Shown: one piece after another, positions 1 through 64,000 of the stretch
How positions within the stretch are numbered: position 1 is the stretch's first letter
Layout: every line of letters starts with the position of its first letter
Sequence record: PV764602.1
Reading direction: 5' to 3' (one strand)
Length of the DNA stretch: 64,000 nucleotides
Notes under the pieces: generated by a model
What the model saw: the letters and a program-made list of their open reading frames with translations, nothing else
Databases searched by the model: none
What the model was told of the DNA's origin: nothing
Made by a program: the position numbers and the translations under genes

Positions 1-283
1 CTGGCGTTATCGTCCCGAGTTCTGGATGCCGCGTAGCGACATACTTTGCCGTAGCAAGGTTTACGTGCCCGACGCCGAAGTGCTTGCCTCCTGCGTCTGT
101 CGTTATCCTGCCCAGCGAGGACTCTCGGAAGACGAGTCCGGGCAGCATGTCCGAAACTCCATACTCCGCGCCAATCTGTGCAGACAGGTGCAGTACGGTT
201 TGCTGTTTCGGGGTAAGCTTTAGTGCCATCGCCTCTGACGCGAACGGCACAAACATAAGAAGCATAGCGAGAATGAAGCGCAT
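1..283 (-). CDS. Secreted lytic transglycosylase (SLT)-like protein, runs off the window's left edge
   Basis: Hand translation from ATG at 283: MRFILAMLLMFVPFASEAMALKLTPKQQ...LPGLVFRESSLG...HFGVGHVNLATAKYV. Signal peptide, ES catalytic motif and G-x-x-Q/H motif; GAGG SD. Not in the ORF track because it is incomplete. Confidence 0.6.
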   Translation of the reverse strand, partial: MRFILAMLLMFVPFASEAMALKLTPKQQTVLHLSAQIGAEYGVSDMLPGLVFRESSLGRITTDAGGKHFGVGHVNLATAKYVATRHPELGTITP

Positions 284-386
284 GTTAACCTCATGGGTGC
301 GGTGGCCCTGACTGTCCTTTATGTCCGGGTCACATTGTCTACTCAAGCTCCGCCGGTGTACGGCTGTAGAGGATTAATGGGAAGGG

Positions 387-719
387 TTAGAAGATGGTTA
401 CAGCAAGAACGGCCCACATGACTTTACACAACACATGCAAACCTTGATCCACGTTGATTCCGATTAAGCGTTCGCTCTTGAGAAAATCAATTGCGAAGTG
501 ACACGCAGTTTCCAGTACACCCAGCAGTGCGGAGCCTGTTATGAGAGCAACCGCACCACCATGAATCATGGCGTGTGCAGTCAGCGCATGCCACCAAGGC
601 ACGTGCTTGTCTCCAGTACGTCTACACTTGTTTGCTGCGATGAATGGTCCCTGTAATGGATAGTCGGCCAAGGCATGACCAACTATCAGGAAGAACAGAA
701 TGGATAGGAACTCGGTCAA
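387..719 (-). CDS. DUF3307-family membrane protein
   Basis: GHALADYPLQ, HAMIHG, HFAIDFLK and DQGLH motifs typical of DUF3307. Confidence 0.8.
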   Translation of the reverse strand: MTEFLSILFFLIVGHALADYPLQGPFIAANKCRRTGDKHVPWWHALTAHAMIHGGAVALITGSALLGVLETACHFAIDFLKSERLIGINVDQGLHVLCKVMWAVLAVTIF

Positions 720-1141
720 TCGTTGTCCTCGATTTCTTCGTCTTCATCGTCCGGATGAAGCTCCGAGAAGGTTCCGTCGGCGTTCTTGACTTGGGTAGGC
801 AACGCGGTAAGCAACTTACCTTCGTACCAATCGCCAATGCCCCGCCAGAAGCTGCCACCCTGACCAGTGTAGCTAGTTCCCGAATTCTTGCGGTAGCCCA
901 TGAACTCCAACACGTAGCTAAAGAAAGCACACAGCAGCGGCCACCAATAGGTAAGGTAGAACTCACCCATCTTGGCTTCGGGCTTCTGCACCTTGTAGAC
1001 CTTCATCTGCCAGCGCAAATGGGAGAAGGCGTTGGCCACTCCGATCACAAGAAGCTCAAACAGGAACAACAAAAGCAGGATGCCAAGTAGGCTCCATACC
1101 AACACACCTGTTCCGAAGAACAACGTTTTCATATAGCTCAC
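716..1141 (-). CDS. Hypothetical membrane protein with acidic tail
   Basis: ORF with two hydrophobic segments; overlaps both neighbours by 4 nt. Confidence 0.65.
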   Translation of the reverse strand: MSYMKTLFFGTGVLVWSLLGILLLLFLFELLVIGVANAFSHLRWQMKVYKVQKPEAKMGEFYLTYWWPLLCAFFSYVLEFMGYRKNSGTSYTGQGGSFWRGIGDWYEGKLLTALPTQVKNADGTFSELHPDDEDEEIEDND

Positions 1142-1680
1142 TCAACAACCTCCTGATTGGCTGGGTCTGGCGTCATGTCGTACCATTCATGCCCCTCGTA
1201 GAACGGAGCCACTCCGACCACACCGCCAACATCATCATGCAGGGAGGGTGCCACAGTATCTCCGAATTCCTTGGAAGCAACGTACCGCCATTTGCGCGGG
1301 AGGCCGGTATCGTGTTTGCCGGTAGGGTAGCAAAGCGAACGGCCTTGGTAAAAGAAGAAGCATTGATCGCCAATGCGAACACCGAGCTCGGCATTGTCGT
1401 TTACTACCCACTTGACTTCGCTGGCGAGGATTGCTTCGCGCGAAGACGGTCCAGCTGCCGAACGCATCATGCTGAGATACGATCGGAAGTCTACGATGTT
1501 GGTAACACTCACGCGCATCACTGAGCCATTAGGCCAGCCCACTAGGGCCTGCGGTGAGAATAGGACCACCTCCACGTAGTCATCGGTCACCGTCCATCCC
1601 GTAATGAAGATGGGATTAGGCGAACCATTCACTTCCTTGTTGTATGTCCTGATAGCTGCTTCAACTTCCGTTGCTTCCAT
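1138..1680 (-). CDS. Hypothetical phage protein
   Basis: 180-aa ORF in operon context; contains VKWVVNDNAELGVRIGDQCFFFY. Confidence 0.65.
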   Translation of the reverse strand: MEATEVEAAIRTYNKEVNGSPNPIFITGWTVTDDYVEVVLFSPQALVGWPNGSVMRVSVTNIVDFRSYLSMMRSAAGPSSREAILASEVKWVVNDNAELGVRIGDQCFFFYQGRSLCYPTGKHDTGLPRKWRYVASKEFGDTVAPSLHDDVGGVVGVAPFYEGHEWYDMTPDPANQEVVE

Positions 1681-1688
1681 ATCGCACC

Positions 1689-1961
1689 TTACAAAGTCCC
1701 TAGTTCTTTCCGACGCCGCAGTGCCCTACGTAGGTCTGCAACGTTTCCGTATTCTGCCGAATCTTCAATCATGCCGCTGACTTCGCGCAGCAGCGTGTAA
1801 CGCTGTGCAATCACGTCTGAGCGCACAAACCATCCGTTACTCAGAGTGAGCATGTTGTTCGTAACCGGGATGGCCGCTGCGTCCACGCCAAGGGTAGTGG
1901 CGAGCTTGCTGCGTACAATCTCAAGATCGGCCTCAAAGGTCTTGTTCGTGTTTGCTGCCAT
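1689..1961 (-). CDS. Hypothetical protein
   Basis: ATG at 1961 preceded by GGAGG SD. Confidence 0.6.
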   Translation of the reverse strand: MAANTNKTFEADLEIVRSKLATTLGVDAAAIPVTNNMLTLSNGWFVRSDVIAQRYTLLREVSGMIEDSAEYGNVADLRRALRRRKELGTL

Positions 1962-1984
1962 TTGATCCTCCAAGAAAAACTGAA

Positions 1985-2002
1985 AGGGCCCTCCGTGGCC
2001 CT
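1985..2002 (-). terminator. Terminator-like hairpin with ACGGAG hexaloop (CsrA-type site) after csrA
   Basis: Minus strand AGGGCC-ACGGAG-GGCCCT followed by TTCAGTTTTTCTT, 10 nt after the csrA stop. Confidence 0.7.
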
Positions 2003-2011
2003 ATCGGTGTA

Positions 2012-2248
2012 TCAGGTTGCTTCGCTTTCCGCACCCGAAGTGACTTCGGTTGGGCTAGTTGACTTGGCAAACGGCACGCCGCGCTGGATGCGTTCGTGGA
2101 CTTCCTGACGATTGACCGGGGTTTCCTTCGGTGCGTCAATACCGATTTTCACTTGATTGCCCTTGACACCAAGGATACGCACCGTAGACATATTCGAGCC
2201 GGTGCCAATCATGACTGCTTCACCAATGCGGCGAGTAAGAAGCAACAT
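2012..2248 (-). CDS. csrA: Carbon storage regulator CsrA/RsmA homologue
   Basis: [15 protein letters not shown]...[33 protein letters not shown] matches the CsrA consensus, including the Arg equivalent to E. coli R44. Confidence 0.95.
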
Positions 2249-2506
2249 TTTTTGTTTCTCCGTGAAAGTAGTGGGCGACTTTCTTGGTCAGCCCTAGTGA
2301 ATTGAAAAACGAATGAGACGTTCCGTGTTAGACCTAACCACGCATTCGATTGCTGTGTCCCTAGGTGGTGCTGCGCATAGGGCGCAGCTTGTCAGAGCGC
2401 ATATCCAACAAGCTGCGAGCGTCAGAGGGCTCCAATCGGATGCGTGTAGATCGTTAATCCTTACGTGTTTGAGTGGTTGCTTGCGCGTGATTCAATCAAG
2501 GTGCTG

Positions 2507-2866
2507 CTATACCTTATTTACAGTATCCGAGCTACCCATTTGAGCGAAAGCGGAACGCCAACTATCCATGCGTGCCTGCTTTTCTGGATCAAGGGGCAGG
2601 CTGTGATAGAAGGGGTCATGGTCCTTGACCGTCCTCCCTGTGATGGTCAGCATGGTCACGTCGTTCGACCGCACCGCACAAGAGCGCAGGCAACCGGGAC
2701 ATATGTGAACGTACTCCTGCCCGTGAGGCACATACAGCATCATCGGCGGTTCATGCTCAGGATGCTGGCACGGCTTCCACGCTTCCTGCACGGGGCGCAT
2801 GTGGGATTGGATTTTCTCTTCCAGTTCAGAGAAGTCCGTCTTGATGGTAAGCTGTTGCTTGTTCAT
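2507..2866 (-). CDS. Hypothetical protein with Cys/His motif
   Basis: ORF with CQHPEHEPP and HICPGC; start placed at MNKQQ. Confidence 0.55.
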   Translation of the reverse strand: MNKQQLTIKTDFSELEEKIQSHMRPVQEAWKPCQHPEHEPPMMLYVPHGQEYVHICPGCLRSCAVRSNDVTMLTITGRTVKDHDPFYHSLPLDPEKQARMDSWRSAFAQMGSSDTVNKV

Positions 2867-3069
2867 TGCTCGATCATCCCAAGTTCTTGGGCCCGAAGAA
2901 GAGCCACGTGTTTCGTGTTGGCTTCCCACAGGATCGAATCGGTCCGATGCTTGGCCACGTCGGGGTCATGGTTGAACTCGTTCATCAACGCCTGACCATA
3001 GCGCTGATGCTGCGGCTTGGTGCCGAAGAACTTCTTGTCGAAAGCGACCAGTGCGTTTGCGGAAATCAC
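2863..3069 (-). CDS. Hypothetical protein
   Basis: GTG at 3069 with GGAGG SD; 4-nt overlaps with neighbours. Confidence 0.55.
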   Translation of the reverse strand: MISANALVAFDKKFFGTKPQHQRYGQALMNEFNHDPDVAKHRTDSILWEANTKHVALLRAQELGMIEQ

Positions 3070-3428
3070 TTTGCCTCCATAGCATCGGCGAGGGTCAGGG
3101 TTGCGACATAGGGGACCGCAACCGTGGACATTGCGATGAACTCCCAATCACCCATCGGATCAGGCGGTACGAAATGCGCGTCCTTGACCTGAACTCCCTT
3201 GCTTTCCAGATAGCGGAGCACTTCGTTGCGCCAGTCTTCATTTGCCATCCACTCCCACCCACCTAGGTCCGTATTGCGACGGGGCAGGCGATAGAAGCGT
3301 ACCACGCGATCCTGCTGTGCAGCTTCGGCAACCAGCGAGACGAAACGCTCGGCTGCCTCGAAGCCAGTCTCAGTGGGCACAGCACGGCCGATGATGGGAA
3401 GGGAGCGAAGGGTGGCGATCAGTTTCAT
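3066..3428 (-). CDS. Hypothetical protein
   Basis: ATG at 3428 with AAGGAG SD. Confidence 0.6.
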   Translation of the reverse strand: MKLIATLRSLPIIGRAVPTETGFEAAERFVSLVAEAAQQDRVVRFYRLPRRNTDLGGWEWMANEDWRNEVLRYLESKGVQVKDAHFVPPDPMGDWEFIAMSTVAVPYVATLTLADAMEAK

Positions 3429-3633
3429 TCGGTTCTCCTTGATCGGGCGCATGACCCGACAATTCCTGAGTCAGTAGATTGGCCAGCGCGGCCATGTGTT
3501 GTTGAATGATGCTTTGCTGCTCACGTTTCTGCTCGGTGGGAGAAAGAGCGGACAACTCGATCCGCTTCTTCCAGAGCGCCGCGTTACACTCACGTGCAAC
3601 TCGACCAACGTGTTCCCGCGTTTTCTTATTCAC
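3370..3633 (-). CDS. Hypothetical protein
   Basis: ORF track; operon context, overlaps the next gene. Confidence 0.5.
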   Translation of the reverse strand: MNKKTREHVGRVARECNAALWKKRIELSALSPTEQKREQQSIIQQHMAALANLLTQELSGHAPDQGEPNETDRHPSLPSHHRPCCAH

Positions 3634-3884
3634 TTTGCGCGTCTGCGCCTCCGTGCTAGCCGGGCATTCCTATAGTGCTGATAACCCGGAATCAAAACAA
3701 AGGGTATTGCGACAATGAAGCCTCCCGCCAGAAGCAGCAGGAGGGCAACACCTAGGACCGTGATGTGGCCCTCCATGCCAGTGGCGATCCACATTCCTAC
3801 CAACCCAATACCAAGGAAGGCGTACAACGTGACGAGGCTGTTAACCCCGCGTGCTTCATGCAACAACAGGAATCGCAGGAACAT
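3630..3884 (-). CDS. Small two-TM membrane protein
   Basis: Two hydrophobic helices and a basic C-terminal tail. Confidence 0.6.
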   Translation of the reverse strand: MFLRFLLLHEARGVNSLVTLYAFLGIGLVGMWIATGMEGHITVLGVALLLLLAGGFIVAIPFVLIPGYQHYRNARLARRRRRAK

Positions 3885-3893
3885 AACCGCTCC

Positions 3894-4169
3894 TTACATT
3901 TGAATGGTGGCCTCGCCGTAGTGGCGACCACGCACCGGGAAATTACTGACGCCAGTGACGCCAATACTCTTGAGGACAACGCTGATGCGTCCCGCTTCTG
4001 CCGGGGTCAGCTTGGTAGCTGCCAGCAGCTTAGTCATTTCCGGCGACTGGAAATGGTGACTCAGGCCATACTTCGGATCGTCACGCAACGCGATGGCTGC
4101 ACGTTGCAGACTGAGGGCGTTGGCTTTGTGCAGGGGATTGATACCCACCGCGTTGACGGTCTTGCTCAT
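3894..4169 (-). CDS. Hypothetical protein
   Basis: ORF track, start placed at MSKTV. Confidence 0.5.
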   Translation of the reverse strand: MSKTVNAVGINPLHKANALSLQRAAIALRDDPKYGLSHHFQSPEMTKLLAATKLTPAEAGRISVVLKSIGVTGVSNFPVRGRHYGEATIQM

Positions 4170-4186
4170 TCGTCGAACTACTCCGG

Positions 4187-4702
4187 TTAGTTGAGCGCGA
4201 GGTCGCGTTCTTTGGTCTTGTATGCGCACATGATTGCACGCGTGTTCATGTAGTCAGGATCGGACATCTGCTCACCAGTCGTCTGACCGTTCCACATAAT
4301 GTCGAAGATGCAGCCGCAGAAGATGTTCGGCATCGTGCGAGCTTCTACCAGCACTTCCTCATCATCGAAGCCCATGCCTTCCGACGCCTTCAAGTCAGGG
4401 ACGCACTGTGCAATGAAGTGCGCCCGACGTTCGTCTTTCGACGGTGCCACGAACTCGGGCAGCGGCTTGCGCGGCGTACCTTCTTGGATGGATTTCTCAA
4501 TGTCCTCCATGAGGACTTCGGAGGTCGTCTTCTCCGTGACCCCTTGCGGCGGCTTGGACTCGATGGTCGGAGGGGCGGAAGGGATGGCGCTGGCGGACGG
4601 AGGCTGCGGCCCGAAGAAGTACAGGGCAGCCAGCACGATGACAGCGATCAGGAGAGGGTAAACAAGCCAGCCCGGCGGCTGGAACTTGGACTTCTTTTCC
4701 AT
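4187..4702 (-). CDS. Membrane-anchored protein with Pro-rich linker and 4-Cys domain
   Basis: N-terminal TM segment; AQC, FCGC and MC cysteines; AAGGA SD. Confidence 0.65.
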   Translation of the reverse strand: MEKKSKFQPPGWLVYPLLIAVIVLAALYFFGPQPPSASAIPSAPPTIESKPPQGVTEKTTSEVLMEDIEKSIQEGTPRKPLPEFVAPSKDERRAHFIAQCVPDLKASEGMGFDDEEVLVEARTMPNIFCGCIFDIMWNGQTTGEQMSDPDYMNTRAIMCAYKTKERDLALN

Positions 4703-4742
4703 GACAGATTCCTTTTGGTTGGCGACCTATGAAATTAGGTCA

Positions 4743-5228
4743 TTACGTGATTTCGAGGCCAAGGCAAGCGAAGGTCAACTCACCGATGAATTTACCGCCT
4801 GCACACTCCAGTCGGACGAAAGAGCCTAGCGGCACCATCTTGGACCGAGCGTATGCCTTCTGTTCAGCGAGATACAGGACACCAACGACACCGTTCTTGT
4901 AGTCCGAACGGGCGGAGGAAGACAGGTCGGAAATGTAGAACGTGGTGCTGCCGTCCTTGTTATCGGTGACGCGATCCAGCACGCCTGCGATCAACAGCTG
5001 CTGGTTCTCGAATTCGCCGAGGCGGTGGGGTTCATACACCCGAGCTTGGTAGATGCCAAGAGGCAGGGTTTCCTTGAACCCCTTGGCATTCCACTCGGCC
5101 CTGCTGATGATGGTGTTGACCTCGTTGTCATTGGAAGCGGCTTGGCCGTTCCCCGAACACGCCGCGAACAGTGCGGTCAGGGTGGCGATGACGATGGCAC
5201 GGAACGAAGCGCTCAGATACTTGTGCAT
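4743..5228 (-). CDS. Lipoprotein, possibly OB-fold (tRNA_anti-like)
   Basis: Signal peptide with FAAC lipobox; LLIAGVLDRV strand pattern; CAAGGA SD. Confidence 0.5.
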   Translation of the reverse strand: MHKYLSASFRAIVIATLTALFAACSGNGQAASNDNEVNTIISRAEWNAKGFKETLPLGIYQARVYEPHRLGEFENQQLLIAGVLDRVTDNKDGSTTFYISDLSSSARSDYKNGVVGVLYLAEQKAYARSKMVPLGSFVRLECAGGKFIGELTFACLGLEIT

Positions 5229-5251
5229 GGTGAACTTCCTTGACGGTTGAG

Positions 5252-5653
5252 TTAGTGCTTGCAGGAACAGGAGTTGTTGTGCCGGTGCACGTGCCACGCA
5301 CGCATGTTGACGATGTGCGCAATGATGAGTGCTACACCGAACACCACCATTGGGATCGCGTGCAGCCATTCGGACTGGTCAAACCAGTCGTGCCAGATGA
5401 TTGAGGCACTCATGGCAACCGCAGCGAGGAACATCCACTTCCACGAATGCGGATCACGATGACGCCATGTGCCAATCGCTAGCGTGGCGGCAGCGAACGC
5501 AAACGTACCGAGCAGCAGGTAGGTGTGGATGATTTCTTCGCCTTGGACGAATCCAAAGAAGGAAACGCCGAAGAACGCGAGGACAGGAACAGCGGCGCAG
5601 TGCACAGCGCACAGAGCCGATGCAGAGATACCGAGGCGGTCAAGAATTTTCAT
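5252..5653 (-). CDS. MerC-family membrane metal-transport protein with His/Cys tail
   Basis: LDRLGISASALCAVHCAAVP N-terminal signature, four TM segments, C-terminal HVHRHNNSCSCKH. Confidence 0.8.
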   Translation of the reverse strand: MKILDRLGISASALCAVHCAAVPVLAFFGVSFFGFVQGEEIIHTYLLLGTFAFAAATLAIGTWRHRDPHSWKWMFLAAVAMSASIIWHDWFDQSEWLHAIPMVVFGVALIIAHIVNMRAWHVHRHNNSCSCKH

Positions 5654-5654
5654 G

Positions 5655-6050
5655 TTAGGCCCTCAGAGCGAAGTTGTCGTCGTGAGCGCAGTCACCGATT
5701 TCTTCCTCGTAGAAGCGAAGGCCCTTGGCAGTCAGCTTGTAGTACACGTCGGTACCACGGCGAGTCTCGATCAGCACCGAACGGAACAGGCCCTGACGAA
5801 GTGCCCACGCCATCGTGTCGGTGTTGATCGCGTCGCCAACATTGAGGATACGTGTGGGCCGACCATCTTCCAGCATGCCGATGCGGTAGCTGTAGATCGG
5901 ACGTTCAATGGGCCAGCCGCCCTTGGTGTGACCAATCACCTCGTTGCGTTCCAGCTGCGGGAACAGGATGCGTTGCGCAGTGTTGACCATGATGGAAGAC
6001 AGCACAGCGGTGATGGCGGCGGTGGATTCTGCGGCAGTGCGACGATTCAT
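5655..6050 (-). CDS. Hypothetical protein
   Basis: ORF with AAGGA SD. Confidence 0.55.
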   Translation of the reverse strand: MNRRTAAESTAAITAVLSSIMVNTAQRILFPQLERNEVIGHTKGGWPIERPIYSYRIGMLEDGRPTRILNVGDAINTDTMAWALRQGLFRSVLIETRRGTDVYYKLTAKGLRFYEEEIGDCAHDDNFALRA

Positions 6051-6092
6051 TTCCAGCTTCCTTGGTTGAAGATATTGAGATACAGGCGCTAC

Positions 6093-6425
6093 TCACTCGG
6101 AGTAGATGGTAGGGCGTTTGGTTTGCTTGCTCTTGAGTTCGCCAGTGAGGGAGCGAAGACGCTCCCACGTGATCGGTCCAGCCATGCCCTTCGCTTTCTT
6201 GAAAGCAGTACGCACGAATCGGTCTTCGCAGTCGAGGCGTTGAGCCATATCGGCGTAGCTGACGTTCTCGCCCTCGATCAAGTAACGATCAATCTTGACC
6301 GGGCGCTTCTTGGCAAAGTCACGCTGCGTTGCAATGTGGAAGCCTTGCATCGTAGGTGCTTTGTCGGGTTTGCTAAGGGGATCGTATGATCCCCGTTTGA
6401 TGAGGTGACTCACAGCTTTTTCCAT
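6093..6425 (-). CDS. Hypothetical basic protein, possible HTH
   Basis: VSYADMAQRLDCEDRFVRTAF is HTH-like. Confidence 0.45.
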   Translation of the reverse strand: MEKAVSHLIKRGSYDPLSKPDKAPTMQGFHIATQRDFAKKRPVKIDRYLIEGENVSYADMAQRLDCEDRFVRTAFKKAKGMAGPITWERLRSLTGELKSKQTKRPTIYSE

Positions 6426-7198
6426 TCCTCGTAGGTCATGACTTGCGTGACGTAGCCCGGCCACGTCTTTTCAGTGGCGACGTTGAGGGCAGTTTCGTGC
6501 AAGTCGAACAACCACGGCTCAACATCGCCGAAGTCCTTACCGAAGTGTTCGATCTGGCCATAGGTGCCCGCGTATCGACCCGGCTCCCCATTCTCCAGTG
6601 CGACACGACGGATGATGCACCAGCGCGTAGGTTCGATGAAGGGTATACCCTCAGCTTCGGCCATGCCCTTCGCTTCTTCGACCGCTTCCTTAGCGGTGGC
6701 GTAACTGCCGAACCCGGTGTTGAACGGTTCATGCAGTCCCTCTTCATTTACAATGATGATGACGGCGAAGAAGCCCCGAATGCCGTGCGTCACAGTTGCA
6801 TATGCAGTGATGGGCGGTTCGTAGTCCGGGTAGTGCTCCTTCAACGCCTCAGCAATCGTGGCTTCGGTGTCGAACGTGTTGCTCAGTTCCTTCGGCAGTT
6901 CGTAGAACGTGGAGTAATCATGGTCATCCATGAAGCCCCCGAACTCGCGCGCATGGTCATCGTTGAGGATGATGAAGCGACCGACCAGTTCGTACTTGAG
7001 CTTGAGGACAGTGTGCACACCATTCTCAGCGTATTGCGATCGGACAGTGCTTGCACCCTTTCGCTCACGATCGGCTTGTTCTTCCGCAGCCTTGGCCGTG
7101 CGGTACAGGCCCGAGCAGTAGTCCTCGTAGTTGCAGCAGGTGCAGCCGGTGCCGTGGTGGATGGTGTAGCAGAAACCGACGGGTGCATGCTTGCTCAT
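6410..7198 (-). CDS. Hypothetical protein
   Basis: 262-aa ORF with GCTCC motif. Confidence 0.6.
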   Translation of the reverse strand: MSKHAPVGFCYTIHHGTGCTCCNYEDYCSGLYRTAKAAEEQADRERKGASTVRSQYAENGVHTVLKLKYELVGRFIILNDDHAREFGGFMDDHDYSTFYELPKELSNTFDTEATIAEALKEHYPDYEPPITAYATVTHGIRGFFAVIIIVNEEGLHEPFNTGFGSYATAKEAVEEAKGMAEAEGIPFIEPTRWCIIRRVALENGEPGRYAGTYGQIEHFGKDFGDVEPWLFDLHETALNVATEKTWPGYVTQVMTYEEWKKL

Positions 7199-7506
7199 GT
7201 TTCATCCTCAGTGCTGTAGGTGCGCCATGCGCTTTCGCGGGCGGGTGCGTAACGCAGATGCTTGACGGCGTAACGGTTTCCGTAGTGATCCGTCTTCCAC
7301 TCATCGGTGAACCCGATTTCACGAACCGCTGCTTGGTAGGTGTCCGGATCGTCCTCGTAGTAACCGTTGGTGTTGTCGATGCTGTGCCAGTGGGCAAACT
7401 TGCCACCGCACACGTTGCACTTGTTGGGATAGCTCGCGTTGTGCGTGTCCCAAATCATGTGGTGCCCGTTTTCGCACAGGCGTTCTTCACTTCCTCGATA
7501 GCCCAC
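7195..7506 (-). CDS. Hypothetical Zn-ribbon-like protein
   Basis: CENGH and CNVCG motifs. Confidence 0.55.
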   Translation of the reverse strand: MGYRGSEERLCENGHHMIWDTHNASYPNKCNVCGGKFAHWHSIDNTNGYYEDDPDTYQAAVREIGFTDEWKTDHYGNRYAVKHLRYAPARESAWRTYSTEDET

Positions 7507-7507
7507 G

Positions 7508-8077
7508 TCACTTCCTCTTGGCGTAGTAGCGATGCCCCTTGTGGGGGAATGCGTTGTGGCCGAACGGATGGATGGTGTCCAACTCGTAGCCGGAACTATG
7601 GCGATAGATGCGCGTCGTTTCGTGTGTCGAAGTGGTTTTCGTTACGCGGTCCACATACACACGTTGATCGTCCATCAATGCCTCGCGCACGATCTGGCGC
7701 ACTTGACGCAACGTGCGAACCTTGCGGTCGATGAGGATTTCACCGAAGACTTCATACACGCGACGGCGCTTGTACTTCGGACGGTTTCGGCTGAACGATA
7801 CTGCTTCCTTGAACGCTGCTTTCAACAGCGCGACCGAATCGCCGTGATGCTCCTGCGGCGACCAAAACTCAATGAAGCACCACCCGCCCTTCTCATCATA
7901 GCTTTGCAGGAAGGCGTGCGACTTTCGGTGCGCCTTGTAGTGAGGGCTCTCAATCCAGTTGTCCGTGACACTGGAACGAAGGGCAACCATTTGCTCCGGC
8001 GTGCCGTTCTCAACGACGACGCCCCAATTCTTGTCAGCGAACGGCTTGCAGTAGGTGAAGGTCGGGCGACGGCTCAT
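7508..8077 (-). CDS. Hypothetical protein
   Basis: ORF track, start placed at MSRRPT. Confidence 0.55.
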   Translation of the reverse strand: MSRRPTFTYCKPFADKNWGVVVENGTPEQMVALRSSVTDNWIESPHYKAHRKSHAFLQSYDEKGGWCFIEFWSPQEHHGDSVALLKAAFKEAVSFSRNRPKYKRRRVYEVFGEILIDRKVRTLRQVRQIVREALMDDQRVYVDRVTKTTSTHETTRIYRHSSGYELDTIHPFGHNAFPHKGHRYYAKRK

Positions 8078-8298
8078 CCTGTGAAACTCCTTTTCATCAA
8101 ATCGCGTGGGTTCGGATACTGCTGTTTCAACTTGTGCGTTCGCATAGCATCCCGATCCTGCCGGATGAGTTGCTTCGCTTTGTCTTTCACCGTCAGCTGC
8201 CAATCGCCCGCCGCACGCAACCCACCTTTCACGCTCAGGGATCGCAGCAGGGATTGTGTGGCGTTGGTGTTGGTGATTGCAACGATGGGGAGGATCAT
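8074..8298 (-). CDS. Hypothetical protein
   Basis: Start MILPIV with GAGGGA SD. Confidence 0.45.
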   Translation of the reverse strand: MILPIVAITNTNATQSLLRSLSVKGGLRAAGDWQLTVKDKAKQLIRQDRDAMRTHKLKQQYPNPRDLMKRSFTG

Positions 8299-8678
8299 TT
8301 TGTATCCCTCGGATAGTGGTAACCGAAGAACCACACCGGGTAGCCATTGGACTGGTTGGTGTAGTGAGTGATCTTGGTCAGTACGAGTTCGGGCTGATCG
8401 AAATACAACCGCAGGAACTCTTCGATTTGGGCCGGAGTGCGCTGCGGGCTATAGAAATACTGACCCGAGTTGCCCCACACTTTCTTAGCGCAACGGTCGA
8501 ACTTGCTGCTATCCCACGAGAACATGCGGTCACTATATGCGCCGCTGTTGAGGTGGGTTTCCAAAACGTCCACGTGATTCTGGAATTGAACACGGCCACC
8601 GAATTCATCGGTAAGCTCTTGGAACTGACCATCCACGAAGACGAAGGTGCGGTGGCCGAACTGATTATCCAGCGACAT
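8295..8678 (-). CDS. Hypothetical phage protein
   Basis: 127-aa ORF; 4-nt overlap with next gene. Confidence 0.6.
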   Translation of the reverse strand: MSLDNQFGHRTFVFVDGQFQELTDEFGGRVQFQNHVDVLETHLNSGAYSDRMFSWDSSKFDRCAKKVWGNSGQYFYSPQRTPAQIEEFLRLYFDQPELVLTKITHYTNQSNGYPVWFFGYHYPRDTK

Positions 8679-8964
8679 AGTGCTTCCCCTTTAGGGCCTT
8701 GAATACGTATTCGTTGATGTGAACGAACTGGAAACAAGCAGCGACGCACGCAGCAACGAGGAAACACAGGGCTAACACAAGCTTGCCCTTGCCAGCCAAC
8801 GCCACACACCAGCACGCATAGGTCAACACGGTTACGATATTGAGATTTATCTCCACCCTATCTCGTTGGTAGCACCAGCCAAAGTAAAGCAGAACGTCCC
8901 ACATGTTGTAGAAGATGTACGCCCGGTCACCGTGGATATACATGCGATCACTCCATCGCATCAA
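8665..8964 (-). CDS. Small membrane protein
   Basis: Hydrophobic C-terminal half. Confidence 0.5.
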   Translation of the reverse strand: MMRWSDRMYIHGDRAYIFYNMWDVLLYFGWCYQRDRVEINLNIVTVLTYACWCVALAGKGKLVLALCFLVAACVAACFQFVHINEYVFKALKGKHYVAG

Positions 8965-9232
8965 GTGCAGTACGAACGAATTCGCGGAAGTCTTGATCGC
9001 TCAGGTTGTTGATGTTGGCGCGCACCTGCTCGACGAAGTGCTCCGCTTTCAAGGGGACGCGGTTGGTAACTAGATTACCCCGAGTGTGCTTTTCACACAC
9101 GGCGCAGAAGTCCCTGTAACTCGCCCTGCGCACGTGATGCGCGGGTGTACTGTCAGGCGTGCAATCGTCGCACAGGTAAGAGGTCTTGACCTGCACGCGC
9201 ACCGAAAGATGCTTAGACTGAACTTGGTTCAT
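8948..9232 (-). CDS. Hypothetical Zn-finger-like protein
   Basis: CDDC and CAVC pairs. Confidence 0.55.
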   Translation of the reverse strand: MNQVQSKHLSVRVQVKTSYLCDDCTPDSTPAHHVRRASYRDFCAVCEKHTRGNLVTNRVPLKAEHFVEQVRANINNLSDQDFREFVRTALDAME

Positions 9233-9444
9233 TTACCCAACTCCTTGTAGAAAGCAATGTCCAACCGCCATGTGGCGAAGACGATCAGGGCGACCAGCAG
9301 GTTGATTGATCCGATGATCGAGAACGCAAGCCCTAACGATTTGAAGAAGGCTGGCAGCGCGCACATGATGCTGCCGATGAGGGTGCCCACAATGAGGTTC
9401 TTGCCCTTATGGCGCTTGAACCACGGAATGAATCGCATATCCAT
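9229..9444 (-). CDS. Small two-TM membrane protein
   Basis: Start MDMRF; two hydrophobic helices. Confidence 0.5.
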   Translation of the reverse strand: MDMRFIPWFKRHKGKNLIVGTLIGSIMCALPAFFKSLGLAFSIIGSINLLVALIVFATWRLDIAFYKELGK

Positions 9445-9677
9445 TAGCGCTTCCCTGGCTTGGTCTTTGGCATGCCGATGGCGCTTGAAGCAGCCCGGCG
9501 ATCCTTGGATGATTTGATCTTGAGTGCAGCGTCGGCGTGGCACTTGGCCGTGTAGATGTTGAACGTCTCTCCGGTACGCTCGCTACGTACCTTGCTTTCC
9601 AGTGCGCCATACTCGATGACTTTGTGAATGCCATCGCGGCCTTCGACGCGGCAGAACTTGTCCCAAGACTGGATCAT
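9444..9677 (-). CDS. Hypothetical basic protein
   Basis: AGGGG SD; stop overlaps the next start. Confidence 0.5.
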   Translation of the reverse strand: MIQSWDKFCRVEGRDGIHKVIEYGALESKVRSERTGETFNIYTAKCHADAALKIKSSKDRRAASSAIGMPKTKPGKR

Positions 9678-9719
9678 TGCGTTACCCCTTGTGGTGAATA
9701 GTCAGGCGATGCCCGTGCG

Positions 9720-10064
9720 TTACTTGATGATGAGCTTTTGATTGGAGCAGCAGTCCAACAATTGCTCGTACACTTCCGGTGTTACGTTGACACAGCCAGC
9801 GGTAATGCCTCGGCGGTCAGCAGGGTTGTCTGACTGGATGCGACGTTCCCGATGCTGTGCGTTGCCAAGTGTGTAGGTGCGGTGGATAGCAGACACGCCC
9901 TTGGCAGTGTGCCTGAACATGAGAACGTCGCCGCCGTATCCCGGCCAGTCCGTCTCAGCGTGCGTCATCTGAAACTCGCCGCGCGGAGTATCGGTTCCTA
10001 CTAAAGCAGGATGGCACTGACCCGCAAAGCAAATCAGCGCCAACGTCACGTCTACGATTACCAT
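9720..10064 (-). CDS. Minimal L,D-transpeptidase (YkuD) catalytic-domain protein
   Basis: LVGTDTPRGEF, SAIHRTY and ITAGCVNV carry the YkuD His...Gly-Cys signature. Confidence 0.75.
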   Translation of the reverse strand: MVIVDVTLALICFAGQCHPALVGTDTPRGEFQMTHAETDWPGYGGDVLMFRHTAKGVSAIHRTYTLGNAQHRERRIQSDNPADRRGITAGCVNVTPEVYEQLLDCCSNQKLIIK

Positions 10065-10080
10065 GATCCTTTCCTTGAAA

Positions 10081-10106
10081 GGAGGGGCAGCCTAAGCCAC
10101 CCCTCC
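10081..10106 (-). terminator. Hairpin or weak intrinsic terminator
   Basis: GGAGGGGTGGC-TTAG-GCTGCCCCTCC then TTTC on the minus strand. Confidence 0.5.
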
Positions 10107-10112
10107 GGTGAA

Positions 10113-11486
10113 TCAACCTTCGATCTTGCTGCGGATGATGTACTGCACCGGCTTCACTTCCTGCGGCAGTTCGCACAGGCGAAGCTGGATGGTAGTGACC
10201 ATGCGCTGATTGGCGCTCGACGTGCCCATGCCAGCCTGACCCCATTCCTGACTGCGACCACCGCCGCCCAGCGCAACGTTGCGGTTACCCGAAACACCAA
10301 CCACCGTGGTGAACATGGTGACCTGATGCCCGTAGTAGCGCGGGCCAGTCGGACCTTCAAAGGTCAGGTACGGCACCAAGTTACCATTGGCATCGGTGTA
10401 GGGCACCAGTTCCTGGGTGATGCCTTGGTCGATGCTCGACTTGATGAACAGGCCGTGGAAGGTTCCGTTGACTCGCTCAGTCACAACCTTTTGCAGCGGA
10501 CCACAGGCCGACGTTTCCTTGATGATGTTGCCAGTGGCGACATACGAGGAAGGAGTCAGCGGCACGACAGCTGGGATGCTCAGGGCCAGTGCGCGGTAGC
10601 TCGAATTGTTGGAAGCGTCAACGTGCGTGCTGCTGTTGCCACTGCCATCATTCGACATGCTGCTCGACTGCCCACCAACCTTGGTGCTGGTCGATTGGCC
10701 ACCGACATTGGTGGACTGACCAACCGCGTTGGTGTTGGCGCTGCTCTGGCCCTGCGAGGCCGAGTTCGCATTCTTGTTGCTGCTGTTACCGCTGCCGTCA
10801 TTCGACAGGCCGTTGATGCTGCTCTGGCCCAGCGCGTTGGTATTGTTGCCCGTGGTTGCCGAGTTGTTACCTCCGGTCAGCGCGTTCGCGTTGCCATTGG
10901 TATTGCTGCTCGACTGACCTTGGCCTTGCGATGCGGAACCGCCCTGACCACCCGCACCACCTGCACCACCAGCGCCGCCGTTGGCAGTGGTCGTGTTGTT
11001 CGACCCGTTGCCATTGCCCATGTTGCTGTTGGAACTGTTGCCGCCGTTGATGGCGTTGGCGTTGGAGGAATTGCCGCCCGTCATATCGCCCGTGCGGTTG
11101 CCACCATTCGACAGGGAGTTTCCGCCGCTGCTACTCGACGTGTTGCCAACCGAGGAACGGTTGTCGTTGTCGTTGTTGCTCAGGTTGCCTGTGGCCGAAC
11201 CGCCTGCGCCACCCTGAGCATGACCACCCTGCACCGTGTTGCCGCTTTGGTCAACCGTGTTACCGCTCTGCTGGAGGTTGTTCTCACCAGTGTTGCTGTT
11301 GCCCGATTGGTTCGATGCAGTCGAGTTGCCGATCTGCGTGGAGTTGGAATTGGTGTTGTCCGCCGTGGTGGACGTGTCACCCATGTTCTGATTGGAGCAG
11401 TTGACCGTACCTTCGGGGCACGGCGGGTTCTGCGCCAGTGCGGAGAACGGCAGGGACAGGGCCAATGCAAGAATGAGCTTATTCAT
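10113..11486 (-). CDS. Secreted Asn/Gly/Ser/Gln-rich low-complexity protein with globular C-terminal domain
   Basis: Signal peptide MNKLILALALSLPFSALA; ~270-aa N/G/S/T/Q tract; C-terminal domain with two Cys. Confidence 0.8.
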   Translation of the reverse strand: MNKLILALALSLPFSALAQNPPCPEGTVNCSNQNMGDTSTTADNTNSNSTQIGNSTASNQSGNSNTGENNLQQSGNTVDQSGNTVQGGHAQGGAGGSATGNLSNNDNDNRSSVGNTSSSSGGNSLSNGGNRTGDMTGGNSSNANAINGGNSSNSNMGNGNGSNNTTTANGGAGGAGGAGGQGGSASQGQGQSSSNTNGNANALTGGNNSATTGNNTNALGQSSINGLSNDGSGNSSNKNANSASQGQSSANTNAVGQSTNVGGQSTSTKVGGQSSSMSNDGSGNSSTHVDASNNSSYRALALSIPAVVPLTPSSYVATGNIIKETSACGPLQKVVTERVNGTFHGLFIKSSIDQGITQELVPYTDANGNLVPYLTFEGPTGPRYYGHQVTMFTTVVGVSGNRNVALGGGGRSQEWGQAGMGTSSANQRMVTTIQLRLCELPQEVKPVQYIIRSKIEG

Positions 11487-11593
11487 AGATTCCTTTTAAG
11501 GACGCCTTCGCTTTAATCGTAACCCTGCGCCTCGGGTTACCGCGCTAATGTGAAGCAGGGATACACCATGTATCCCTGCTCTACTACCGAAGA

Positions 11594-12232
11594 TTACTCT
11601 TCGTCTTCCTCGTCGTCGCCGTTGTCATCCGGGTCTTCCGTGATGGCTTCCTGCGCGGCGCGTGCTGCCTTCTTTTCCGCACGCTTGCGTTCCTGGGCTG
11701 CCTCTTCCTCCGCTTCGCGTGCAGCACGCTCTGCATCGGCGACGGCCTGACGTGCCTGGAACACTTGTTCCATCGACTCACCCAGCGCGCCGTCCAGCAG
11801 TTCTTCCAGCAGCTTGTCAGCGCTCAGTTCGCCTTCGGCCGTCGCATCCTTGTTCGCCAGAAGGGCCGCAGCCTTCTTCTTGAGAACCTTGATGTGCGGC
11901 ATGACGTTGACCTCGTAGTTCTCGGCCAGTTCCTTGCTGGTGAACAGCTTCCCGTCCTTCGCCTTGTAACGCGTCACCTTGACCGCGCCAGTGGAACCGG
12001 CTTCAACCGTGAAGCTGCCGTCAGCGTGTGCCTTGATCGCGTTGCGGTAGTCTGCGATCAGGCCGCCGATTTCCCCTTCGATCAGTTCACGGAACATGTT
12101 GGCCTTGCGATCCTGCGCGCCTTCCAGTGCAGTCTGGATCAGACCACGCATCTGTGCGAGGCAGACGGCCTCTTCCGACTGGAACAAGGTGTTGGTGCCA
12201 TCGGCGATCCAGCGAGCGACTTTCTTTGCCAT
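11594..12232 (-). CDS. Hypothetical protein with coiled coil and acidic tail
   Basis: Twice-repeated R-(W/Y)-x-A-x(0-1)-DG-x-x-(x)-LF-x-S-x-E motif. Confidence 0.65.
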   Translation of the reverse strand: MAKKVARWIADGTNTLFQSEEAVCLAQMRGLIQTALEGAQDRKANMFRELIEGEIGGLIADYRNAIKAHADGSFTVEAGSTGAVKVTRYKAKDGKLFTSKELAENYEVNVMPHIKVLKKKAAALLANKDATAEGELSADKLLEELLDGALGESMEQVFQARQAVADAERAAREAEEEAAQERKRAEKKAARAAQEAITEDPDDNGDDEEDEE

Positions 12233-12271
12233 GATGCTACTTCCTTCTTTGAGTGATGTTGCGAGTGGGTG

Positions 12272-12781
12272 TTACGGAGTGGTGGGTTCTTGCTCGATTT
12301 CTTGGACAGCAGCGAGCACTTCTGCTTCGGGAATCTCGATGTAGTTGGATTCCCAATCCAACTTGCCGAACGGCAGCATGAGGCATTCATCCGGTTCCAT
12401 TACAATTGGCACGTCGTTGTTATGTGCCATGAGGCGTGCAATTGCCTCCTTGAGGGTCGGCGCCATCACCGACTTATCGTAGATGAAAATGTCGTTCTGT
12501 TCTTTTTCGTGATCTTCCTTGAAGGTGTAGTAGAGACGGTACTTGTTGTTGGGAAGTCGAGGCTCCATAACCTCTTCTTCATCATCGACATAATCGTCCG
12601 AAGAATCCGTGGCGACTTTGCCATAGGACTCACGGTACAGTTCACCCATGCGGCTGAGGTCGTCAGGAAGTGACGCAGTGACCGAGAGTGCTCCGTTGCA
12701 GTAGCGAACAACGAAAACCTCTTGCTCGCCGCCGTCAACGTCAATGACAAGGGTATCCCCTTCCGCGATTACGATACGCAT
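12272..12781 (-). CDS. Hypothetical acidic protein
   Basis: 169-aa ORF. Confidence 0.6.
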   Translation of the reverse strand: MRIVIAEGDTLVIDVDGGEQEVFVVRYCNGALSVTASLPDDLSRMGELYRESYGKVATDSSDDYVDDEEEVMEPRLPNNKYRLYYTFKEDHEKEQNDIFIYDKSVMAPTLKEAIARLMAHNNDVPIVMEPDECLMLPFGKLDWESNYIEIPEAEVLAAVQEIEQEPTTP

Positions 12782-13185
12782 TAAAGCTCCCCGAGCTCTT
12801 GCTCGATCAGGTTGAGATTGATTTCAAGTTTACGCGCCTGCTCCGTAAACTCATTGGCTTCGACATGGAGCCGCCGAATATCCGAGGGTAGCGACCACAG
12901 CACTTGATGCGCAACCACGACACACCCGAAGATCAGCGCCACGATGGGAATTGCTATCATCGGGATGTTGTTCGCAAAGATGGACAGTACAATAAGCGTC
13001 ATAAGCGTCACCAGCATCACTGCTGCACCCAGCAACCCGAACATACGCACGCGGCGCAGTTTCTTGATCGCCTCGAACTTGATGCGTCGCATCGCGTACA
13101 GGTGCCCGATGTGCGACACCAAATCATCCTTGGCGTCCGTGAGCACCTGTATCCGCATCTTGTTCCGCCAATTATCCGTAATCAT
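12781..13185 (-). CDS. Two-TM membrane protein
   Basis: Hydrophobic hairpin flanked by coiled segments. Confidence 0.6.
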   Translation of the reverse strand: MITDNWRNKMRIQVLTDAKDDLVSHIGHLYAMRRIKFEAIKKLRRVRMFGLLGAAVMLVTLMTLIVLSIFANNIPMIAIPIVALIFGCVVVAHQVLWSLPSDIRRLHVEANEFTEQARKLEINLNLIEQELGEL

Positions 13186-13439
13186 TCAGTACCTACCTGC
13201 GAGGAAGAGTAGAAGGCCGCTTGCTCCTGTTTCAGTTCGGCCTTGCGGTGGAAGAACGTGGCCCGACGCCACATGAGGACAATGTAAGCAACCACTGCGA
13301 TCAACCCGATCGTCCAGTGGATGAAGACCGCCAGAGCGATCCCGACGATCAGTACGAGGTACATGATCGTCGTGTGTTTCTGGATCGCATCCCTGCACCT
13401 GCCCAAGTCTGCGATCACGTCCGAGTAAGTGCGGCTCAC
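13182..13439 (-). CDS. Small two-TM membrane protein
   Basis: Hydrophobic hairpin; GTG start overlapping the upstream stop. Confidence 0.55.
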   Translation of the reverse strand: MSRTYSDVIADLGRCRDAIQKHTTIMYLVLIVGIALAVFIHWTIGLIAVVAYIVLMWRRATFFHRKAELKQEQAAFYSSSQVGTE

Positions 13440-13981
13440 GGCAGAATCTCCAGTTCATCGAACGAAGGCACGCCATGTACCCGAGACTCGCCGCGCTTTA
13501 CGTAAGCCTTGCCCGGCACCGTGGGGCGATACCCCCATGCGTAGCTGGCCAGAGCGCCTTCCCCTTCGGTCTTCATGATGAGGTTCTCCGGCTTGAAGTG
13601 CGGCGATGCCTTGATGGCATCGAGTTCCGCTTGGTCCCACACCGGGAAACGCCAGTCGTGGTTGACGTTATCCACTGTCGTGATTAAGCCGTTCAGACGG
13701 CCCGGCGTCAACCACTGTTTCGTTGCAAGATCATATGCCAGCGTGCGGCACATGCTGCCCGTGCACTCGAAACCCGAGTGGTTTATCAGGCGCACCTCGT
13801 CAGTGACTGGCTCCACGATCCAACCGCGTGGATGGGTGCCAAGCTTGCCAACGATCATGAACTCCGTATCCTCGTCAAGGGCCATGCCCTCGGCGGCACG
13901 GGCGAGCACAAGAATCTGATTGCCCACTCGGGTGGAGAAATTGTTGCGGCGGTTGTCACGAACAAAGATGAGGTTCTTCAT
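13436..13981 (-). CDS. Hypothetical phage protein
   Basis: ATG at 13981 with AGGA SD; HSGFECTGSMCRT...TPGR motif. Confidence 0.6.
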   Translation of the reverse strand: MKNLIFVRDNRRNNFSTRVGNQILVLARAAEGMALDEDTEFMIVGKLGTHPRGWIVEPVTDEVRLINHSGFECTGSMCRTLAYDLATKQWLTPGRLNGLITTVDNVNHDWRFPVWDQAELDAIKASPHFKPENLIMKTEGEGALASYAWGYRPTVPGKAYVKRGESRVHGVPSFDELEILP

Positions 13982-14000
13982 TGATCCGTCCTCGGATGCG

Positions 14001-14261
14001 TTAGAGTTTGAGCTTGATGACAGTGGCGTGGTCCCACTCTTCCGGCTTGCGCGCATCGTTGTCGTACTTGACCATGCGCGCTTGATGCAACCACTCTTCG
14101 AGTGTGCACCAGTTGAGGTGCAGGATTGGAACGCTGGATTCGATAGCGTGATCCTGATCCTCCCCGATGAAGTAGTGATAGCCTTCACCCTTCACCAGTT
14201 CCAGCTTCATGCCCTCCGCTGCGATAGCGGCGTTTACTTTCTTGTAGGTCAGACGTGCCAT
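14001..14261 (-). CDS. Hypothetical protein
   Basis: Start MARLTY with GAGGA SD. Confidence 0.55.
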   Translation of the reverse strand: MARLTYKKVNAAIAAEGMKLELVKGEGYHYFIGEDQDHAIESSVPILHLNWCTLEEWLHQARMVKYDNDARKPEEWDHATVIKLKL

Positions 14262-14271
14262 GATCCGATCC

Positions 14272-14700
14272 TCAGTAGGAAGCGACGTTGACCGAAATGC
14301 GATCAACGATGTTGCGCTGCGCGACTTCATCACACACAAGCATGACCGAAGCCTTGTCGTCTTCCGTAGGGCGATGACCCTGCAACTTCCACTTGGTCCG
14401 AACGTCAACCACGCAACCGCACAGCACGTCAGCGCTAACGTCGTAGCCCGAAGAGTAGCCCAGCATCGGAGCAACTACACTCCGACACTGGCGCATATCA
14501 GCCAAGGCTGCATCGTTCATGGTTGGCTCCGATCCCACCGCAGCCTTGACGCTATTGACGATGCGCGTGGGCAGCTTGCTCGTCTCTTCCGAGAAGAGCT
14601 TGCCCGGGTTGACGTGGACAAAGGCGGCGAGTGCGAGCATCCCGCAAACAACCTTGGCAGCGGCGGCGATGAATTCGTTGGTGGTCGGGGCAGTGTTCAT
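14272..14700 (-). CDS. Hypothetical membrane-anchored protein
   Basis: Start MNTAP with AGGAG SD; N-terminal hydrophobic segment; four Cys in the soluble part. Confidence 0.55.
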   Translation of the reverse strand: MNTAPTTNEFIAAAAKVVCGMLALAAFVHVNPGKLFSEETSKLPTRIVNSVKAAVGSEPTMNDAALADMRQCRSVVAPMLGYSSGYDVSADVLCGCVVDVRTKWKLQGHRPTEDDKASVMLVCDEVAQRNIVDRISVNVASY

Positions 14701-14728
14701 TGCGTTGTCTCCTATGGAGTGCGTTAAA

Positions 14729-14753
14729 GGGCACGCCAAAGTTTGGCGTGCCC
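14729..14753 (-). terminator. Perfect inverted repeat, probable terminator
   Basis: GGGCACGCCAAA-G-TTTGGCGTGCCC. Confidence 0.6.
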
Positions 14754-14759
14754 ATTTCA

Positions 14760-14951
14760 TTAGCGGCGATTGCGAAGGCGGACTGCTTCGTCGCGTTCGT
14801 CAAAGTAGAGCGGCAAGGGATCGTTCTCAATCCCGTTTATCATGTTCTCGATTCGTTGCGCCCCGTCTTCTGCGCGTTGGTCAAGATTGTGTGAAGCGAT
14901 GGCCCGTCTCTTTGCAGGGATGCGCGAGGTGTACTGTACGAGCTTCCTCAT
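14760..14951 (-). CDS. Small hypothetical protein
   Basis: Start MRKLV with GGAG SD, downstream of the extended -10 promoter. Confidence 0.5.
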   Translation of the reverse strand: MRKLVQYTSRIPAKRRAIASHNLDQRAEDGAQRIENMINGIENDPLPLYFDERDEAVRLRNRR

Positions 14952-15028
14952 GTTGTCTCCGATGAGTGCGTTATTTTCAAAGTGTGTTTGGCGTGCTGCA
15001 TACGACAGGCACACTACTCCACACGTAC

Positions 15029-15039
15029 ATTATAGCACA
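15029..15039 (-). promoter_or_regulatory. Extended -10 sigma70 promoter (early)
   Basis: Minus strand TGTGCTATAAT matches TRTGnTATAAT; lies downstream of a hairpin plus T-tract that follows the helicase gene. Confidence 0.7.
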
Positions 15040-15146
15040 AGTAAATCGGGGTGCACGCCACCCCTGATTCCCGTTAAGCTGCCGTTCAGGTTCAGTTCGA
15101 GCACCCTTTGAAAAATCGAGGGGTCGGAACACCCTCGTTTCAGGGC

Positions 15147-17051
15147 CTACGCTTCCTGCGCCCTCGCTTCCTTCATTTCCGCCTTTACCTTATCCAGTGC
15201 CTCCTGCACTTCCTCCAGCCGGGCCATGAGTTCAGGCGACTCGACCGTTTTTAGCTGCTTACGCAAACGGTACATTTGCACCGACAGGGAATTGTACTGA
15301 GGCCAGCGCTTTCGGAAATCCGTCAAGGCTACGCTACGTCGCTTTTTCAGCGCGGCTTTTTTGCCTAGTCCCTTTGTCGATACGCGCTGCTGCGCCTCTT
15401 CGGATCGTAGGTGCTGAACACTCCACGGCGTATAGCTGCCCAACTTCTCCATCCAATTGCGATCCACAATGGGGAGGTGACTCATGCGCGCACAGATCAA
15501 TTCTGCCAGTCCAAGAGTTGGAACCACCGCTATCATAGGTTCCTCGCTCAGATGGTTTCTGATACAACCCCGACCAATTGATTGAATGGCCTTGTCCACC
15601 ACGAAATCCTGTCGGGCATCATACTTGGGGAGCAGGGCTTGCAGCAAACGCTCAAGTGGCTTGTCCGGATTCACTGCGGCCAAGAAAGCTACCACGTTAC
15701 TGTCTCGGTACGCATTCGTACCCTCAACGCGTCCAAGGTCTAGATACTGAAAATGATCCGGGTTGAGTTTGTGCTTGTCGTATCCCTTGTTGACGATGAT
15801 CGGGTTGACGGTAGTAGGGGGATGCTTCTTCCACCACAGCTGCGCGATCTTTTGCACGCACCGCATTTGCCATTCCAAGACATTCAGGTGGCACCCAGCT
15901 TCATCCATGTACTTGACCATAGCGCGTTGCGACTTGCGTAGCTTGGCAGGGTAGGCTCCTGCGGAGTTCATGTACTCGCTTAGATCGCGCAAGGTGCTTG
16001 TAGAGATACCGAGTTCGTCTTTCTTTTCCTTGAATGAAGTCAATTTGCTCTTCGGGAGAATCATTCCGCCATCTAGCAGGTACTTGCTTGGCATCTGCGG
16101 AGTGTCGAGTAGTGGGATCAGGATCAGATGCTTGCACCTGTGCATGATCGTATTCAGCGCCTTACCTAGTCCGCCCTCTGCATATTTCTCCAAGAATTCT
16201 GCGGTGGCATTGCGGACGCTACATCCCTCCATCTTCAACAGATGATACATCTGGGATGTTTCAAAATCTGCTGACAGAATGTAGACAGCTTTGAACCCCG
16301 TGAACGGGTTGGACGGCAGGGTGATCCTCACTAGACGTCGTTTTGATTGGGTGCCTTCAAACATGCCATACACTTTCAAGCGTGTAGGCTGTGACGGCTC
16401 CGGCACAATGCTCAGGTAGAGTTGGTCTAGCTGCTTGTAAGAACGGGCCGCTCCTTTGGTGCGCAGCTGTGCGAGAATCTCCGCCTTTACTGTGCGCCTA
16501 GCAGTGATCTGGCTGATGCCGCTTGCCCCAACCTCCTTGGTCTTGAAGAGACTGTGGAATAACTCTTCTACGCCTGCATCCATCTGAACTGAGTCCAGCA
16601 TATCAGCCCACTTCCGACTTTCGTCAAAGAGCACAGTAGTCTTCTTGAATGCAGGAGATTTGCGCAGGCTGATGAATGCGTGATGGGTGATGAACAGAAC
16701 TGAGCCCGGCAGGAAGTCTACAGCGTCGAGGGAGGACACACCCCTCCCGAGTAGGATATTGTTGATCTTGTCCTTGACCTTCTGCCCGCCCGCATTCCGA
16801 GTCCCCTTACCACTACTGATGCTGATGATTCTGTCGTGGTACTTCTTGGGTAGTACAGCACGCAGACCTTCCATCGTCTGCTCGAAAAGATTGATGGTCG
16901 GGGCCACATAGAAGACGTAACCCCTATGATGTTTCTTGGATTTCTTCTGAGACTTGGCACCGAGAATGATGTGGCGTCTCATGAACGCAATTGCTGCGGA
17001 GGTCTTGCCTGTTCCGGGCGGTGCTGACACGTAGTTGATAGATACAGTCAT
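15147..17051 (-). CDS. SF2 helicase-like protein, candidate origin-binding/replication initiator
   Basis: Walker A APPGTGKT, Ia YVAPTINL, LFITHHAF, Walker B VLFDES, motif VI QSIGRGCIR; basic coiled-coil C-terminus. Confidence 0.75.
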   Translation of the reverse strand: MTVSINYVSAPPGTGKTSAAIAFMRRHIILGAKSQKKSKKHHRGYVFYVAPTINLFEQTMEGLRAVLPKKYHDRIISISSGKGTRNAGGQKVKDKINNILLGRGVSSLDAVDFLPGSVLFITHHAFISLRKSPAFKKTTVLFDESRKWADMLDSVQMDAGVEELFHSLFKTKEVGASGISQITARRTVKAEILAQLRTKGAARSYKQLDQLYLSIVPEPSQPTRLKVYGMFEGTQSKRRLVRITLPSNPFTGFKAVYILSADFETSQMYHLLKMEGCSVRNATAEFLEKYAEGGLGKALNTIMHRCKHLILIPLLDTPQMPSKYLLDGGMILPKSKLTSFKEKKDELGISTSTLRDLSEYMNSAGAYPAKLRKSQRAMVKYMDEAGCHLNVLEWQMRCVQKIAQLWWKKHPPTTVNPIIVNKGYDKHKLNPDHFQYLDLGRVEGTNAYRDSNVVAFLAAVNPDKPLERLLQALLPKYDARQDFVVDKAIQSIGRGCIRNHLSEEPMIAVVPTLGLAELICARMSHLPIVDRNWMEKLGSYTPWSVQHLRSEEAQQRVSTKGLGKKAALKKRRSVALTDFRKRWPQYNSLSVQMYRLRKQLKTVESPELMARLEEVQEALDKVKAEMKEARAQEA

Positions 17052-17109
17052 GTTTCTCTGTCCTAGAAAAGCGCCTGCCGTGGGCGGCGCTGCTGCCTGA
17101 TATTTACAG

Positions 17110-17588
17110 GATTTCTAACTGTAGAAATCAGGCCCAGTTATGGCCTTCCTAAAACCTGGGATTTTTGTGTCAGGATACCTACATGCTCATTTGAATCTCG
17201 GTAGGGTGAGACGCGTAGCGTCGAATCCCTAGGTAGGCGCAGCCTACCACCTAAAGGTGCACTTCTCGGTAAGCCAGCGATCCTTTAGGATCGCTGGCGT
17301 TTCGCGGTCGTCGCTTACGCGCCTCCCTTGAATATCCCTAGGGAGAGAAATTTCCCCCTAGAGTTGTTAGAAATACTACTCTTACTTTATAGGAGTACGA
17401 TTTCTAACAAAATTCCTGAAAAGTTGCATCTGTGTAGCCGGGAACCGACTCTACAGGGCCTCCCGTTCAATCCTGTGTAAAACACCTCACTTTGCAATTC
17501 CTTTAGGAGTTCGATTTCTAACAACCACCCTGCTGCGGCTGTAGAAATCCCTTCCGATTTCTAACACCCTTTAGGAGTTCGATTTCTA
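17110..17588. repeat. Iteron-like (G)ATTTCTA(AC) repeats and palindromes; candidate replication origin
   Basis: Eight copies in both orientations (17110, 17122r, ~17368r, 17399, 17513, 17542r, 17556, 17581). CTTTAGGAGTTCGATTTCTA is exact at 17501 and 17569; 12-bp-arm palindrome at 17273-17298. Confidence 0.65.
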
Positions 17589-17995
17589 CATGCGATCCCC
17601 CTAGACACGCCAGCGTTACAGTAAAATCGCCCTTATTTCGCAGTTCTGGGCTTAATCTTCGGTCTATTACCGTCCCAGCCTCTTGGGAGGGCCTAAACTG
17701 GCAAAATAAGGGTCCGAACTGCCTCATTTGCGGAAATACGTTTCCGGCAGTTCTGCCCTTACGGAACCACCCCGCACGGGTCAGGATCGACCCAGGAGGG
17801 TCAGAATGGGTCCAGAAGGCCAAAATCGCCTAGGATCGAGCATATCTACGCTGGATGCACGTTGTTTTCTCGCAATTTGAGTGTACGAGGGCGATAGAAC
17901 CCCTCAGCCTACCATCACCTGCTCTGGCGTTGTCCGGGTTGGGGTGGAAATTGTGTCATAACAACTTACGGACAACTTCAACTGAGGAACACGTT

Positions 17996-19846
17996 GTGAA
18001 TCTCATTCCAACTGTTTTTGCTTCACAGAAGCCGTCCCTTCCCAGCGCTGAGGTTGCTTTCGCTTCCTTTGGCTGCGAAGGCTGCGGCAACCACTTCTCG
18101 GTGCAGGCCAGCATGAGCACTCCGTTCTGCGTTCTGTGTGGTTGCGACAATACCACTCGATTGCAGGACAGCGTTACTGCCTCCGCTCTGGATCCGATCA
18201 CTGAAGAAGCCAATTGCGCAGTAGTAGAATGCTCCTGCTGCAATCAGCACCTCGTCATGAGTTCCGCGGTCGAAGACAACGGCGTTGTTTTCTGTTCGGT
18301 CTGCGGCACTGACAATCATTTCGTTTCGGAAGCTGCTTCTGACGACGATGATGAGGACGAGGACGAAGAGGACGCTTGCGTCAAGATTGGTCGGGAAAGC
18401 CAAGGCCGCACTGAAGTCGAACTGGAAGCGGACAAGGTCGCTGATCCGCAGACGTTCGTGGATGCCAACGAGCCGCCGCACTACCGCGAGTCGAACCCGG
18501 CCGCTGCGAAGCGCGACAAGAACAACGAAGAAAAGGCCGCTGCCAAGTGTGCATCCGATAAGGATGACAAGGAAGAAGCCAAGAAGGAAGACCCGGGCCT
18601 TGCTCATGAGCGTGAACGCCACGGCATGCTGAAGAAGGATAAGGAAGAGGATGCGGGCTGCGACGAATTCAAGGTCGGTGACCCGCAGACGTTCGTGAAC
18701 AACCACGAACCGGAAAACCACCGCGAGTCCAATCCGGCTGACGCTCATCGTAACAACGAGAACGAAGAAGTGAAGGCAACCAAGGGCGATGCCAACATCG
18801 AAACCACTGCTGCCCGTAAGGGTCGCACCACCGATCTGGACAAGGTTGATCGCTCTGAACTGAGTTCGGTTCCGGGCGCTGATGGCCGTCTGCCTGAGTT
18901 CAAGTTCCCCTCGGAAGAGGAGGTCTACAAGAACAGCGTGGCTAAGGATAAGCTGGATCAGAAGAGCGTGCAGCCGGATGGCACGGACAACTGCGTGAAC
19001 GAAGACGCCTTCAAGGGCGAGCAGTTCAAGGCAGTTCCGCTGCTGGACATTGTGCGTACTTCGCAGCCGGGCAATCCGCCGATTCGCTTTGGCCGTGTCG
19101 AAGCCTCCATCGTTGCATACGTCGGTCCGTACACCGTCGCTGTGCTGGAAGAGGCAAACGTCAACGTCAACGTGCGCGAGCACTTCAAGACTCAGGCGTA
19201 TCTGGAAGCCATCGCCAACAGCGTTGAGATTTCCGGCTTCGATGAGACTCTGGCCTCCTTCGGCTTCGAGCACCTGACCATCAAGAGCAATGATACGGCC
19301 ATCGCCGCCCTTGCTAATGATCGTGTCGAAGCTCGCGCTGCGGAACTGGCCTCGGCTCAGAATCAGGCTTCGCTGGACGAAGTGCAGGCGTGCCTCGCTA
19401 TCGCCAGCACCGGCATCACCAAGCAGTTCTTCGATGCGGGCAACCCCATCCGAGACGCGCTGGTTGCTTCGCTGGAGAATGCGGGCCTGCGCAATCCCCA
19501 CCGTATTGTCGATGAGGCTCTGGCTTCTTCGCAGGACGGGTACAACAAGGCTCTGATCGCTGAGGCGTTCAACCTGCTGTCTATGCCGGTCGAGGCGCGC
19601 AACGCTATTGCCAAGACCGTCGTCGGTTCGCGTCACGTCTATGAACGTGCCAACGCGGGCGTCCACGAAACCACCAGCACCGTCGTTGCTTCGCTGCGTC
19701 AGCCTATGGTCGGCGTCAACGAAGAAGTGACTGCTAGTGTTCCGCGCCAGAGCGGAGTCGGTAGCAATGCGCGCGGCAATGCCGTTCACCGCACTGTTAC
19801 GCAATTGAGGTCGGAAGTGGGTAAGGGTCGCCTGTTCGGCGGCTGA
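17996..19846 (+). CDS. Probable prohead scaffolding/core protein with N-terminal Zn ribbons
   Basis: GTG start with GAGGA SD; four CxxC motifs, acidic/basic middle, helical C-terminus; lies upstream of the capsid genes; highly biased codons. Confidence 0.6.
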   Translation: MNLIPTVFASQKPSLPSAEVAFASFGCEGCGNHFSVQASMSTPFCVLCGCDNTTRLQDSVTASALDPITEEANCAVVECSCCNQHLVMSSAVEDNGVVFCSVCGTDNHFVSEAASDDDDEDEDEEDACVKIGRESQGRTEVELEADKVADPQTFVDANEPPHYRESNPAAAKRDKNNEEKAAAKCASDKDDKEEAKKEDPGLAHERERHGMLKKDKEEDAGCDEFKVGDPQTFVNNHEPENHRESNPADAHRNNENEEVKATKGDANIETTAARKGRTTDLDKVDRSELSSVPGADGRLPEFKFPSEEEVYKNSVAKDKLDQKSVQPDGTDNCVNEDAFKGEQFKAVPLLDIVRTSQPGNPPIRFGRVEASIVAYVGPYTVAVLEEANVNVNVREHFKTQAYLEAIANSVEISGFDETLASFGFEHLTIKSNDTAIAALANDRVEARAAELASAQNQASLDEVQACLAIASTGITKQFFDAGNPIRDALVASLENAGLRNPHRIVDEALASSQDGYNKALIAEAFNLLSMPVEARNAIAKTVVGSRHVYERANAGVHETTSTVVASLRQPMVGVNEEVTASVPRQSGVGSNARGNAVHRTVTQLRSEVGKGRLFGG

Positions 19847-19886
19847 TCCTCTTCAATCAATCATTTCACTACTGAGGTAAAATCCC

Positions 19887-20600
19887 ATGTTGGACTTTTC
19901 GCAGACCCGTCTCCGTTCGAGCACCTCTCGCAAGACCGGTACCCCGTTCCTCGTCAATGAAGAAGGCCTGGCCCTCGTCGCTGACACCAACGTTCAGGAC
20001 GGCGTGACCGTTTCGACCGGCGCTGCCGGTGAACAGTTCGTCGGCCTGTCGATCACCACTCAGCTGGATCCGGTTTCGGTTCCGCAGGTTGTGGAAGTCG
20101 TGGTCGGTGCCAACGGTCAGTTCAAGCTGCCGGCCGTGCCGTACACCGGCGCTGCTCTGTTCGTCAAGAATCAGACCAGCAACGAAGCCCTGACCGCTGT
20201 GGCCGTTGGTGCTACCCCGACCGCCGCTCAGTACGCTCCGACCGCTGACGCTCAGGTCTTCGCCACCGCCACTGCTTCGGCTGGCAACACCATCCTCGTC
20301 GCCTACCGCGTCGCTGCCACTGTCGAACTGGTCCGTTGGATTCAGGGTGACCAGCTGCCGGGCCACAACGTCGCCGCTACCCTGAACACCGTCGGCGTGT
20401 TCACCAGTGGTGATATCCGTACCTCCTGCTTCGATACCGGCGCTGACTGGACTGCCGCCGCCCTGTACGTGAAGCTGGGTCCGAACGGCCTGTTCACTGC
20501 CACCACCAACATCGCTGAAGCCATTCCGGGCGTTCGCGTCCTGAGCCGTCCGTCCACTGGTTCGGCTTGGCTGGGCCTGAGCGTCGGCTTCAACGGTTAA
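19887..20600 (+). CDS. Head structural protein (decoration/minor capsid-like)
   Basis: Immediately upstream of the major capsid gene; Ala/Thr/Val-rich; strong codon bias. Confidence 0.55.
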   Translation: MLDFSQTRLRSSTSRKTGTPFLVNEEGLALVADTNVQDGVTVSTGAAGEQFVGLSITTQLDPVSVPQVVEVVVGANGQFKLPAVPYTGAALFVKNQTSNEALTAVAVGATPTAAQYAPTADAQVFATATASAGNTILVAYRVAATVELVRWIQGDQLPGHNVAATLNTVGVFTSGDIRTSCFDTGADWTAAALYVKLGPNGLFTATTNIAEAIPGVRVLSRPSTGSAWLGLSVGFNG

Positions 20601-20630
20601 TTCATTGACACACCTCTGAGGAACATTCAA

Positions 20631-21728
20631 ATGTCGAACATTCAGTTTTCTTCGCAGCGCCGCCCGGTGCGCTCGGCTGTCGCTACTGACTTCCGCTTGT
20701 CCGGTCGCAGTGAACGCCTTGTCGGTCAGGACGGCCACATCAACGCAAGCTCCAAGGCGGACGCACTGAAGACCCTGGCCGCTCTGGCCCAGGAAGTTGC
20801 CAGCGGCACCCACGTGGTGACCGAAGAGGCCGCCGCGACTGCGGAGACTATGGCCAAGGCCCACCGCGAAATGGTGCAGGCCGCTTTCGATGATCCGAAG
20901 GAACACGAAGCTCTGGGCGCCGTGCTGACCGACGAAATCAACTTCGCCGCCAACAAGCAGGGCTTCGCTCGTAAGCTCCTGAAGCGTCAGGAACTCCAGC
21001 AGGGCCAGTACCCCCAGACCCTGCTGCCGTTCCAGAACGTCATGGGCGTAGTGGCTACCGGTCCGGTCAAGTGTGAAACTCAGCTGATCCGCAACCGTCG
21101 CTTCTGGCCGCAGGAGTTCTTCATCGAGGCTCGCCCGTACATCGAGCAGCGCGAAATCGATCAGACCAACACGGACATCCTTCAGGACAAGTACCTGGAA
21201 GCTCTGGAAGGCATCATGGTGCAGGAAGATCGCACTTGGCGTGCGATGGCCCTCCAGTCGGTCGGTATCGTGAACCCGTCCACCACCATCGTGGGCGACC
21301 TGACCCCGCAGGGTCTGGCCCAGGTTCGCACCCAGCTGATCTCGAACCGCATCGGCGCGACCAACCTGGTCATGGCCGCTGACCTGTGGAACGACATTAT
21401 CGGCTCGCAGCAGTTCATGAGCGGCGTCGATCCGGTCACCCGTCACGAAATCGTTCTGACTGGTGAAATCGGTCGCCTGCTGGGCATGACCATCACCACT
21501 GACGCCTACCGTCACCCGTACCACCACGTTCTGCCGAAGGGCGAGTTCTGGGTGGTGTCGGATCCGAACTACCACGGTAACTTCACTGATCGCGGTGGCG
21601 TCGTCGCCGAGCCGATCGGTATCGCTACCGAGGGCGTCCCGGGCCGTGGTTGGGCGATGTTCGAGACCGTTTCGATGGTCATCGCCAACGCCGCTTCGAT
21701 TGCTCTGGCGCGTCGCGTCGGTTCGTAA
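20631..21728 (+). CDS. Major capsid protein
   Basis: 365 aa, extreme C-ending codon bias, HK97-like C-terminal pattern (GEIGRLLGMTITTD...GEFWVV), GHINASSK N-region, followed by a strong terminator. Confidence 0.8.
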   Translation: MSNIQFSSQRRPVRSAVATDFRLSGRSERLVGQDGHINASSKADALKTLAALAQEVASGTHVVTEEAAATAETMAKAHREMVQAAFDDPKEHEALGAVLTDEINFAANKQGFARKLLKRQELQQGQYPQTLLPFQNVMGVVATGPVKCETQLIRNRRFWPQEFFIEARPYIEQREIDQTNTDILQDKYLEALEGIMVQEDRTWRAMALQSVGIVNPSTTIVGDLTPQGLAQVRTQLISNRIGATNLVMAADLWNDIIGSQQFMSGVDPVTRHEIVLTGEIGRLLGMTITTDAYRHPYHHVLPKGEFWVVSDPNYHGNFTDRGGVVAEPIGIATEGVPGRGWAMFETVSMVIANAASIALARRVGS

Positions 21729-21744
21729 TTCCCCCGACAGGGAT

Positions 21745-21776
21745 AGGGAGTGGGAGCTTCGGCTCCCCTCCCTTTT
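21745..21776 (+). terminator. Intrinsic terminator after the major capsid gene
   Basis: GGGAGTGGGAGC-TTCG-GCTCCCCTCCC-TTTT. Confidence 0.85.
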
Positions 21777-21777
21777 G

Positions 21778-21885
21778 AATGTACTAACGAGACGATTCAC
21801 CAGTCCTTGTATGAACCAAAAGATGGGCCGATTAGGCTATCAAGGATGGCGTAAGGCTGTTGGTGTTTCGTCCCTTTAGTACATT
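21778..21885 (+). ncRNA. Candidate structured RNA (long interrupted hairpin) upstream of the tRNA
   Basis: Nested helices AATGTACTAA/TTAGTACATT, GACGA/TCGTC, CACCA/TGGTG and TCCTTG/CAAGGA. Confidence 0.45.
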
Positions 21886-21890
21886 TACTT

Positions 21891-21966
21891 GGACATGTAG
21901 CTCAGCTGGTAGAGCACCGGACTGTTAATCCGGCCGTCGCAGGTTCGATCCCTGCCTTGTCCGCCA
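21891..21966 (+). tRNA. trnN: tRNA-Asn (GTT) with encoded CCA
   Basis: Cloverleaf: acceptor GGACATG/CTTGTCC, D arm GCTC/GAGC, anticodon stem CCGGA/TCCGG with GTT at 21924-21926, T loop TTCGATC, 3' GCCA. Confidence 0.95.
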
Positions 21967-22011
21967 AAATCTGCACTGGTGTGCGCGCCCGACGTCGCCA
22001 CTGGCAAATCC

Positions 22012-22043
22012 TCGGGCTACCTCGAAAGGGGTGGCCCTTTTTC
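22012..22043 (+). terminator. Intrinsic terminator after the tRNA
   Basis: GGGCTACCTC-GAAA-GGGGTGGCCC-TTTTT. Confidence 0.8.
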
Positions 22044-22068
22044 ATTTCTGCACTCCGAGGACAACGCT

Positions 22069-22524
22069 ATGCTGGAGACGGCGAGTGACAAGAAAAAGAA
22101 GGAAGAGCAAAAACTGCATAAGGACGTGACGGAAATCATTAAGCACGAACGCCTTGGTGCTCAGAAGGGCCGAGAGGTTGAATTGCTTCAAGCGCATCAA
22201 AATAGATTGAGACACGCAGGGCGCTCCATGCAGGCCGAGAGTCTGAGCCCCCACATTCGCATCAATTCAGTTGAATCCCAAGATCATAGAGAAGCAGCAC
22301 AGAAGCTCACTCATCGACTCAAGGAAAAGGTGGCCTTCCTCAAAGAAAGTGGCCGCGCCGACAAGGGCAAGGAGTTGCACACGCAGCTTGCCGAACAATA
22401 CAAACACTTGCACTATTGGGCCAACGCAGGCCACACCCGCAACAAAAGTCCGACCCTGCTGCGAGCACGCGACGATTTCTACAATCGTCACATGGAGCAT
22501 CAGCGGCTTGCGCTGAAACAATAA
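22069..22524 (+). CDS. Basic His/Lys/Arg-rich protein, probable internal head protein
   Basis: ATG with GAGGA SD; MLETAS N-terminus; His-rich helices. Confidence 0.6.
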   Translation: MLETASDKKKKEEQKLHKDVTEIIKHERLGAQKGREVELLQAHQNRLRHAGRSMQAESLSPHIRINSVESQDHREAAQKLTHRLKEKVAFLKESGRADKGKELHTQLAEQYKHLHYWANAGHTRNKSPTLLRARDDFYNRHMEHQRLALKQ

Positions 22525-22536
22525 CTGGAGGCATTC

Positions 22537-24159
22537 ATGCAATACAACAAGGCACGCGACCTTCTGTTGGTCGCCATGACTCATCCGGACACTGGGGAGG
22601 CACTCGCAGCCCTCCTTAGTGCCCGTTCGGCTCAAGGCTTTGAGTCACTGCATCATGAACTAGAAGCTACTAGCGCGGCAGAATACGCAGCGCTGGAAAG
22701 TGAGTTCGATACGGTGTACGCAGGCCGTACCGACAACGCCGATGGTACTGACGGCAACTACCCACACATGCCGGGCAAGTACGATCACAGTTCTAACGGC
22801 CGCGCAAACCCTGACGACATTCTGAAGGGCAACGGCCTCGACCAGTACCCAGGTACAAAGGTAACCTTCCTTATGGACGGCAAGATTGGCAACTCGGGTG
22901 ATAGCCCGAACGACCCTGCGCTCTCTAACATGCAGGACGCAGAAACTGTTCGACAGTCCAATCCCGAAGACGTTGAGCTTGACGACATTATTGGTGACGG
23001 TGATCCTATCGTTTCCACTGCGCCGGGTGAGTTCAACTACGCGCTGGATGGTGAACACAACAACAACTTTGACGTGAGTGATTTCACTCGCGCCAACAAT
23101 GATCCGAACGATCAAGACACCGTGCACGGCATCGACGACGTTCTGGATGATGAAAGTAACGAAGTTGATCCGCAGCTGCAAGACATTCCGTTTGATGACG
23201 ATGGTGAAAACGTAGATACGGAATCAGAGCAGAATTCTTCAGCCGACGATGACGGCGATGCATCGGATGATCCCACCATGGAAAAGCAAAAGAAGCCCTC
23301 CTGGACTGACCTTGAAGGTCGGGACGACGATGAAATGGTGAACCCCCAGCTGGCGGACGTGGACGATTCGTGCTTGGTTGTCAAGCATCCTGATTCGGTC
23401 ATCAAGCGCCTTGGCAATCACCTCAAGTATCGCCATGATTCGGAAGACAATGGTGCTGGCTATGGCACCAGCTACGAACATTCGTCCGCCGATGATGATG
23501 ACGTATACGATGAAGATGACGACATTCTCGATACCGACAACGAGGATTTCACCATCTTTGATGACGACCCGCTGTATGATCCGAACGATGACGATGAGGA
23601 TGAAGAGAACGAGCAGGATGACGATGACGAAGATCACAACGATGGGGATTATGTTCCAGCATCGGTTGATCTGCCTAACGCCAGTCAGTACCCTGTGCAA
23701 TCCGCTGAGGACATGCCGGTAAAGATTTGGGATCGTGGTGAGCAGGTATCGGACGTGGAGAATGATGGCGACGATGACGTGCGCCTGAATCAAGTGCAGT
23801 TGGCAGACACCGACACCAACGGTGAGGAGGACCAACTTGACATTTACCCGCCGGACGTTAATTGCACCATCACCATCGAAGGACTGGTTCCGGGTGAGTA
23901 TTGGTACAAGCATCGGGCTGTAGAAGATGCTGCCTACCACTTGCAGGAACAGGATCGTTTCGAGAAGGCGGCATCAGCATTCACCACCCTGCACATGGAT
24001 GCTAAGCGCACTGGTAACACTGAAGACGCCCGCAACTTCCATAAGCAGTTTGAGCACGCAAAGCGCTGGGCGGGTCTGCACGGCACCCGCGCTCAGGAAC
24101 TTCTGAGGCTGCCTGCTGTACGACGCAAGCCGCTGCCGGAACCCCACGGCCTGTCGTAA
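22537..24159 (+). CDS. Very acidic (Asp-rich) head-associated protein with basic His-containing C-terminus
   Basis: 540 aa with long D/E tracts; GGAGG SD; late-operon context. Confidence 0.65.
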   Translation: MQYNKARDLLLVAMTHPDTGEALAALLSARSAQGFESLHHELEATSAAEYAALESEFDTVYAGRTDNADGTDGNYPHMPGKYDHSSNGRANPDDILKGNGLDQYPGTKVTFLMDGKIGNSGDSPNDPALSNMQDAETVRQSNPEDVELDDIIGDGDPIVSTAPGEFNYALDGEHNNNFDVSDFTRANNDPNDQDTVHGIDDVLDDESNEVDPQLQDIPFDDDGENVDTESEQNSSADDDGDASDDPTMEKQKKPSWTDLEGRDDDEMVNPQLADVDDSCLVVKHPDSVIKRLGNHLKYRHDSEDNGAGYGTSYEHSSADDDDVYDEDDDILDTDNEDFTIFDDDPLYDPNDDDEDEENEQDDDDEDHNDGDYVPASVDLPNASQYPVQSAEDMPVKIWDRGEQVSDVENDGDDDVRLNQVQLADTDTNGEEDQLDIYPPDVNCTITIEGLVPGEYWYKHRAVEDAAYHLQEQDRFEKAASAFTTLHMDAKRTGNTEDARNFHKQFEHAKRWAGLHGTRAQELLRLPAVRRKPLPEPHGLS

Positions 24160-24201
24160 CAGAGAAGGAGCGCAGGATTCCTGCGCCCCTACAGGTGATC
24201 T

Positions 24202-24885
24202 ATGAAACCCCAGCGAGCACTGATTACGCAGTTGATTCACTCGGTCGGTACTAAGCTCTCTATGGCGTTCCACCTTCCGGCTCCTGTTGTTACTACAGGT
24301 AATAACCCCGTGCAGGAATTCCTGCGTAGGGCTAACGGCCAGAAGGATACTCCGGAAACTCAGTATCCCTTCTTCTACTTGAAGCCACGTGCGTTCAATC
24401 TGAATCGCCAAAGCTACAATCCACATCGGATGGCAAAGAGTCCTCTAGCGTCTCAACTCGGGCGCTTGGATGATGGTACCTTCATTCAGATGAGGTTGGT
24501 TCCAACGTTGGTCACTATTGAAGTTGGGTATGTGACTAACGACAGTCTTGAATACGAGGTATGGGCGGCTAATTGGATCGCGCTGGCGGCTTCGGGTAGG
24601 ATAGACTTTGACTTCAAGTACAACGGCATCAAGATGGGCGTCTTCGTTGAGTTGGCCGATCAGATTGAAATCCCCGAAATCGACCAAGGTGAGGACATAA
24701 ATCAAATAGTGGGCACTACTACCTTGACCCTCCACGGTTACGTAGAAATGCCCGGCCGACCCACTGAGGAAATCGGCACGGTGTCCCCGAAGCTTAGTTT
24801 TTCCACCACAACGGCCACGGCTGACCCCGAACGCTTCACGACCTACGCAAAGGTTGGTCCTAAAACCACTGTGAGAGACCGATAA
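24202..24885 (+). CDS. Probable neck/tail-completion protein
   Basis: Position between head genes and sheath; beta-strand pattern. Confidence 0.45.
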   Translation: MKPQRALITQLIHSVGTKLSMAFHLPAPVVTTGNNPVQEFLRRANGQKDTPETQYPFFYLKPRAFNLNRQSYNPHRMAKSPLASQLGRLDDGTFIQMRLVPTLVTIEVGYVTNDSLEYEVWAANWIALAASGRIDFDFKYNGIKMGVFVELADQIEIPEIDQGEDINQIVGTTTLTLHGYVEMPGRPTEEIGTVSPKLSFSTTTATADPERFTTYAKVGPKTTVRDR

Positions 24886-25343
24886 TGGCATCTGGCAATT
24901 TTATCCCATACGATAATTTCATCAAGGAAGTGTTCAGCGGCGCGCTGAACTACTCCACTGATAACATCCAAGCAATGCTGCTTGGTAACAACTACGTTCC
25001 GGACCGGTCCTCGCACAAGTTCCTGTCGGACGTTGTAACCTACGAGGTTCCTGCTACGGGCGGTTACGCACGACAGGTTCTGAGCAACAAGAAGGTGGAA
25101 CTGCTGTCTCCATCTGGCTTCACCAAGATCACCGCAGATAACATCCTGTTCGGTGAGAACGTAACCATTCGAGCGCGTTACCTTGTTCTGTTCAACGCTA
25201 CCCCGACTGGTACCAACGCCCAGCAACTGATGTTCTACGTCGATCTGAACAGTGGTGGTACGGAAGCGGTGCAGTCCGCCAACAGTACCTTTGCTCTGGA
25301 CATTTCGCCGAACGGCATCTATCAGATTGATCCCATCCAGTGA
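24885..25343 (+). CDS. Virion structural protein
   Basis: SHKFLSDV...GGYARQVL...ITADNILF...ARYLVLFN pattern of small beta-rich virion proteins. Confidence 0.55.
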   Translation: MASGNFIPYDNFIKEVFSGALNYSTDNIQAMLLGNNYVPDRSSHKFLSDVVTYEVPATGGYARQVLSNKKVELLSPSGFTKITADNILFGENVTIRARYLVLFNATPTGTNAQQLMFYVDLNSGGTEAVQSANSTFALDISPNGIYQIDPIQ

Positions 25344-25684
25344 AGACTCTGATCGCTGGGTTGAACATTCAGACGGCAGATGACTACATCAAGAAGACGG
25401 CACTTCGCACAATCATCGGAGTGCCTCTCCCCAAGGAAATCGTCGTCTCTCAGACGTTGGCATTGAACAACAATGTTCCCGTCACCATAACGGGAAGGGA
25501 TGATTCAGTCGTTACGATCATTTCTCCCGCCAAGCCGGTCAAGGTTACGGCACGTATCGGTAATACCCCTGTGGAGTTCCCTGAGAGCATCACGCCTCTC
25601 ATTCTTCCGGGCAAGGTTACCAATATCGTGGTCACCTCCTTGAATGTTGATCCGGTGAATGTTTTCATCCTTCAAGGAGCATGA
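25340..25684 (+). CDS. Hypothetical virion protein
   Basis: 4-nt overlap; beta-rich. Confidence 0.55.
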   Translation: MKTLIAGLNIQTADDYIKKTALRTIIGVPLPKEIVVSQTLALNNNVPVTITGRDDSVVTIISPAKPVKVTARIGNTPVEFPESITPLILPGKVTNIVVTSLNVDPVNVFILQGA

Positions 25685-25685
25685 C

Positions 25686-25952
25686 ATGAGTAATCGTATC
25701 CTTAGCACTTCTACCATCAGCCGCGCCGTCCGCATCCTGAATCCGACCACCGGCGACGTGCAGGAAATTCAGGTACAGCGTGGTCAGTACGAACTGCCGG
25801 AAGGTTACAGTATCGCTGCCGCTGACCTTGCCCTGTATTCCCCGTTCCTTTCGCAGATTGATGTTGAAGGAAAGGTGATTCCGCTGGCTGGGGTTCAGTC
25901 GATCCCTGACACGCCGATTGCGGTGCCCACTAACGACGCTGACGACAACTAA
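25686..25952 (+). CDS. Small hypothetical protein upstream of the sheath
   Basis: ATG at 25686 with AAGGAG SD. Confidence 0.6.
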   Translation: MSNRILSTSTISRAVRILNPTTGDVQEIQVQRGQYELPEGYSIAAADLALYSPFLSQIDVEGKVIPLAGVQSIPDTPIAVPTNDADDN

Positions 25953-25963
25953 GGTAACTTCCA

Positions 25964-27961
25964 ATGGCAAACCCGATTGGTAACAATCAAGCTTCTGACG
26001 TTTATGTCAGTGAGCTTAACCTCAGCACCATCATCACTACGGTAGCAACTTCGGTTGGCGCTATGGTGGGTGCTACTACGCAAGGCAAGCTGGGCCGCCA
26101 GTTGGTCAGCGACTACGCCTCGTTCAAGACGCAGTACGGTCCGAGCAACCCGTCGCAGTCTCGCGTGCACATGGCGGTACGTGATTACTTCACCAAGGGT
26201 GGCGAAGGTATCATCTTCAAGCGCGTCTGTGGTGCCGGTTACAAGTATGCAGGTGTCCTCCTGCAATACACCGGGTCGACTGGTAATCAGACCCTCAAGC
26301 TGACGCCGTATGGCATCGGCGGTGAGAATCCGGCTGACACCATCGACTTCCGCAGCGCCGGTGGCGTGTCGGACTCGAATCAGAACCTGTGCTACATCTA
26401 CGGTATTGGTCCGGGTACTCGTTACAACCAGTACGCGATCAGCATCACCTCCAACAACATCATGCCTCCGGGCAACCTGAGCCTGACGCCTGCCCTTACC
26501 GGCGGCATCTTGCAGGGTGGCACGCAGTACACCTACGGTGTCTCGGCCATGAGTGCCTTGGGTGAAACTCTGACCTCCACCCAGCTGAACATCACGCTGG
26601 AGCAGACCACCAGTGGTTCCGTCGTCATTTCGTGGGACCCGGTCCCCGGTGCCATCGGCTATCGCATCTACGGTCGTTCGACTGGTTCGACTGGCACTGG
26701 CACTGTGTCGCTGGGCCTGATTGGTTCGGTTGGTCAGGGCATCGTGCAGTTCGTGGATACCGGCCGCACTGTTCCCACCACTGTTCCGCCGACTCCGGTC
26801 AACTCGAACAGTAACCGCTTCACGTTCACTGACGTGTTTGCAATCAACGTGTACGATCTGGCTTCCAGCGTCAATGCCCCGGTCGAGACTCACGCTGTCA
26901 CGCTTGCCCCGAGTGTCAACGGTATGCAGCAGCAGCAGGAAATCGAGACGGTCATCAACACGCAGTCGCAGTACATTCGCGTGGTGAGTAACTACCCGAA
27001 CATGACTGTGGCTCCTCCGACCATCTTCACGTTGCAGGCTGTCACGATGAACGGCGGCGCTAACGGCGCAGCTGTGACCTCGGCGGACCTCATCAACGGT
27101 TGGCAGGCTTTCGCTGACAAGGACACCGTGCAGGTTGCCCAACTGATTGACGGCGGCTACGCTATCCCGTCGGTCCAGAAGGCTATGCTGTCGATTGCCA
27201 AGGATCGTCAGGACTGCGTGGTGTTCGGTGACGTTCCGTCCGATCAGCAGAACGCGATTGACGCGGTGGCTTACCGCACCCTGACTCTGAATGAAAACAG
27301 TGATCGCATCATGCTGTTCACTTCGGACATTCAGGAAATCGATCCTGACACCAACTCGTTGGTTTGGGTGCCGGGCTCCGGTGCAGCGGCAGGTTCGGCG
27401 GCGGCTGTGGACAGTCAGATTGGTTCGGGTGGCTCCATCGCAGGCCCGACCTACGGTGCGATTACCACTGCGGTCAAGCTGCGCCACAACTACACCAAGG
27501 CACAGCGTAACATGCTGGCCGGTTCGCAGGTTAACTACTGGCGTAGCCGTACCGGCATCGGTACGTACCTCGCCGAGCAGAAGACTTGCTCGACGCCCAT
27601 TTCGGCCGTCACCTACTACTCTGTGCGTCGTATCTTCGACGTGATGGAGCAGTCGATTGAACTGGCTCTGACCTACTCGCTGCAAGCTCCGAACACGCAG
27701 TTCACTGCGCAGCAGATTGCGAGCATGCTGACTCAGTACCTCAACGGACTGGTTTCGGCACAGCGCATCAACGGCTTCAGTGTGCGAGTGGACAACTCTC
27801 CGGCAGTGCGTGCTCAGGGCAACCTGCAAGTGTATGCGGCCATCGAACCGATCCTGCCCATTGACAAGATCGGTCTGCTGACCATCATCACCCCGCAGGG
27901 CGCCAACTTCGAGGAAATCCTCGGCAACGTGGCTCCGGGCGCAACCGTCTCTGCAACCTAA
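25964..27961 (+). CDS. Contractile tail sheath protein
   Basis: SDVYVSELNLS...VGAMVG N-terminus; RQDCVVFGDVP, WVPGSG, SVRRIFDVMEQSI and EPILPIDKI C-terminal sheath motifs. Confidence 0.92.
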   Translation: MANPIGNNQASDVYVSELNLSTIITTVATSVGAMVGATTQGKLGRQLVSDYASFKTQYGPSNPSQSRVHMAVRDYFTKGGEGIIFKRVCGAGYKYAGVLLQYTGSTGNQTLKLTPYGIGGENPADTIDFRSAGGVSDSNQNLCYIYGIGPGTRYNQYAISITSNNIMPPGNLSLTPALTGGILQGGTQYTYGVSAMSALGETLTSTQLNITLEQTTSGSVVISWDPVPGAIGYRIYGRSTGSTGTGTVSLGLIGSVGQGIVQFVDTGRTVPTTVPPTPVNSNSNRFTFTDVFAINVYDLASSVNAPVETHAVTLAPSVNGMQQQQEIETVINTQSQYIRVVSNYPNMTVAPPTIFTLQAVTMNGGANGAAVTSADLINGWQAFADKDTVQVAQLIDGGYAIPSVQKAMLSIAKDRQDCVVFGDVPSDQQNAIDAVAYRTLTLNENSDRIMLFTSDIQEIDPDTNSLVWVPGSGAAAGSAAAVDSQIGSGGSIAGPTYGAITTAVKLRHNYTKAQRNMLAGSQVNYWRSRTGIGTYLAEQKTCSTPISAVTYYSVRRIFDVMEQSIELALTYSLQAPNTQFTAQQIASMLTQYLNGLVSAQRINGFSVRVDNSPAVRAQGNLQVYAAIEPILPIDKIGLLTIITPQGANFEEILGNVAPGATVSAT

Positions 27962-27964
27962 TGG

Positions 27965-27990
27965 ATGGGGCTTCGGCCCCATTCCCTTTC
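27965..27990 (+). terminator. Hairpin/terminator between sheath and tube
   Basis: GGATGGGGC-TTCG-GCCCCATTCC-CTTT. Confidence 0.6.
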
Positions 27991-28011
27991 ACCATCAAGA
28001 GGTAATTCTAC

Positions 28012-28527
28012 ATGGCCCGTACTTGGGTACTTCAAGACCTCGCCGGATTGCCGGATCCGCTTCAGCCGTACAACTTCGACCTGTCCATCCCCAACGTACC
28101 GGGTGGTGGTAATGGTTACCAGTTGATGCTGCGCTGCGCGTCCGCCACCCTGCCGGGTCACGCTAACGAGGATGGTATCCTGCCACTGCGTGGTTCGGAA
28201 ATCACCTACGCTGGTCGTCCGCTGTGGGAACACGCGTTCAACCCCACGTTCTCTGAACACCGCGATATGGTTTCCCGTCAGTCGCTGCTGAACTGGATTC
28301 TGTACGCACGCGACAACCGCACCAGCCCGACTGCTGGTGCGTACATGACGAACTATAAGACCATTGGCGACCTCATCATCTACGATGACATTGGTAAAGA
28401 AATTCGTCGTATCCGACTCCACGGTCTGTGGTGTCAGAGCTTGCAGGAAGCGCAGCTTGAATCGCAGGGTAGCGGCCCGGTGATGCTCGGCGCTTCGTTC
28501 CGTTACGATTGGTTTGAAGACCTGTAA
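28012..28527 (+). CDS. Tail tube protein (T4 gp19-like)
   Basis: DPLQPYNFDL, CASATLPG, YAGRPLW, ASFRYDWF; follows the sheath gene. Confidence 0.85.
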   Translation: MARTWVLQDLAGLPDPLQPYNFDLSIPNVPGGGNGYQLMLRCASATLPGHANEDGILPLRGSEITYAGRPLWEHAFNPTFSEHRDMVSRQSLLNWILYARDNRTSPTAGAYMTNYKTIGDLIIYDDIGKEIRRIRLHGLWCQSLQEAQLESQGSGPVMLGASFRYDWFEDL

Positions 28528-28543
28528 CCAATCAGGCACGTCG

Positions 28544-28574
28544 AAGGGGCCGTAGGTAACACTACGGCCCTTTT
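28544..28574 (+). terminator. Intrinsic terminator after the tube gene
   Basis: AAGGGGCCGTAG-GTAACA-CTACGGCCC-TTTT. Confidence 0.8.
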
Positions 28575-28609
28575 CTGATTCAGGCACTCCAAACCACTGA
28601 GGTAACAGC

Positions 28610-29464
28610 ATGGCGTTCTCTCTAAAGCTACCGGGTGTGGAAGCACTCGGAAAACAAGTTGCTGGCTTCGCTGGTGGTGTCGCCAAGCAGATCGGTGGCA
28701 ATCTTCTCGCTCCAATCGCTAACCTTACTTCCGGCAACGGTGGTTACTCAAAGGTTCCTTCGGGCGGCCAGATCGGTGACTACGTTGGTGGCCTGCTTAG
28801 TAACGCAGCCAAGAACAAGTATCGTGAAGTAACTGGAGACTTGGTTAACAAGATCGGTAGTAAGGTAGGCAAGCAGCTTGCAGGTGCGTTGTTCTCTAAC
28901 GTGTTGTCTACCGGCTATGGAACTGGTCAGTTGAAGGAGCTTGTAGCCCGAGGTGATCCGCACCTTCTCATCGACTGGTCCATCATCATGCCTAGCCTCA
29001 AAGGTGCGAATGGTCTGTCGGATTCCTTGGTTGAGTCGATTGACTTTAGTGCTCCTAGCTATGGCACACGCCGCATCCAGTTGGGCACCACTCACGTGAA
29101 CTATCCTGGGTATAAGGAAAATTCACCAATCAACATTGTCTTTGCGGAAGACACTGACCACACGGTATCACAGTACCTTAATTGGTGGCGGTCGTGTATT
29201 CGTGACGTTGACGGCACTTACTCCTATCCGCAGTCGTACAAAGCGGACATCAACGTCCTAGCTCTAACTCCAGATGGCAAGGTCGCAGCGATGATGACTT
29301 TGCTCGGTTGTTACCCCGACGGTCCCTTGTCTTATCCGTATGCCTCGGGCACATCTGAATACCTCCGGTTGCATCAGTCGTTCGCATGCGACCATGTTGC
29401 CTTCTCGTACCCCAACTCGGGTACGGTGAGTGTAGGTAATGCACAGACGATTCCCAGTACCTGA
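28610..29464 (+). CDS. Tube-like baseplate/tail-initiator protein (gp54-like)
   Basis: C-terminal tube-fold pattern (DPHLLIDW, YLNWWRSCI, LLGCYP); Gly-rich N-terminus. Confidence 0.65.
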   Translation: MAFSLKLPGVEALGKQVAGFAGGVAKQIGGNLLAPIANLTSGNGGYSKVPSGGQIGDYVGGLLSNAAKNKYREVTGDLVNKIGSKVGKQLAGALFSNVLSTGYGTGQLKELVARGDPHLLIDWSIIMPSLKGANGLSDSLVESIDFSAPSYGTRRIQLGTTHVNYPGYKENSPINIVFAEDTDHTVSQYLNWWRSCIRDVDGTYSYPQSYKADINVLALTPDGKVAAMMTLLGCYPDGPLSYPYASGTSEYLRLHQSFACDHVAFSYPNSGTVSVGNAQTIPST

Positions 29465-29515
29465 GCATCCTCAAGCAAATAACCACCACATAAGGAACCA
29501 AGAAAGGTAACGATT

Positions 29516-29896
29516 ATGCGTGAGATTGCAGCACTCAGCAAAGAGACTTTTCGTAACTGGCCCATCGAGCGTCGGGAAGCCTATCTCAAGGCTCACCCGA
29601 ACAGCAAGTTCCATTACCATGAATTGATTGAGCGCAAGGGCGTCAAGCTCCCTGCGACCACTCCTAAGCTTGGTACAAACTGGGCTGAGCACGCACGCTA
29701 TCCAGACCCGGATCACCATCGCCGCCACGCGAAGGCACATGCTATCGCGGCGGAGCATATCAAGGAACAGGCAAAGAAGCACCGGGCTCATACCCCTGCC
29801 TACCATGATTTGCTGGAGCAGGCATCCCTGCGCCTCAAATGGAAGGAACGGCACGAAAAGCTCTACAAGAAGCTGGCCGACGATCTACTGAAGTAA
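29516..29896 (+). CDS. Basic His-rich protein, probable internal head protein
   Basis: YLKAHPNSKF motif and HHRRHAKAH. Confidence 0.55.
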   Translation: MREIAALSKETFRNWPIERREAYLKAHPNSKFHYHELIERKGVKLPATTPKLGTNWAEHARYPDPDHHRRHAKAHAIAAEHIKEQAKKHRAHTPAYHDLLEQASLRLKWKERHEKLYKKLADDLLK

Positions 29897-29925
29897 CACT
29901 CACTTGATTTCCTGGACTACAACCC

Positions 29926-30996
29926 ATGACCTCCAAGAACGAACTGCCTGCACGCAAGCGCAAACTTGCGTTCACTGTTACCACCAAGACGGCGGAAGGT
30001 GAGACTATTGCCGAAAGCCGTCCCCGTCAAGACCCTCCAAAGCCAGCTGCCCCGCCGCCGATGGGCGGTCAGTCGGGCGGCCGTATGAAGGTAGCACTGC
30101 CTACTGTAGCAGAGGAAGAACGCGAAGCCACTCTCGCCGATTCGGACTCACGCTATATCGAAATCGACCACCTGCCTAGCGGCGGTGTGTTCTATCCCTT
30201 CGAGCGTCTGAGTATTCGCCGCCTCGGCGTACCCGAGGTACGCAAGGCGTATCAGGCTCACATGACCAAGAGCTTCCGCACCTTCGTGCAGATTCTCACT
30301 CCTAGCATCGACCGCGATGCTTACTCGTTGACCATTGGTGATTTCTGGTACCTGATGTACTTCCATCAGAGTAACAGCTACCCGAAGTCTCCTGCTACCA
30401 TGTCGTTTGAGTGTATGGGCAAGGAGCATCTGGAGAAGGTCAAGAACGGCGAACTTGAGCCCGAAACCCTCCGTCAGAAGATGGAAGTGCGCTACAAGGA
30501 ATTGAAAGAGCATTCCATCAACGAGGAAATCGGTTACCAGCTTGCTGAACTGATTAGTGAAGTACGTGAACGCTTCAACGTTACTCTGTATCCCCCGACG
30601 GTTCAGGACACGATTGAAATGGTTGAAGAAATGGAAGCGCTCGATGAGAAGGCTCTGAACGCCTCGTCTTCGGACAAGCTTGCTACTTCGGCTCTCGACT
30701 TCGTGCGCAACAAGAGCGCATACGCTGATCTTGAATGGATCAACGAGTACGCCTCCTACCTGCACCCGGCCATACACGGCACTTCCATCAAGCAGCGTAG
30801 GGAGTTCCTTGATTCGCTGGACAACGACATGCTTGAACTGTTCGATTACATCGACCGCTTCAAGAAGCTGTCCCAGCACGGCATTGTGGAAACTGTCAAA
30901 ACTAAGTGTACGGTGTGCGCGGCTGAGAGGATGGTTCCGACCTCCCTCTCGGCCGCCATGTTTCTTCCCGATCTACAGCGAGCAAAGCTTGCTTGA
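29926..30996 (+). CDS. Baseplate hub assembly/tail chaperone (T4 gp26-like)
   Basis: LPSGGVFYP, LTIGDFWYL and C-terminal CTVC; upstream of the tape measure gene. Confidence 0.7.
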   Translation: MTSKNELPARKRKLAFTVTTKTAEGETIAESRPRQDPPKPAAPPPMGGQSGGRMKVALPTVAEEEREATLADSDSRYIEIDHLPSGGVFYPFERLSIRRLGVPEVRKAYQAHMTKSFRTFVQILTPSIDRDAYSLTIGDFWYLMYFHQSNSYPKSPATMSFECMGKEHLEKVKNGELEPETLRQKMEVRYKELKEHSINEEIGYQLAELISEVRERFNVTLYPPTVQDTIEMVEEMEALDEKALNASSSDKLATSALDFVRNKSAYADLEWINEYASYLHPAIHGTSIKQRREFLDSLDNDMLELFDYIDRFKKLSQHGIVETVKTKCTVCAAERMVPTSLSAAMFLPDLQRAKLA

Positions 30997-30997
30997 A

Positions 30998-31150
30998 ATG
31001 CAGATGCAGATCGAAGCTTACCTAAACGTGACGATTGACAAGGACATGGAGTTCCGTGCCTTGTATTATCGCTACGCCAAGGTGAAAGAAGAACTGCGGA
31101 AGCAAGAGGAAGAAAATAAGCGCCGCCAGCAATCTAGAGGACAACGGTAA
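30998..31150 (+). CDS. Small chaperone-like ORF (gp51/gpT-like); possible +1 frameshift extension of the upstream gene
   Basis: Frame open from 30680; ATG 1 nt after the upstream stop; ends 2 nt before the tape measure gene. Confidence 0.55.
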   Translation: MQMQIEAYLNVTIDKDMEFRALYYRYAKVKEELRKQEEENKRRQQSRGQR

Positions 31151-31152
31151 TC

Positions 31153-33918
31153 ATGGCAAAGCGCCCTCCTAGCAAGCCCATCAAGGGCAAAGTCAAAACC
31201 AAGCTGCTGGATCAGCCGCCTGTACGAAAGGCCATCCCGAAGACTGCCGGTAGGGCCTTGAACAACGACAAGATCAAGGTATCGGCGCAGTTGAAGAAGC
31301 CTACCGAAGCTGCGAAGCGTGCTGCCAAGGCGAACAAGAAGGCAATCGTCAAGCCGGTTCCACCCCCTATCGACCCACGACTGCTAGGTAAGAACGGGCG
31401 CCCGCTTGTCGGTGCTGCACTCAAGATGCGCCTTGACAAGATCAGGGCCACGGGCGCACGCCCTCCTGAATCTCCGCCGCTTGATAAGAACGGGCGTCCA
31501 CTAGCAGGCAACGCCCTTCGCATGTGGCAGATGAAGAAGGACCGGGAGTACGCCGCTGCACGTGAGCACGCAATTCGCAATCTGAAAATCACTGCACCTC
31601 AGGAAGAGACCGATCCTATCGGGGTGGCCGCAGCCGCTTCAATTCAACAGCAGCTGGCAGGCGACCTTGACCCGGAAGAGCAGCATCGACTTCGGCAGAT
31701 GGAACTGCGTGATCGCATGCGCATGGCCAAGTTCAACATCCGAGTACGTGCTCGAAAGGCTGCTGAGAAGCAACAGCAGATGGCCGAACAAGCTCAGATG
31801 GAAAACACAGCGCAGTCTATGCGTGAACGTGTGGAAGAGTGGCGCATCAATCGAGGAGACAACTACGCAGCCTCGGACTACGAGACGGAAGTGGCAGACA
31901 CTGCTACCGCGCTCGACAACTGGACTGGCCCTATTGTCCAGAGCCCTGCTGACATTGAACACCCGTCCGCACCTTCTTCTGCACCCCGACGTCGTAGTAA
32001 GCGAGGCTGGCGTCCTAGCAGCTGGCAAGCACGTGGTTACCCGAAGCCTTGGGAAGACCCCGAGCAGGTTGCATTGATGGAAGAGGCTGGCGTTCCACCG
32101 GACTCCCCGACTACCAACCCGCGCCAGCGCGATGAGAAGATCACGCAGAGCGAAATTGAAGCGGCTGAAAAGATTTCCGAAGTCATTGGCGACAAGATCG
32201 AAGAAGTCATCGAAACCAAGCGCTCTAAGCGCAAGGTCGAAGACGCAGAAGCCCCTGATGATCCAGAACACGTCATCATTGAACCGAAGGACAACAAGGA
32301 ATTGTTCAACGGTCTGGACAACATCGGTAACGTTGGTCAGGACTTAGCAGACACCATGTCCGAGCAATTCAAGCAGGAGGAACGCCACCGTCGTCGCGCT
32401 GAATTGGATCGTAAGCGCAAGGCTAGCAGGGATGACGATTTCGGCATGCCTTCGGGATTCCGCAACGCAGCTGCTATCGCTGCCGCAGGCCCCAAGCAGC
32501 TTCTGAGCGAAGTCGGTAACGTGCTCAAGAGCCTCGTTGGTGTTGGTGGTATCCTCGGAACCCTGTGGGCGGTTCGTGAGAACTTCGACCGCGCTCCCCG
32601 AGTGATGAATTCTATCACCAAGGGCTTTAAGGGATTGATGGCGAGCGCTTACGACTTGGTAGGTATGCACGATGAAGCAGACGCTCTCCGTGCAGAAGCT
32701 GACGCGATTCAAGACAAAGACCTTGCTTCGGGTAAGGACGCTGCTGTCGTTGGTGGTACTGTTGCAGGTGCTTCATTGTTTACGCGTCCGGGACGCTGGC
32801 TTGCAGGTAAGCTGATGCGTGGCGGCTGGCGCGCAGGTGGTAGTCTTCTGGGCCGTGCCGCTACTCTGGCACGTGCTAACCCTTGGGTGGCTGGTGCTAT
32901 GGCCATGTTCCATACCGAAGACCTCGGTGGTCCTGAACGTGCTGATGGTACTCGCTCCGATGAAATGCCACTGGCCATGCCAATGCGTACTCCGCAGCAG
33001 CTAGAAGCCGACTTCAACAGCACCGATCCTAAGCGTCGTGAATATGCTGCGCGTGTGCGTGTTGCGCAGAAGTATTGGGATGACAAGAATCGGACGTACA
33101 CCGTAGACAAGGGCGCGTTTGACGCAGAAGTAAGGGCGCTCTTGCGAGGCGATGATACTTCGGGGTGGAACTCGGCACGTGCTTCTAGTGGCGCAGGTAA
33201 CTTCTCTATCTCACAAGGCCAACGTGACCTTATGAGCGGTACGTACCAAGCTTTCCGTAAGGCGGGCCTCTCCCATGAGGGTGCACTGGCTCACACGGCT
33301 GAGATTGGACGGGAAGGTGCCTTCCTCGGTAAGAACGTATTCGGTAGTCATGTCGATCCTGCTAATGGCGCGACCAACGTTGGCTTCATGAGTTGGCAAG
33401 GCTCTCGGGGTAAGGCACTTATGGCCCGTTTGCAGTCTAAGGGAATGCTCAACTCTGACGGTAGCATTATCCCAAGTCAGGCAGCCCTAGATGAAATGGC
33501 TCAGTTCTCCGTTGATGAAATGGCGAATGGCTCCAAGGATCAGCAGGCAACTCTTGATTACTTGAAGCGTGACAACATCAGTTCTAACCGGGCGATGGAT
33601 ATGCTTGGTGAGAACCACATCAAGTGGCGCATCAACGATCCTAAGTATCGTGCTTCGGGTATCCGTAATCGTACTGGCTACTATAACGAGGCCAGTAAGC
33701 TCATGGGTCAGGGCACCATGCAGCAGATTCCTAACGAGGTTACTCCGTTCCAGTCCAAGGAATCGGTGCAACCCCAGCAAGACTGGAATCAGATGAAGCG
33801 TGATATGGGCCTCAGTGCAACGCCGTTCCCCTCCAACCGTGGCGAAATGCCTAGTCTTAGTTCCAGCTACATTGATGACATGCTGCTTGTTGGCATCAAT
33901 GGCGGTCTCATCACTTGA
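31153..33918 (+). CDS. Tape-measure-like protein with C-terminal phage tail lysozyme domain
   Basis: Gly/Ala helical middle; FRKAGLSHEGALAHTAEIGRE...VGFMSWQGSRGKAL lysozyme motif; position after the chaperones. Confidence 0.75.
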   Translation: MAKRPPSKPIKGKVKTKLLDQPPVRKAIPKTAGRALNNDKIKVSAQLKKPTEAAKRAAKANKKAIVKPVPPPIDPRLLGKNGRPLVGAALKMRLDKIRATGARPPESPPLDKNGRPLAGNALRMWQMKKDREYAAAREHAIRNLKITAPQEETDPIGVAAAASIQQQLAGDLDPEEQHRLRQMELRDRMRMAKFNIRVRARKAAEKQQQMAEQAQMENTAQSMRERVEEWRINRGDNYAASDYETEVADTATALDNWTGPIVQSPADIEHPSAPSSAPRRRSKRGWRPSSWQARGYPKPWEDPEQVALMEEAGVPPDSPTTNPRQRDEKITQSEIEAAEKISEVIGDKIEEVIETKRSKRKVEDAEAPDDPEHVIIEPKDNKELFNGLDNIGNVGQDLADTMSEQFKQEERHRRRAELDRKRKASRDDDFGMPSGFRNAAAIAAAGPKQLLSEVGNVLKSLVGVGGILGTLWAVRENFDRAPRVMNSITKGFKGLMASAYDLVGMHDEADALRAEADAIQDKDLASGKDAAVVGGTVAGASLFTRPGRWLAGKLMRGGWRAGGSLLGRAATLARANPWVAGAMAMFHTEDLGGPERADGTRSDEMPLAMPMRTPQQLEADFNSTDPKRREYAARVRVAQKYWDDKNRTYTVDKGAFDAEVRALLRGDDTSGWNSARASSGAGNFSISQGQRDLMSGTYQAFRKAGLSHEGALAHTAEIGREGAFLGKNVFGSHVDPANGATNVGFMSWQGSRGKALMARLQSKGMLNSDGSIIPSQAALDEMAQFSVDEMANGSKDQQATLDYLKRDNISSNRAMDMLGENHIKWRINDPKYRASGIRNRTGYYNEASKLMGQGTMQQIPNEVTPFQSKESVQPQQDWNQMKRDMGLSATPFPSNRGEMPSLSSSYIDDMLLVGINGGLIT

Positions 33919-33926
33919 GGTAACAC

Positions 33927-34991
33927 ATGGGATTTTCTATCGGCGGTTTTGTAAAGTCGGCCTCGACTTCTGTGGCCAACTACGCCACCAACACTGCAAA
34001 GGGAGCGATCAACAAAGCTTACGGGTCTGTCACCGAAGCACTCAACCGATCCATCGGTATTGGTGGTAGCCCACTTGAGCAGCGTAAGCTGGCAGATCAG
34101 AATGCGAGTAGCGAGTTGCAGCAAGCCTACACCCCGAACGCCGCGTATCAAGTTATCTTGAGCGCGGACACGGATAACGGCGAGCCCCTAATCGTCTCCG
34201 GCTGGTATGGAGCGGAGACGCTCAACTTCAGTTTTGGTGGTAGCTATGATGCACCATTTGCTCAGGGCCTCCTGAGCATGATGGGCGGTCCAACTCTGGA
34301 AACCATTGCACGTCTGAACGGCGTGCAGTCGGTTACCAAAGATATGACTGCACAGATTTGGCAAGGCGCTACCCGTATCGCCGTGGACATTCCGTTGGTG
34401 ATCGCAGCACAGTACGATGGCGAGCAGGAAATCATGCAGACCATCAACAGCTTGGCCCGTATGGCACTCCCCTCTGAAACTGAAAGTGGCTTCCTCCGCG
34501 CCCCGGGTCCTCGCCCAAATCTGAATCGGGCAGTTGACAACATTGGTGACACCTTCAACAACATTTCCACTGGCTTCAAGGACTTCGCTAAGGAAGCTGC
34601 TTCGGGTGGACTCAATAAGCAGTCCCTGACGCAGGTTCTTTCCGGCGGTCCCAATAGTCTGCTTGGTGCGAGTGCTGAATTCATTGGCTCGCCCGTGCGT
34701 GAAGTGGAGGGCAACATTGCGTTGAAGATCGGTAACATCCTGCACCTAGAGAGTGTGGTGGTTGAGAGCATCAGTCCGACTATCGAATGGCAGTTGGATG
34801 GACGAGGTAAGCCCATGTTTGCAACCATCAACATTCACGTGAGTACGTTCAAAATTCCTACGGCAGAGGAAATGACCAACATCCTCATGCTCAGTGCTCC
34901 CACTCCTAGCCGTGCGCAGAACCAGCAGTCTCAGAACTTCGGTTCGATTGACCTGTTTGGCAACAACATGCAAGATTTCATCGGAGGGTAA
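33927..34991 (+). CDS. Baseplate tube-cap/initiator protein (gp48-like)
   Basis: AQIWQG, FLRAPGP, ESVVVESIS and PMFATINIHVST; follows the tape measure gene. Confidence 0.6.
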   Translation: MGFSIGGFVKSASTSVANYATNTAKGAINKAYGSVTEALNRSIGIGGSPLEQRKLADQNASSELQQAYTPNAAYQVILSADTDNGEPLIVSGWYGAETLNFSFGGSYDAPFAQGLLSMMGGPTLETIARLNGVQSVTKDMTAQIWQGATRIAVDIPLVIAAQYDGEQEIMQTINSLARMALPSETESGFLRAPGPRPNLNRAVDNIGDTFNNISTGFKDFAKEAASGGLNKQSLTQVLSGGPNSLLGASAEFIGSPVREVEGNIALKIGNILHLESVVVESISPTIEWQLDGRGKPMFATINIHVSTFKIPTAEEMTNILMLSAPTPSRAQNQQSQNFGSIDLFGNNMQDFIGG

Positions 34992-34994
34992 CGC

Positions 34995-35384
34995 ATGAAC
35001 CAGTACAAGCAGCGTACCTATATCCCGGTGACGACTGTTCCTGTGGACGTGAAGGGTAGCGAGACTGAGCAGCTGCTGGATTATCTGGCAAGCTCGATGA
35101 ACAATCCTCAGTTCCGATTGTCGAAACAGATTCCTGTCAGCACTCCTGAAATGATTACTCCGAAATACGAGTTTTCGCCGGAGATCATGAGCTATGACAA
35201 GTACGGTACTGAGTATCTGTGGTGGGTGCTATGCAGGTACAACGGCATCATCCATCCCCTCCACCCCATCCTCGGCTTCGTCGCTGGTAATTGGGTCAAC
35301 GTTCCTAGCGCTGCTGACGTTACGCAGTGGCTCAAGAACATCGGTCTTGACCAGCAACAAATTTCCCGTCTAGTAAGGGTCTAA
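34995..35384 (+). CDS. Baseplate wedge protein (gp53/LysM-like)
   Basis: ISYxxYG-type MSYDKYGTEYLWWVLCRYNGIIHP motif. Confidence 0.75.
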   Translation: MNQYKQRTYIPVTTVPVDVKGSETEQLLDYLASSMNNPQFRLSKQIPVSTPEMITPKYEFSPEIMSYDKYGTEYLWWVLCRYNGIIHPLHPILGFVAGNWVNVPSAADVTQWLKNIGLDQQQISRLVRV

Positions 35385-35385
35385 C

Positions 35386-36513
35386 ATGCTCAAGTATGAC
35401 AACGGGCTGGAATTGGACGTTACCATTGGTGGCGTCCAGCTTCCTGACAATGAGTTCTCGTTTCACCACCTGTCCCTAGTCAGTGACACTCGGTATTTCT
35501 TGCCGATGATGTTCATGCAGTTCGCTGACCAAGGCGACATTCTTCGGAAGGCTGGCGTTACCCTGTTTGACGCCGTACCCATTGTCATTAGCTTGGGCAC
35601 TGGCGATCAGAAAAGGAACTACGAGTTCCGCCTCCACCGTCCTGAGCAAGTCACCAGCGGCAACCTGACCATCTACAAAATGAGCGGGTATCTAGATGCC
35701 CCCAAGTACCTAGCTGAGTCTCAGAACATTGGCTACACGGGTACTAGCTCTGAAATCATCAGTCAAATCGGTGAACGTAGCGGCCTCACGCCACAGGTTG
35801 AGGATACCACCGACAACCAACGATGGTGGCAGGCCAACCGCCGCAATGCTGAGTTCGTTCGCTACATGGCCCAGCATGGATACAAGTCAGATGATTCCCT
35901 CATGTGTACGGGTGTGCGCTTCGACCGCTCCTTGCGATACATGGACCTGAACGCCATCGAGCCGCGAGATATGTGGCTGAGTTACACAAAGATGGACCAA
36001 AACGTCGTTACAATCGTTGACCACCGATTTAACGATCCTATGGGTGGGAATAATTTGATTAGGGGATACAGGAGTCGCACGGTAGATCAGAAGGTCAACA
36101 CTCCTGACACCAACTACAACGACACCACCATCAATCCCCGTGCTTCTACCGTGAGCATGAACCTGGACCTACAATCGCAGATTCAGCGAGGCAAGGTCGA
36201 GTTCTCACCGCTGTACGCTCCGGGTCAGGTGCACGATAACTGGGCCAAGGCCCGCCACCAAAACCTGCGCGGTCGCTATCTCAACAATTCGATCTGCGTT
36301 GCGCTGACCACTAACCAATCTAATCTGGACCTGTTTGATAGTGTCAAGATTGACAGCAGCTTGTCGATCCGAGACAACACCATCGGCGATGGTCAGAACA
36401 ACAGTCGGGAAGGTCAGTACATTGTGGCAGGCAAGGAGATCATGCTTGTCGGTCGCAACTACGGCGAGAAGATCAAACTGATGCGCGGCGGTATGAACGG
36501 AGAGAGTCAATGA
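35386..36513 (+). CDS. Baseplate hub protein (gp27/gpD-like)
   Basis: Size and position between gp53-like and spike genes; WWQANRRNAEFVRYMA. Confidence 0.65.
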   Translation: MLKYDNGLELDVTIGGVQLPDNEFSFHHLSLVSDTRYFLPMMFMQFADQGDILRKAGVTLFDAVPIVISLGTGDQKRNYEFRLHRPEQVTSGNLTIYKMSGYLDAPKYLAESQNIGYTGTSSEIISQIGERSGLTPQVEDTTDNQRWWQANRRNAEFVRYMAQHGYKSDDSLMCTGVRFDRSLRYMDLNAIEPRDMWLSYTKMDQNVVTIVDHRFNDPMGGNNLIRGYRSRTVDQKVNTPDTNYNDTTINPRASTVSMNLDLQSQIQRGKVEFSPLYAPGQVHDNWAKARHQNLRGRYLNNSICVALTTNQSNLDLFDSVKIDSSLSIRDNTIGDGQNNSREGQYIVAGKEIMLVGRNYGEKIKLMRGGMNGESQ

Positions 36514-37247
36514 GTATCGGTATGGGCGTCCGTGAATCGGACAGCTACAAGGGCATTATTTTCTATGGCAAGGTAGTGGACAACAATGACCCCGAACAGC
36601 TACGGCGTGTACGTGTCCATATCCCCGAGGTCTACGGTGATACCCCTCCCGAGGAATTGCCGTGGGCCTTCCCCAAATGTCCTCCTAGCGGCACTGGCCA
36701 AAGTAGCACCTTCGGTAGCTACGGTGTGTTGGACGTAGACAGCGAAGTATGGGTGGAGTTCCAGCAAGGCGATCCCCACTTCCCTATGGTGATTGGCGTA
36801 GCCTTGCGCGCCGACCTTCGGAAGCAGACTGAGCTAGTCAACTATCCTCACCGCTACGGCCTTGACGATTCCAAGGGTAACTGGATCATCGTTGACAAGC
36901 TGACAGGCGACGTGGAGATTGGCCACTTCTCTGACACCCGTGTACGCATCGAGCCTAATGGTAACCTGCACATCACTTCGGTAGCCAATCAAACGATCAC
37001 GGTTGAGCAAAATCAAGAGACCGAAATCAAGGGTAACGCTACTGTGCAGGTGAAGGGTAACGTCAACGTTACCGTTAACGGCAATGCGGAAATGAAGGTC
37101 GATGGGGCTATGAAGGCTAACATCGGTCAGAACCTCCAAGCTACTGTGGGCGGTAGTGCCACTGCCCAGGTTACTGGCCCCGCCACCATCAATTCAGCAG
37201 TCAAGATTTCGCTCAACGCACCAACGGTAAGTATCAACGGAGCATAA
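36510..37247 (+). CDS. Central baseplate spike (gp5/gpV OB-fold plus beta-helix)
   Basis: GKVVDNNDPEQLRRVRVHIP, LPWAFP and VWVEFQQGDPHFP; 8-residue VxGN repeats. Confidence 0.88.
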   Translation: MSIGMGVRESDSYKGIIFYGKVVDNNDPEQLRRVRVHIPEVYGDTPPEELPWAFPKCPPSGTGQSSTFGSYGVLDVDSEVWVEFQQGDPHFPMVIGVALRADLRKQTELVNYPHRYGLDDSKGNWIIVDKLTGDVEIGHFSDTRVRIEPNGNLHITSVANQTITVEQNQETEIKGNATVQVKGNVNVTVNGNAEMKVDGAMKANIGQNLQATVGGSATAQVTGPATINSAVKISLNAPTVSINGA

Positions 37248-37248
37248 G

Positions 37249-38181
37249 ATGGGAACGATCACCATTTCAGTGACAGAGCCTTTGCCTACGTTCGACAGTC
37301 TGTATCAGGCAATGCTCCCGAATCTGACGTTCCCTCCGACCGGATTCCAGTGGCCACCCGCCCTCCCCGGTATCCCCACTATGTTTCCCTCTATCAGCTG
37401 CCCTAACATGAGTGGTGTCATGGCGATGGGCCAGTTGATGACCGAGCAGTTGCTCACGTCTGCGTTCATGATGATTAAGCCTATCTCAGAATTCCTAGGC
37501 TTGGCAATGTCTGCCATCCCCAAGATTCCCATCCTGAACATTGGCGTAGATCAGTTGCTCACTATGTCGGGTGATGATTTGATCGCGGCAGCAAAGGGCG
37601 CAATGCCTTCGCTACCTAACCTCTACTTCTCCCTCGACATACCGGACATCAACGTCGTGCAGTGGCTGACGCAGCTGAAGTCTAGCTACCTTATGTCACT
37701 AGCCGGGTACTTGCAAAACATCATTAAGCAGGTGACAGACAAGATCAAGATTCCGGGCATGCCCACGTTGCCTACCATCCCCACGATGGAAGACGTGAAG
37801 CAAATGCTGATAGATCAGATTCCCCCTCCGATCAATGACCTTCGCAACGTTGACCTCAACGCGCTATTGGCCAACATCAGCATCCCAGGCATCCCCTTCG
37901 TTTTCTCCCTGCCGTCGCCTTTCATCCCTAACATTTCGATGCCTGAGATTGACTTCAACGAAATGATTTCGGGACTGTACAATAGCATCGTCATGATGCC
38001 GATGAAGACAATGCAGGACTTCATCATGGACAAACTAAGTAGTGTGATTTCCCTCCAGCTGCCTACGCTGGTTTTGGTCATTCCCACTATTGAGATTCCC
38101 ATTCCGGAAATCCCAATCCCTGTTATCCCGCCGCTGCCTAGCATCCCGGACCTGCCTCCGCTCACCATCCCTGTACCTTGA
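37249..38181 (+). CDS. Pro/Ile/Met-rich hydrophobic protein following the spike
   Basis: About 45 Pro in 310 aa, in (I/L/M)-P-x triads. Confidence 0.7.
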   Translation: MGTITISVTEPLPTFDSLYQAMLPNLTFPPTGFQWPPALPGIPTMFPSISCPNMSGVMAMGQLMTEQLLTSAFMMIKPISEFLGLAMSAIPKIPILNIGVDQLLTMSGDDLIAAAKGAMPSLPNLYFSLDIPDINVVQWLTQLKSSYLMSLAGYLQNIIKQVTDKIKIPGMPTLPTIPTMEDVKQMLIDQIPPPINDLRNVDLNALLANISIPGIPFVFSLPSPFIPNISMPEIDFNEMISGLYNSIVMMPMKTMQDFIMDKLSSVISLQLPTLVLVIPTIEIPIPEIPIPVIPPLPSIPDLPPLTIPVP

Positions 38182-38198
38182 TTCATTGGAGAATCTAT

Positions 38199-38831
38199 AT
38201 GACTATTTCTACCCCTTGGCTATCCGGAGGTAGCGGCCTAACTACTTCTGGCCCCAATGACTTGAAGCCTGCACAGTTCATAGATCAAGTAAAGGCGTTG
38301 CCCTTTGGGCCAGCGCGTTACGAAGCGTGGCCGGGCCCAAACGGTCTTCAGCTTGACCCTAATAAGTTGCAGGGACAGATGGCCACTATTGAGGTTGGCT
38401 CTGCTCTATACAACCTGCTGGCTCCGTTTCTTTTTCATCAGGTCCAGTCCCCAAATAACTATTCGTACAAATTCGATCTATACGATTCCGTTGAGGAGTG
38501 TGTAGAAATACGGGCGTACAAGTTTGAACCTGGTACCACGTTTGATAACGGTGACCATTTCTCCTTCCTCCATACTAGCATGACAGCTGACTCGCATCGT
38601 AAGCTAGTGGCGTTTTGGAATTTGAACTGGACCCTCTCGGATCCAGCCACCATGTCTATACCTCCCCTATATCTCGCCTGTGATTACCCTTGGACCACTT
38701 ATTGGTACGCTGGAGATGATGCACTTCGGATGGTGCCGGGGCCTGTGTGCTGGACTATAGGGCGCATGATGCCCTATATGCCTACTATGTACTGGTTAGA
38801 GGTATTCTTTAAGGGCCCAACTTTCGTGTAA
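38199..38831 (+). CDS. Degenerate 2OG-Fe(II) oxygenase paralogue A
   Basis: Aligns by eye to 39786..40391 (YKFDLY, HRKL, KGPTF); HxD is HFS and the distal His and Arg are lost. Confidence 0.65.
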   Translation: MTISTPWLSGGSGLTTSGPNDLKPAQFIDQVKALPFGPARYEAWPGPNGLQLDPNKLQGQMATIEVGSALYNLLAPFLFHQVQSPNNYSYKFDLYDSVEECVEIRAYKFEPGTTFDNGDHFSFLHTSMTADSHRKLVAFWNLNWTLSDPATMSIPPLYLACDYPWTTYWYAGDDALRMVPGPVCWTIGRMMPYMPTMYWLEVFFKGPTFV

Positions 38832-38847
38832 GCAGGAGGCCCTTGAA

Positions 38848-39789
38848 ATGCCTGTATCTAATCCACCTACCTTGTTGAGTGTCATTGCAGAGTTCGGAGG
38901 CCCTAACAATCTTGGGGCCTATTACCGCAAAGGTCCATACGTACCTGACGGTCCTCCGCAGAATGCCAACATCAGTGATACGCCGGGCGGTCTTCGTCTC
39001 AGTCAGTTTGCGGGTGCGGTCAAGTACAATCTCAGTGCGTCCCTGAATCGCACGACCGCCAACACCAGTGGTAGTGGCAACAGCCAGTCGGGACGTGTCC
39101 TAACTCCACAGCTGATTGTTTACCCCGTTAACGGCAGCGGCAACTACAGCTACTACTGGAACTACACCGCAGGCGTCCCTGTTAGCGGAAATACCAGTAG
39201 TACGTTCCAGCTGTACGCTGATCTCAACAATGGTCAGAACATTTCTGGCAACGGTAACTGCGTGGTTACCGATAACGTCACTGGTCAGAATGCGATCCCT
39301 AGCTTTACGTTCTACCTAAGCTGGACGTATGAACGCCCACCCACCTGTGTTGTCATGGAAGCATACCTGCACGATGGAAAGCAGGCAGGCATGTACAACT
39401 CCAACGATCCTCTGCTGTTGGTCGATCCATACGCAAGGACTTCGGAGACGCTGAACATCGTAGATGCGCAGACCTTCACCCGAGAGTGTGTGACCTTGGT
39501 TACTGCCAATGGCTCACGCCTAACGTGCTCCACCACTGCACCTATTCCAGTCAAAGCCGACTCGGAAACGCTGGTTCGTGCGGTGGATGCTCTAGGCCAC
39601 CACGTTGCTACTACCACACGCCCTAACGACGTGATCCCATCGGTCACTTGGGATAAGGTAGTGCGTGTGCTGCCTGCTGGTGAGCGTGCTGTCCGCAATA
39701 TCTACATCTACGACAAGTGCTTCTGGGCTTCGGATGACAATCGTTCGTTCATCCTCCATCACAACACGACTGGTAAGCAGATCATATGA
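38848..39789 (+). CDS. Adhesin-like tail protein with C-terminal Hint domain
   Basis: N-terminal attachment-type domain ending LRLSQFAGA; Hint from C (39346) to HHN (39765) followed by TTGKQII. Confidence 0.65.
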   Translation: MPVSNPPTLLSVIAEFGGPNNLGAYYRKGPYVPDGPPQNANISDTPGGLRLSQFAGAVKYNLSASLNRTTANTSGSGNSQSGRVLTPQLIVYPVNGSGNYSYYWNYTAGVPVSGNTSSTFQLYADLNNGQNISGNGNCVVTDNVTGQNAIPSFTFYLSWTYERPPTCVVMEAYLHDGKQAGMYNSNDPLLLVDPYARTSETLNIVDAQTFTRECVTLVTANGSRLTCSTTAPIPVKADSETLVRAVDALGHHVATTTRPNDVIPSVTWDKVVRVLPAGERAVRNIYIYDKCFWASDDNRSFILHHNTTGKQII

Positions 39790-40391
39790 TCGTCAACAAA
39801 GAACCACGCACCGCTACTCCGATGAATTGGTTGCCTACGTACTACCTCAGTCGGATGTTTAACGCAGAAGAGTGCGCCACCATCATCAAGGAGTCAGAGG
39901 ACTCCGGACTGTTTGTGCAAGGCCGCACCATTGGCGACAATAACGTGACTGTAACAGAGCAAGGCCGTCAGGTGGCCATTATCCGACTGGCTGGAGGTAC
40001 GCTGTACGAAATGATGCGCCAACGGATACTGGAACGGCTGCCTGACCTAAACTCCTGCTATCAGTTTGAACTGTTCGGCGCAGATGAAGTCTTCAAGGAA
40101 ATCCATATCCTGAAGTACGTGGAAGGTAATTTCCACGGTGAACATTTGGACCTCGCCGGTTACGAGGAAATGTGCAACCGGAAGCTCAGCCTCATCGTCC
40201 AGTTGAATCCGGATTACGAGGGCGGTGAATTAGTCCTCTACAACTCTTATCCCGAGAAACCTCTGACCAATAGCAAGCAGGCTGGCGACGCAGTGGTGTT
40301 CCCTGCATGGATGCCGCACGAAGTAAGACCTGTTGACTACGGGACTAGATACGTTCTTGTGGTTTGGTTGCGAGGCCCTAAATTTAGATAG
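39786..40391 (+). CDS. 2OG-Fe(II) oxygenase (prolyl-hydroxylase/PKHD-like)
   Basis: HLD...RKLS...YEGGEL...FPAWMPHEV...TRY...WLRGPKFR: complete HxD..H triad and 2OG-binding Arg. Confidence 0.9.
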   Translation: MIVNKEPRTATPMNWLPTYYLSRMFNAEECATIIKESEDSGLFVQGRTIGDNNVTVTEQGRQVAIIRLAGGTLYEMMRQRILERLPDLNSCYQFELFGADEVFKEIHILKYVEGNFHGEHLDLAGYEEMCNRKLSLIVQLNPDYEGGELVLYNSYPEKPLTNSKQAGDAVVFPAWMPHEVRPVDYGTRYVLVVWLRGPKFR

Positions 40392-40401
40392 GGAGGTACT
40401 C

Positions 40402-40989
40402 ATGGCCGTATCAAACCCACCAACATTGGTGAGCGTGCGTAACGAATTCGGTGGCAACGGAAATCTCCGTGCCTACACACGAGGCGGTGGCCTTGTTCCA
40501 GATGGGCCTGCGCAGAATGCGAACATCAGCAAAACTCCGGATGGTTTGCGGCTTAGTCAATTTGCAGGAGCAACTAAAATCACTGCACAGTTGACCGACA
40601 TTTATGCGCAGCAGTCCTACTACGGACAATCGGGTCAAGACAACACTGCTTCTGCCACCATCCAGTTTAGTACCGATGGCAACATCTACTACACATGGGG
40701 TATGGGAGCTTTGCAGACGTACCGATGGTTGGCTGGCGGTAATGCAAGTGATTTTGACGTAGAAGGATTTAATCAGCAGATCGCAGGTAACGGTCAAACC
40801 TCGGGCACGATGAATCGTCAGAATTTGGGTGGTTCTCCCCGATGGTCATGTTCCGCTGCAACCCGATTTGGTTTTGTTGATTCTTCCATGTCATTTGGCT
40901 GCCGAATCTACCAAGCGGGTACTGGTAACGTTATCGCTACAGCGAATTTCAGTATTTATGCCGCCGCCTCAGATGGTAGCATCGGATAG
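40402..40989 (+). CDS. Adhesin-like tail protein, paralogue without Hint
   Basis: First ~59 aa closely match 38848..39789; the remainder is unrelated. Confidence 0.65.
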   Translation: MAVSNPPTLVSVRNEFGGNGNLRAYTRGGGLVPDGPAQNANISKTPDGLRLSQFAGATKITAQLTDIYAQQSYYGQSGQDNTASATIQFSTDGNIYYTWGMGALQTYRWLAGGNASDFDVEGFNQQIAGNGQTSGTMNRQNLGGSPRWSCSAATRFGFVDSSMSFGCRIYQAGTGNVIATANFSIYAAASDGSIG

Positions 40990-41044
40990 CAACTCCATCT
41001 TCTAGTAACAACCAAAACGTTTGACACAACAAGGGAGAAGAAAC

Positions 41045-41722
41045 ATGTTCCAAGAAAGGGACCAAACTACAGCCAAATGGAATCCCCTCTGCCACGAACA
41101 GGTCAACTTGATTAACTCTTCGCTGATCGCGCGCCTCAAGGCGAAGGCAGATGAGTATCCGGTTAACCCTTACGGTTGTGGGTGGGATAACGGCGTTCCA
41201 CTGGACCTTACTGCACCAACGGCCAGTGACGCGTCGCCAGAAGCTGCGTTGATTCACGACACCCGAACACTCATCGCAGAATGCGTCCACCGCCTAGCAG
41301 GCTTCTATCCATTCGATTTGTATTTCAAGGATGCGGCCTTTGTTGTTCCTGCCCCACAACCTTCTTCGGTACGCTTAGTGCGACTCGCTATGGGTGCGAA
41401 GCTTAATCCGCCCCACGCTGGTACGGCGGTTGCTCCCGGCGCCACGAATCGCATTGATCTGAATACGCATAGTCAGGCTCATCAGAAGATTCATATGATG
41501 ATCCCGCTCTCTGCTTACGAAGGTAACGACGTGTTCTTCCCCTTCTTCGATCCGAACTTGCAGGAATGGAAAGACGTGTCGCCCACCATCACTAACGCAC
41601 GGGCTGACTGGACAGGCATCACGTTGTCATGGCCTGCGTGGCGGTTGTGTAGGTTCAGTCCCGTCGAGGACGGCGAAGCCTACCTCCTGCTAGTCACGTT
41701 GTACGGACCTCGCTTCCAGTAA
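41045..41722 (+). CDS. Degenerate 2OG-Fe(II) oxygenase paralogue B
   Basis: YPFDLY, HQKI..AYEG and WPAWRLCRFSPVEDGEAY..YGPRFQ; both His ligands and the Arg are lost. Confidence 0.65.
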   Translation: MFQERDQTTAKWNPLCHEQVNLINSSLIARLKAKADEYPVNPYGCGWDNGVPLDLTAPTASDASPEAALIHDTRTLIAECVHRLAGFYPFDLYFKDAAFVVPAPQPSSVRLVRLAMGAKLNPPHAGTAVAPGATNRIDLNTHSQAHQKIHMMIPLSAYEGNDVFFPFFDPNLQEWKDVSPTITNARADWTGITLSWPAWRLCRFSPVEDGEAYLLLVTLYGPRFQ

Positions 41723-41748
41723 GTGCCCACATCTAATTCGGAACCAAC

Positions 41749-42153
41749 ATGGCAACCACCAACAACATCCTGTTTAGTGACTTCAACACGCTAGTCGGGT
41801 TGAATAACAAGCAAGCCATCGTCATCAATGATGATGCAGTTGCCAATGTGGTGCTCAACATTGTTCTGATCCAGAAGCGCAGCCGTAAGTTTCGGATTGG
41901 GTATGGAGCATCAAGTCACTTCTTCCTGCAAAAGCAGGTGACTGCTGAGAACGCGGAGAAGTACAGGATGACCCTCTACCAAGACCTGACCAAATGGGCC
42001 GGGTCTGTAGCCAAGTTTGATATGGCGGGCATCCAAGTGAAGCCTCTCCAGAATTACGACGGTTACGGAGTGGTCATCCTGTACAAGTCCAACCTTTCGG
42101 GTTACTACAATCAGGTTTCAGTCCAGCTGCCGTCCACCTCGGTGGCACGCTAA
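41749..42153 (+). CDS. Baseplate wedge protein (gp25-like)
   Basis: DAVANVVLNIVL...RKFRIGYGA; size; upstream of the J-like gene. Confidence 0.75.
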   Translation: MATTNNILFSDFNTLVGLNNKQAIVINDDAVANVVLNIVLIQKRSRKFRIGYGASSHFFLQKQVTAENAEKYRMTLYQDLTKWAGSVAKFDMAGIQVKPLQNYDGYGVVILYKSNLSGYYNQVSVQLPSTSVAR

Positions 42154-42338
42154 TACCGAAAATAGGGCCAAAATAGGCCCACAGCACCCTCTACCCACAG
42201 GGCGCCAAATTTAGAGGCTCCAGCTTCCATCTACGACCCCAATCCTTGCGTCAAAACGCATAGTTGGGGCGTAGATTTTGGCTACATTTTCCACTCCCCA
42301 ACCCTCATTTTCCTATGGCCACTGACCGGAATTCAACC

Positions 42339-44096
42339 ATGACAACTGTAACCGCGTTGTCCAATATCCGCCCTGACTTCGATGACATTGCAGCACAGCT
42401 GGGATCGAGTCTGACGCGCAAGGCGAACTGGGCTCCGCTGCTTCCTACTCAGACTGCAAGCCTCTTGATTGAAGGCGTGGCCGCCGCCACTGCGTTCCTG
42501 CAAACCGGTGTGCAGAACAGCTTTGAAGAAACGTTCCCTCAGACCGCCCGTATGCCTTCGAGCCTGCGGGCGTCTGCGCGTCGGCTCGGTGTCCGTCTGA
42601 CGCGCAAGTCCCCTGCACAGACTCGGGTACGGCTCACGCGAGCCACCGCAGCCACGTCCGTCCTGATCCCTGAGTTCTCGGCCTTCCAAGCGCCGGGTGT
42701 GTCTCTGTTCAACCGCTCTGCCATACTGTTCCCCGTCGGTACCCTCTCCGCTGAATTCGACTTGTACGAAGGCTTTATCACTCAGGTTTCGTACACGGGT
42801 CAAGGTGCTGACAGTCAGATGATCGTTGTATCTGTCCCCGGCTTCACCATCAGCAACATGGACGTGCGGGTCACTGTCAGTGGCCGTCCGCTGCAAGTGG
42901 TGACTGATGGCATCTGGCACTACCCCATCACGAACAGTGGCGATCCTAACTACGTGGTATCGGACAACACGCTGCCTACGGGCGAGCTTCTGCTTGAGTT
43001 CGGTAACACTCAGTTCGGCATGATCCCTCAGCGTGGTGCGCAGATTCTTGTGTCCTATGCTGTGACCAATGGTACCTCCGGCAACAACGTACAGTTTGAG
43101 AATCAGCGCATCACGTACTCGGCCAACGGTGTTGAGTTCACTGGCAGCGCGCTTACTCCACTCACCGGAGGTACTGACGAACTTGACGCAGAGCAGTACC
43201 GCGATAGTCCGTTGATCTACGCGTCCTACGAGCGCGCGGTTGCTATTCCAGACATGCCTGCTATTGCTACGAAGTATCCCGGCGTTGTCGATGCCATCTT
43301 CCTTGGTCAGAAGGACATTGCTCCGAATCTCAAGGAATTCATGAACGTTGTCTACACCTACGTTCTGATGGATACGGGTTCTCAGATTTCTGCTACGCAG
43401 TACACGGACTTCCTCAAGTGGTGGCAGCCTCGCTCGATGCCCCTTGAGTACGTCCGCCAAACCGCCAAGCAAATTGCAGTAGACGTTGCAGGCACCATCT
43501 ACATCACGGGTCAGGGCGATCCGGATTCCATCTTGGCCAAGGCGCGCGCAGCAGTTGCCAAACTGTTCACTGCACGCCAAGGTTACTTGGGTCGCGATCT
43601 GTACGTGGACGACCTTATTGACTCCATCCGTACTTCGGACCCTTACGTTGACCACGTTACCCTGACTTCACCCACCGCTGACGTTATCTGTAAGATCAAC
43701 GCACCGCAGGCCCCTACTGTTACTCCGGCTACTGGCGGTACGCTCCCCAACGGTACGTACATCTATTCGGTGTCTGCTGTCTCCAATCTCAGCCCTGTGC
43801 AAGAAACGTTCGCTTCGGTGAATGGTGCGGTGACGCTGACGGGAACGAACAACGCCGCACGTATCAAGTGGAATGCAGTGGCAGGTGCTGTGCAATACAA
43901 GGTGTACGGGCGCACTGCTTCCCAAGAAATGTTCCTGCTTGCCACGGTCAGCGCATCTTCTGCGCTTGAATTCTTGGACACGGGTTCTGTTACTACTGGC
44001 GCTGCTGTCAACAAGATCAACACTGCGGGTATCTCTTACGTTACCCTCAACAATACGAACTTGCAGGTGGCGTTCACTGATCGAGTAGGTGTCTGA
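42339..44096 (+). CDS. Baseplate J/gp6-like wedge protein with FN3-like insertion
   Basis: TARMPSSLRASARRLG, GGTDELDAEQYR and ERAVAIPD; alternative start at 42315. Confidence 0.85.
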   Translation: MTTVTALSNIRPDFDDIAAQLGSSLTRKANWAPLLPTQTASLLIEGVAAATAFLQTGVQNSFEETFPQTARMPSSLRASARRLGVRLTRKSPAQTRVRLTRATAATSVLIPEFSAFQAPGVSLFNRSAILFPVGTLSAEFDLYEGFITQVSYTGQGADSQMIVVSVPGFTISNMDVRVTVSGRPLQVVTDGIWHYPITNSGDPNYVVSDNTLPTGELLLEFGNTQFGMIPQRGAQILVSYAVTNGTSGNNVQFENQRITYSANGVEFTGSALTPLTGGTDELDAEQYRDSPLIYASYERAVAIPDMPAIATKYPGVVDAIFLGQKDIAPNLKEFMNVVYTYVLMDTGSQISATQYTDFLKWWQPRSMPLEYVRQTAKQIAVDVAGTIYITGQGDPDSILAKARAAVAKLFTARQGYLGRDLYVDDLIDSIRTSDPYVDHVTLTSPTADVICKINAPQAPTVTPATGGTLPNGTYIYSVSAVSNLSPVQETFASVNGAVTLTGTNNAARIKWNAVAGAVQYKVYGRTASQEMFLLATVSASSALEFLDTGSVTTGAAVNKINTAGISYVTLNNTNLQVAFTDRVGV

Positions 44097-45712
44097 TGAC
44101 TATCTATAACGGCGATGATCCGAATACCTTGTTGCCTAATGCTTCATCCATCAACCCACTAATCACCTACGGCTTCCATCAAGTCTATGGCAAGATGGAC
44201 GGGAATGGCGTTGTTGTGGATACGATGGGCATCATGCTGCCAGAAGGTTTCCGTGATCTTGACGTGTGGCGAGACTTCGCTGATAGCGTCGATGAGGTGA
44301 TGAACAGCGAGATTGCAACGCAGATCGAAAGCCTGATGAGCACGAACGACCCGTATGCGTCTTCGGTGAATCCTGCTATTGACCGCCGTACCCTCCTGTA
44401 CCTCATTGGTGCAATCGGATTCAAGTACAAGCAAAACGACGTGTTTGACATTGATGATTTGAAGCGGTTCGTTCGGCATACTCCGCAATTTTGGGGTGAG
44501 AAGGGCAACCGCTTCTTCATTCAGTACATGAGCTATGTCGTTAACGCCCAGCTTCAAATGCAATACCTGTGGACGCAGGACTACAAGGTGTTCGTACCCG
44601 AGGGTAGTCCGCTGATTGGTCGCCCTGTGTGGGAGTCCGCAGTAAATGCCACTGCCAACGTGGTCCCATTCGGTACAGGCGATGGGGCTCAGACTGTGTT
44701 TCCCCTGATGGTGATGAACTCCACCATCGACAGCGTTTCGGGGACCCCTACGATCTACCGCGTTGACTGGGCAGGACAAACGCGCCTATACAACACACCA
44801 CGCACCAACCGCATTAGGCGAAGTGTGGAAATTGGTAGCTCAGCATGGACCAATAGCAGTCCTACCAATCTGATAGTGCAGACCACTTCGGCCTTGGCAC
44901 CCGACGGTAGCGCGACGGCCTCCGTGCTCAAGCCCATGACTACGGGAGCCAATGCAGCTTCGCTGCTCGATGGTAGCGCGGTGACGCCCGGTCCTGTGAC
45001 TTGTAGCGTTTACCAGTCTTCTGAGGGACTGGCCGCAGGGCAAAAAGTTCGATACGCGCTATGGAGTGTGAATTCCAGCAATGTCACCACTCTAGTTGGT
45101 CAGACAGATTTGGAGTGGACGGGCACTCAGATGCGCGTGGCGGCGTATAGCGGCGTTGCTTCTAGCGTCCTACAGTCTTTGGGTGACGGCTGGTACCGGA
45201 TTGAGTATACGGGTACAACTGACGTTGGTGCACGCCTTTCAATCCAGCCGGGCCTAACCCACACCAATCCTGTTACGGTGTGGGGTGCTCAATTGGAGCA
45301 GGGTAGTTCCGCTACTCGCCTCATCAAGACTTATGGCGTTGAAGTAACCACCACGGATTTCGCCTTCACTAACAGTAATCGGAGTATCACCCTGTCGTCA
45401 CCTCTACCTGTAGGCGCAAGCCTTAGCTGGAGCGGAACGTACAATCAGGCAGGCACTTGGTACCCAACAAGTCACGTATACATCGTCTATGACGTTGATA
45501 AGTTCCGAGGCTCAGTCTCGAATAATTTCAATAGTCAAGACAGCTTGGCTGCATTTTTCTACACCATCGCTCCAATTGAACTGGTGATCCAGTCCTTCGT
45601 TCTCAACGTCAACTTTGATCCTACGATTCTACAGTTGGCGGGTGACGTGCAGATTAGCGTGTATACGCCGATGGAAGTGGAAGCTATTACTCCGATGAAC
45701 ACTAGGGCTTGA
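44096..45712 (+). CDS. Baseplate wedge protein (gpI/gp7-like) with inserted carbohydrate-binding-like domain
   Basis: FWGEKG and WYPTSHV flank GTGDGAQTVF and VWGAQLEQG inserts. Confidence 0.7.
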   Translation: MTIYNGDDPNTLLPNASSINPLITYGFHQVYGKMDGNGVVVDTMGIMLPEGFRDLDVWRDFADSVDEVMNSEIATQIESLMSTNDPYASSVNPAIDRRTLLYLIGAIGFKYKQNDVFDIDDLKRFVRHTPQFWGEKGNRFFIQYMSYVVNAQLQMQYLWTQDYKVFVPEGSPLIGRPVWESAVNATANVVPFGTGDGAQTVFPLMVMNSTIDSVSGTPTIYRVDWAGQTRLYNTPRTNRIRRSVEIGSSAWTNSSPTNLIVQTTSALAPDGSATASVLKPMTTGANAASLLDGSAVTPGPVTCSVYQSSEGLAAGQKVRYALWSVNSSNVTTLVGQTDLEWTGTQMRVAAYSGVASSVLQSLGDGWYRIEYTGTTDVGARLSIQPGLTHTNPVTVWGAQLEQGSSATRLIKTYGVEVTTTDFAFTNSNRSITLSSPLPVGASLSWSGTYNQAGTWYPTSHVYIVYDVDKFRGSVSNNFNSQDSLAAFFYTIAPIELVIQSFVLNVNFDPTILQLAGDVQISVYTPMEVEAITPMNTRA

Positions 45713-46857
45713 CCATGACCCAACTTTACATCACTGAGGCAGGCATTGCCGCTGCCAACTCGTCCAGTCCTAACGGACCGATGATTCAGATCGTGTCGTT
45801 CGCTCTAGGCAGCGATTACGGATACACCCCTCCGCCGTCCTCTGTGTATCCGGGCGCTAACAGCGTCGTTACTTCGCAGAGTGCTCTACGGGGTACGGTA
45901 CGCTATCCAGTAGGCAATCAGCGTGCTGTGCCCAGTAACTACCACCTTGCTGCTGATGGCATCACAGGCGTGTTCACGCTGGTAGTTGGTCTGGACGTGG
46001 GCGACTTCTCGTTTGGTGAAGTCGCTCTCTACATGCCCGGCAACGTCATGTTCGGTATCGCAGTTCTTCCGCAACTGCAAACCAAACTGACCACTACGCA
46101 GAGTCAGACGGGCAACATCATCAACATGACGGTCAGTTTCCAGCTGAACGGCGTCAAGCCCAACATCACTGTGCAAAATGTCACGACCGCACTAGCAGAT
46201 ATTCGCACGGTCGGTACCGTTGACGTGATGAGCCCTCCGTCGGCCAGCCCTACCAACAATGCCATTTCTTTGCAGGTTGATGAATACAACCGCAGCAATT
46301 TGATGACGAAGCGTGACACCGACCTGTGGCAGTCACAACAGTATGACTGGGTTGTGCATGAAGGTGTTGTGCAGGTATCGGGCGATAAGACTCTGAGTGA
46401 TGCGACTCTGGCTACGTCGCCTATCTACGTTGCACCGGGCCGCTACATTCTGCAATTCACCAGTGGTGCGTTGAAGGGTCAGGTTCGCCAAATCACGGCC
46501 TTCCCTGTATGGGCTGCGAGTGTAGTGCGTCGTGTGGGTGACGTTGTTCAGCCGACCAACAATCCCAACGTTCTGCTTAGGTGCACCACCGCTGGTACTT
46601 CGGGCACTGCCCAGCCGTCGTGGAACACTGGCGCTTCGGGTGCCACCACTACTGATGGCACGGCGGTGTGGACGTATACGCCCAACCGGGACTCCCCGAA
46701 TACCACGCTTTCGTGGGCAGGCTCTACCTCGTCCAATGCGCTGAACGGCGTTACTTACACCGTGTATCGTGCTGCATCCTTCAGTGGCATTCGTCAGTAC
46801 ATCGGCGAATACATGCTGGACGCAATGCCCATCAACTATTACAATCAACACCACTGA
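45709..46857 (+). CDS. Proximal tail fibre/baseplate-anchored fibre (gpH-like N-terminus)
   Basis: LYITEAGIAAA, GDFSFGEVALY; CBM-like WAAS...RCTTAGTSG module. Confidence 0.7.
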   Translation: MTMTQLYITEAGIAAANSSSPNGPMIQIVSFALGSDYGYTPPPSSVYPGANSVVTSQSALRGTVRYPVGNQRAVPSNYHLAADGITGVFTLVVGLDVGDFSFGEVALYMPGNVMFGIAVLPQLQTKLTTTQSQTGNIINMTVSFQLNGVKPNITVQNVTTALADIRTVGTVDVMSPPSASPTNNAISLQVDEYNRSNLMTKRDTDLWQSQQYDWVVHEGVVQVSGDKTLSDATLATSPIYVAPGRYILQFTSGALKGQVRQITAFPVWAASVVRRVGDVVQPTNNPNVLLRCTTAGTSGTAQPSWNTGASGATTTDGTAVWTYTPNRDSPNTTLSWAGSTSSNALNGVTYTVYRAASFSGIRQYIGEYMLDAMPINYYNQHH

Positions 46858-46869
46858 GGATTTCCCAAC

Positions 46870-47217
46870 ATGGCTTTCACTCCTTCCTCCGGCGTCCTCG
46901 GTCAGATCAGGCCCTCGGGCGCAACTGAGACTGTTCTCTACACCTGCCCCGCTGATGCACGCGCCTCTGTCAGCATTACCTGCTGCAACACGGATAGCGG
47001 CTCTACCACTGTAACGGTCAAGGTGAGGTCAGGTTCCACGTCCACTGCTCTTGTGAGCGGTGCTCAGTTGGCACCCGCAGGTGAGCAGGGACACTCAATC
47101 GACATTCGCGCTCTAATTCTTGGGCCGGGCCAATCGGTAGCAGTCACTAGCTTCAGCGGTACTGTAGATTTCAGTGCAATCGGGTACACGGCGCCTTCCA
47201 ACGTCGTTGCGTTCTAA
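46870..47217 (+). CDS. Small tail-fibre-associated protein
   Basis: TVLYTCP beta-sandwich pattern; located among fibre genes. Confidence 0.55.
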   Translation: MAFTPSSGVLGQIRPSGATETVLYTCPADARASVSITCCNTDSGSTTVTVKVRSGSTSTALVSGAQLAPAGEQGHSIDIRALILGPGQSVAVTSFSGTVDFSAIGYTAPSNVVAF

Positions 47218-47227
47218 GAGGTGACCG

Positions 47228-49513
47228 ATGATTACCCATCAGGATACACTGTTCTCCAACATCCTATACGGAAATAATTGGAGTGCAGCTACCTACCAAG
47301 CCGCAAATCGGTTCACCATCCAAGGTGACAAGCGAACTTCGTATGAGGTAGGTACCCAGGTTCAGATTCTCACGTCTGCTGTAGCTACTATGCAGTACAG
47401 CTACGTTAGTGCAGTTACGTTCGCCTCCAACGTTACTACGGTGACGGTGAGCGACGGTCTATTCGCTTCGGGTCAGAAGATCAACGTTCGTGCATCGCCG
47501 TTTGGTGCCAACAACATGCCCCTCGGCCGACGCTTCAAAGAAATCAGCGTGTTCGGTGCGAACGGCCTGACGATCTCGAATGCGAGTCCGAAGTTCACCC
47601 TGTTCGTTGAAGGCGTTGGTGCGGGCAAGGTCAACACGTTCACTTTCCAGCCGGGCTCGGATGGTATCTCGTTCAAGGTTGGCCGTGATGCAATCGGTCT
47701 CGATGCCATGCGCATTGACGCCACTTCGACTGCCATCACCAAGGTGACGTTGTTCTCGCCCCTGACCTTTGGCGCGACGTATACGGGCGCCCTGACTTCG
47801 CTGACCGACCTTCTGACGATTGGTCAATACGCACTGACCTATTCGGCTACGGGTTCTTCGACCGGCAGCAATCGTCTGTATATCTCCGGCCCTAATGGCG
47901 GCGAGTTCACCGTTGGTCCTACCAACGATGCTCAGGTATTCCGTCGTATTCGACTGCGTGCTACTGACGTTGTGGTCGAGAACAATCCCGGCGGTTCCTC
48001 GCAAGCAGGCTCGATCTGGCATAGCCTCAACTTCGATCCTGACACCCGTGTTACCAAGGGTCAGAATGGTTCTTGGATGGATTCGGCTTACACTGCGATC
48101 AACAACCTTAACAACGCTCAGGGGTATTTCAACCAGTGGGCATCGGGCGCCGCACAGGCTCCTGTTGCAGGTTCGACGGGTGTTGTGCAAACCATGCACA
48201 GTGCGGGTGGCAACAACTTTAACCCTGTGGCTGGTGCTTCGCTGGTGCAGACGGCTTATGTCACCAATGGCACCGCACCTGCCCTGTATGTGCGACGCAA
48301 CGTAGGTGCTTCGGGTTGGTCTGCATGGACTAAGCTGTATACCCAAGCAGATTTCTCGCTTGGCGATTACGTCAAGATCGCAGGCGGTGATACCATCCAG
48401 TCCCCGATCACTGTACGTACTGCCTTGTCCGTTGGCACGACTGCGGATGCAACGTCCACCCTGAACTTCGGTACCTCGGCCAGTCCCAACGGTCCTGCTG
48501 CTACCATTTCTGTTACGGGCGGCGCAGCGACCACGGGTCGTGGTGCAATGACTATCAACGCGCAGTCCATCGCGCTGCCTGCACTGAACGTCAACGGTAC
48601 GATGAACGTTTCGGGCGCTGCTTCGATGGCGGGCCCACTGACCATCACTACTGGCTCCATACTGCTGGGTAACGGCACGTATGGGGAATCGCGTATTAGC
48701 AATACCTTCGACGACTGGTATTTGTATTCCAGTCCTACGGGACTTGGCTGGTACAGTATCAGTAAGGGTAGTGCTTTCTCACTGGACAAGAACAGCAAGG
48801 CGTTCACGTTCAATGGTGCGGGTACCATCAACGGTCAGACTACCATCAATGGTGGTCTGAACGTGGCGAGTGGTAGCGGTATCATCACTTCGGGCAACGT
48901 TGTTGGTGCCAACGGCAACTTCTCCAATGACGTGTTTGCTCCGGGCGCTTTCCGTGGTGCTCGCCTGCACATTTACGCAGGCTGCATTGCCTACGGTCAG
49001 GGCTTCCTGCCTAGCTGGAACGACTACGGTGATGGCGCAACGGTCCTGACTAACGCACGCGGCGGTGGTACGGGCGGTTTCAAGTTCCGTCAGATGAATA
49101 GTGACGGTGGTGGTCAGGTTTTCCTTGCCTTCATCAACCCGAACGGTACCATCGGTTCGGCGTCGGACGAACGCATGAAGGAATTCGGTAAGGTACTCGA
49201 CCTGTCTGACGCTCTTCGGTTCATCCGTGAGCAGCGAGTCAAGCATATCAAGTGGAAGCACACCGGCGAGGAGGATATTGCGTTTGGTGCGCAGAGCATC
49301 TTCAAGACCACTAGGTTCCTGGCCCACTATGACAAGGGTGCTGACTTCTGGCAGCTGTACTACCCGAAGGTCGCTCTGTATCATCACGAAGCTCTCTTCC
49401 ATATCCTTGAAGTGCAGAACAATCACGAAGCCGACATTCAGATCCTGATTCGCAAGAACGAAAATCTGGAAGAGGAAGTGAAGCAGCTGCGCGAACGGTT
49501 GGATTCTCTCTAA
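47228..49513 (+). CDS. Long tail fibre with C-terminal Peptidase S74 intramolecular chaperone
   Basis: G/S/T/N-rich shaft, WSAWTKL, SASDERMK cleavage motif and terminal coiled coil. Confidence 0.85.
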   Translation: MITHQDTLFSNILYGNNWSAATYQAANRFTIQGDKRTSYEVGTQVQILTSAVATMQYSYVSAVTFASNVTTVTVSDGLFASGQKINVRASPFGANNMPLGRRFKEISVFGANGLTISNASPKFTLFVEGVGAGKVNTFTFQPGSDGISFKVGRDAIGLDAMRIDATSTAITKVTLFSPLTFGATYTGALTSLTDLLTIGQYALTYSATGSSTGSNRLYISGPNGGEFTVGPTNDAQVFRRIRLRATDVVVENNPGGSSQAGSIWHSLNFDPDTRVTKGQNGSWMDSAYTAINNLNNAQGYFNQWASGAAQAPVAGSTGVVQTMHSAGGNNFNPVAGASLVQTAYVTNGTAPALYVRRNVGASGWSAWTKLYTQADFSLGDYVKIAGGDTIQSPITVRTALSVGTTADATSTLNFGTSASPNGPAATISVTGGAATTGRGAMTINAQSIALPALNVNGTMNVSGAASMAGPLTITTGSILLGNGTYGESRISNTFDDWYLYSSPTGLGWYSISKGSAFSLDKNSKAFTFNGAGTINGQTTINGGLNVASGSGIITSGNVVGANGNFSNDVFAPGAFRGARLHIYAGCIAYGQGFLPSWNDYGDGATVLTNARGGGTGGFKFRQMNSDGGGQVFLAFINPNGTIGSASDERMKEFGKVLDLSDALRFIREQRVKHIKWKHTGEEDIAFGAQSIFKTTRFLAHYDKGADFWQLYYPKVALYHHEALFHILEVQNNHEADIQILIRKNENLEEEVKQLRERLDSL

Positions 49514-49520
49514 GGACATT

Positions 49521-49538
49521 GGGCACAGGGACGTGCTC
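49521..49538 (+). promoter_or_regulatory. CsrA/RsmA-type binding hairpin
   Basis: GGGCAC-AGGGAC-GTGCTC; ACAGGGACGT matches (A/U)CANGGANG(U/A). Confidence 0.6.
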
Positions 49539-49556
49539 CCTTTTTAGGTAGAGGCT

Positions 49557-50948
49557 ATGTGGATCACCCCTCAGAATCAAACTCTTGATGACACGTTCGA
49601 TCCATACTTTCCGGGTACAACTCGGTGGTATGGTTACACCGGCATCCTCATCAACAATACGCAAGACACCTACGATCGGTACGCTCCTTTGCAGTATGGC
49701 AGGCAAGCTCCATCCACGGCGATCCTTGCGCAGAATCAGGTAGACCTGAATCAGATTTACGCAGCCCGAGGTACAGCCGGCTACCTGCAAGGTATCTCTA
49801 TCCCAAATTGCTACGTGGGCTGCTCTGGCGTTACCATCAACGATCTTCTCGCTGCTCGATGCACCATCATCATCAAGAACGACGGTACGTGGCAGCAGTG
49901 GTTCTATTCCACCAACTACAAGACGGATAGCCCGGGTGCATATGCACCTCCTAATCGTGGCATCCCTCGAACCGAAACCAACTTCAGCAACGGACGCATG
50001 AACGCCGCCGGTAACTGGGCACAGATTCCGTTCGCTGGTGTGGGTAACAACTACGAGACTTTCTGCCACGCTCCTTGGGCTCCATACGAAAGCAAGAACC
50101 CACCTGATCTAGATTGGGGTACTGCCGATCACTATAATCGGTATGATGCTGCACTCATCAACTATATCTGGCACAACTTTAAGGGCCAAGGACAGTTCGG
50201 TAGTGCTAGTGATCCATACGTGGTGCAGAACACTACACAGAACCCTAATGAAGACATTCCAGATGGTCGGGTATATCGCATCGACCGCGATATTCGGTTC
50301 ACCCTTGGCTTGACTGCACAGGGACGCAACAACGTTCGTTGGAACTACGATGACAACGGTGCTCTGTCATGGTACAACCGAGCCAACTTTTCGGTGTACA
50401 TTCAGACACCCGGCGGCGGTCAGCGTGTAGGTGCCACCTGCCTTATGACCAATGAGATTCGTTGGAATGCGTGGAATTGGACGGGTGGTAGTGTCGGCGG
50501 CGGTGGTGGCGGTGGTGGCGGTGGTTGCGTTGCTGCTACCAGCTATGTTGACTTCCAAAAGACCGCAGGCACTGTTGAGGCAGGCGACTACCTCATGGGT
50601 ATGACGGATGATCTGCAATTTATGGAGCTACACGTCCTGAGTGTGCGTCGTCAAGTGCAACCGTGTGTCCGACTCTACTCAAAGAGTGGCGTCACCCTTG
50701 TGTGCTCAAAGTCCACGCCGCTGACCCTACAGAACGGAGATTGCGTGCTGGCAGGCGAAGCACGAGCAGGTATCAAGCTTCCGGTACGATTCTTCGCGGC
50801 TGATCCTGAGTGGGAAACCATCGTCAAGATCGAGGAGGTTGGCAACCGGGAAGTGATGCTCATCAACTGCGGTGGACAGAGCTATGCTGCCGGTGAGTTG
50901 CCGGGCCGCTATATCTACACCCACAACAACAACCAGCAGAAGATGTGA
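49557..50948 (+). CDS. Fibre-tip adhesin-like protein with Gly10 linker and C-terminal Hint domain
   Basis: Aromatic/Asn-rich body; G10-C start of Hint at 50526; THN at 50919-50927 followed by NNQQKM. Confidence 0.7.
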   Translation: MWITPQNQTLDDTFDPYFPGTTRWYGYTGILINNTQDTYDRYAPLQYGRQAPSTAILAQNQVDLNQIYAARGTAGYLQGISIPNCYVGCSGVTINDLLAARCTIIIKNDGTWQQWFYSTNYKTDSPGAYAPPNRGIPRTETNFSNGRMNAAGNWAQIPFAGVGNNYETFCHAPWAPYESKNPPDLDWGTADHYNRYDAALINYIWHNFKGQGQFGSASDPYVVQNTTQNPNEDIPDGRVYRIDRDIRFTLGLTAQGRNNVRWNYDDNGALSWYNRANFSVYIQTPGGGQRVGATCLMTNEIRWNAWNWTGGSVGGGGGGGGGGCVAATSYVDFQKTAGTVEAGDYLMGMTDDLQFMELHVLSVRRQVQPCVRLYSKSGVTLVCSKSTPLTLQNGDCVLAGEARAGIKLPVRFFAADPEWETIVKIEEVGNREVMLINCGGQSYAAGELPGRYIYTHNNNQQKM

Positions 50949-51367
50949 TGATTGGTTCTGACCAACTCTCAGAAGTAGGTGTACCTGTCGGAGAGCTCTC
51001 CATTGGGAGGACTCTCGACGTATATGCGGTGGACGATCTACACTCGGTCATCCGCCTGAAAGGAACCGTCTCAAATCGGGTCCTGCGCAGTGCAGAAGTA
51101 GTAACCATCACAACTGCCTCCGGCGCTTCCGTTGTGGTGGCTGCCCAAAGTCGCCTCCCTGTCTATAGCGGACAGACAGCGCTGGCTAAGAATGTTGGTG
51201 CCAACATGATTGCTGTGATGGCCCCTAATGGCGCTTTTCGGTGGGAGCGGGTTGCCACCATCGAGGCTGGTACTGAGGCCGTAGTGGACCTCAAGTGTGA
51301 AGGCTACATAGTAGCCGGTAACGATCCTAAAACCGGGCTAATCTTGGTGTCTGGATCGCTGCCGTGA
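50948..51367 (+). CDS. Stand-alone catalytically dead Hint-like protein
   Basis: TGATG-coupled; aligns by eye to the upstream Hint (VVTITTASGASVVV, WERVATIE); C1 and HN are absent. Confidence 0.55.
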   Translation: MIGSDQLSEVGVPVGELSIGRTLDVYAVDDLHSVIRLKGTVSNRVLRSAEVVTITTASGASVVVAAQSRLPVYSGQTALAKNVGANMIAVMAPNGAFRWERVATIEAGTEAVVDLKCEGYIVAGNDPKTGLILVSGSLP

Positions 51368-51382
51368 CAGTCAATTTTACGT

Positions 51383-51440
51383 AAGGACATAAGGCTACGG
51401 ATAGCAGCCTCACATAAAGACACTTCCCAACAAATAAGGA
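51383..51440 (+). promoter_or_regulatory. Leader with three ANGGA motifs, one in an ACGGAT hexaloop
   Basis: AAGGA at 51383, GCT-ACGGAT-AGC at 51394-51405, AAGGA SD at ~51435. Confidence 0.5.
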
Positions 51441-51446
51441 ACGATC

Positions 51447-52124
51447 ATGCAACTCCAGGTTCTTCTCTCCTCTGTCGAAGCTCTCAAGTACGTTGCCGGC
51501 CTGCGGCTGCCTGCTGTCAAGGCGTTCAAGGTCAGTTCATACCTGCAACGTGCTCAGGTCCATATTGACGCATGGCAGGCAACTGGCCGGACTCTGGCCC
51601 AGCGCCACTACGGCGAAGACCAGCAGCCGCTGTCTCCCGAAGACGCCGTACAGTTCAAGGCAGCCACTGACGAAGTGCTTGCTTCGGACGTCGAAGTCGA
51701 TACTGTCAAGCTCCTGAGCTACCCGGCAGACTTCAAGGAGGAAAGTTTCATCCCCCTGAACATGGCCATCCTGTCTGAGCACTTTGTTGACGTTACCAAG
51801 CCCGAAGCTACTGGTGTCACTAAGATTAGTCGGGGTAAGCTGATTGGTGCCTACATGTCCCTGCAACAGCTGGGTCAGCAGGAACTGCCGAAGGCCGTTG
51901 GCGAAAATTTGCTGTTCAACCTGATGACGGTCCGAGACCTACTGAATTCGTTCTCGGAACGCGACGGTGAACTGACTAAGCAGGGCGATGCGAAGGCTCT
52001 GGAGGAATATCGTTCCGAGGAAGTGGAGGTCAACTTCTATCCCATCAACATCAATGCGTTTGGTGATGTTGAAGTGGCTCCGGCACTTCTCGTAGATGCC
52101 GCGTGGCTCATCACTGAGGAATGA
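51447..52124 (+). CDS. Tandem two-domain helical protein (DUF1617-like, possible fibre chaperone)
   Basis: Two related halves, each ending in an EV(E/D)V...(P/A)xx(M/L) pattern. Confidence 0.5.
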   Translation: MQLQVLLSSVEALKYVAGLRLPAVKAFKVSSYLQRAQVHIDAWQATGRTLAQRHYGEDQQPLSPEDAVQFKAATDEVLASDVEVDTVKLLSYPADFKEESFIPLNMAILSEHFVDVTKPEATGVTKISRGKLIGAYMSLQQLGQQELPKAVGENLLFNLMTVRDLLNSFSERDGELTKQGDAKALEEYRSEEVEVNFYPININAFGDVEVAPALLVDAAWLITEE

Positions 52125-52127
52125 TTC

Positions 52128-52673
52128 ATGGCTGAGTTTGACATTGCCTATAGGCAGCAGAACATCGAGTCGGATTTGATTGATGATCCTACTGACCCTG
52201 GGGCTGTGACAAACTATGGTTGGAACCTTGGCTCCCTCCGCTTGGTGGGAGTCGAGGCCGACTACGAATTCGTCAAGAGTATGACGGCGGCAACTGCCAA
52301 GGAATTGTATCGTCAGTATTTCTGGCATCCACTTTGGACCGAACTCAAATGTCAGCAGGCGGCAAACAAGCTGTTTACCCTCGCTGTGACAACGTGTGCA
52401 CCCAACAACTTCAACTTGGCTACTCGCTGTTTGCAGAGGGCCTTGTGGGCATCGGGCGCTTACGTGCATGAGGATGGAAAGCTTACAGAGGATGTAATAA
52501 GCGCGGCTAACGCCGTTGAGTGTTCGGCCCTAAGCTCTGCCATGCGTAGTGAAATGGCCTCCTACTACAGGACGCTTAACGCGGAGTATGAACTGAGGGT
52601 CAAGTACAAGCTGCCCGTGGTAGTCCCCGTGAATCGTTACATTCGCGTGTGGCTTCACAACTCCTATCGTTGA
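52128..52673 (+). CDS. GH108-family lysozyme-like protein (divergent)
   Basis: DDPTDPGAVTNYG, AKELYRQYFW, LQRAL and DG motifs; the canonical EGGY reads ESDL. Confidence 0.7.
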   Translation: MAEFDIAYRQQNIESDLIDDPTDPGAVTNYGWNLGSLRLVGVEADYEFVKSMTAATAKELYRQYFWHPLWTELKCQQAANKLFTLAVTTCAPNNFNLATRCLQRALWASGAYVHEDGKLTEDVISAANAVECSALSSAMRSEMASYYRTLNAEYELRVKYKLPVVVPVNRYIRVWLHNSYR

Positions 52674-52683
52674 AGAGGATGGC

Positions 52684-53409
52684 ATGACCATGAGCACGGA
52701 AACCGTTCTGATCGGTCTTGGCTGTCTACCTGATAACGCTCAAGCCCTTGAGGGGGCGTGCATTCGGTACGGCATCGAGACTACGTGGCACAAGTCCATT
52801 TTCATCGGACAGATCGCTGTAGAAACAGGTGGCTTCCGTGCCACCCGCGAAAGCATGAATTACAGCGTTGAAGGTCTTATCAATGGTTTTGGCCGTCACC
52901 GTATCAGTGTGGCGGACGCTCAGAAATACGGGCGTATTGATAAGGTCGTGAACGGCAAGAAAACTGTTATCCGAGCAGCTAACCAAGTAGCCATCGCCAA
53001 CATCCTGTACGGCGGTGAGTGGGGACGCAAGAATTTGGGTAATACCGAGTTGAACGACGGATGGAATTTCAGGGGCGGCGGTGACAAGCAATTGACTGGC
53101 CGCGCTAATTGGACCAACTACAGCATGGACACCTATGGTGACTTGCGTGTGCTGGAGAATCCTACTCTGATCGAACTCTATCCCGACAAGAGCTACACTG
53201 CTGGTTGGTTCTGGCAACGCAACAAGCTGGGTGACATTGCTTCGCAATATGTGCTCCCTGATGATCCCAAATCTCCGGAGTACGATTCCATCCTGCGTTC
53301 TACTGTTACGGTAGTTACCAAGAAGGTCAACGGCGGTGACAAGGGTTTGGAGGATCGCATCATGTGGACGAAAAAGGCCCTGCAAGGCTTCAATCAACTC
53401 GTACTGTGA
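52684..53409 (+). CDS. GH19-family endolysin
   Basis: FIGQIAVETGGF, ESMNYS, DGWNFRGGGDKQLTGRANW and VTKKVNGG..GLEDR. Confidence 0.88.
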   Translation: MTMSTETVLIGLGCLPDNAQALEGACIRYGIETTWHKSIFIGQIAVETGGFRATRESMNYSVEGLINGFGRHRISVADAQKYGRIDKVVNGKKTVIRAANQVAIANILYGGEWGRKNLGNTELNDGWNFRGGGDKQLTGRANWTNYSMDTYGDLRVLENPTLIELYPDKSYTAGWFWQRNKLGDIASQYVLPDDPKSPEYDSILRSTVTVVTKKVNGGDKGLEDRIMWTKKALQGFNQLVL

Positions 53410-53461
53410 CTAACGTGCTGGGAACATTAGTTCCCAGCATTCTTCGTATAGGCCCCTGACT

Positions 53462-53827
53462 ATGAGAATTTTAGCCAATAGCACCAAGGTACGCGAAGGG
53501 GATTTCTCCAAGCTTCGTATCCCAAAAGCAAAGCAAGTCAAGGTGCACACGCATGACGCATGGCAGGGCCGAAAGAATCATCACCTGTCCTACGATTTTA
53601 CTGCACCTAGCACTAGCATGCACCATCAAGCAGTCGGGAAGGCCATCCATGAGCATCTTGCGTCTCATGGCCTGTCTCCACACAAACGCTCCAGTTCGGG
53701 CAACACGGTTACCATTGAGTACAGGCACCCATCGGGTCACCGCGCCGTTGTCAAGATGAAGCGTACAAAGCTCGCAGGCGATCCCAACCATCACGTGGAA
53801 TTCGCCGTAGAGAAGACCGGTAACTAA
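53462..53827 (+). CDS. Basic His-rich protein, probable internal head protein
   Basis: MRILANS N-terminus; His/Lys-rich. Confidence 0.55.
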   Translation: MRILANSTKVREGDFSKLRIPKAKQVKVHTHDAWQGRKNHHLSYDFTAPSTSMHHQAVGKAIHEHLASHGLSPHKRSSSGNTVTIEYRHPSGHRAVVKMKRTKLAGDPNHHVEFAVEKTGN

Positions 53828-53847
53828 CACTTCAATGAGGTAACGTC

Positions 53848-54189
53848 ATGCCCTTGTGGTTGACTGCATGGTTTGCGAAAATGTGGGCCAAGTGCTCGCA
53901 GTATGTCATTGCCGCTGGCTCCATATTGGCGGCAATTGCTGGTATCTTCCTGTACGGTCGCTTCAAGGGTAAGTCCGCCGCCGATGCAAAGCATGCGGAG
54001 CAGGATGCGAAACGAATTGAGGCTGAAACCAAGATCGTTGAGAAGATCGACCAAGCTCACGAATCTACCCGTGAGCAGGTCGAGGAAAAAATCGAGAAAA
54101 TCCCTGCTCCAACTACGGATCCTAACGAGACAGTTAGGGTGGGGGATGCACCTAAAGATTCGGCCGCAGGCAAATTGAGGGGCTGGTAA
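53848..54189 (+). CDS. Inner-membrane spanin (Rz-like)
   Basis: N-terminal TM segment plus coiled coil; near the lysins and followed by a lipoprotein. Confidence 0.7.
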   Translation: MPLWLTAWFAKMWAKCSQYVIAAGSILAAIAGIFLYGRFKGKSAADAKHAEQDAKRIEAETKIVEKIDQAHESTREQVEEKIEKIPAPTTDPNETVRVGDAPKDSAAGKLRGW

Positions 54190-54416
54190 TGAAAACTCTC
54201 CTGATTATCGCCATCGCCTTACTTGCAGGCTGCGCAACTACTCCACAAGTGGTGGCTCAAACCGACATTTGCGCTGGCTGGAAGGCCATCAAGGTCAACG
54301 AAAACGACGAATTCACGGATGGAACTGCCAAGCAGATTCTAGCGCACAATTGTCAAGGCGCAGCCTTGAAGTGCTGGGCCTATCCGAGGAATGATCCCCA
54401 AATTTGTGAACGCTAA
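54189..54416 (+). CDS. Outer-membrane spanin lipoprotein (Rz1-like)
   Basis: LLAGC lipobox; Cys-containing mature part; TAATG coupling. Confidence 0.75.
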   Translation: MKTLLIIAIALLAGCATTPQVVAQTDICAGWKAIKVNENDEFTDGTAKQILAHNCQGAALKCWAYPRNDPQICER

Positions 54417-54425
54417 GAGGTAACA

Positions 54426-56810
54426 ATGCCGCTGCCCACTTCCATCCAACCCATCATTGAGAATACTCCGGACATTCTCAAAGCATGTGTTGAAGTCTAT
54501 CAGTCCATGTCTCTGCTACAGGACCGGGGCTTCATGTTCTTGAACGAGCAGATTGAATTGCTCACGTCTACGGGTCAGGTGGCACACGTCACCACTGCGT
54601 ATGGTACTCAGGTTGAGTTGCCCACGTATCATACTCTGGCAGCCACCTCGAACGCCTCTACGGAATTGGTGCAGCAGTTTCAGCGCCAAATCTACGACGT
54701 GTTCACTAGCAACAACCCGACGGTAATCATTAGTGACGGTCTTGGTAACGACACTCAGGTGATCGGCTATCAGACCATGAACGACAAGGTTAACGCTACG
54801 TCGGACGTGGCTTCTATCGCCAACACCAACGCGCTCAACGCGCTGGGTAAGGCCACCGAAGCGCTGAACCGTGTTACCAACTCCGAGCTCAACGCCAACG
54901 TGGCTTTGGCGAACGGCACACCACCCACCTATCAGACGCGTTCGGTTCTCGATACTGTTACGACGATGCAACGCAATAGTATCGCCTACGTGATCGCTGA
55001 TCCGGTTCCCACCAACAACACCATCTACCAGTACAACGGTACTGCATGGACTCCTCAGTATGATCGGCTGCTGACCGCCCTAGGTAGTCCGCGTGGCTAT
55101 CTGGCCCCACTCACGGGCGCTATCTACCGTACCTATCAGAGCAAGCTAGAATCACTGGTTACTCCTGAAGACGTGGGGGCCAAGGGTGACGGCACTACTG
55201 ATGACGGTCCCGCCTTCATCGCCGCCGCTGCGAACGGGCGCCTGATTGTGCTGTCCCCCAACAAGACCTACCGTATCACCTCCAACGCCACTGTAGGCAG
55301 CATCATGCCTAATGGCTCCAAGATTTCCATCGGTCCGGGCGCTACCCTGACTTTTGATGGCCTGATCGTGGACGATGCTACGGTTGTGTTTACGGGTGAG
55401 GGCAACGCCGTCAGCAGCACTAGCGTCTACAGCGTTGGCTGGTTCGCAGGTGATAGCTTTAACGCCAAGTGGCTCGCCATGAAGCGTGGTTTCACCCAGC
55501 AGGTAGTCAAGTACGTCACGCTGCCGATGCCGCACCGCACCGATCCTGCGGCAACTACCGCAGCTTCGGACGGTCAGGCACGTTGGAAGCTTACGGACTC
55601 TGTGGTCTTCAACAATACGGAATCTAACCTGATCGTCAATGCGCTGGGCGAATTCCTTGTGGACCAGTCCGCCTCGCTGTCGGCAGGTGCTTTCATCCTT
55701 GGCGAGCTGACTGCCCCCTCCAGCATCAACTTCCCGAACGGCTTGCGCGTCCTGTGTAACGGTAGTGCAACTTATGGTCTGCGCGTTCGCGGCGGTAGCA
55801 GCATCAGTTTTGAAGAACTACTGGTTCTGGACAGTGCAACCAACTCCGGCATCCTGTGGGACAACTATAACGGCCCGAGTCATCGCATTAGCTTCGACCG
55901 CGTGCGTATCGACGGCTTTGGTGTGGCAGGCGTAACTATCCAGCCGCAGGGTGGCCCGAGCTATCCGAACCAATCGCCTCCGATCACTTCGTGTTCGATC
56001 AATTCGCTGCAAACGCGAGGCGGTCGTAGCGGCTGCACGAACTTCGTCAAGATCGCGGGTAACGTGGATGGCCTGACCATCACCAACGTCCTTGAAGATC
56101 GTCCGTCGGGTAGCCTGCTGTTCGACTGGAGCGATTCCATGTTCTCGCTGACTAACACTCAGTACGGCACGATTGGTCGCTCCGGTTTGGAGATTGGTCA
56201 CATTCAGGCGACCAGCACCCAGCTGCCCATCATCCGTGCGTTCGACAGCACTTCCGCTGCTGACCCTGCGAATGGCAAGATCACGTTCTCGGTAGAGCAC
56301 ATCTATCAGGCGTATCAGCAGAACATCGTTCCGGTCATCATGGAATACTCGAAGAACTGCACCATCGGACGTATCAACGCAGGACGCCCCACCTCTAGTC
56401 AGGAAGTGCTTGTCCGTATCTTCCGCGACTGCGAGGGTATTTCTCTGACCGGTACACACTACACCGCTGTTCGTAGTCAGGCCCTGCGTACTCAGTTTGA
56501 CGGACGCTTCGGCATGGTGGACGTGGTGCAGCAGAACTCTGCGATCTTCACGGATCTAAACACTGCGGCACTGACGTTCAAGTTTGACCTAATCTGCCTC
56601 ACCTCCGCGTCTACTTACGCTTCGGGTTGGGCAGGCGCCAACGCTCTCGATATTCCCACGTCGCTGACCAAGAATATCAACGTTGCCCAGGGTCCGCTGG
56701 AAGGAACGACCGGCCCTGAAAGCACCCTCAGCATCAGTGCTGCGGAAAACAAGTTCTTTGTGGAAAACCGAACCGGACAGAATCAGCTCGTTGCGGTTCT
56801 CATGTCCTAA
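54426..56810 (+). CDS. Tailspike/polysaccharide depolymerase (beta-helix)
   Basis: TPEDVGAKGDGTTDDGPAF pectate-lyase-like helix start; N-terminal anchor domain. Confidence 0.75.
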   Translation: MPLPTSIQPIIENTPDILKACVEVYQSMSLLQDRGFMFLNEQIELLTSTGQVAHVTTAYGTQVELPTYHTLAATSNASTELVQQFQRQIYDVFTSNNPTVIISDGLGNDTQVIGYQTMNDKVNATSDVASIANTNALNALGKATEALNRVTNSELNANVALANGTPPTYQTRSVLDTVTTMQRNSIAYVIADPVPTNNTIYQYNGTAWTPQYDRLLTALGSPRGYLAPLTGAIYRTYQSKLESLVTPEDVGAKGDGTTDDGPAFIAAAANGRLIVLSPNKTYRITSNATVGSIMPNGSKISIGPGATLTFDGLIVDDATVVFTGEGNAVSSTSVYSVGWFAGDSFNAKWLAMKRGFTQQVVKYVTLPMPHRTDPAATTAASDGQARWKLTDSVVFNNTESNLIVNALGEFLVDQSASLSAGAFILGELTAPSSINFPNGLRVLCNGSATYGLRVRGGSSISFEELLVLDSATNSGILWDNYNGPSHRISFDRVRIDGFGVAGVTIQPQGGPSYPNQSPPITSCSINSLQTRGGRSGCTNFVKIAGNVDGLTITNVLEDRPSGSLLFDWSDSMFSLTNTQYGTIGRSGLEIGHIQATSTQLPIIRAFDSTSAADPANGKITFSVEHIYQAYQQNIVPVIMEYSKNCTIGRINAGRPTSSQEVLVRIFRDCEGISLTGTHYTAVRSQALRTQFDGRFGMVDVVQQNSAIFTDLNTAALTFKFDLICLTSASTYASGWAGANALDIPTSLTKNINVAQGPLEGTTGPESTLSISAAENKFFVENRTGQNQLVAVLMS

Positions 56811-56816
56811 CGTGGT

Positions 56817-56834
56817 GGTCACATGGACGTGACC
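56817..56834 (+). promoter_or_regulatory. CsrA/RsmA-type binding hairpin or terminator
   Basis: GGTCAC-ATGGAC-GTGACC-CTTTCTT; ACATGGACGT matches the full consensus. Confidence 0.6.
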
Positions 56835-56851
56835 CTTTCTTGAGGTGCACA

Positions 56852-56995
56852 ATGAAGCTATTGGTATTGATCGGAGTGCTAGCTCTGGCAGGCTGCAACT
56901 CGATGCCTACGCCGTCCAAGCCGCTGAACACTGGGGACGAAACGCAACCTCCTCCGGGTTGTGTGGAACTACGTAAGCAAGGAGGCAAGTGCTAA
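56852..56995 (+). CDS. Small lipoprotein (47 aa), below the ORF-track size cutoff
   Basis: MKLLVLIGVLALAGCNSMPTPSKPLNTGDETQPPPGCVELRKQGGKC; GAGGTG SD. Confidence 0.7.
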   Translation: MKLLVLIGVLALAGCNSMPTPSKPLNTGDETQPPPGCVELRKQGGKC

Positions 56996-57417
56996 TGGCC
57001 CTGTCGGTACAAGATTACACGGCACTGCGACGCATCCACTCCAAGGCAATGTCTGCCTTCAAGTATGTGTCGGACAAAACCAAATGGGGACTGGTAGAGT
57101 ATTGGGAACCCGAGGACGTACTGTTCCCCGTAGGTGCTAGGTTTACGGGAGATTGCGAAGAATTCGCTAGAGTGTGCATGCAGGAAAGCATCAAGGCCGG
57201 TTACAAAGCACGGCTCGTTGCATGCCTTACTGAAGGTGGCGAAGGCCACTGCATCTGTGAGGTGGCGGATGAGGAAGAAACGGGATCGTTCTTCTTAGAC
57301 AACCGCAAGACCAACATCGTTACCAAACTGGGATTGACTGGCTACAAGTTCTACAGCGTGTCGCCTTGGAATCCCCAATTTAGCGAGACTCGGCCGTGGA
57401 GGCTGGTCAAGGAGTAA
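56995..57417 (+). CDS. Transglutaminase-like cysteine proteinase (BTLCP/C93)
   Basis: KYVSD..WGLVEYW, GDCEEF, GHCI and LDNR give the Cys-His-Asp triad. Confidence 0.85.
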   Translation: MALSVQDYTALRRIHSKAMSAFKYVSDKTKWGLVEYWEPEDVLFPVGARFTGDCEEFARVCMQESIKAGYKARLVACLTEGGEGHCICEVADEEETGSFFLDNRKTNIVTKLGLTGYKFYSVSPWNPQFSETRPWRLVKE

Positions 57418-57420
57418 GGT

Positions 57421-57639
57421 ATGTCGCTGGTTCCAACCAACACACCACGGCAAAAGATCGCTGCCAAATACAATCCTAGAATCACTAGGATTCGGAAGCA
57501 GAAAGCGCAACTGCGCAAGTCCTTGAAGAACGCCAATACGGCACAGCGCAAGGTCATCGGTAACAAGATTCTGGCCATGAGTAATCAGATCGCTTTGCTT
57601 ACGGTACAGCGCAACCGCGAGTTGCAGCGCCTCCGATAA
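57421..57639 (+). CDS. Small highly basic protein
   Basis: 72 aa, Arg/Lys-rich coiled segment. Confidence 0.6.
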   Translation: MSLVPTNTPRQKIAAKYNPRITRIRKQKAQLRKSLKNANTAQRKVIGNKILAMSNQIALLTVQRNRELQRLR

Positions 57640-57650
57640 GCCAAAAGAAA

Positions 57651-57677
57651 AGGGCCACCCCTTTCGGAGCGGCCCTT
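57651..57677 (-). terminator. Intrinsic terminator for the minus-strand block
   Basis: Minus strand GGGCCGCTCC-GAAA-GGGTGGCCC-TTTTCTTTT. Confidence 0.75.
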
Positions 57678-57720
57678 ATGTTGTTGGGTTGGACTGCAAG
57701 GATGCTAGTGTCCAGGAGTT

Positions 57721-57749
57721 AAGGGGAGCACGATGCTCCCCTTCTTTTT
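57721..57749 (+). terminator. Intrinsic terminator ending the plus-strand operon
   Basis: AAGGGGAGCA-CGA-TGCTCCCCTT-CTTTTTT. Confidence 0.8.
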
Positions 57750-57751
57750 TA

Positions 57752-58453
57752 TCAGCCCTCGTACTCGTCAGCGTCAACCGGAGACGACTGCTTACGCAGC
57801 ATCTGGCGTTCAGCCCAGCGGGCCAGCTTATCGAAGTTCTTGATCTTGCTGGCTTCCTCGAATACATAACGGTAGTCGGCCGCAGACAGACGTTCATCGC
57901 CACAGTTCTTGATGGACGCGTGCACTGCATCCATGTTCATATCCTTGGCCTGAACCATGATGTTCAAGATGACCGGATTGATCTGATTGGCGATCACCAC
58001 GTCGTTCTCTGCATCCGGGTTGCGAATCGGCTTGCGGTTGCGATCACCCAGCGCTGCCGGGGTCTTGCCACTGCCACCGTTCTCAATGCCCATCGACGCA
58101 TTGATGACCTCGTTACGGATGTTCTGAATACGTGCATGCTCCGCACGTGCATCGCTGCGCTCCATGAACTTGTTGGCCGCTTCCGGGTCGATGATGAGCA
58201 GCAGACCGCTGTTGACCGCACGCTTGAACGGAGCCGAATTGACGATCACGTCACGGTCGCCGATTTCAACAAGGTTCTGAGGAATGAAGGAAGCTTCAAT
58301 CATCAGTCGGTTGTTGTCGTCGATGTGCAGGGACACGCGCGAGCTATCCGAGTGTGCATTCACCGCCATGCGGTTTACGTTCAGCACCCACAGTTCGTCG
58401 TGCTCCGAACGAATGGCGTCCATGATGGTGATGGCGTGGTTTTCAAGACTCAT
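57752..58453 (-). CDS. Conserved-type jumbo phage hypothetical protein
   Basis: SFIPQNL..PFKRAVNSGLL motif; GGAG SD. Confidence 0.6.
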   Translation of the reverse strand: MSLENHAITIMDAIRSEHDELWVLNVNRMAVNAHSDSSRVSLHIDDNNRLMIEASFIPQNLVEIGDRDVIVNSAPFKRAVNSGLLLIIDPEAANKFMERSDARAEHARIQNIRNEVINASMGIENGGSGKTPAALGDRNRKPIRNPDAENDVVIANQINPVILNIMVQAKDMNMDAVHASIKNCGDERLSAADYRYVFEEASKIKNFDKLARWAERQMLRKQSSPVDADEYEG

Positions 58454-58953
58454 GAGAAATCTCCGATGGGTTTAAGGATTTGATACTCCGCCTTTGTCAG
58501 GTTCAATACCCTGCGCAGGCGGTGATTGTGGGCATTGAGGAAAGCCAAGTCGCCTTCCTCTAACTTTTTGATTCCCGACAGGAATGCCTTCCAGTTCTTT
58601 CTAGACAAGGCAGCTATGAACTTGCTGACGGACCATTTCGATTGGCTAAACCAAGGCGAAGCTAGTTTGTCTCTGCACAGCTGCTCAATGTCATCCGGTA
58701 GCACTGTCGTGGCATACGGCACGCGCTCTAGGAATGTTGCATACTCATCGAGAATCAGGATGCGGGCTATTCTTAACTTACCTCTCTCCCGAGAGGTACG
58801 CAGGGCAGCTAACGTGATGCCCTTGGTGGTTGCAATGAGCTTCGGGGTAGTAACACCTTTGATGCACATTCCCTGAGCCCAATACATGCAGGAGAAGTTC
58901 CCACATGATCCTGTATAAGAAGTACCGATAAGTGGACAGCGAAGCTTTGTCAC
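58450..58953 (-). CDS. Hypothetical protein with Cys-rich N-terminus
   Basis: C-x10-C-x4-C-x7-C cluster; 4-nt overlaps. Confidence 0.6.
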   Translation of the reverse strand: MTKLRCPLIGTSYTGSCGNFSCMYWAQGMCIKGVTTPKLIATTKGITLAALRTSRERGKLRIARILILDEYATFLERVPYATTVLPDDIEQLCRDKLASPWFSQSKWSVSKFIAALSRKNWKAFLSGIKKLEEGDLAFLNAHNHRLRRVLNLTKAEYQILKPIGDFS

Positions 58954-60188
58954 TTTCTCCCTTTCCGACTAATAGCTTTGAGTAGCTTGTTCAAAGTTGC
59001 CTTGGTGAATTGGTAGTGGGGCAGGCTGTAATATAGCTCGGACGCATACACACCAATAAGCATCGCATCAATAACGTGAGGCTCTTGATCCGTTTGCTTG
59101 TATACGTCCTCAAGGTTGAACTTGGCGTTGAATGCGTTTTTCCACTGCGACGCAGGGAATACCACAGTCGGTTCTTTCGTTCGTACCATGAATGCCCCGA
59201 TCATTGCGTTCACTGCTTCCATCGTGGTGCCGTTCAAGCCCATGCGATACATGAACCTTTCCGCCGCCCACGCAGAAGCACCGAACTCCTGACCTAGTGA
59301 CTCAATCTCATTCAAGAAGCTCAATACTTGCATTCGATGTTCGCTTCCGACCATCGACTTAACTGTGCTGTTGATCTTCCCTGATCCACGTACTACTGGA
59401 AGTTTTCCATACTCCACGTTGAGGCATGCCCATGCACAGTTGGACGTACCTGGGTCGAGACTGAGAATGGTCATCATTGGCCGCTCAACACGGCGAATGA
59501 TTCCCGCAACCCAATCGAACCCTGATCTGAACCACCCTTCGGGAAGCTCATAGGCATTGCGTCCCTTGACCACAAAGACGCGCAGCTTTTTCTTCTTTCC
59601 AGCTTTAGCCAAACTGACGAACTTGTCCCATTCCGAGTACAGCTTGTTTACGCTCACTGCACAGATGGGGGCGCCGTTGGCCATAGCAGACGGAACATAG
59701 TGGCGGACGATCTTGTCAGTGGTAAAGGCGATGGAATCCCCATCCCTAGCCGCCGTGATCTTGCCACGTATACAATTAGTCGGAAGGCGTCCTGAGCGAT
59801 ATTTGGCAGGTGGGGCCTTGCATTTGGGGCAGCTGTCGAACTTGGTAGCCGCAGCCCAATTATGTGCCGCCACGAACTGCTTGTTGCACACCTTGCACAG
59901 GTAACGCCGTCCTTTAGCCTCAATCCGAATGGGTAGCACACGGTCGAATTTCTTGATGACCCGAGCTATCCATTCGGCTTGCTGCTGGCCTCCTGCATAC
60001 ATGCAAGCCTGACACTTGCCTGCACTCGACAACATAACCCGAGGGCTACGATTGAACGTCTTGCCACACCCCACGCACTTGTGGGCTATGGCTATGTCCC
60101 TGCCTCGATACTTACCCAGCATCAAGTTGGAACCAAATCGCTTAGTCAGCGCCGCAGTGTAGGCCGCTGCCTTAGCCCCTTTTGCCAC
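58950..60188 (-). CDS. Zn-ribbon domains fused to a RuvC-like Holliday junction resolvase
   Basis: Four CxxC motifs at the N-terminus; ILSLDPGTSN, AAERF, PASQWKN and HVIDAMLIG RNase H-fold acidic motifs. Confidence 0.8.
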   Translation of the reverse strand: MAKGAKAAAYTAALTKRFGSNLMLGKYRGRDIAIAHKCVGCGKTFNRSPRVMLSSAGKCQACMYAGGQQQAEWIARVIKKFDRVLPIRIEAKGRRYLCKVCNKQFVAAHNWAAATKFDSCPKCKAPPAKYRSGRLPTNCIRGKITAARDGDSIAFTTDKIVRHYVPSAMANGAPICAVSVNKLYSEWDKFVSLAKAGKKKKLRVFVVKGRNAYELPEGWFRSGFDWVAGIIRRVERPMMTILSLDPGTSNCAWACLNVEYGKLPVVRGSGKINSTVKSMVGSEHRMQVLSFLNEIESLGQEFGASAWAAERFMYRMGLNGTTMEAVNAMIGAFMVRTKEPTVVFPASQWKNAFNAKFNLEDVYKQTDQEPHVIDAMLIGVYASELYYSLPHYQFTKATLNKLLKAISRKGRK

Positions 60189-60354
60189 AAATCCTCCGAA
60201 ATTGGCGGTTAAACGTGCTATAGCTGGGATTGTCTAGATAGCCCCAGCAGTTAATTTTAGATGACAGGCAAGCTCCCCTTGAACGTAGCGGGACGCTTCC
60301 TACGCCTATTATTTACAGTATTGCCCTGAACCGATTTCCTCATAAGAGTTGCTC

Positions 60355-61587
60355 ATGGCCACTAGAGTTTCACGGCCGAAAAGGCCATATCTACCTCCCA
60401 AGAATAATCGGTTGGTGAGTGTAGGGCAGCGTAATCTACAAGCCCTGCATCACAACAATCGACAGAACGTAATCAACGCCATCAGCGCTACCGGGTACCC
60501 CATCACCCTCTACAACACTCTGAGGACGGGCATCAAATGTAGCTGCATGTTCGTACAGCAACCTCCGAACCAACTCCTAGATCAAGAGGGGAAGCTTTCG
60601 GAAAGCAATATGAACGCGCTTCTTGAGCCTAGCTCTGGCCTACTTGATTACGGACAAGACACGCTACCCTCTGAGAACCTGCAATCGGTTCTTCCGGTGG
60701 AGCGAATCGCGCTCAACGATACTTCGCGTCCGATCCTGAATCCATACGAGCGCGCCGAACGCACTCAATTTGACCACATCGACACATCCACTGCACAGAT
60801 GGATCGGATGGTGGACGATTGGGATACGCTCGAAATGGATACGGAGTTTGACGCAGTGCTGACCCCTGAACGCTTCATGGCTAATCAGGGACGCGCCTGC
60901 GCCGTGTGCTTCGGTACGGGTTACGTGGGTGGGTACGAACTGCTGCATGGCACTCGACTCATCCTGACGCCTCTGCATCCACATGAGCGCTCGGACACGA
61001 TTGTACTTGATCGCAACGCCAGTCCTAACACGTTTGACAGCATGACGGAAGGTTGGGTTCGTTTCCAAGTCACGCTGCCGCGAGGCACTGACTACGCCCT
61101 ATTCCCCCGACTGTTCAACAACACGATCCCCATCCCCTACAAGGAATGGAAGCTGTTGGATAACGAGGGCATTCGGATGGACCCTGCACGTATCAAGGAA
61201 TTGTGCATTGGTAAACCGATCTTCATTGAGGTACACGTAGGTAAGCTAGTGTTCACCCATCTGGAGATTCTTCTCAGCGGTCGGCCTCAGAATCAGCCGC
61301 TCAAAGCAGACAGTCCTGAAATCCAGACGATCACTGACGTGAACCGAATGGACGCCAAGACGCCTGTTACGTGGATTCTCGGTGGCACCTACAATATCTC
61401 CAAGCGCGCTGTGGTGATTGACCACTTGCCGGGAATGAGTAGGCACTGGCGAGTCAACGACATTCAAGCCCGTCGGGATAACCTCAACTGGATTTACGAA
61501 GAGACTCTATCGAGTCGATTGGTTGATCTGTACGAAATCACCCAACTCCTACGTCCTGTCCGTTATGAAACGGCCCCACTAGACTAA
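60355..61587 (+). CDS. Probable neck/head-tail connector protein
   Basis: CSC and CAVCFGTGYVGGY motifs seen in jumbo phage neck-type proteins. Confidence 0.5.
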   Translation: MATRVSRPKRPYLPPKNNRLVSVGQRNLQALHHNNRQNVINAISATGYPITLYNTLRTGIKCSCMFVQQPPNQLLDQEGKLSESNMNALLEPSSGLLDYGQDTLPSENLQSVLPVERIALNDTSRPILNPYERAERTQFDHIDTSTAQMDRMVDDWDTLEMDTEFDAVLTPERFMANQGRACAVCFGTGYVGGYELLHGTRLILTPLHPHERSDTIVLDRNASPNTFDSMTEGWVRFQVTLPRGTDYALFPRLFNNTIPIPYKEWKLLDNEGIRMDPARIKELCIGKPIFIEVHVGKLVFTHLEILLSGRPQNQPLKADSPEIQTITDVNRMDAKTPVTWILGGTYNISKRAVVIDHLPGMSRHWRVNDIQARRDNLNWIYEETLSSRLVDLYEITQLLRPVRYETAPLD

Positions 61588-61595
61588 AACAACTT

Positions 61596-62903
61596 ATGAA
61601 CAAGCTAAAGCGTCTCGGTCAGTCTACGGTGACTGCTCTCACTGATTATCAGTTCCGCACTGTGGGTGAAGTGGAAAAGGTTCTGGCAAGCATGCCGCTG
61701 CCTACGATGGAAACTGCCACGTCCCTGCGTCGTCTCCCCATCTCCGACTCGAAGGAAGAAGTCCCCGTTGAGGACAACAAGCCAGAAGGTTGGACGCCGG
61801 GCCAGCGCCTGTCCACCAACAAGTTCAAGCATACTGGTGTTCCGGGTGAGCCGGTCAAGTTCAATCAGCGTGAATCGCGCGAGATTCGGGCCCTGACCAA
61901 CCTGCACCACGACTTGGCGGATCAGGGCGAGAAGATCAACTCTCTCAAGGTCAACGCCCTAAATTCGTTCAAGGGTTCCAAGTTTGAATCTCAGATGGAA
62001 CGCGCTCTTGGCCTGTTCGACAAGCGCGAGCGCGAACTGCTGGAACACGAACTGGACGCACACGGTCGCCTGCACGAAATCGCAGAGAATGCGATCCCCG
62101 AGGACGCCCGTGTCACGTTCAACAAGACGGTCAACCCCATCGTCAAGAATCTGGCAGGCAAGTACAAGTCGCTGACCCGTCGCTACACCGTGACTCTGCT
62201 GCCGTCGGATCAGAATGTGGTGCAGTTCCAGCTGATCGTCTCGCTGGAGAAGCTCAAGAATGACAAGGGCTTTGTTTACCCGCACTTCTACATGATTGTC
62301 ACCTGTATCATCGACAATCGGAATCATTACCACTACTACGTGGACACTTCGACGGCCAAGCCGGTTCCCAATGTGACTCCTATCGAGCACGAAAGCCGTG
62401 GCTTCTCCTTCACCAAGGCTGATGACGGTCGCCGCCTGCTGCAATCGCACCTGCTGGTGGACGAAAGCATCGACCTGAGTATCCCGACTGAACTGCCGCG
62501 CAGTAAGGAAGAGATTGAGGGCACCAAATTCCGTAACGACAATATCCGCACGGTCAAGGTCAACGCTGACGATCACACGATCACGTTTACCACGGATAAG
62601 GATGTTGGTCCTAAGCTGGTGGACAAGGTGGTAAAGGACATTCTCGCCGATCTTGCTGGTCTGTTCCTGAGCAAGAACCTGCATGAGAAGATGAAGCACA
62701 AGGTAACCAAGCTGAGCACCGGCGGTTACAAGGTGGTGGTGTGGGTTGGTACTCCGACCGCTCGTATTGGTAAGGAGTATCAGGCAGACAGCCATCGTCT
62801 CGACGTGTTGCAGCACGACCTGGGTCTGGATGAAACTCAGGTCAATCAGATTCGCCGCATGCTGCGTGGCCGCTCGCAGATTCGTATTCCGGATCATGAG
62901 TAA
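61596..62903 (+). CDS. Probable virion (head) protein
   Basis: 435 aa with biased codons; TVTAL and METAT N-terminal motifs. Confidence 0.55.
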   Translation: MNKLKRLGQSTVTALTDYQFRTVGEVEKVLASMPLPTMETATSLRRLPISDSKEEVPVEDNKPEGWTPGQRLSTNKFKHTGVPGEPVKFNQRESREIRALTNLHHDLADQGEKINSLKVNALNSFKGSKFESQMERALGLFDKRERELLEHELDAHGRLHEIAENAIPEDARVTFNKTVNPIVKNLAGKYKSLTRRYTVTLLPSDQNVVQFQLIVSLEKLKNDKGFVYPHFYMIVTCIIDNRNHYHYYVDTSTAKPVPNVTPIEHESRGFSFTKADDGRRLLQSHLLVDESIDLSIPTELPRSKEEIEGTKFRNDNIRTVKVNADDHTITFTTDKDVGPKLVDKVVKDILADLAGLFLSKNLHEKMKHKVTKLSTGGYKVVVWVGTPTARIGKEYQADSHRLDVLQHDLGLDETQVNQIRRMLRGRSQIRIPDHE

Positions 62904-64000
62904 GCTTCGGCAGGTGCTGGTAGTGCAGGCGGACAGGGGCAACAATGTAGATGACCCCAACATTACTCAGGACAGCACGGCGCTAGATAATCACGAACTG
63001 GCAATCTTCGGATTCGGCAAGAAGGCAGCGCATGAACGCAAGCGCACTGCTTTCTACAAGCACCAAGACTCCGAAGTCGAGCACCTGAAAAATCACGCAC
63101 GCTCTACCGGCTTCAACGGACACATCATGCGCGGTGGCAAGTTCACCAAACGATACATCGCGCACATCAAGAAAGTGAATGACCCTGCCATCGCCCACCG
63201 GGTCATTCAATTCCATCACAAGAACCAGCTTGGTGTGAAGCATCGCCTTGGCTATCATCATGGCTTTACTACCGCAGTAGTAGACGCCGGACCTGATCCG
63301 CACACGGATGACTTCCACGATCTAAACGCGGAGCATTCCATGACTGAGAAGACTGAAAACGCTGCACTGTGGAACGGTGAAGCAACGCACACGATGGGCG
63401 ACAATCTTGGCGAGATTATGGATGGTCGCCAGTTTGTCGGTACCCTGCTCGACTACGAGTTCAATGAAGTGCCGGTGTGGTATCAGCCGCGCAACAACAC
63501 GCACTTCCGAGGTTCCTCCACGCTGGTGATCCCTGATCGCACAGTGGCCTACGGTAACTGGAAGGTGCTGTCTACCAACGGCAAATTCCACGTGCGCAAG
63601 CTGCGTGCTTTCCTCGACAAGCAGCTGCCGCCCGACCGCCGTACCCCTGACTACAAGGCGCTCAAGATCGAAATCAATCCGTCGGAGCTGGTCAAGTCTG
63701 TGGATACCACGATCCAGCCCAAGACTCAGGTAGACTTGACGGGCGGCACGATGAAGGTCACACAGGATCGCCGCCTGTGGGATGATGAAACTTCGGTACT
63801 GGCGAACGAACAGATCGACATGCTGCTCACTCAGATGCACGCTGCTGGCTTCAGTTTCGTTCGGAGCTACTACAGCGTGCATTACGCGTTCTACGATGCC
63901 AAGCTGGACTCGCACGTGCTGTTCAACCTCAGCACTTCGCGCACCAAGAGCATCGCAGAAATCGAGAATGCCCTTGCTGCGATCAGCTGGAACTTCCAGC
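62896..64000 (+). CDS. Probable virion protein, runs off the window's right edge
   Basis: Hand translation from ATG 62896 (MSKLRQVLVVQAD...) is open to the window end; His/Lys-rich segment early. Confidence 0.65.
   Translation, partial: MSKLRQVLVVQADRGNNVDDPNITQDSTALDNHELAIFGFGKKAAHERKRTAFYKHQDSEVEHLKNHARSTGFNGHIMRGGKFTKRYIAHIKKVNDPAIAHRVIQFHHKNQLGVKHRLGYHHGFTTAVVDAGPDPHTDDFHDLNAEHSMTEKTENAALWNGEATHTMGDNLGEIMDGRQFVGTLLDYEFNEVPVWYQPRNNTHFRGSSTLVIPDRTVAYGNWKVLSTNGKFHVRKLRAFLDKQLPPDRRTPDYKALKIEINPSELVKSVDTTIQPKTQVDLTGGTMKVTQDRRLWDDETSVLANEQIDMLLTQMHAAGFSFVRSYYSVHYAFYDAKLDSHVLFNLSTSRTKSIAEIENALAAISWNFQ

Follow-up and report, generated by a model that had tools for sequence, protein, structure and literature searches.

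The stretch of DNA analyzed here (the window, 64,000 nucleotides of record PV764602.1) belongs to a jumbo Xanthomonas myophage and is 100% identical to PhiXhv-15. Inside its baseplate gene cluster lie two genes whose products we refer to as P1 and P2, with the gene of a 2OG-Fe(II) oxygenase between them (Table 1). PhiXhv-15, PhiXhv-16, and Ep026, with genomes of ca. 228 kb, encode proteins 100% identical to P1. The papers on PhiXhv (PMC13340338) and LucasX (PMC9009655) include no virion mass spectrometry.

Table 1. Genes and protein features of the window considered in this work
Feature	Coordinates	Strand	Remarks
Hub-like gene	35386-36513		First of the listed baseplate cluster
gp5-type spike gene	36510-37247		Baseplate cluster
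Gene of a 310-aa protein	37249-38181		Baseplate cluster, after the spike
217-aa protein	38178-38831	+	Weak similarity to the 2OG oxygenase (BLASTP E 1e-4)
P1, 313 aa (N-module, body, Hint, 7-aa tail)	38848-39789	+	Proposed tail/baseplate accessory protein; hypothetical protein in PhiXhv-15
P1 N-terminal module, residues 1-58	38848-39021	+	Common to P2; AlphaFold2 pLDDT 75-90
P1 variable body, residues 61-164	39028-39339	+	GSGNYSYYW motif; pLDDT <35, no confident fold
P1 Hint-fold domain, Cys167-Asn306	39346-39765	+	CSTTAPIP 227-234, CFWA 291-294, HHN 304-306; from predicted structure and family motifs
P1 tail TTGKQII after the terminal Asn	39766-39786	+	Seven residues, Lys at +4; from sequence
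2OG-Fe(II) oxygenase, PKHD/prolyl-hydroxylase type	39786-40391	+	PF13640, phrog_61, NF003974
P2, 195 aa (N-module 40402-40575, beta-rich body, no Hint)	40402-40989	+	P1 paralogue
233-aa 2OG-oxygenase-like protein	41021-41722	+	Catalytically dead by ligand loss; similar to the live copy (BLASTP E 4e-6)
gp25-like gene	41749-42153		Baseplate cluster
gp6-like gene	42264-44096		Baseplate cluster; fibre genes thereafter
Second Hint-family protein	49557-50948	+	Gly10 linker, Cys1, THN; E 1.2e-17 to the family profile
Stand-alone degenerate Hint copy	50945-51367	+	E 6.5e-6 to the family profile

Both open reading frames are present as described in the initial annotation. The ATG of P1 is preceded at 8 nt by a Shine-Dalgarno sequence (AGGAGG), and for P2 the ATG at 40402, with GGGAGG upstream and in agreement with the annotation of PhiXhv-15, was preferred to a TTG at 40333. 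By BLASTP the two proteins are 47% identical over 146 aa (E 4e-26), with the similarity concentrated in residues 1 to 59, and their first 60 to 63 aa are 70 to 73% identical, confirming that they are paralogues through a common N-terminal module (here N-module). The orthologues P0002 and P0003 are 54% and 36% identical to P1, respectively. An AlphaFold2 model of P1, built on an alignment of six sequences, gave pLDDT values of 75 to 90 for residues 1 to 60 and of 70 to 90 for residues 167 to 313, that is, for the two ends of the protein. We propose that P1 is a tail or baseplate accessory protein made of three parts, an adaptor module, a variable body of ca. 105 aa, and a C-terminal Hint domain of 140 aa.

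The bodies could be characterized much less. The GSGxYSYxW motif of P1 gave the impression of a PKD-like domain and nothing beyond that, given that hhalign aligned a single column with the neighboring PKD protein of locus L049, at a probability of ca. 1%. The body of P2 was modeled as a low-confidence beta sandwich with generic Ig-like matches only (Z ≤ 6.2), and since this is the range of common arrangements, the matches to a pilus-tip lectin, Ig, and Calx domains were not taken as an indication of an adhesin.

Genome-wide counts of N-modules and Hint domains were made on the identical PhiXhv-15 record (228.7 kb), in which the N-module appears exactly twice. In other genomes it is found in several architectures. 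Proteins of ca. 320 aa combine N-module, body, and Hint (P0002, P0003, P0016, P0022, P0024, P0032, P0042, P0046, P0088, and P0099), P0112 has the N-module joined straight to the Hint, and the Hint-less versions have 150 to 195 aa (P2, P0009 to P0011, and the proteins of LucasX, RTH11, L063, L064, L066, and L067). Scans of IMG/VR and metagenomes contributed five extra loci. Two gene neighborhoods were recurrent. At L063, L064, L066, and L067 the N-module gene is located directly 3' of a Peptidase_S74-capped fibre gene, with one small gene in between at L051 and in LucasX, while in the window, L003, L058, and L065 it comes after the spike gene and that of a 307- to 310-aa protein. Tandem paralogues also recur, two Hint-less ones in the same baseplate slot at L058 and two Hint-bearing ones at L050. 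Because N-module genes elsewhere are found just after self-cleaving fibre genes, it is plausible that the module serves for docking or as an adaptor, and that P1 and P2 are, as had been suggested initially, interchangeable tips competing for one docking site.

The T2-type gp38 is an adhesin that attaches to the far end of the long tail fibre and provides the surface for receptor binding, and the first reading of this sequence had perceived an echo of its attachment domain at the end of the N-module. That echo disappeared on searching, since tblastn with the N-module retrieved no T-even gp38 from 50,697 phage records at E ≤ 10, nor was there any among the phage matches of full-length P1. What appears to be shared, judging from the sequences, is position only (the N-module gene follows a fibre gene at L063, L064, L066, and L067, as gp38 follows gp37), together with the layout of a small N-terminal part and a variable body. 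In the window, however, the genes of P1 and P2 are part of a baseplate cassette and do not follow a fibre gene.

Only P1 carries a Hint domain, as initially annotated, with Cys167 encoded at 39346, CSTTAP at residues 227 to 232, and HHN at 304 to 306 followed by Thr. In the AlphaFold2 model, residues 167 to 306 clearly adopt the Hint fold. The top Foldseek matches in the PDB were all inteins, BIL domains, or Hedgehog proteins (E 1.6e-5, probability 1.0, TMt 0.6 to 0.7). With VIA-align, 78 chains reached Z ≥ 8, among them the NpuDnaB intein (Z 14.0, rmsd 2.4 Å over 131 residues) and the Hedgehog autoprocessing domain (Z 13.5, rmsd 2.6 Å over 131 residues, model residues 167 to 305); Cys167 of the model superposes on residue 1 of the intein and residues 305/306 on its last residues. 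Sequence models were silent by comparison. No curated model (Pfam Hint, Hint_2, PT-HINT, and Intein_splicing, with Pfam tested at E ≤ 10, or NCBIfam) matched P1, 110 relatives had no Pfam match at E ≤ 0.01, and a sequence search of the PDB with a six-sequence profile returned noise only. The best PDB sequence match of the 110-sequence family profile was the PhoCDC21-1 intein (E 0.024), with CStTAPIP aligned to the VTPTHPFF of its block B. According to this alignment Ser228 replaces the block B Thr and Ala231 the His, with S228-T-T-A231 opposite T-P-T-H, in accordance with the missing histidine noticed at the outset. Thus, P1 has the fold, the block A Cys, and the penultimate His and terminal Asn of block G (H305-N306) expected of a Hint domain, while the block B signature T-x-x-H is absent. 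In most inteins the block B His aids the N-S acyl shift, so that the activity of the P1 Hint should not be taken for granted.

A search of 1.84 billion proteins with a profile of six domains retrieved at least 924 cluster representatives (50% identity) at E ≤ 1e-3 (546 at E ≤ 1e-10), and by these profile matches the Hint of P1 belongs to a large, unnamed, and uncurated family. Its carriers are phage tail proteins as well as secreted and pilin-like proteins of bacteria. The domain is usually located at the end of the protein, and the cargos that precede it, from 11 to 1728 aa long, are mutually unrelated; some are PKD fibres or collagen-like repeats, others are pilin-like N-termini, and one is a metalloprotease-like secreted protein. 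The near-invariant positions are Cys1-Val, L-x-C-S-x-T-A-P-I-P, F-W-A, and L-H-H-N. Cys1 is kept in 150 of 154 domains, and block B reads S-x-x-A where inteins have T-x-x-H, with an invariant Cys directly ahead (in the CSxTAPIP motif, Ala occupies the position of the intein His in 153/154 and Pro is found in 150/154). The residues of F-W-A are found in 153, 127, and 144 and those of the terminal H-H-N in 151, 150, and 149 of the 154 domains. The family has lost the block B histidine and gained the invariant Cys and a Lys-bearing tail.

Both junctions of the domain are informative. At -1, 127/150 domains have Gly, Ala, Ser, or Thr, and at least four Gly occur within the eight residues ahead of Cys1 in 74/150, i.e., about half have a poly-Gly linker. 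With such small residues and Gly-rich runs, this junction resembles a scissile linker; that of P1, with Thr at -1, lacks a poly-Gly stretch. On the other side, the residue at +1 is mostly Leu, Lys, Ile, Ala, Met, or Val, and a nucleophile (Cys, Ser, or Thr) occupies this position in only 5 of 153 domains, two of them with Thr. What is conserved after the terminal Asn is a Lys, found at +2 in 125/153 domains and within +1 to +5 in 150/153, which is retained even in proteins that continue with a second Hint or a long extension.

From these features we infer, as the best reading, a self-cleavage of Hedgehog or BIL type at Thr166|Cys167. The domain would most likely work once and in cis. Cys167 would attack the Thr166-Cys167 peptide bond, giving a thioester, and the N-terminal part of 166 aa would then be released, leaving a mature P1 similar to the Hint-less P2 in size and layout. 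Alternatively, the Hint-like domain might have no catalytic activity and remain attached to serve structure or binding, or it might assist folding as a cap until a different protease cuts it off. The missing block B His speaks for this, and so does the clearly degenerate stand-alone copy in the same phage, which indicates that non-catalytic use of the Hint fold does occur. However, we consider it distinctly unlikely for P1, where every family-invariant residue is present, and in view of the near invariance of Cys1 and HHN across ca. 150 representatives (at 50% identity) in spite of their unrelated cargos.

The Thr after the terminal Asn had led to the suggestion of either splicing of the 7-aa tail or simple release, and of the two options simple release is the better. 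In a canonical intein-type splicing, Thr307 would attack the thioester and the seven-residue tail would be joined to residue 166. P1 and its closest relative P0002 (from L003) do have Thr at +1, as well as Thr at -1 and Lys at +4, and A-type BIL domains can occasionally splice (PMC7765530). Nevertheless, splicing is highly improbable here, since so few members of the family have a nucleophile at +1, with Lys conserved instead, orthologous proteins with N-module and Hint have Ala, Gln, or Gly at this position, and the ligation would recreate nothing conserved. Nor does P1 correspond to an intein in the strict sense, with a +1 nucleophile and two exteins of a conserved host protein, its "C-extein" being the 7-aa tail.

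Among known systems, the A-type BIL domains (Amitai et al. 2003; Dassa et al. 2004; reviewed in PMC7765530) are Hint-fold domains with an N-terminal Cys, a C-terminal His-Asn, and no obligatory nucleophile at +1, located in the variable parts of secreted or surface proteins that are themselves not conserved, and expected to self-cleave at one or both ends. By signature only, the family of the P1 Hint would qualify as such, and the structure of a Clostridium thermocellum BIL domain matches the P1 model with Z 11.7. The differences are that no sequence model ties the P1 family to BIL (Pfam and NCBIfam are blank for P1), that this family has the His-less C-S-x-T-A-P-I-P block B and a His-His-Asn-x-Lys end, and that its usual place is the very C-terminal end of phage tail proteins, with one clade coupled to a 2OG oxygenase. 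The Hog/Hint domain of Hedgehog resembles the P1 Hint in structure (see above) and in being a C-terminal Hint that frees an N-terminal cargo through a Cys thioester, which for P1 is the putative mechanism. P1, unlike Hedgehog, has no sterol-recognition region, there being only seven residues past Asn306, and it also differs in the block B without His, the presence of a terminal Asn, and the phage setting.

A different fate of the Cys167 thioester would be its resolution by the epsilon-amino group of a lysine rather than by water. In one variant the Lys of the tail attacks, and cyclization of Asn306 discards the Hint, so that the tail peptide ends up branched on the new C-terminus; in another, the attack comes from a Lys of a different virion protein and P1 is anchored covalently in the baseplate. 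The retention of a Lys within five residues of the Asn, even ahead of a second Hint or a long extension, is what would be expected, and there is a precedent in BIL2 of the Tetrahymena BUBL protein, in which protein splicing gives an isopeptide bond between a Lys epsilon-NH2 and a C-terminus (PMC8616854). BIL2 has the Hint fold (Z 12.0 to the P1 model) and its chemistry could serve as a model for the conserved Lys tail, but the similarity is structural only, the cargo of BIL2 is ubiquitin-like, and it is activated by zinc via a block B His (H69) that P1 does not have. Besides, the Lys could equally serve the catalysis of Asn cyclization, or packing, and in P1 it is displaced to +4. Altogether, Lys-directed ligation appears to us possible but unlikely; we treat it as the chief competitor of simple release, which is the preferred outcome.

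The oxygenase encoded between P1 and P2 matches PF13640 with 57.7 bits (E 2.4e-15; cut-off, 27), and its HxD motif, distal His, and 2OG-binding Arg are intact, with the ligands conserved in six orthologues. The stop of P1 and the start of the oxygenase gene overlap by 4 nt (ATGA), and the same overlap of Hint and oxygenase genes is found at L003, L004, and the bacterial locus L007, with a JmjC oxygenase as partner in the last case. Two more genes of the cluster seem to derive from oxygenases. In the alignment, the 233-aa protein has HAG instead of HxD, Cys in place of the distal His, and Ala in place of the Arg. The 217-aa protein is probably also a dead relative, and its gene is accessory, as it is missing from PhiXhv-12 and L003. 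Given that the extra copies are dead or probably dead and that relatives do without the 217-aa gene, the minimal cassette is composed of the Hint protein and the oxygenase.

Gene order couples the oxygenase to the form with both N-module and Hint, a link that the initial annotation did not mention. An intact oxygenase gene adjoins such genes in five of six loci (the window, L003, L008 (partial), L049, and L050), being located at L050 between two of them, and was not found at the sixth, L051. Conversely, none of the eight Hint-less N-module loci has an adjacent 2OG oxygenase; at L058, the corresponding baseplate slot of a relative, a pair of Hint-less N-module genes is found without any oxygenase. 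The contrast is significant by a one-sided Fisher test (p = 0.003), although the loci are phylogenetically related, and both counts and p value thus overstate their independence. Among the Hint loci without N-module, the oxygenase is adjacent in 2 of ca. 45, L004 (with a collagen-like cargo) and the aforementioned L007 (bacterial, JmjC type). It was absent from the other ca. 43, L060 and L061 included, and a lenient HMM search also gave none in L014, L060, and L061. These counts speak against a general partnership of oxygenase and Hint family, which we discarded, and the Hint-less loci argue equally against its being a partner of the N-module itself. The Hint tree gives a similar picture. Five of the six loci with N-module and Hint (six rows) group together with moderate support (96/74), L051 being elsewhere, and in the enclosing clade of eight rows (support 100/98) seven come from loci that hold an oxygenase, adjacent in six and at ca. 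1.8 kb on the other strand in L005.

The oxygenase, translationally coupled to P1, would then be a dedicated partner of the form with N-module and Hint, and this protein is probably what it hydroxylates, P2 and the two dead oxygenase copies being later additions to the two-gene cassette. Taken as a whole, we hold the proposal of a three-part P1 with Hint self-cleavage and a dedicated oxygenase partner to be probable, if only by a little. Cholesterol captures Hedgehog through its hydroxyl, and a parallel capture of the P1 thioester can be imagined. The Hint and the adjacent hydroxylase would in this case form a two-component system of covalent attachment, with either a lysine or a hydroxyl capturing the thioester, the hydroxyl having been introduced by the oxygenase into the N-module protein or into a partner from the baseplate or fibre. 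In this way a tail-tip protein would be covalently anchored in an oxygen-dependent manner, and P2 would bind the same site non-covalently. We regard this extension as quite improbable, a long shot compared with self-cleavage and release.

To our knowledge, the main example so far of a phage fibre cap that removes itself is Peptidase_S74, the intramolecular chaperone of tail fibres and endosialidases. This is likewise a C-terminal cap that is shed after assembly, and it is found in the same tail modules, but fold and chemistry are unrelated, a Ser-Lys dyad versus a Cys thioester and Asn. The Hint type would represent a second, chemically different putative cap, widespread (the 924 or more clusters mentioned above) and uncatalogued. 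Literature searches gave no description of a Hint on phage tail fibres or of a pairing of Hint with a 2OG oxygenase. New here are the N-module family, the rejection of its link to gp38, and the co-occurrence of Hint and oxygenase, by which the genes of one Hint clade are linked to that of a protein hydroxylase. If cleavage or ligation were confirmed, this would offer a testable route by which accessory tips mature or become fixed on the baseplate, suggest what the many unexplained 2OG oxygenases of phage structural modules might do, and possibly yield a new self-processing tag for protein engineering.

As to variation among close phages, P1 and P2 are each 99% identical between PhiXhv-12 and PhiXhv-15, and hypervariability at this scale was discarded.

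The C-terminal Hint cap, the predicted self-cleaving domain of the 313-aa tail/baseplate protein P1 and its relatives, is also used by type IV pilin-like proteins, because among the 110 Hint-family representatives (alignment A5) a prepilin N_methyl motif was found in four and a PilS N-terminal domain in three. Some related proteins (P0015, P0023, P0036, P0040, P0051, and P0137) carry two Hint copies in tandem, the first ending in HHN-KK-x-G-[F/Y/S], with Cys1 of the second directly after it. This second copy forms the C terminus of the protein and ends in HHD, HHS, or VHE, with neither the Asn nor the tail.

A single protein encoded on a bacterial contig (L007) has a double-glycine leader (ELDRISGG) and an HExxH motif, along with a Gly8 linker and a Hint domain of the same family. 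Its gene overlaps by 4 nt that of a JmjC_2/Cupin_8 oxygenase, after which comes a gene for a membrane fusion protein of the AprE/HlyD type. The set looks like a Hint-capped protein destined for export together with a hydroxylase dedicated to it.

Large phage contigs share a recurring block formed by a Hint-capped fibre, DUF1353, and then opposite-strand genes ending in DUF7208 (locations are listed in the table). A 2OG oxygenase adjoins DUF7208 in L005, whereas none was detectable in the L061 block. Genes with the N-module, the N-terminal piece common to P1 and its Hint-less paralogue, are adjoined in three unrelated loci by a small phrog_25696 protein (136 to 141 aa).

Locations of the features described in the window and in related loci
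Feature	Location	Remark
217-aa dead-oxygenase-like gene	window 38178-38831	
761-aa fibre	window 47228-49513	
Hint-capped protein	L007:38-3689	bacterial contig
Hint fibre-DUF1353-DUF7208 block	L005:8001-12966	
Hint fibre-DUF1353-DUF7208 block	L061:5001-13141	
phrog_25696 protein	L049:7336-7743	
phrog_25696 protein	L050:4055-4477	
phrog_25696 protein	L059:5557-5973	

Upstream of P1, the 217-aa gene is an indel between near-identical phages, present in PhiXhv-15 but missing from PhiXhv-12, where the 310-aa gene directly abuts P1; L003 lacks it too. The C-terminal sequence of the 761-aa fibre (…SDERMKE…) looks like a Ser-Lys self-cleaving S74 chaperone, yet searches with this protein gave no Pfam Peptidase_S74 hit at E ≤ 0.001 and no match to a PHROG family. 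The next gene encodes the second Hint-capped protein of the window.

Follow-up and report, generated by a model that had tools for sequence, protein, structure and literature searches.

In the present work, we found that a protein encoded directly downstream of a long tail-fibre gene of Xanthomonas phage PhiXhv-15, a jumbo myovirus of 229 kb, ends in a Hint domain whose family is large, so far undescribed and tied to phage tails. The gene of this protein (ORF-A) lies in the window, by which we mean the whole stretch of 64,000 nt from sequence record PV764602.1 that was analysed, and is followed by a smaller gene (ORF-B) whose product is a degenerate paralogue of the same Hint family. The account that we favour, with modest confidence, is that ORF-A sheds its own BIL-like Hint domain and that ORF-B serves as a non-catalytic assembly partner, a role suggested by synteny and by the coupling of the two genes. 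All features described here are on the plus strand, and their coordinates are those of the window.

By translation, ORF-A (49557..50948) specifies 463 aa that comprise an N-terminal module, a variable middle domain, a linker of ten glycines, the Hint domain and a tail of six residues. The N-terminal, fibre-associated module (about aa 10-120; 49584..49916) was recognised by phrog_11610 (E 4.7e-10), and this was the sole hit when Pfam, NCBIfam and PHROG were scanned with ORF-A, with its Hint part alone, with ORF-B and with 30 members of the family, none of which was matched by a Hint model. The module recurs in the Hint-bearing protein of phage RTH11 (E 1e-18) and in phage Rb1, there in a 218-aa protein encoded directly 3' of a fibre gene; except for this Rb1 module, profile searches of the PDB and tblastn searches of phages with the N-domain returned nothing. 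In the AlphaFold2 model of ORF-A, the N-domain has a pLDDT below 50, and only residues 322-457 are confident (pLDDT 70-94). Since the N-domain is not modelled and lacks a recognisable homologue, the label 'adhesin', which a sequence-only reading had given to ORF-A, derives from gene position only and is less secure. Orthologues of ORF-A are 57%, 51% and 43% identical, and its pN/pS against PhiXhv-12 and PhiXhv-16 is 0.03.

The linker (Gly314-Gly323; codons 50496..50525) runs up to the predicted scissile Gly323-Cys324 bond, and the TGC codon of Cys324 occupies 50526..50528, exactly where the sequence-only reading had placed ten glycines and the first residue of the Hint. From Cys324, the Hint domain extends over 134 residues to Asn457 (50526..50927), as defined by AlphaFold2, Foldseek and a family profile, the last of which matched with E 9e-64. 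The first 50 Foldseek matches of the domain in the PDB were all inteins, BIL or Hedgehog domains, headed by the gp41-1 intein (E 2e-7, TM 0.81), with the NpuDnaB intein, a Clostridium BIL domain and a Hedgehog autoprocessing domain among the further top matches (TM 0.76-0.81), and a profile search of the PDB with ORF-A likewise ranked inteins first (gp41-1, E 0.004). Translation of the block-B region (aa 383-391; 50703..50729) gives Cys383-Ser-Lys-Ser-Thr387-Pro388; Thr387-Pro388 is retained, and Thr390 takes the place of the usual His. The domain closes with Thr455-His456-Asn457, followed by Asn458, so that the +1 position holds none of Cys, Ser and Thr; the translated six-residue tail (50928..50945), which includes Lys462, is disordered in the AlphaFold2 model. 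The earlier statements that the block-B His is absent (CSKSTP) and that the protein ends in THN-N were thus confirmed. Because ORF-A has neither the block-B His nor a +1 nucleophile, classical splicing is unlikely, and with Cys1 and His-Asn kept, and with these features holding family-wide, the domain is most naturally read as one that cleaves or that ligates to a non-standard nucleophile, in agreement with what had been proposed.

When set against the known classes of Hint domains, ORF-A differs from a canonical class 1 intein in that its +1 residue is Asn with only six residues after the domain and, on the N-side, in that the partners across the family are unrelated, variable tail proteins and not one conserved host protein. 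A-type BIL domains (Amitai et al. 2003 and Dassa et al. 2004, taken here from the summaries in PMC4031507 and PMC7765530) are Hint domains with Cys1, a C-terminal His-Asn and no +1 nucleophile that occur in variable, non-conserved proteins, and each of these features was found for ORF-A. B-type BILs are devoid of an intein-like C-terminal motif with His-Asn (PMC4031507); ORF-A has His-Asn, and its search against Pfam gave no match to the corresponding model PF13403 (Hint_2). Neither PF07591 (Pretoxin-HINT, at E<=10) nor PF01079 (Hog) matched the ORF-A Hint, which is followed by its six-residue tail only and has no sterol- or adduct-recognition region.

ORF-B (50948..51367) encodes a free-standing protein of 139 aa that, by model, fold search and profile, has a catalytically dead Hint fold. 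The first base of its ATG, at 50948, is also the last base of the TGA of ORF-A, which is the TGATG overlap described before, and the GenBank start is identical. The Hint fold that had been surmised for this gene was borne out by a structural model (pLDDT 76.9, pTM 0.75; one confident among five models), whose top 47 Foldseek matches in the PDB were all inteins, Hedgehog or BIL2 domains (TM 0.6-0.65), and by a PDB profile search that ranked inteins first (NpuDnaB, E 0.002). The family profile matched ORF-B with E 5.8e-12 and its orthologues with E 4e-8 to 9e-8, the matches being reciprocal, and hhalign of ORF-B with the ORF-A Hint gave a probability of 85% (E 7e-6). Relative to the family profile, the N-terminal block of ORF-B is missing, block B reads Ala/Gln/Ser/Arg without Ser/Thr-Pro, and hydrophobic residues plus Ser stand at the expected His-Asn position; three further orthologues display the same catalytic losses. 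The earlier view of ORF-B as a dead Hint therefore stands as to the lack of an N-terminal Cys or Ser and of His-Asn, but a gapless alignment places Val-Ser, and not Ser-Gly as had been claimed, opposite His-Asn. A word-indexed homologue search with ORF-B retrieved only itself, and the orthologues were recovered via synteny; they are 137-139 aa long and 30-41% identical (41%, 37% and 31% to the window copy), with 18 invariant columns. As ORF-B is identical in PhiXhv-12 and PhiXhv-16, its pN/pS is uninformative. Tandem Hint-Hint members exist in the family, and ORF-B probably descends from the second domain of such an architecture. A frameshift fusion of ORF-A and ORF-B was considered and rejected: the ORF-B frame is open from 50897, and there is no slippery heptamer in the last 50 bases of ORF-A.

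The pair of ORF-A and ORF-B is kept in four phage lineages, in every one of which the stop and start codons overlap or abut, suggesting coupled translation, and it occurs only in these four, which have ORF-A's own N-domain. No dead-Hint partner was found beside the other members examined (XacN1-type loci, RTH11, LucasX and the confirmed IMG/VR loci), which argues that the pseudo-Hint is outside the general mechanism of the Hint family. In RTH11 and LucasX, the same N-module plus Hint is followed by a phrog_1158 tail assembly chaperone; the slot of ORF-B is thus the position that a tail-fibre assembly chaperone holds in related phages. ORF-B had no PHROG match at E<=0.01 and hence none to known Tfa families, and a 225-aa gene 3' of ORF-B, considered as a Tfa homologue, was rejected for want of similarity.

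Directly 5' of ORF-A, the ORF list and translation give a long tail-fibre gene (761 aa; 47228..49513), situated in the tail module 3' of baseplate wedge and tail-collar fibre genes, with a pN/pS of 0.02 against PhiXhv-12 and PhiXhv-16. Its C-terminus has a putative S74-like autoproteolytic chaperone region, with Ser646 to Lys651 followed by a helical tail (49163..49510), yet the match to PF13884 (Peptidase S74) is sub-threshold (E 0.047; 14.4 bits, cut-off 22). One orthologue of the fibre reaches E 2.9e-5 with the same model, the L173 orthologue has a weak precomputed S74 match, and Ser646, Asp647 and Lys651 are invariant among three orthologues; PDB sequence searches for S74 with the fibre C-terminus gave no match. 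We regard the S74 label of this fibre as less secure. Between the fibre gene and ORF-A, a consensus scan marked a terminator-like hairpin with a T-run (49521..49546), a weakly supported candidate because such sites are no more numerous in the region than in shuffled sequence.

The Hint family, with its Lys-containing tails, and its second representative in the window had escaped the sequence-only reading altogether. We counted at least 944 sequence clusters related to the ORF-A Hint at E<=1e-3 and 484 at E<=1e-10, and the domain nearly always lies at the very end of the protein, be it a tail, a baseplate or a fibre protein of a phage. Across the family, Gly accounts for 49% of the 12 residues that precede Cys1. 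Among 156 family domains, the Cys1 column holds Cys in 120, a few Ser and otherwise mostly gaps, consistent with truncated sequences. Block B is nearly uniform (Ser in 152, Thr in 147 and Pro in 153 of the 156), with Thr at the His position in 130 and no His found in the block; Trp (148/156) and the terminal His (155/156) and Asn (154/156) are equally well kept. The tails that come after His-Asn measure 3-12 residues, mostly 3-8. Of 141 members with short tails, just 10 have Cys, Ser or Thr at +1, and all 141 have a Lys in the tail (second-to-last in 104), at a background Lys frequency of 2.5%. In the tandem members, Lys is found within the 4-5 residues that separate the first His-Asn from the next Cys.

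The family is found for the most part in phages and in prophage-like stretches of Alpha- and Gammaproteobacteria; cultured phages with such a domain are XacN1, RTH11, LucasX and DLP_6. It is fused, among others, to PKD repeats, to a Phage-tail_3 / GTA megatron-like baseplate protein and to a CBM domain. With a degenerate DNA pattern, at least 25 of 30 matches in IMG/VR viral contigs were confirmed, where the domain ends proteins of 183-1820 aa; in bacterial genomes, 8 of 120 among the matches listed were true by a domain threshold of 1e-3, most of the matches being due to chance. PF07591 matched one of 20 members (E 0.063) and none of 10 full-length ones. Our literature search turned up no account of phage tail proteins with a C-terminal Hint domain, and protein-level data on the Hint-bearing proteins are absent from the publications on XacN1 (including its supplement) and LucasX. 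Within the window, the second member is a protein of 313 aa (38848..39789; family profile E 7.8e-31) from the baseplate module, downstream of a gp5-like spike gene (36510..37247), with its C-terminal Hint running from Cys167 (39346) to Asn306 (39765) and a 7-aa tail that again includes Lys.

How might such a domain act? In the account that we favour, ORF-A would be a distal tail-fibre-associated protein, the last 140 residues of which form a self-removing Hint of the BIL kind. After folding or assembly, Cys324 would attack the carbonyl of Gly323 in an N-to-S acyl shift, and the thioester would then be resolved without a side-chain +1 nucleophile, be it by water, by the amine freed upon cyclisation of Asn457 or by the tail Lys. 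The Hint would depart and mature ORF-A would end in its poly-Gly stretch, so that the domain would functionally resemble the S74 chaperone of the upstream fibre, i.e. a disposable C-terminal module that is shed through a chemistry of its own. The block-B His normally assists the first acyl shift, and since it is missing family-wide, the chemistry may differ or be slow. If cleavage at the N-terminus of the domain were all that mattered, it would be hard to explain why His-Asn and the Lys tail are conserved; for A-type BILs, whose chemistry does without a +1 nucleophile, the amine freed by Asn cyclisation has been proposed as the resolver (PMC4031507). Processing of ORF-A and of the other family members is a prediction. 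ORF-B, for its part, would be a non-catalytic partner in the assembly of ORF-A, acting from the chaperone slot. This is the most likely role of ORF-B and at the same time the weakest step of the account, and the fact that most family members manage without such a partner counts against it.

The invariable tail Lys could also mean that the Hint is a ligase-like device and not a mere self-protease: the Gly323-Cys324 thioester would be resolved by the epsilon-amine of a Lys, yielding an isopeptide as in BIL2 of the Tetrahymena BUBL locus, where a Lys amine is the acceptor (PMC8616854). The acceptor could be ORF-A's own tail Lys, which Asn cyclisation would release from the Hint, or else a Lys of a different tail component, e.g. 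the fibre. Such covalent coupling seems unlikely to us, even if the Lys enrichment over background, the conservation of His-Asn ahead of a tail of just 3-8 residues, the Gly-rich N-side junction with its resemblance to ubiquitin-like C-termini, the presence of BUBL BIL2 among the structural matches and the Lys between the two domains of tandem members all speak for it. The Lys could as well replace the missing block-B His in a catalytic or electrostatic role or be a structural cap, and the addition of a six-residue peptide to the protein's own C-terminus would bring no obvious benefit. ORF-B is a poor acceptor candidate, because the only Lys that three of its orthologues share without exception is replaced by Asn in the fourth, and we rejected this Lys as acceptor. 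In a bolder version, which we consider quite improbable, the entire family of ~940 clusters would be a ligation device and not a protease, and in the PhiXhv-15 clade ORF-B would dock onto ORF-A and time or direct the reaction; the thioester would go to the tail Lys or to one on a neighbouring component, so that an ATP-independent isopeptide would arise while the tail is assembled and the system would be a phage counterpart of the BUBL type.

Alternatively, ORF-A may be processed as in the favoured account with ORF-B having no part in it, ORF-B being a decayed second Hint that was split off and is either retained in a different role, structural or in host interaction, or drifting toward loss. 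We assign this a low probability. It would fit with the lack of a partner in all other Hint-bearing family members examined and with the loss of every catalytic motif in ORF-B, and the tandem architectures offer a simple origin via gene fission; however, ORF-B has retained its length, its fold and its 18 invariant positions over four lineages at only 30-41% identity, its start overlaps or abuts the preceding stop in every lineage, and it always adjoins the same type of ORF-A. The retention of length, fold, start and neighbour makes drift toward loss unlikely and favours a link to ORF-A. A further possibility is that there is no processing at all and that the Hint-like domain stays in the virion with a structural or binding function, its Cys, His-Asn and Lys serving folding or ligand binding and not catalysis. 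The family-wide absence of the block-B His would agree with this, as would the dead Hint fold of ORF-B, which evidently persists as a stable protein, and the failure of any Pfam Hint model to recognise the family. Yet the residues of Hint autoprocessing (Cys or Ser at position 1 and the terminal His-Asn) are near-invariant, a flexible Gly-rich linker directly precedes residue 1, and the constant place at the very end of proteins that are otherwise unrelated is what a removable module looks like, all of which makes a permanently retained domain very unlikely.

If the favoured account holds, self-processing in phage tail assembly may draw on a second chemistry that has so far escaped study. Up to now, the known self-cleaving C-terminal modules of phage fibres have essentially been S74 chaperones; the Hint would be a second such module beside them, based on a Cys thioester, widespread on tail, baseplate and fibre proteins and missed by current domain libraries. 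Its unusual and strictly kept combination of a missing block-B His with His-Asn and a tail Lys amounts to a natural experiment in Hint chemistry, and the family could widen the knowledge of intein-like reactions that proceed without a side-chain +1 nucleophile. Since maturation would leave the protein with the Gly linker as its end, recognition of the Hint should also improve the annotation of receptor-binding proteins. Besides, a conserved pseudo-Hint that stands alone, with its start tied to the stop codon of a putatively active member as in ORF-B, is a rarity and provides a concrete handle on the reuse of this fold.

Among the closest known systems, A-type BIL domains have in common with the phage family the Hint fold, Cys1, His-Asn, the absence of a +1 nucleophile and the variable host proteins; cleavage or ligation via a free amine would be the expected products of both, and the solved domain 2lwy matches the ORF-A model with TM 0.76. 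The phage family departs from them in that the block-B His is replaced and PF07591 is blind to it, in that it ends in a tail of 3-8 residues with Lys and not in a C-terminal protein domain, and in its association with phage tail proteins. BIL2 of BUBL (6y75, 6tmm; TM 0.64-0.69) has a Gly-terminated partner on the N-side, comparable to the Gly-rich junction here, and a Lys acceptor, comparable to the obligatory downstream Lys of the phage family, for which an isopeptide is hypothesised. However, BIL2 has ubiquitin-like domains on its flanks and retains the catalytic block-B His, whereas the Lys of the phage family lies in a short terminal tail. Hedgehog Hog (1at0; TM 0.77) is likewise a C-terminal Hint with a Gly-Cys junction, which it cleaves via a thioester to free the N-terminal functional domain of a secreted or assembled protein; ORF-A differs by lacking the sterol-recognition region and the block-B His and by having a terminal His-Asn. 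Peptidase S74 offers a parallel in that it, too, ends tail fibres as a disposable module and cuts itself off once they are assembled, albeit as a Ser-Lys dyad protease of unrelated fold and not as a Cys thioester Hint. With the Tfa chaperones (phrog_1158, as in RTH11 and LucasX), finally, ORF-B has in common that it is small, that its start is coupled to the stop codon with which the tail gene before it ends, and that it fills the same slot 3' of a phrog_11610-type, Hint-bearing protein, whereas it has no sequence similarity to them and adopts a Hint fold, its chaperone role being putative.

PhiXhv-15 is a virulent jumbo myovirus of 228.7 kb that infects X. hortorum pv. vitians (PMC13340338). 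Its tail module ends with ORF-A (49557..50948, +; 463 residues) and ORF-B (50948..51367, +; 139 aa), both labelled "hypothetical protein" in GenBank. In gene order, a baseplate wedge (42264..44096), a 538-aa tail protein, a tail-collar fibre (45709..46857), a 115-aa fibre-like protein and a 761-aa fibre (47228..49513) precede ORF-A directly, and a 225-aa protein without assigned role follows ORF-B, then two glycoside-hydrolase lysis genes and spanins. The C-terminal part of the 761-aa fibre is probably a chaperone of the S74 type, judging from Ser646, Asp647 and Lys651, invariant in three orthologues, and from Pfam PF13884 (E 0.047, below the cut-off, for the window protein, 2.9e-5 for one orthologue, and a weak precomputed match for that of locus L173). 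A terminator-like hairpin with a T-run (49521..49546, +) separates the fibre gene from ORF-A; such sites are regionally no commoner than in shuffles. Positions 47000-53000 are 100% identical to PhiXhv-15 (PV764602.1) and 98% identical to PhiXhv-12, PhiXhv-16, Ep026 and Ep032. The records of the latter two, OQ603353.1 and OQ603359.1 ("Erwinia phage Ep032", "Xanthomonas phage Ep026"), gave identical match statistics over these 6 kb (97.9%, equal bit scores); the hosts given for them are of two different genera, neither record is annotated, and Ep026 is flagged UNVERIFIED. Besides, the closest metagenomic relative (L002) has a 279-aa gene after its lysis genes (9881..10720) with a weak precomputed Pfam ADP-ribosyltransferase match (PF03496); the window has no gene of similar length at the corresponding place.

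The sequence-only reading had placed ten glycines directly before a Hint cysteine at 50526, and the ORF-A translation indeed reads Gly314-Gly323 (50496..50525) followed by Cys324. It had likewise described a Hint end without a nucleophile at +1, the residue after the terminal His-Asn, which agrees with Thr455-His456-Asn457 and six further residues including Lys462. Since no Pfam, NCBIfam or PHROG model detects a Hint domain in ORF-A or ORF-B, the fold claim needed a structural test. In an AlphaFold2 model of ORF-A computed from 8 sequences, confidence was limited to residues 322-457, which resemble mini-inteins (TM 0.81 to gp41-1, 0.80 to NpuDnaB), the Hedgehog autoprocessing domain (0.77) and a Clostridium thermocellum bacterial intein-like (BIL) domain (0.76); Tetrahymena BUBL BIL2 was also matched, and all first 50 structural matches were Hint-fold proteins. 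The domain profile, searched against the PDB, had the gp41-1 intein as best entry (E 0.004). Upstream, residues 10-120 match phrog_11610. Because this type of module also begins the 444-aa Hint-bearing proteins of phages RTH11 and LucasX, and recurs in Xanthomonas phage Rb1 as a 218-aa protein encoded directly after the fibre gene, the ORF-A N-module is an element associated with fibres. For the middle domain (about aa 120-313), no relatives were detected beyond the clade and no confident model was obtained, so that "adhesin" is a reasonable guess from gene position. Purifying selection on ORF-A is strong (pN/pS 0.03).

Six ORF-A-type Hint domains were combined into a profile, which in a search of 1.84 billion representative proteins retrieved 944 clusters at E<=1e-3; at E<=1e-10 there were 484. 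The 150 best matches are proteins of about 90 to 3394 residues, nearly all of them with the domain no more than a few residues from the C-terminus. The missing block-B His that had been noted in ORF-A proved to be a family-wide trait: its usual column holds Thr in 130 of 156 aligned domains, with block-B Ser, Thr and Pro in 152, 147 and 153, respectively. Residue 1, the first of the domain, is Cys in 120/156 (the remainder being mostly gaps, consistent with truncated sequences, and Ser in a few members), a Trp is conserved in 148, and the last two residues are His (155) and Asn (154). In most members a tail of 3-8 residues follows, whose +1 position is mostly aliphatic, Pro or Lys (Cys/Ser/Thr in 10/141). 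None of the 141 short tails lacks a Lys, which is penultimate in 104 and last in 14, against a background of 2.5% in family proteins; Pro is the commonest last residue (55/141). The twelve residues upstream of residue 1 are 49% Gly family-wide. N-side partners include PKD repeats, a Phage-tail_3/GTA "megatron"-like baseplate protein that also carries a carbohydrate-binding module, and a protein annotated at source as "predicted phage tail protein".

Among cultured phages, XacN1 (ORF231), RTH11, LucasX and Stenotrophomonas phage DLP_6 carry the domain. In DLP_6 (locus L046) it forms the C-terminal end of an 1824-aa "VlrC protein" (973..6447), which a second "VlrC protein" gene adjoins (6447..8114); tblastn found two matching places in that phage. 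A degenerate DNA pattern covering the last two family motifs picked out 30 loci in IMG/VR, and at least 25 of these encode confirmed family domains that terminate proteins of 183-1820 aa. Among the matches listed for bacterial genomes, only 8 of 120 proved genuine at the 1e-3 threshold, in Sphingomonas, Allosphingosinicella, Ahrensia, Microbulbifer and others. Six members (P0020, P0050, P0122, P0134, P0118, P0047) have two Hint domains in tandem, with 4-5 residues including Lys between the first His-Asn and the second Cys; in P0047 the first copy is degenerate.

ORF-B is very probably a dead paralogue of this family. A non-Hint fold at 50948..51367 had been named beforehand as one refutation of the sequence-only reading; it does not apply, the structural and profile matches being Hint proteins. 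The first 47 structural matches of the ORF-B model (pLDDT 76.9, pTM 0.75; built from four sequences and confident in one of five models) were inteins, Hedgehog and BIL2 domains, the best PDB entry for its profile was the NpuDnaB intein (E 0.002), and hhalign paired it with the ORF-A domain profile at 85% probability (E 7e-6). Beyond the mere fold, profile evidence makes ORF-B a family member, since the broad family profile matches it (E 5.8e-12; 4e-8 to 9e-8 for its orthologues) and the ORF-B profile in turn matches many family domains. The ORF-A clade profile scores it less well than the broad one (E 2.7e-4), which makes it an old paralogue rather than a recent copy of the ORF-A 3' end. Also borne out were its catalytic death, the N-terminal nucleophile, block-B residues and His-Asn all being lost, and its translational overlap, the ATG at 50948 sharing its A with the ORF-A TGA. 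Fold-supporting positions are retained, e.g. the Trp and, close to the C-terminus, an Ala-Gly pair. Four lineages (PhiXhv-15, L002, L003-L005 and L173) have an ORF-B orthologue of 137-139 aa next to the ORF-A homologue, its start overlapping the ORF-A stop by 1 or 4 bases or lying within 4 bases of it. Eighteen columns are invariant; orthologue identities are 57%, 51% and 43% for ORF-A and 41%, 31% and 37% for ORF-B. The other family members examined (XacN1-type, RTH11, LucasX and IMG/VR loci) are not followed by such a partner: a 55-aa and then a 226-aa gene follow in XacN1-type loci, and a phrog_1158 tail assembly chaperone occupies the slot in RTH11 and LucasX. The tandem members, one with a degenerate first copy, suggest a simple origin of ORF-B by fission of a tandem pair. 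Three small viral proteins have predicted structures in BFVD that resemble ORF-B at TM 0.5-0.6, namely S5WB90 (Pseudomonas phage PaBG, 123 aa), A0A2Z3EFP0 (172 aa) and A0A1C3NFC5 (153 aa), and may be other free-standing Hint-like phage proteins.

A second family protein is encoded in the baseplate module (38848..39789, +; 313 aa; Hint from Cys167 to Asn306), with a 7-residue tail including Lys and Ala in place of the block-B Thr, so that PhiXhv-15 has two apparently active Hint copies and one dead one. A 218-aa paralogue of its N-domain (40333..40989, +; phmmer E 1e-22) has no Hint domain; one N-domain therefore occurs in this phage with and without the module. Overlapping the stop of the 38848..39789 gene lies a 2OG-Fe(II) oxygenase gene (39786..40391, +; PF13640, E 2e-15), and two homologues of it (4881..5456 and 779..1378, -) were seen in a tail-like module of L035, an unrelated IMG/VR contig with two adjacent Hint-bearing genes. 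The association may be recurrent, e.g. for tail-protein hydroxylation.

What the analysis shows comprises the fold and the family, the residues conserved in it and the way the genes are arranged; the rest of the mechanism is inferred. Three features suggest that the ORF-A Hint would be a removable, self-processing module: a Cys or Ser that hardly varies at residue 1, a flexible linker rich in Gly just before it, and a constant location at the end of proteins that are otherwise unrelated. Autoprocessing of ORF-A is likely. Its first step would be an N-to-S acyl shift at Gly323-Cys324. Classical splicing is excluded on sequence grounds, as the +1 nucleophile is missing and hardly any C-extein follows. 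Among described chemistries, the nearest is found in A-type BIL domains, which combine an N-terminal thioester with C-terminal cleavage by Asn cyclisation and yield mainly cleavage, or ligation via the freed amine (PMC4031507; PMC7765530). Simple hydrolysis would account neither for the conservation of His-Asn nor for the obligatory Lys of the tail, which suggests that the tail takes part in the reaction. It might serve as an acceptor, as in the BUBL BIL2 domain, which makes a Lys isopeptide (PMC8616854), or as a catalytic substitute for the missing block-B His; Lys-directed ligation seems improbable. That ORF-B works with ORF-A as a non-catalytic assembly partner is a tentative proposal, somewhat better placed than such ligation.

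The ORF-A family is best regarded as a separate subfamily within the Hint/BIL kind. Its domain may be likened to A-type BIL domains in its working, yet it lacks the block-B His, and it fails the PT-HINT, Hint_2 and Hedgehog Hint sequence models; a Pfam scan of 20 members at E<=10 gave one weak PT-HINT match in total. Our literature searches yielded no description of phage tail proteins that end in a Hint domain. The phage-tail-protein niche and the terminal Lys signature are new. Also unusual is ORF-B, a dead paralogue that stands free and is coupled to an active member, though this arrangement is limited to one jumbo-phage clade.
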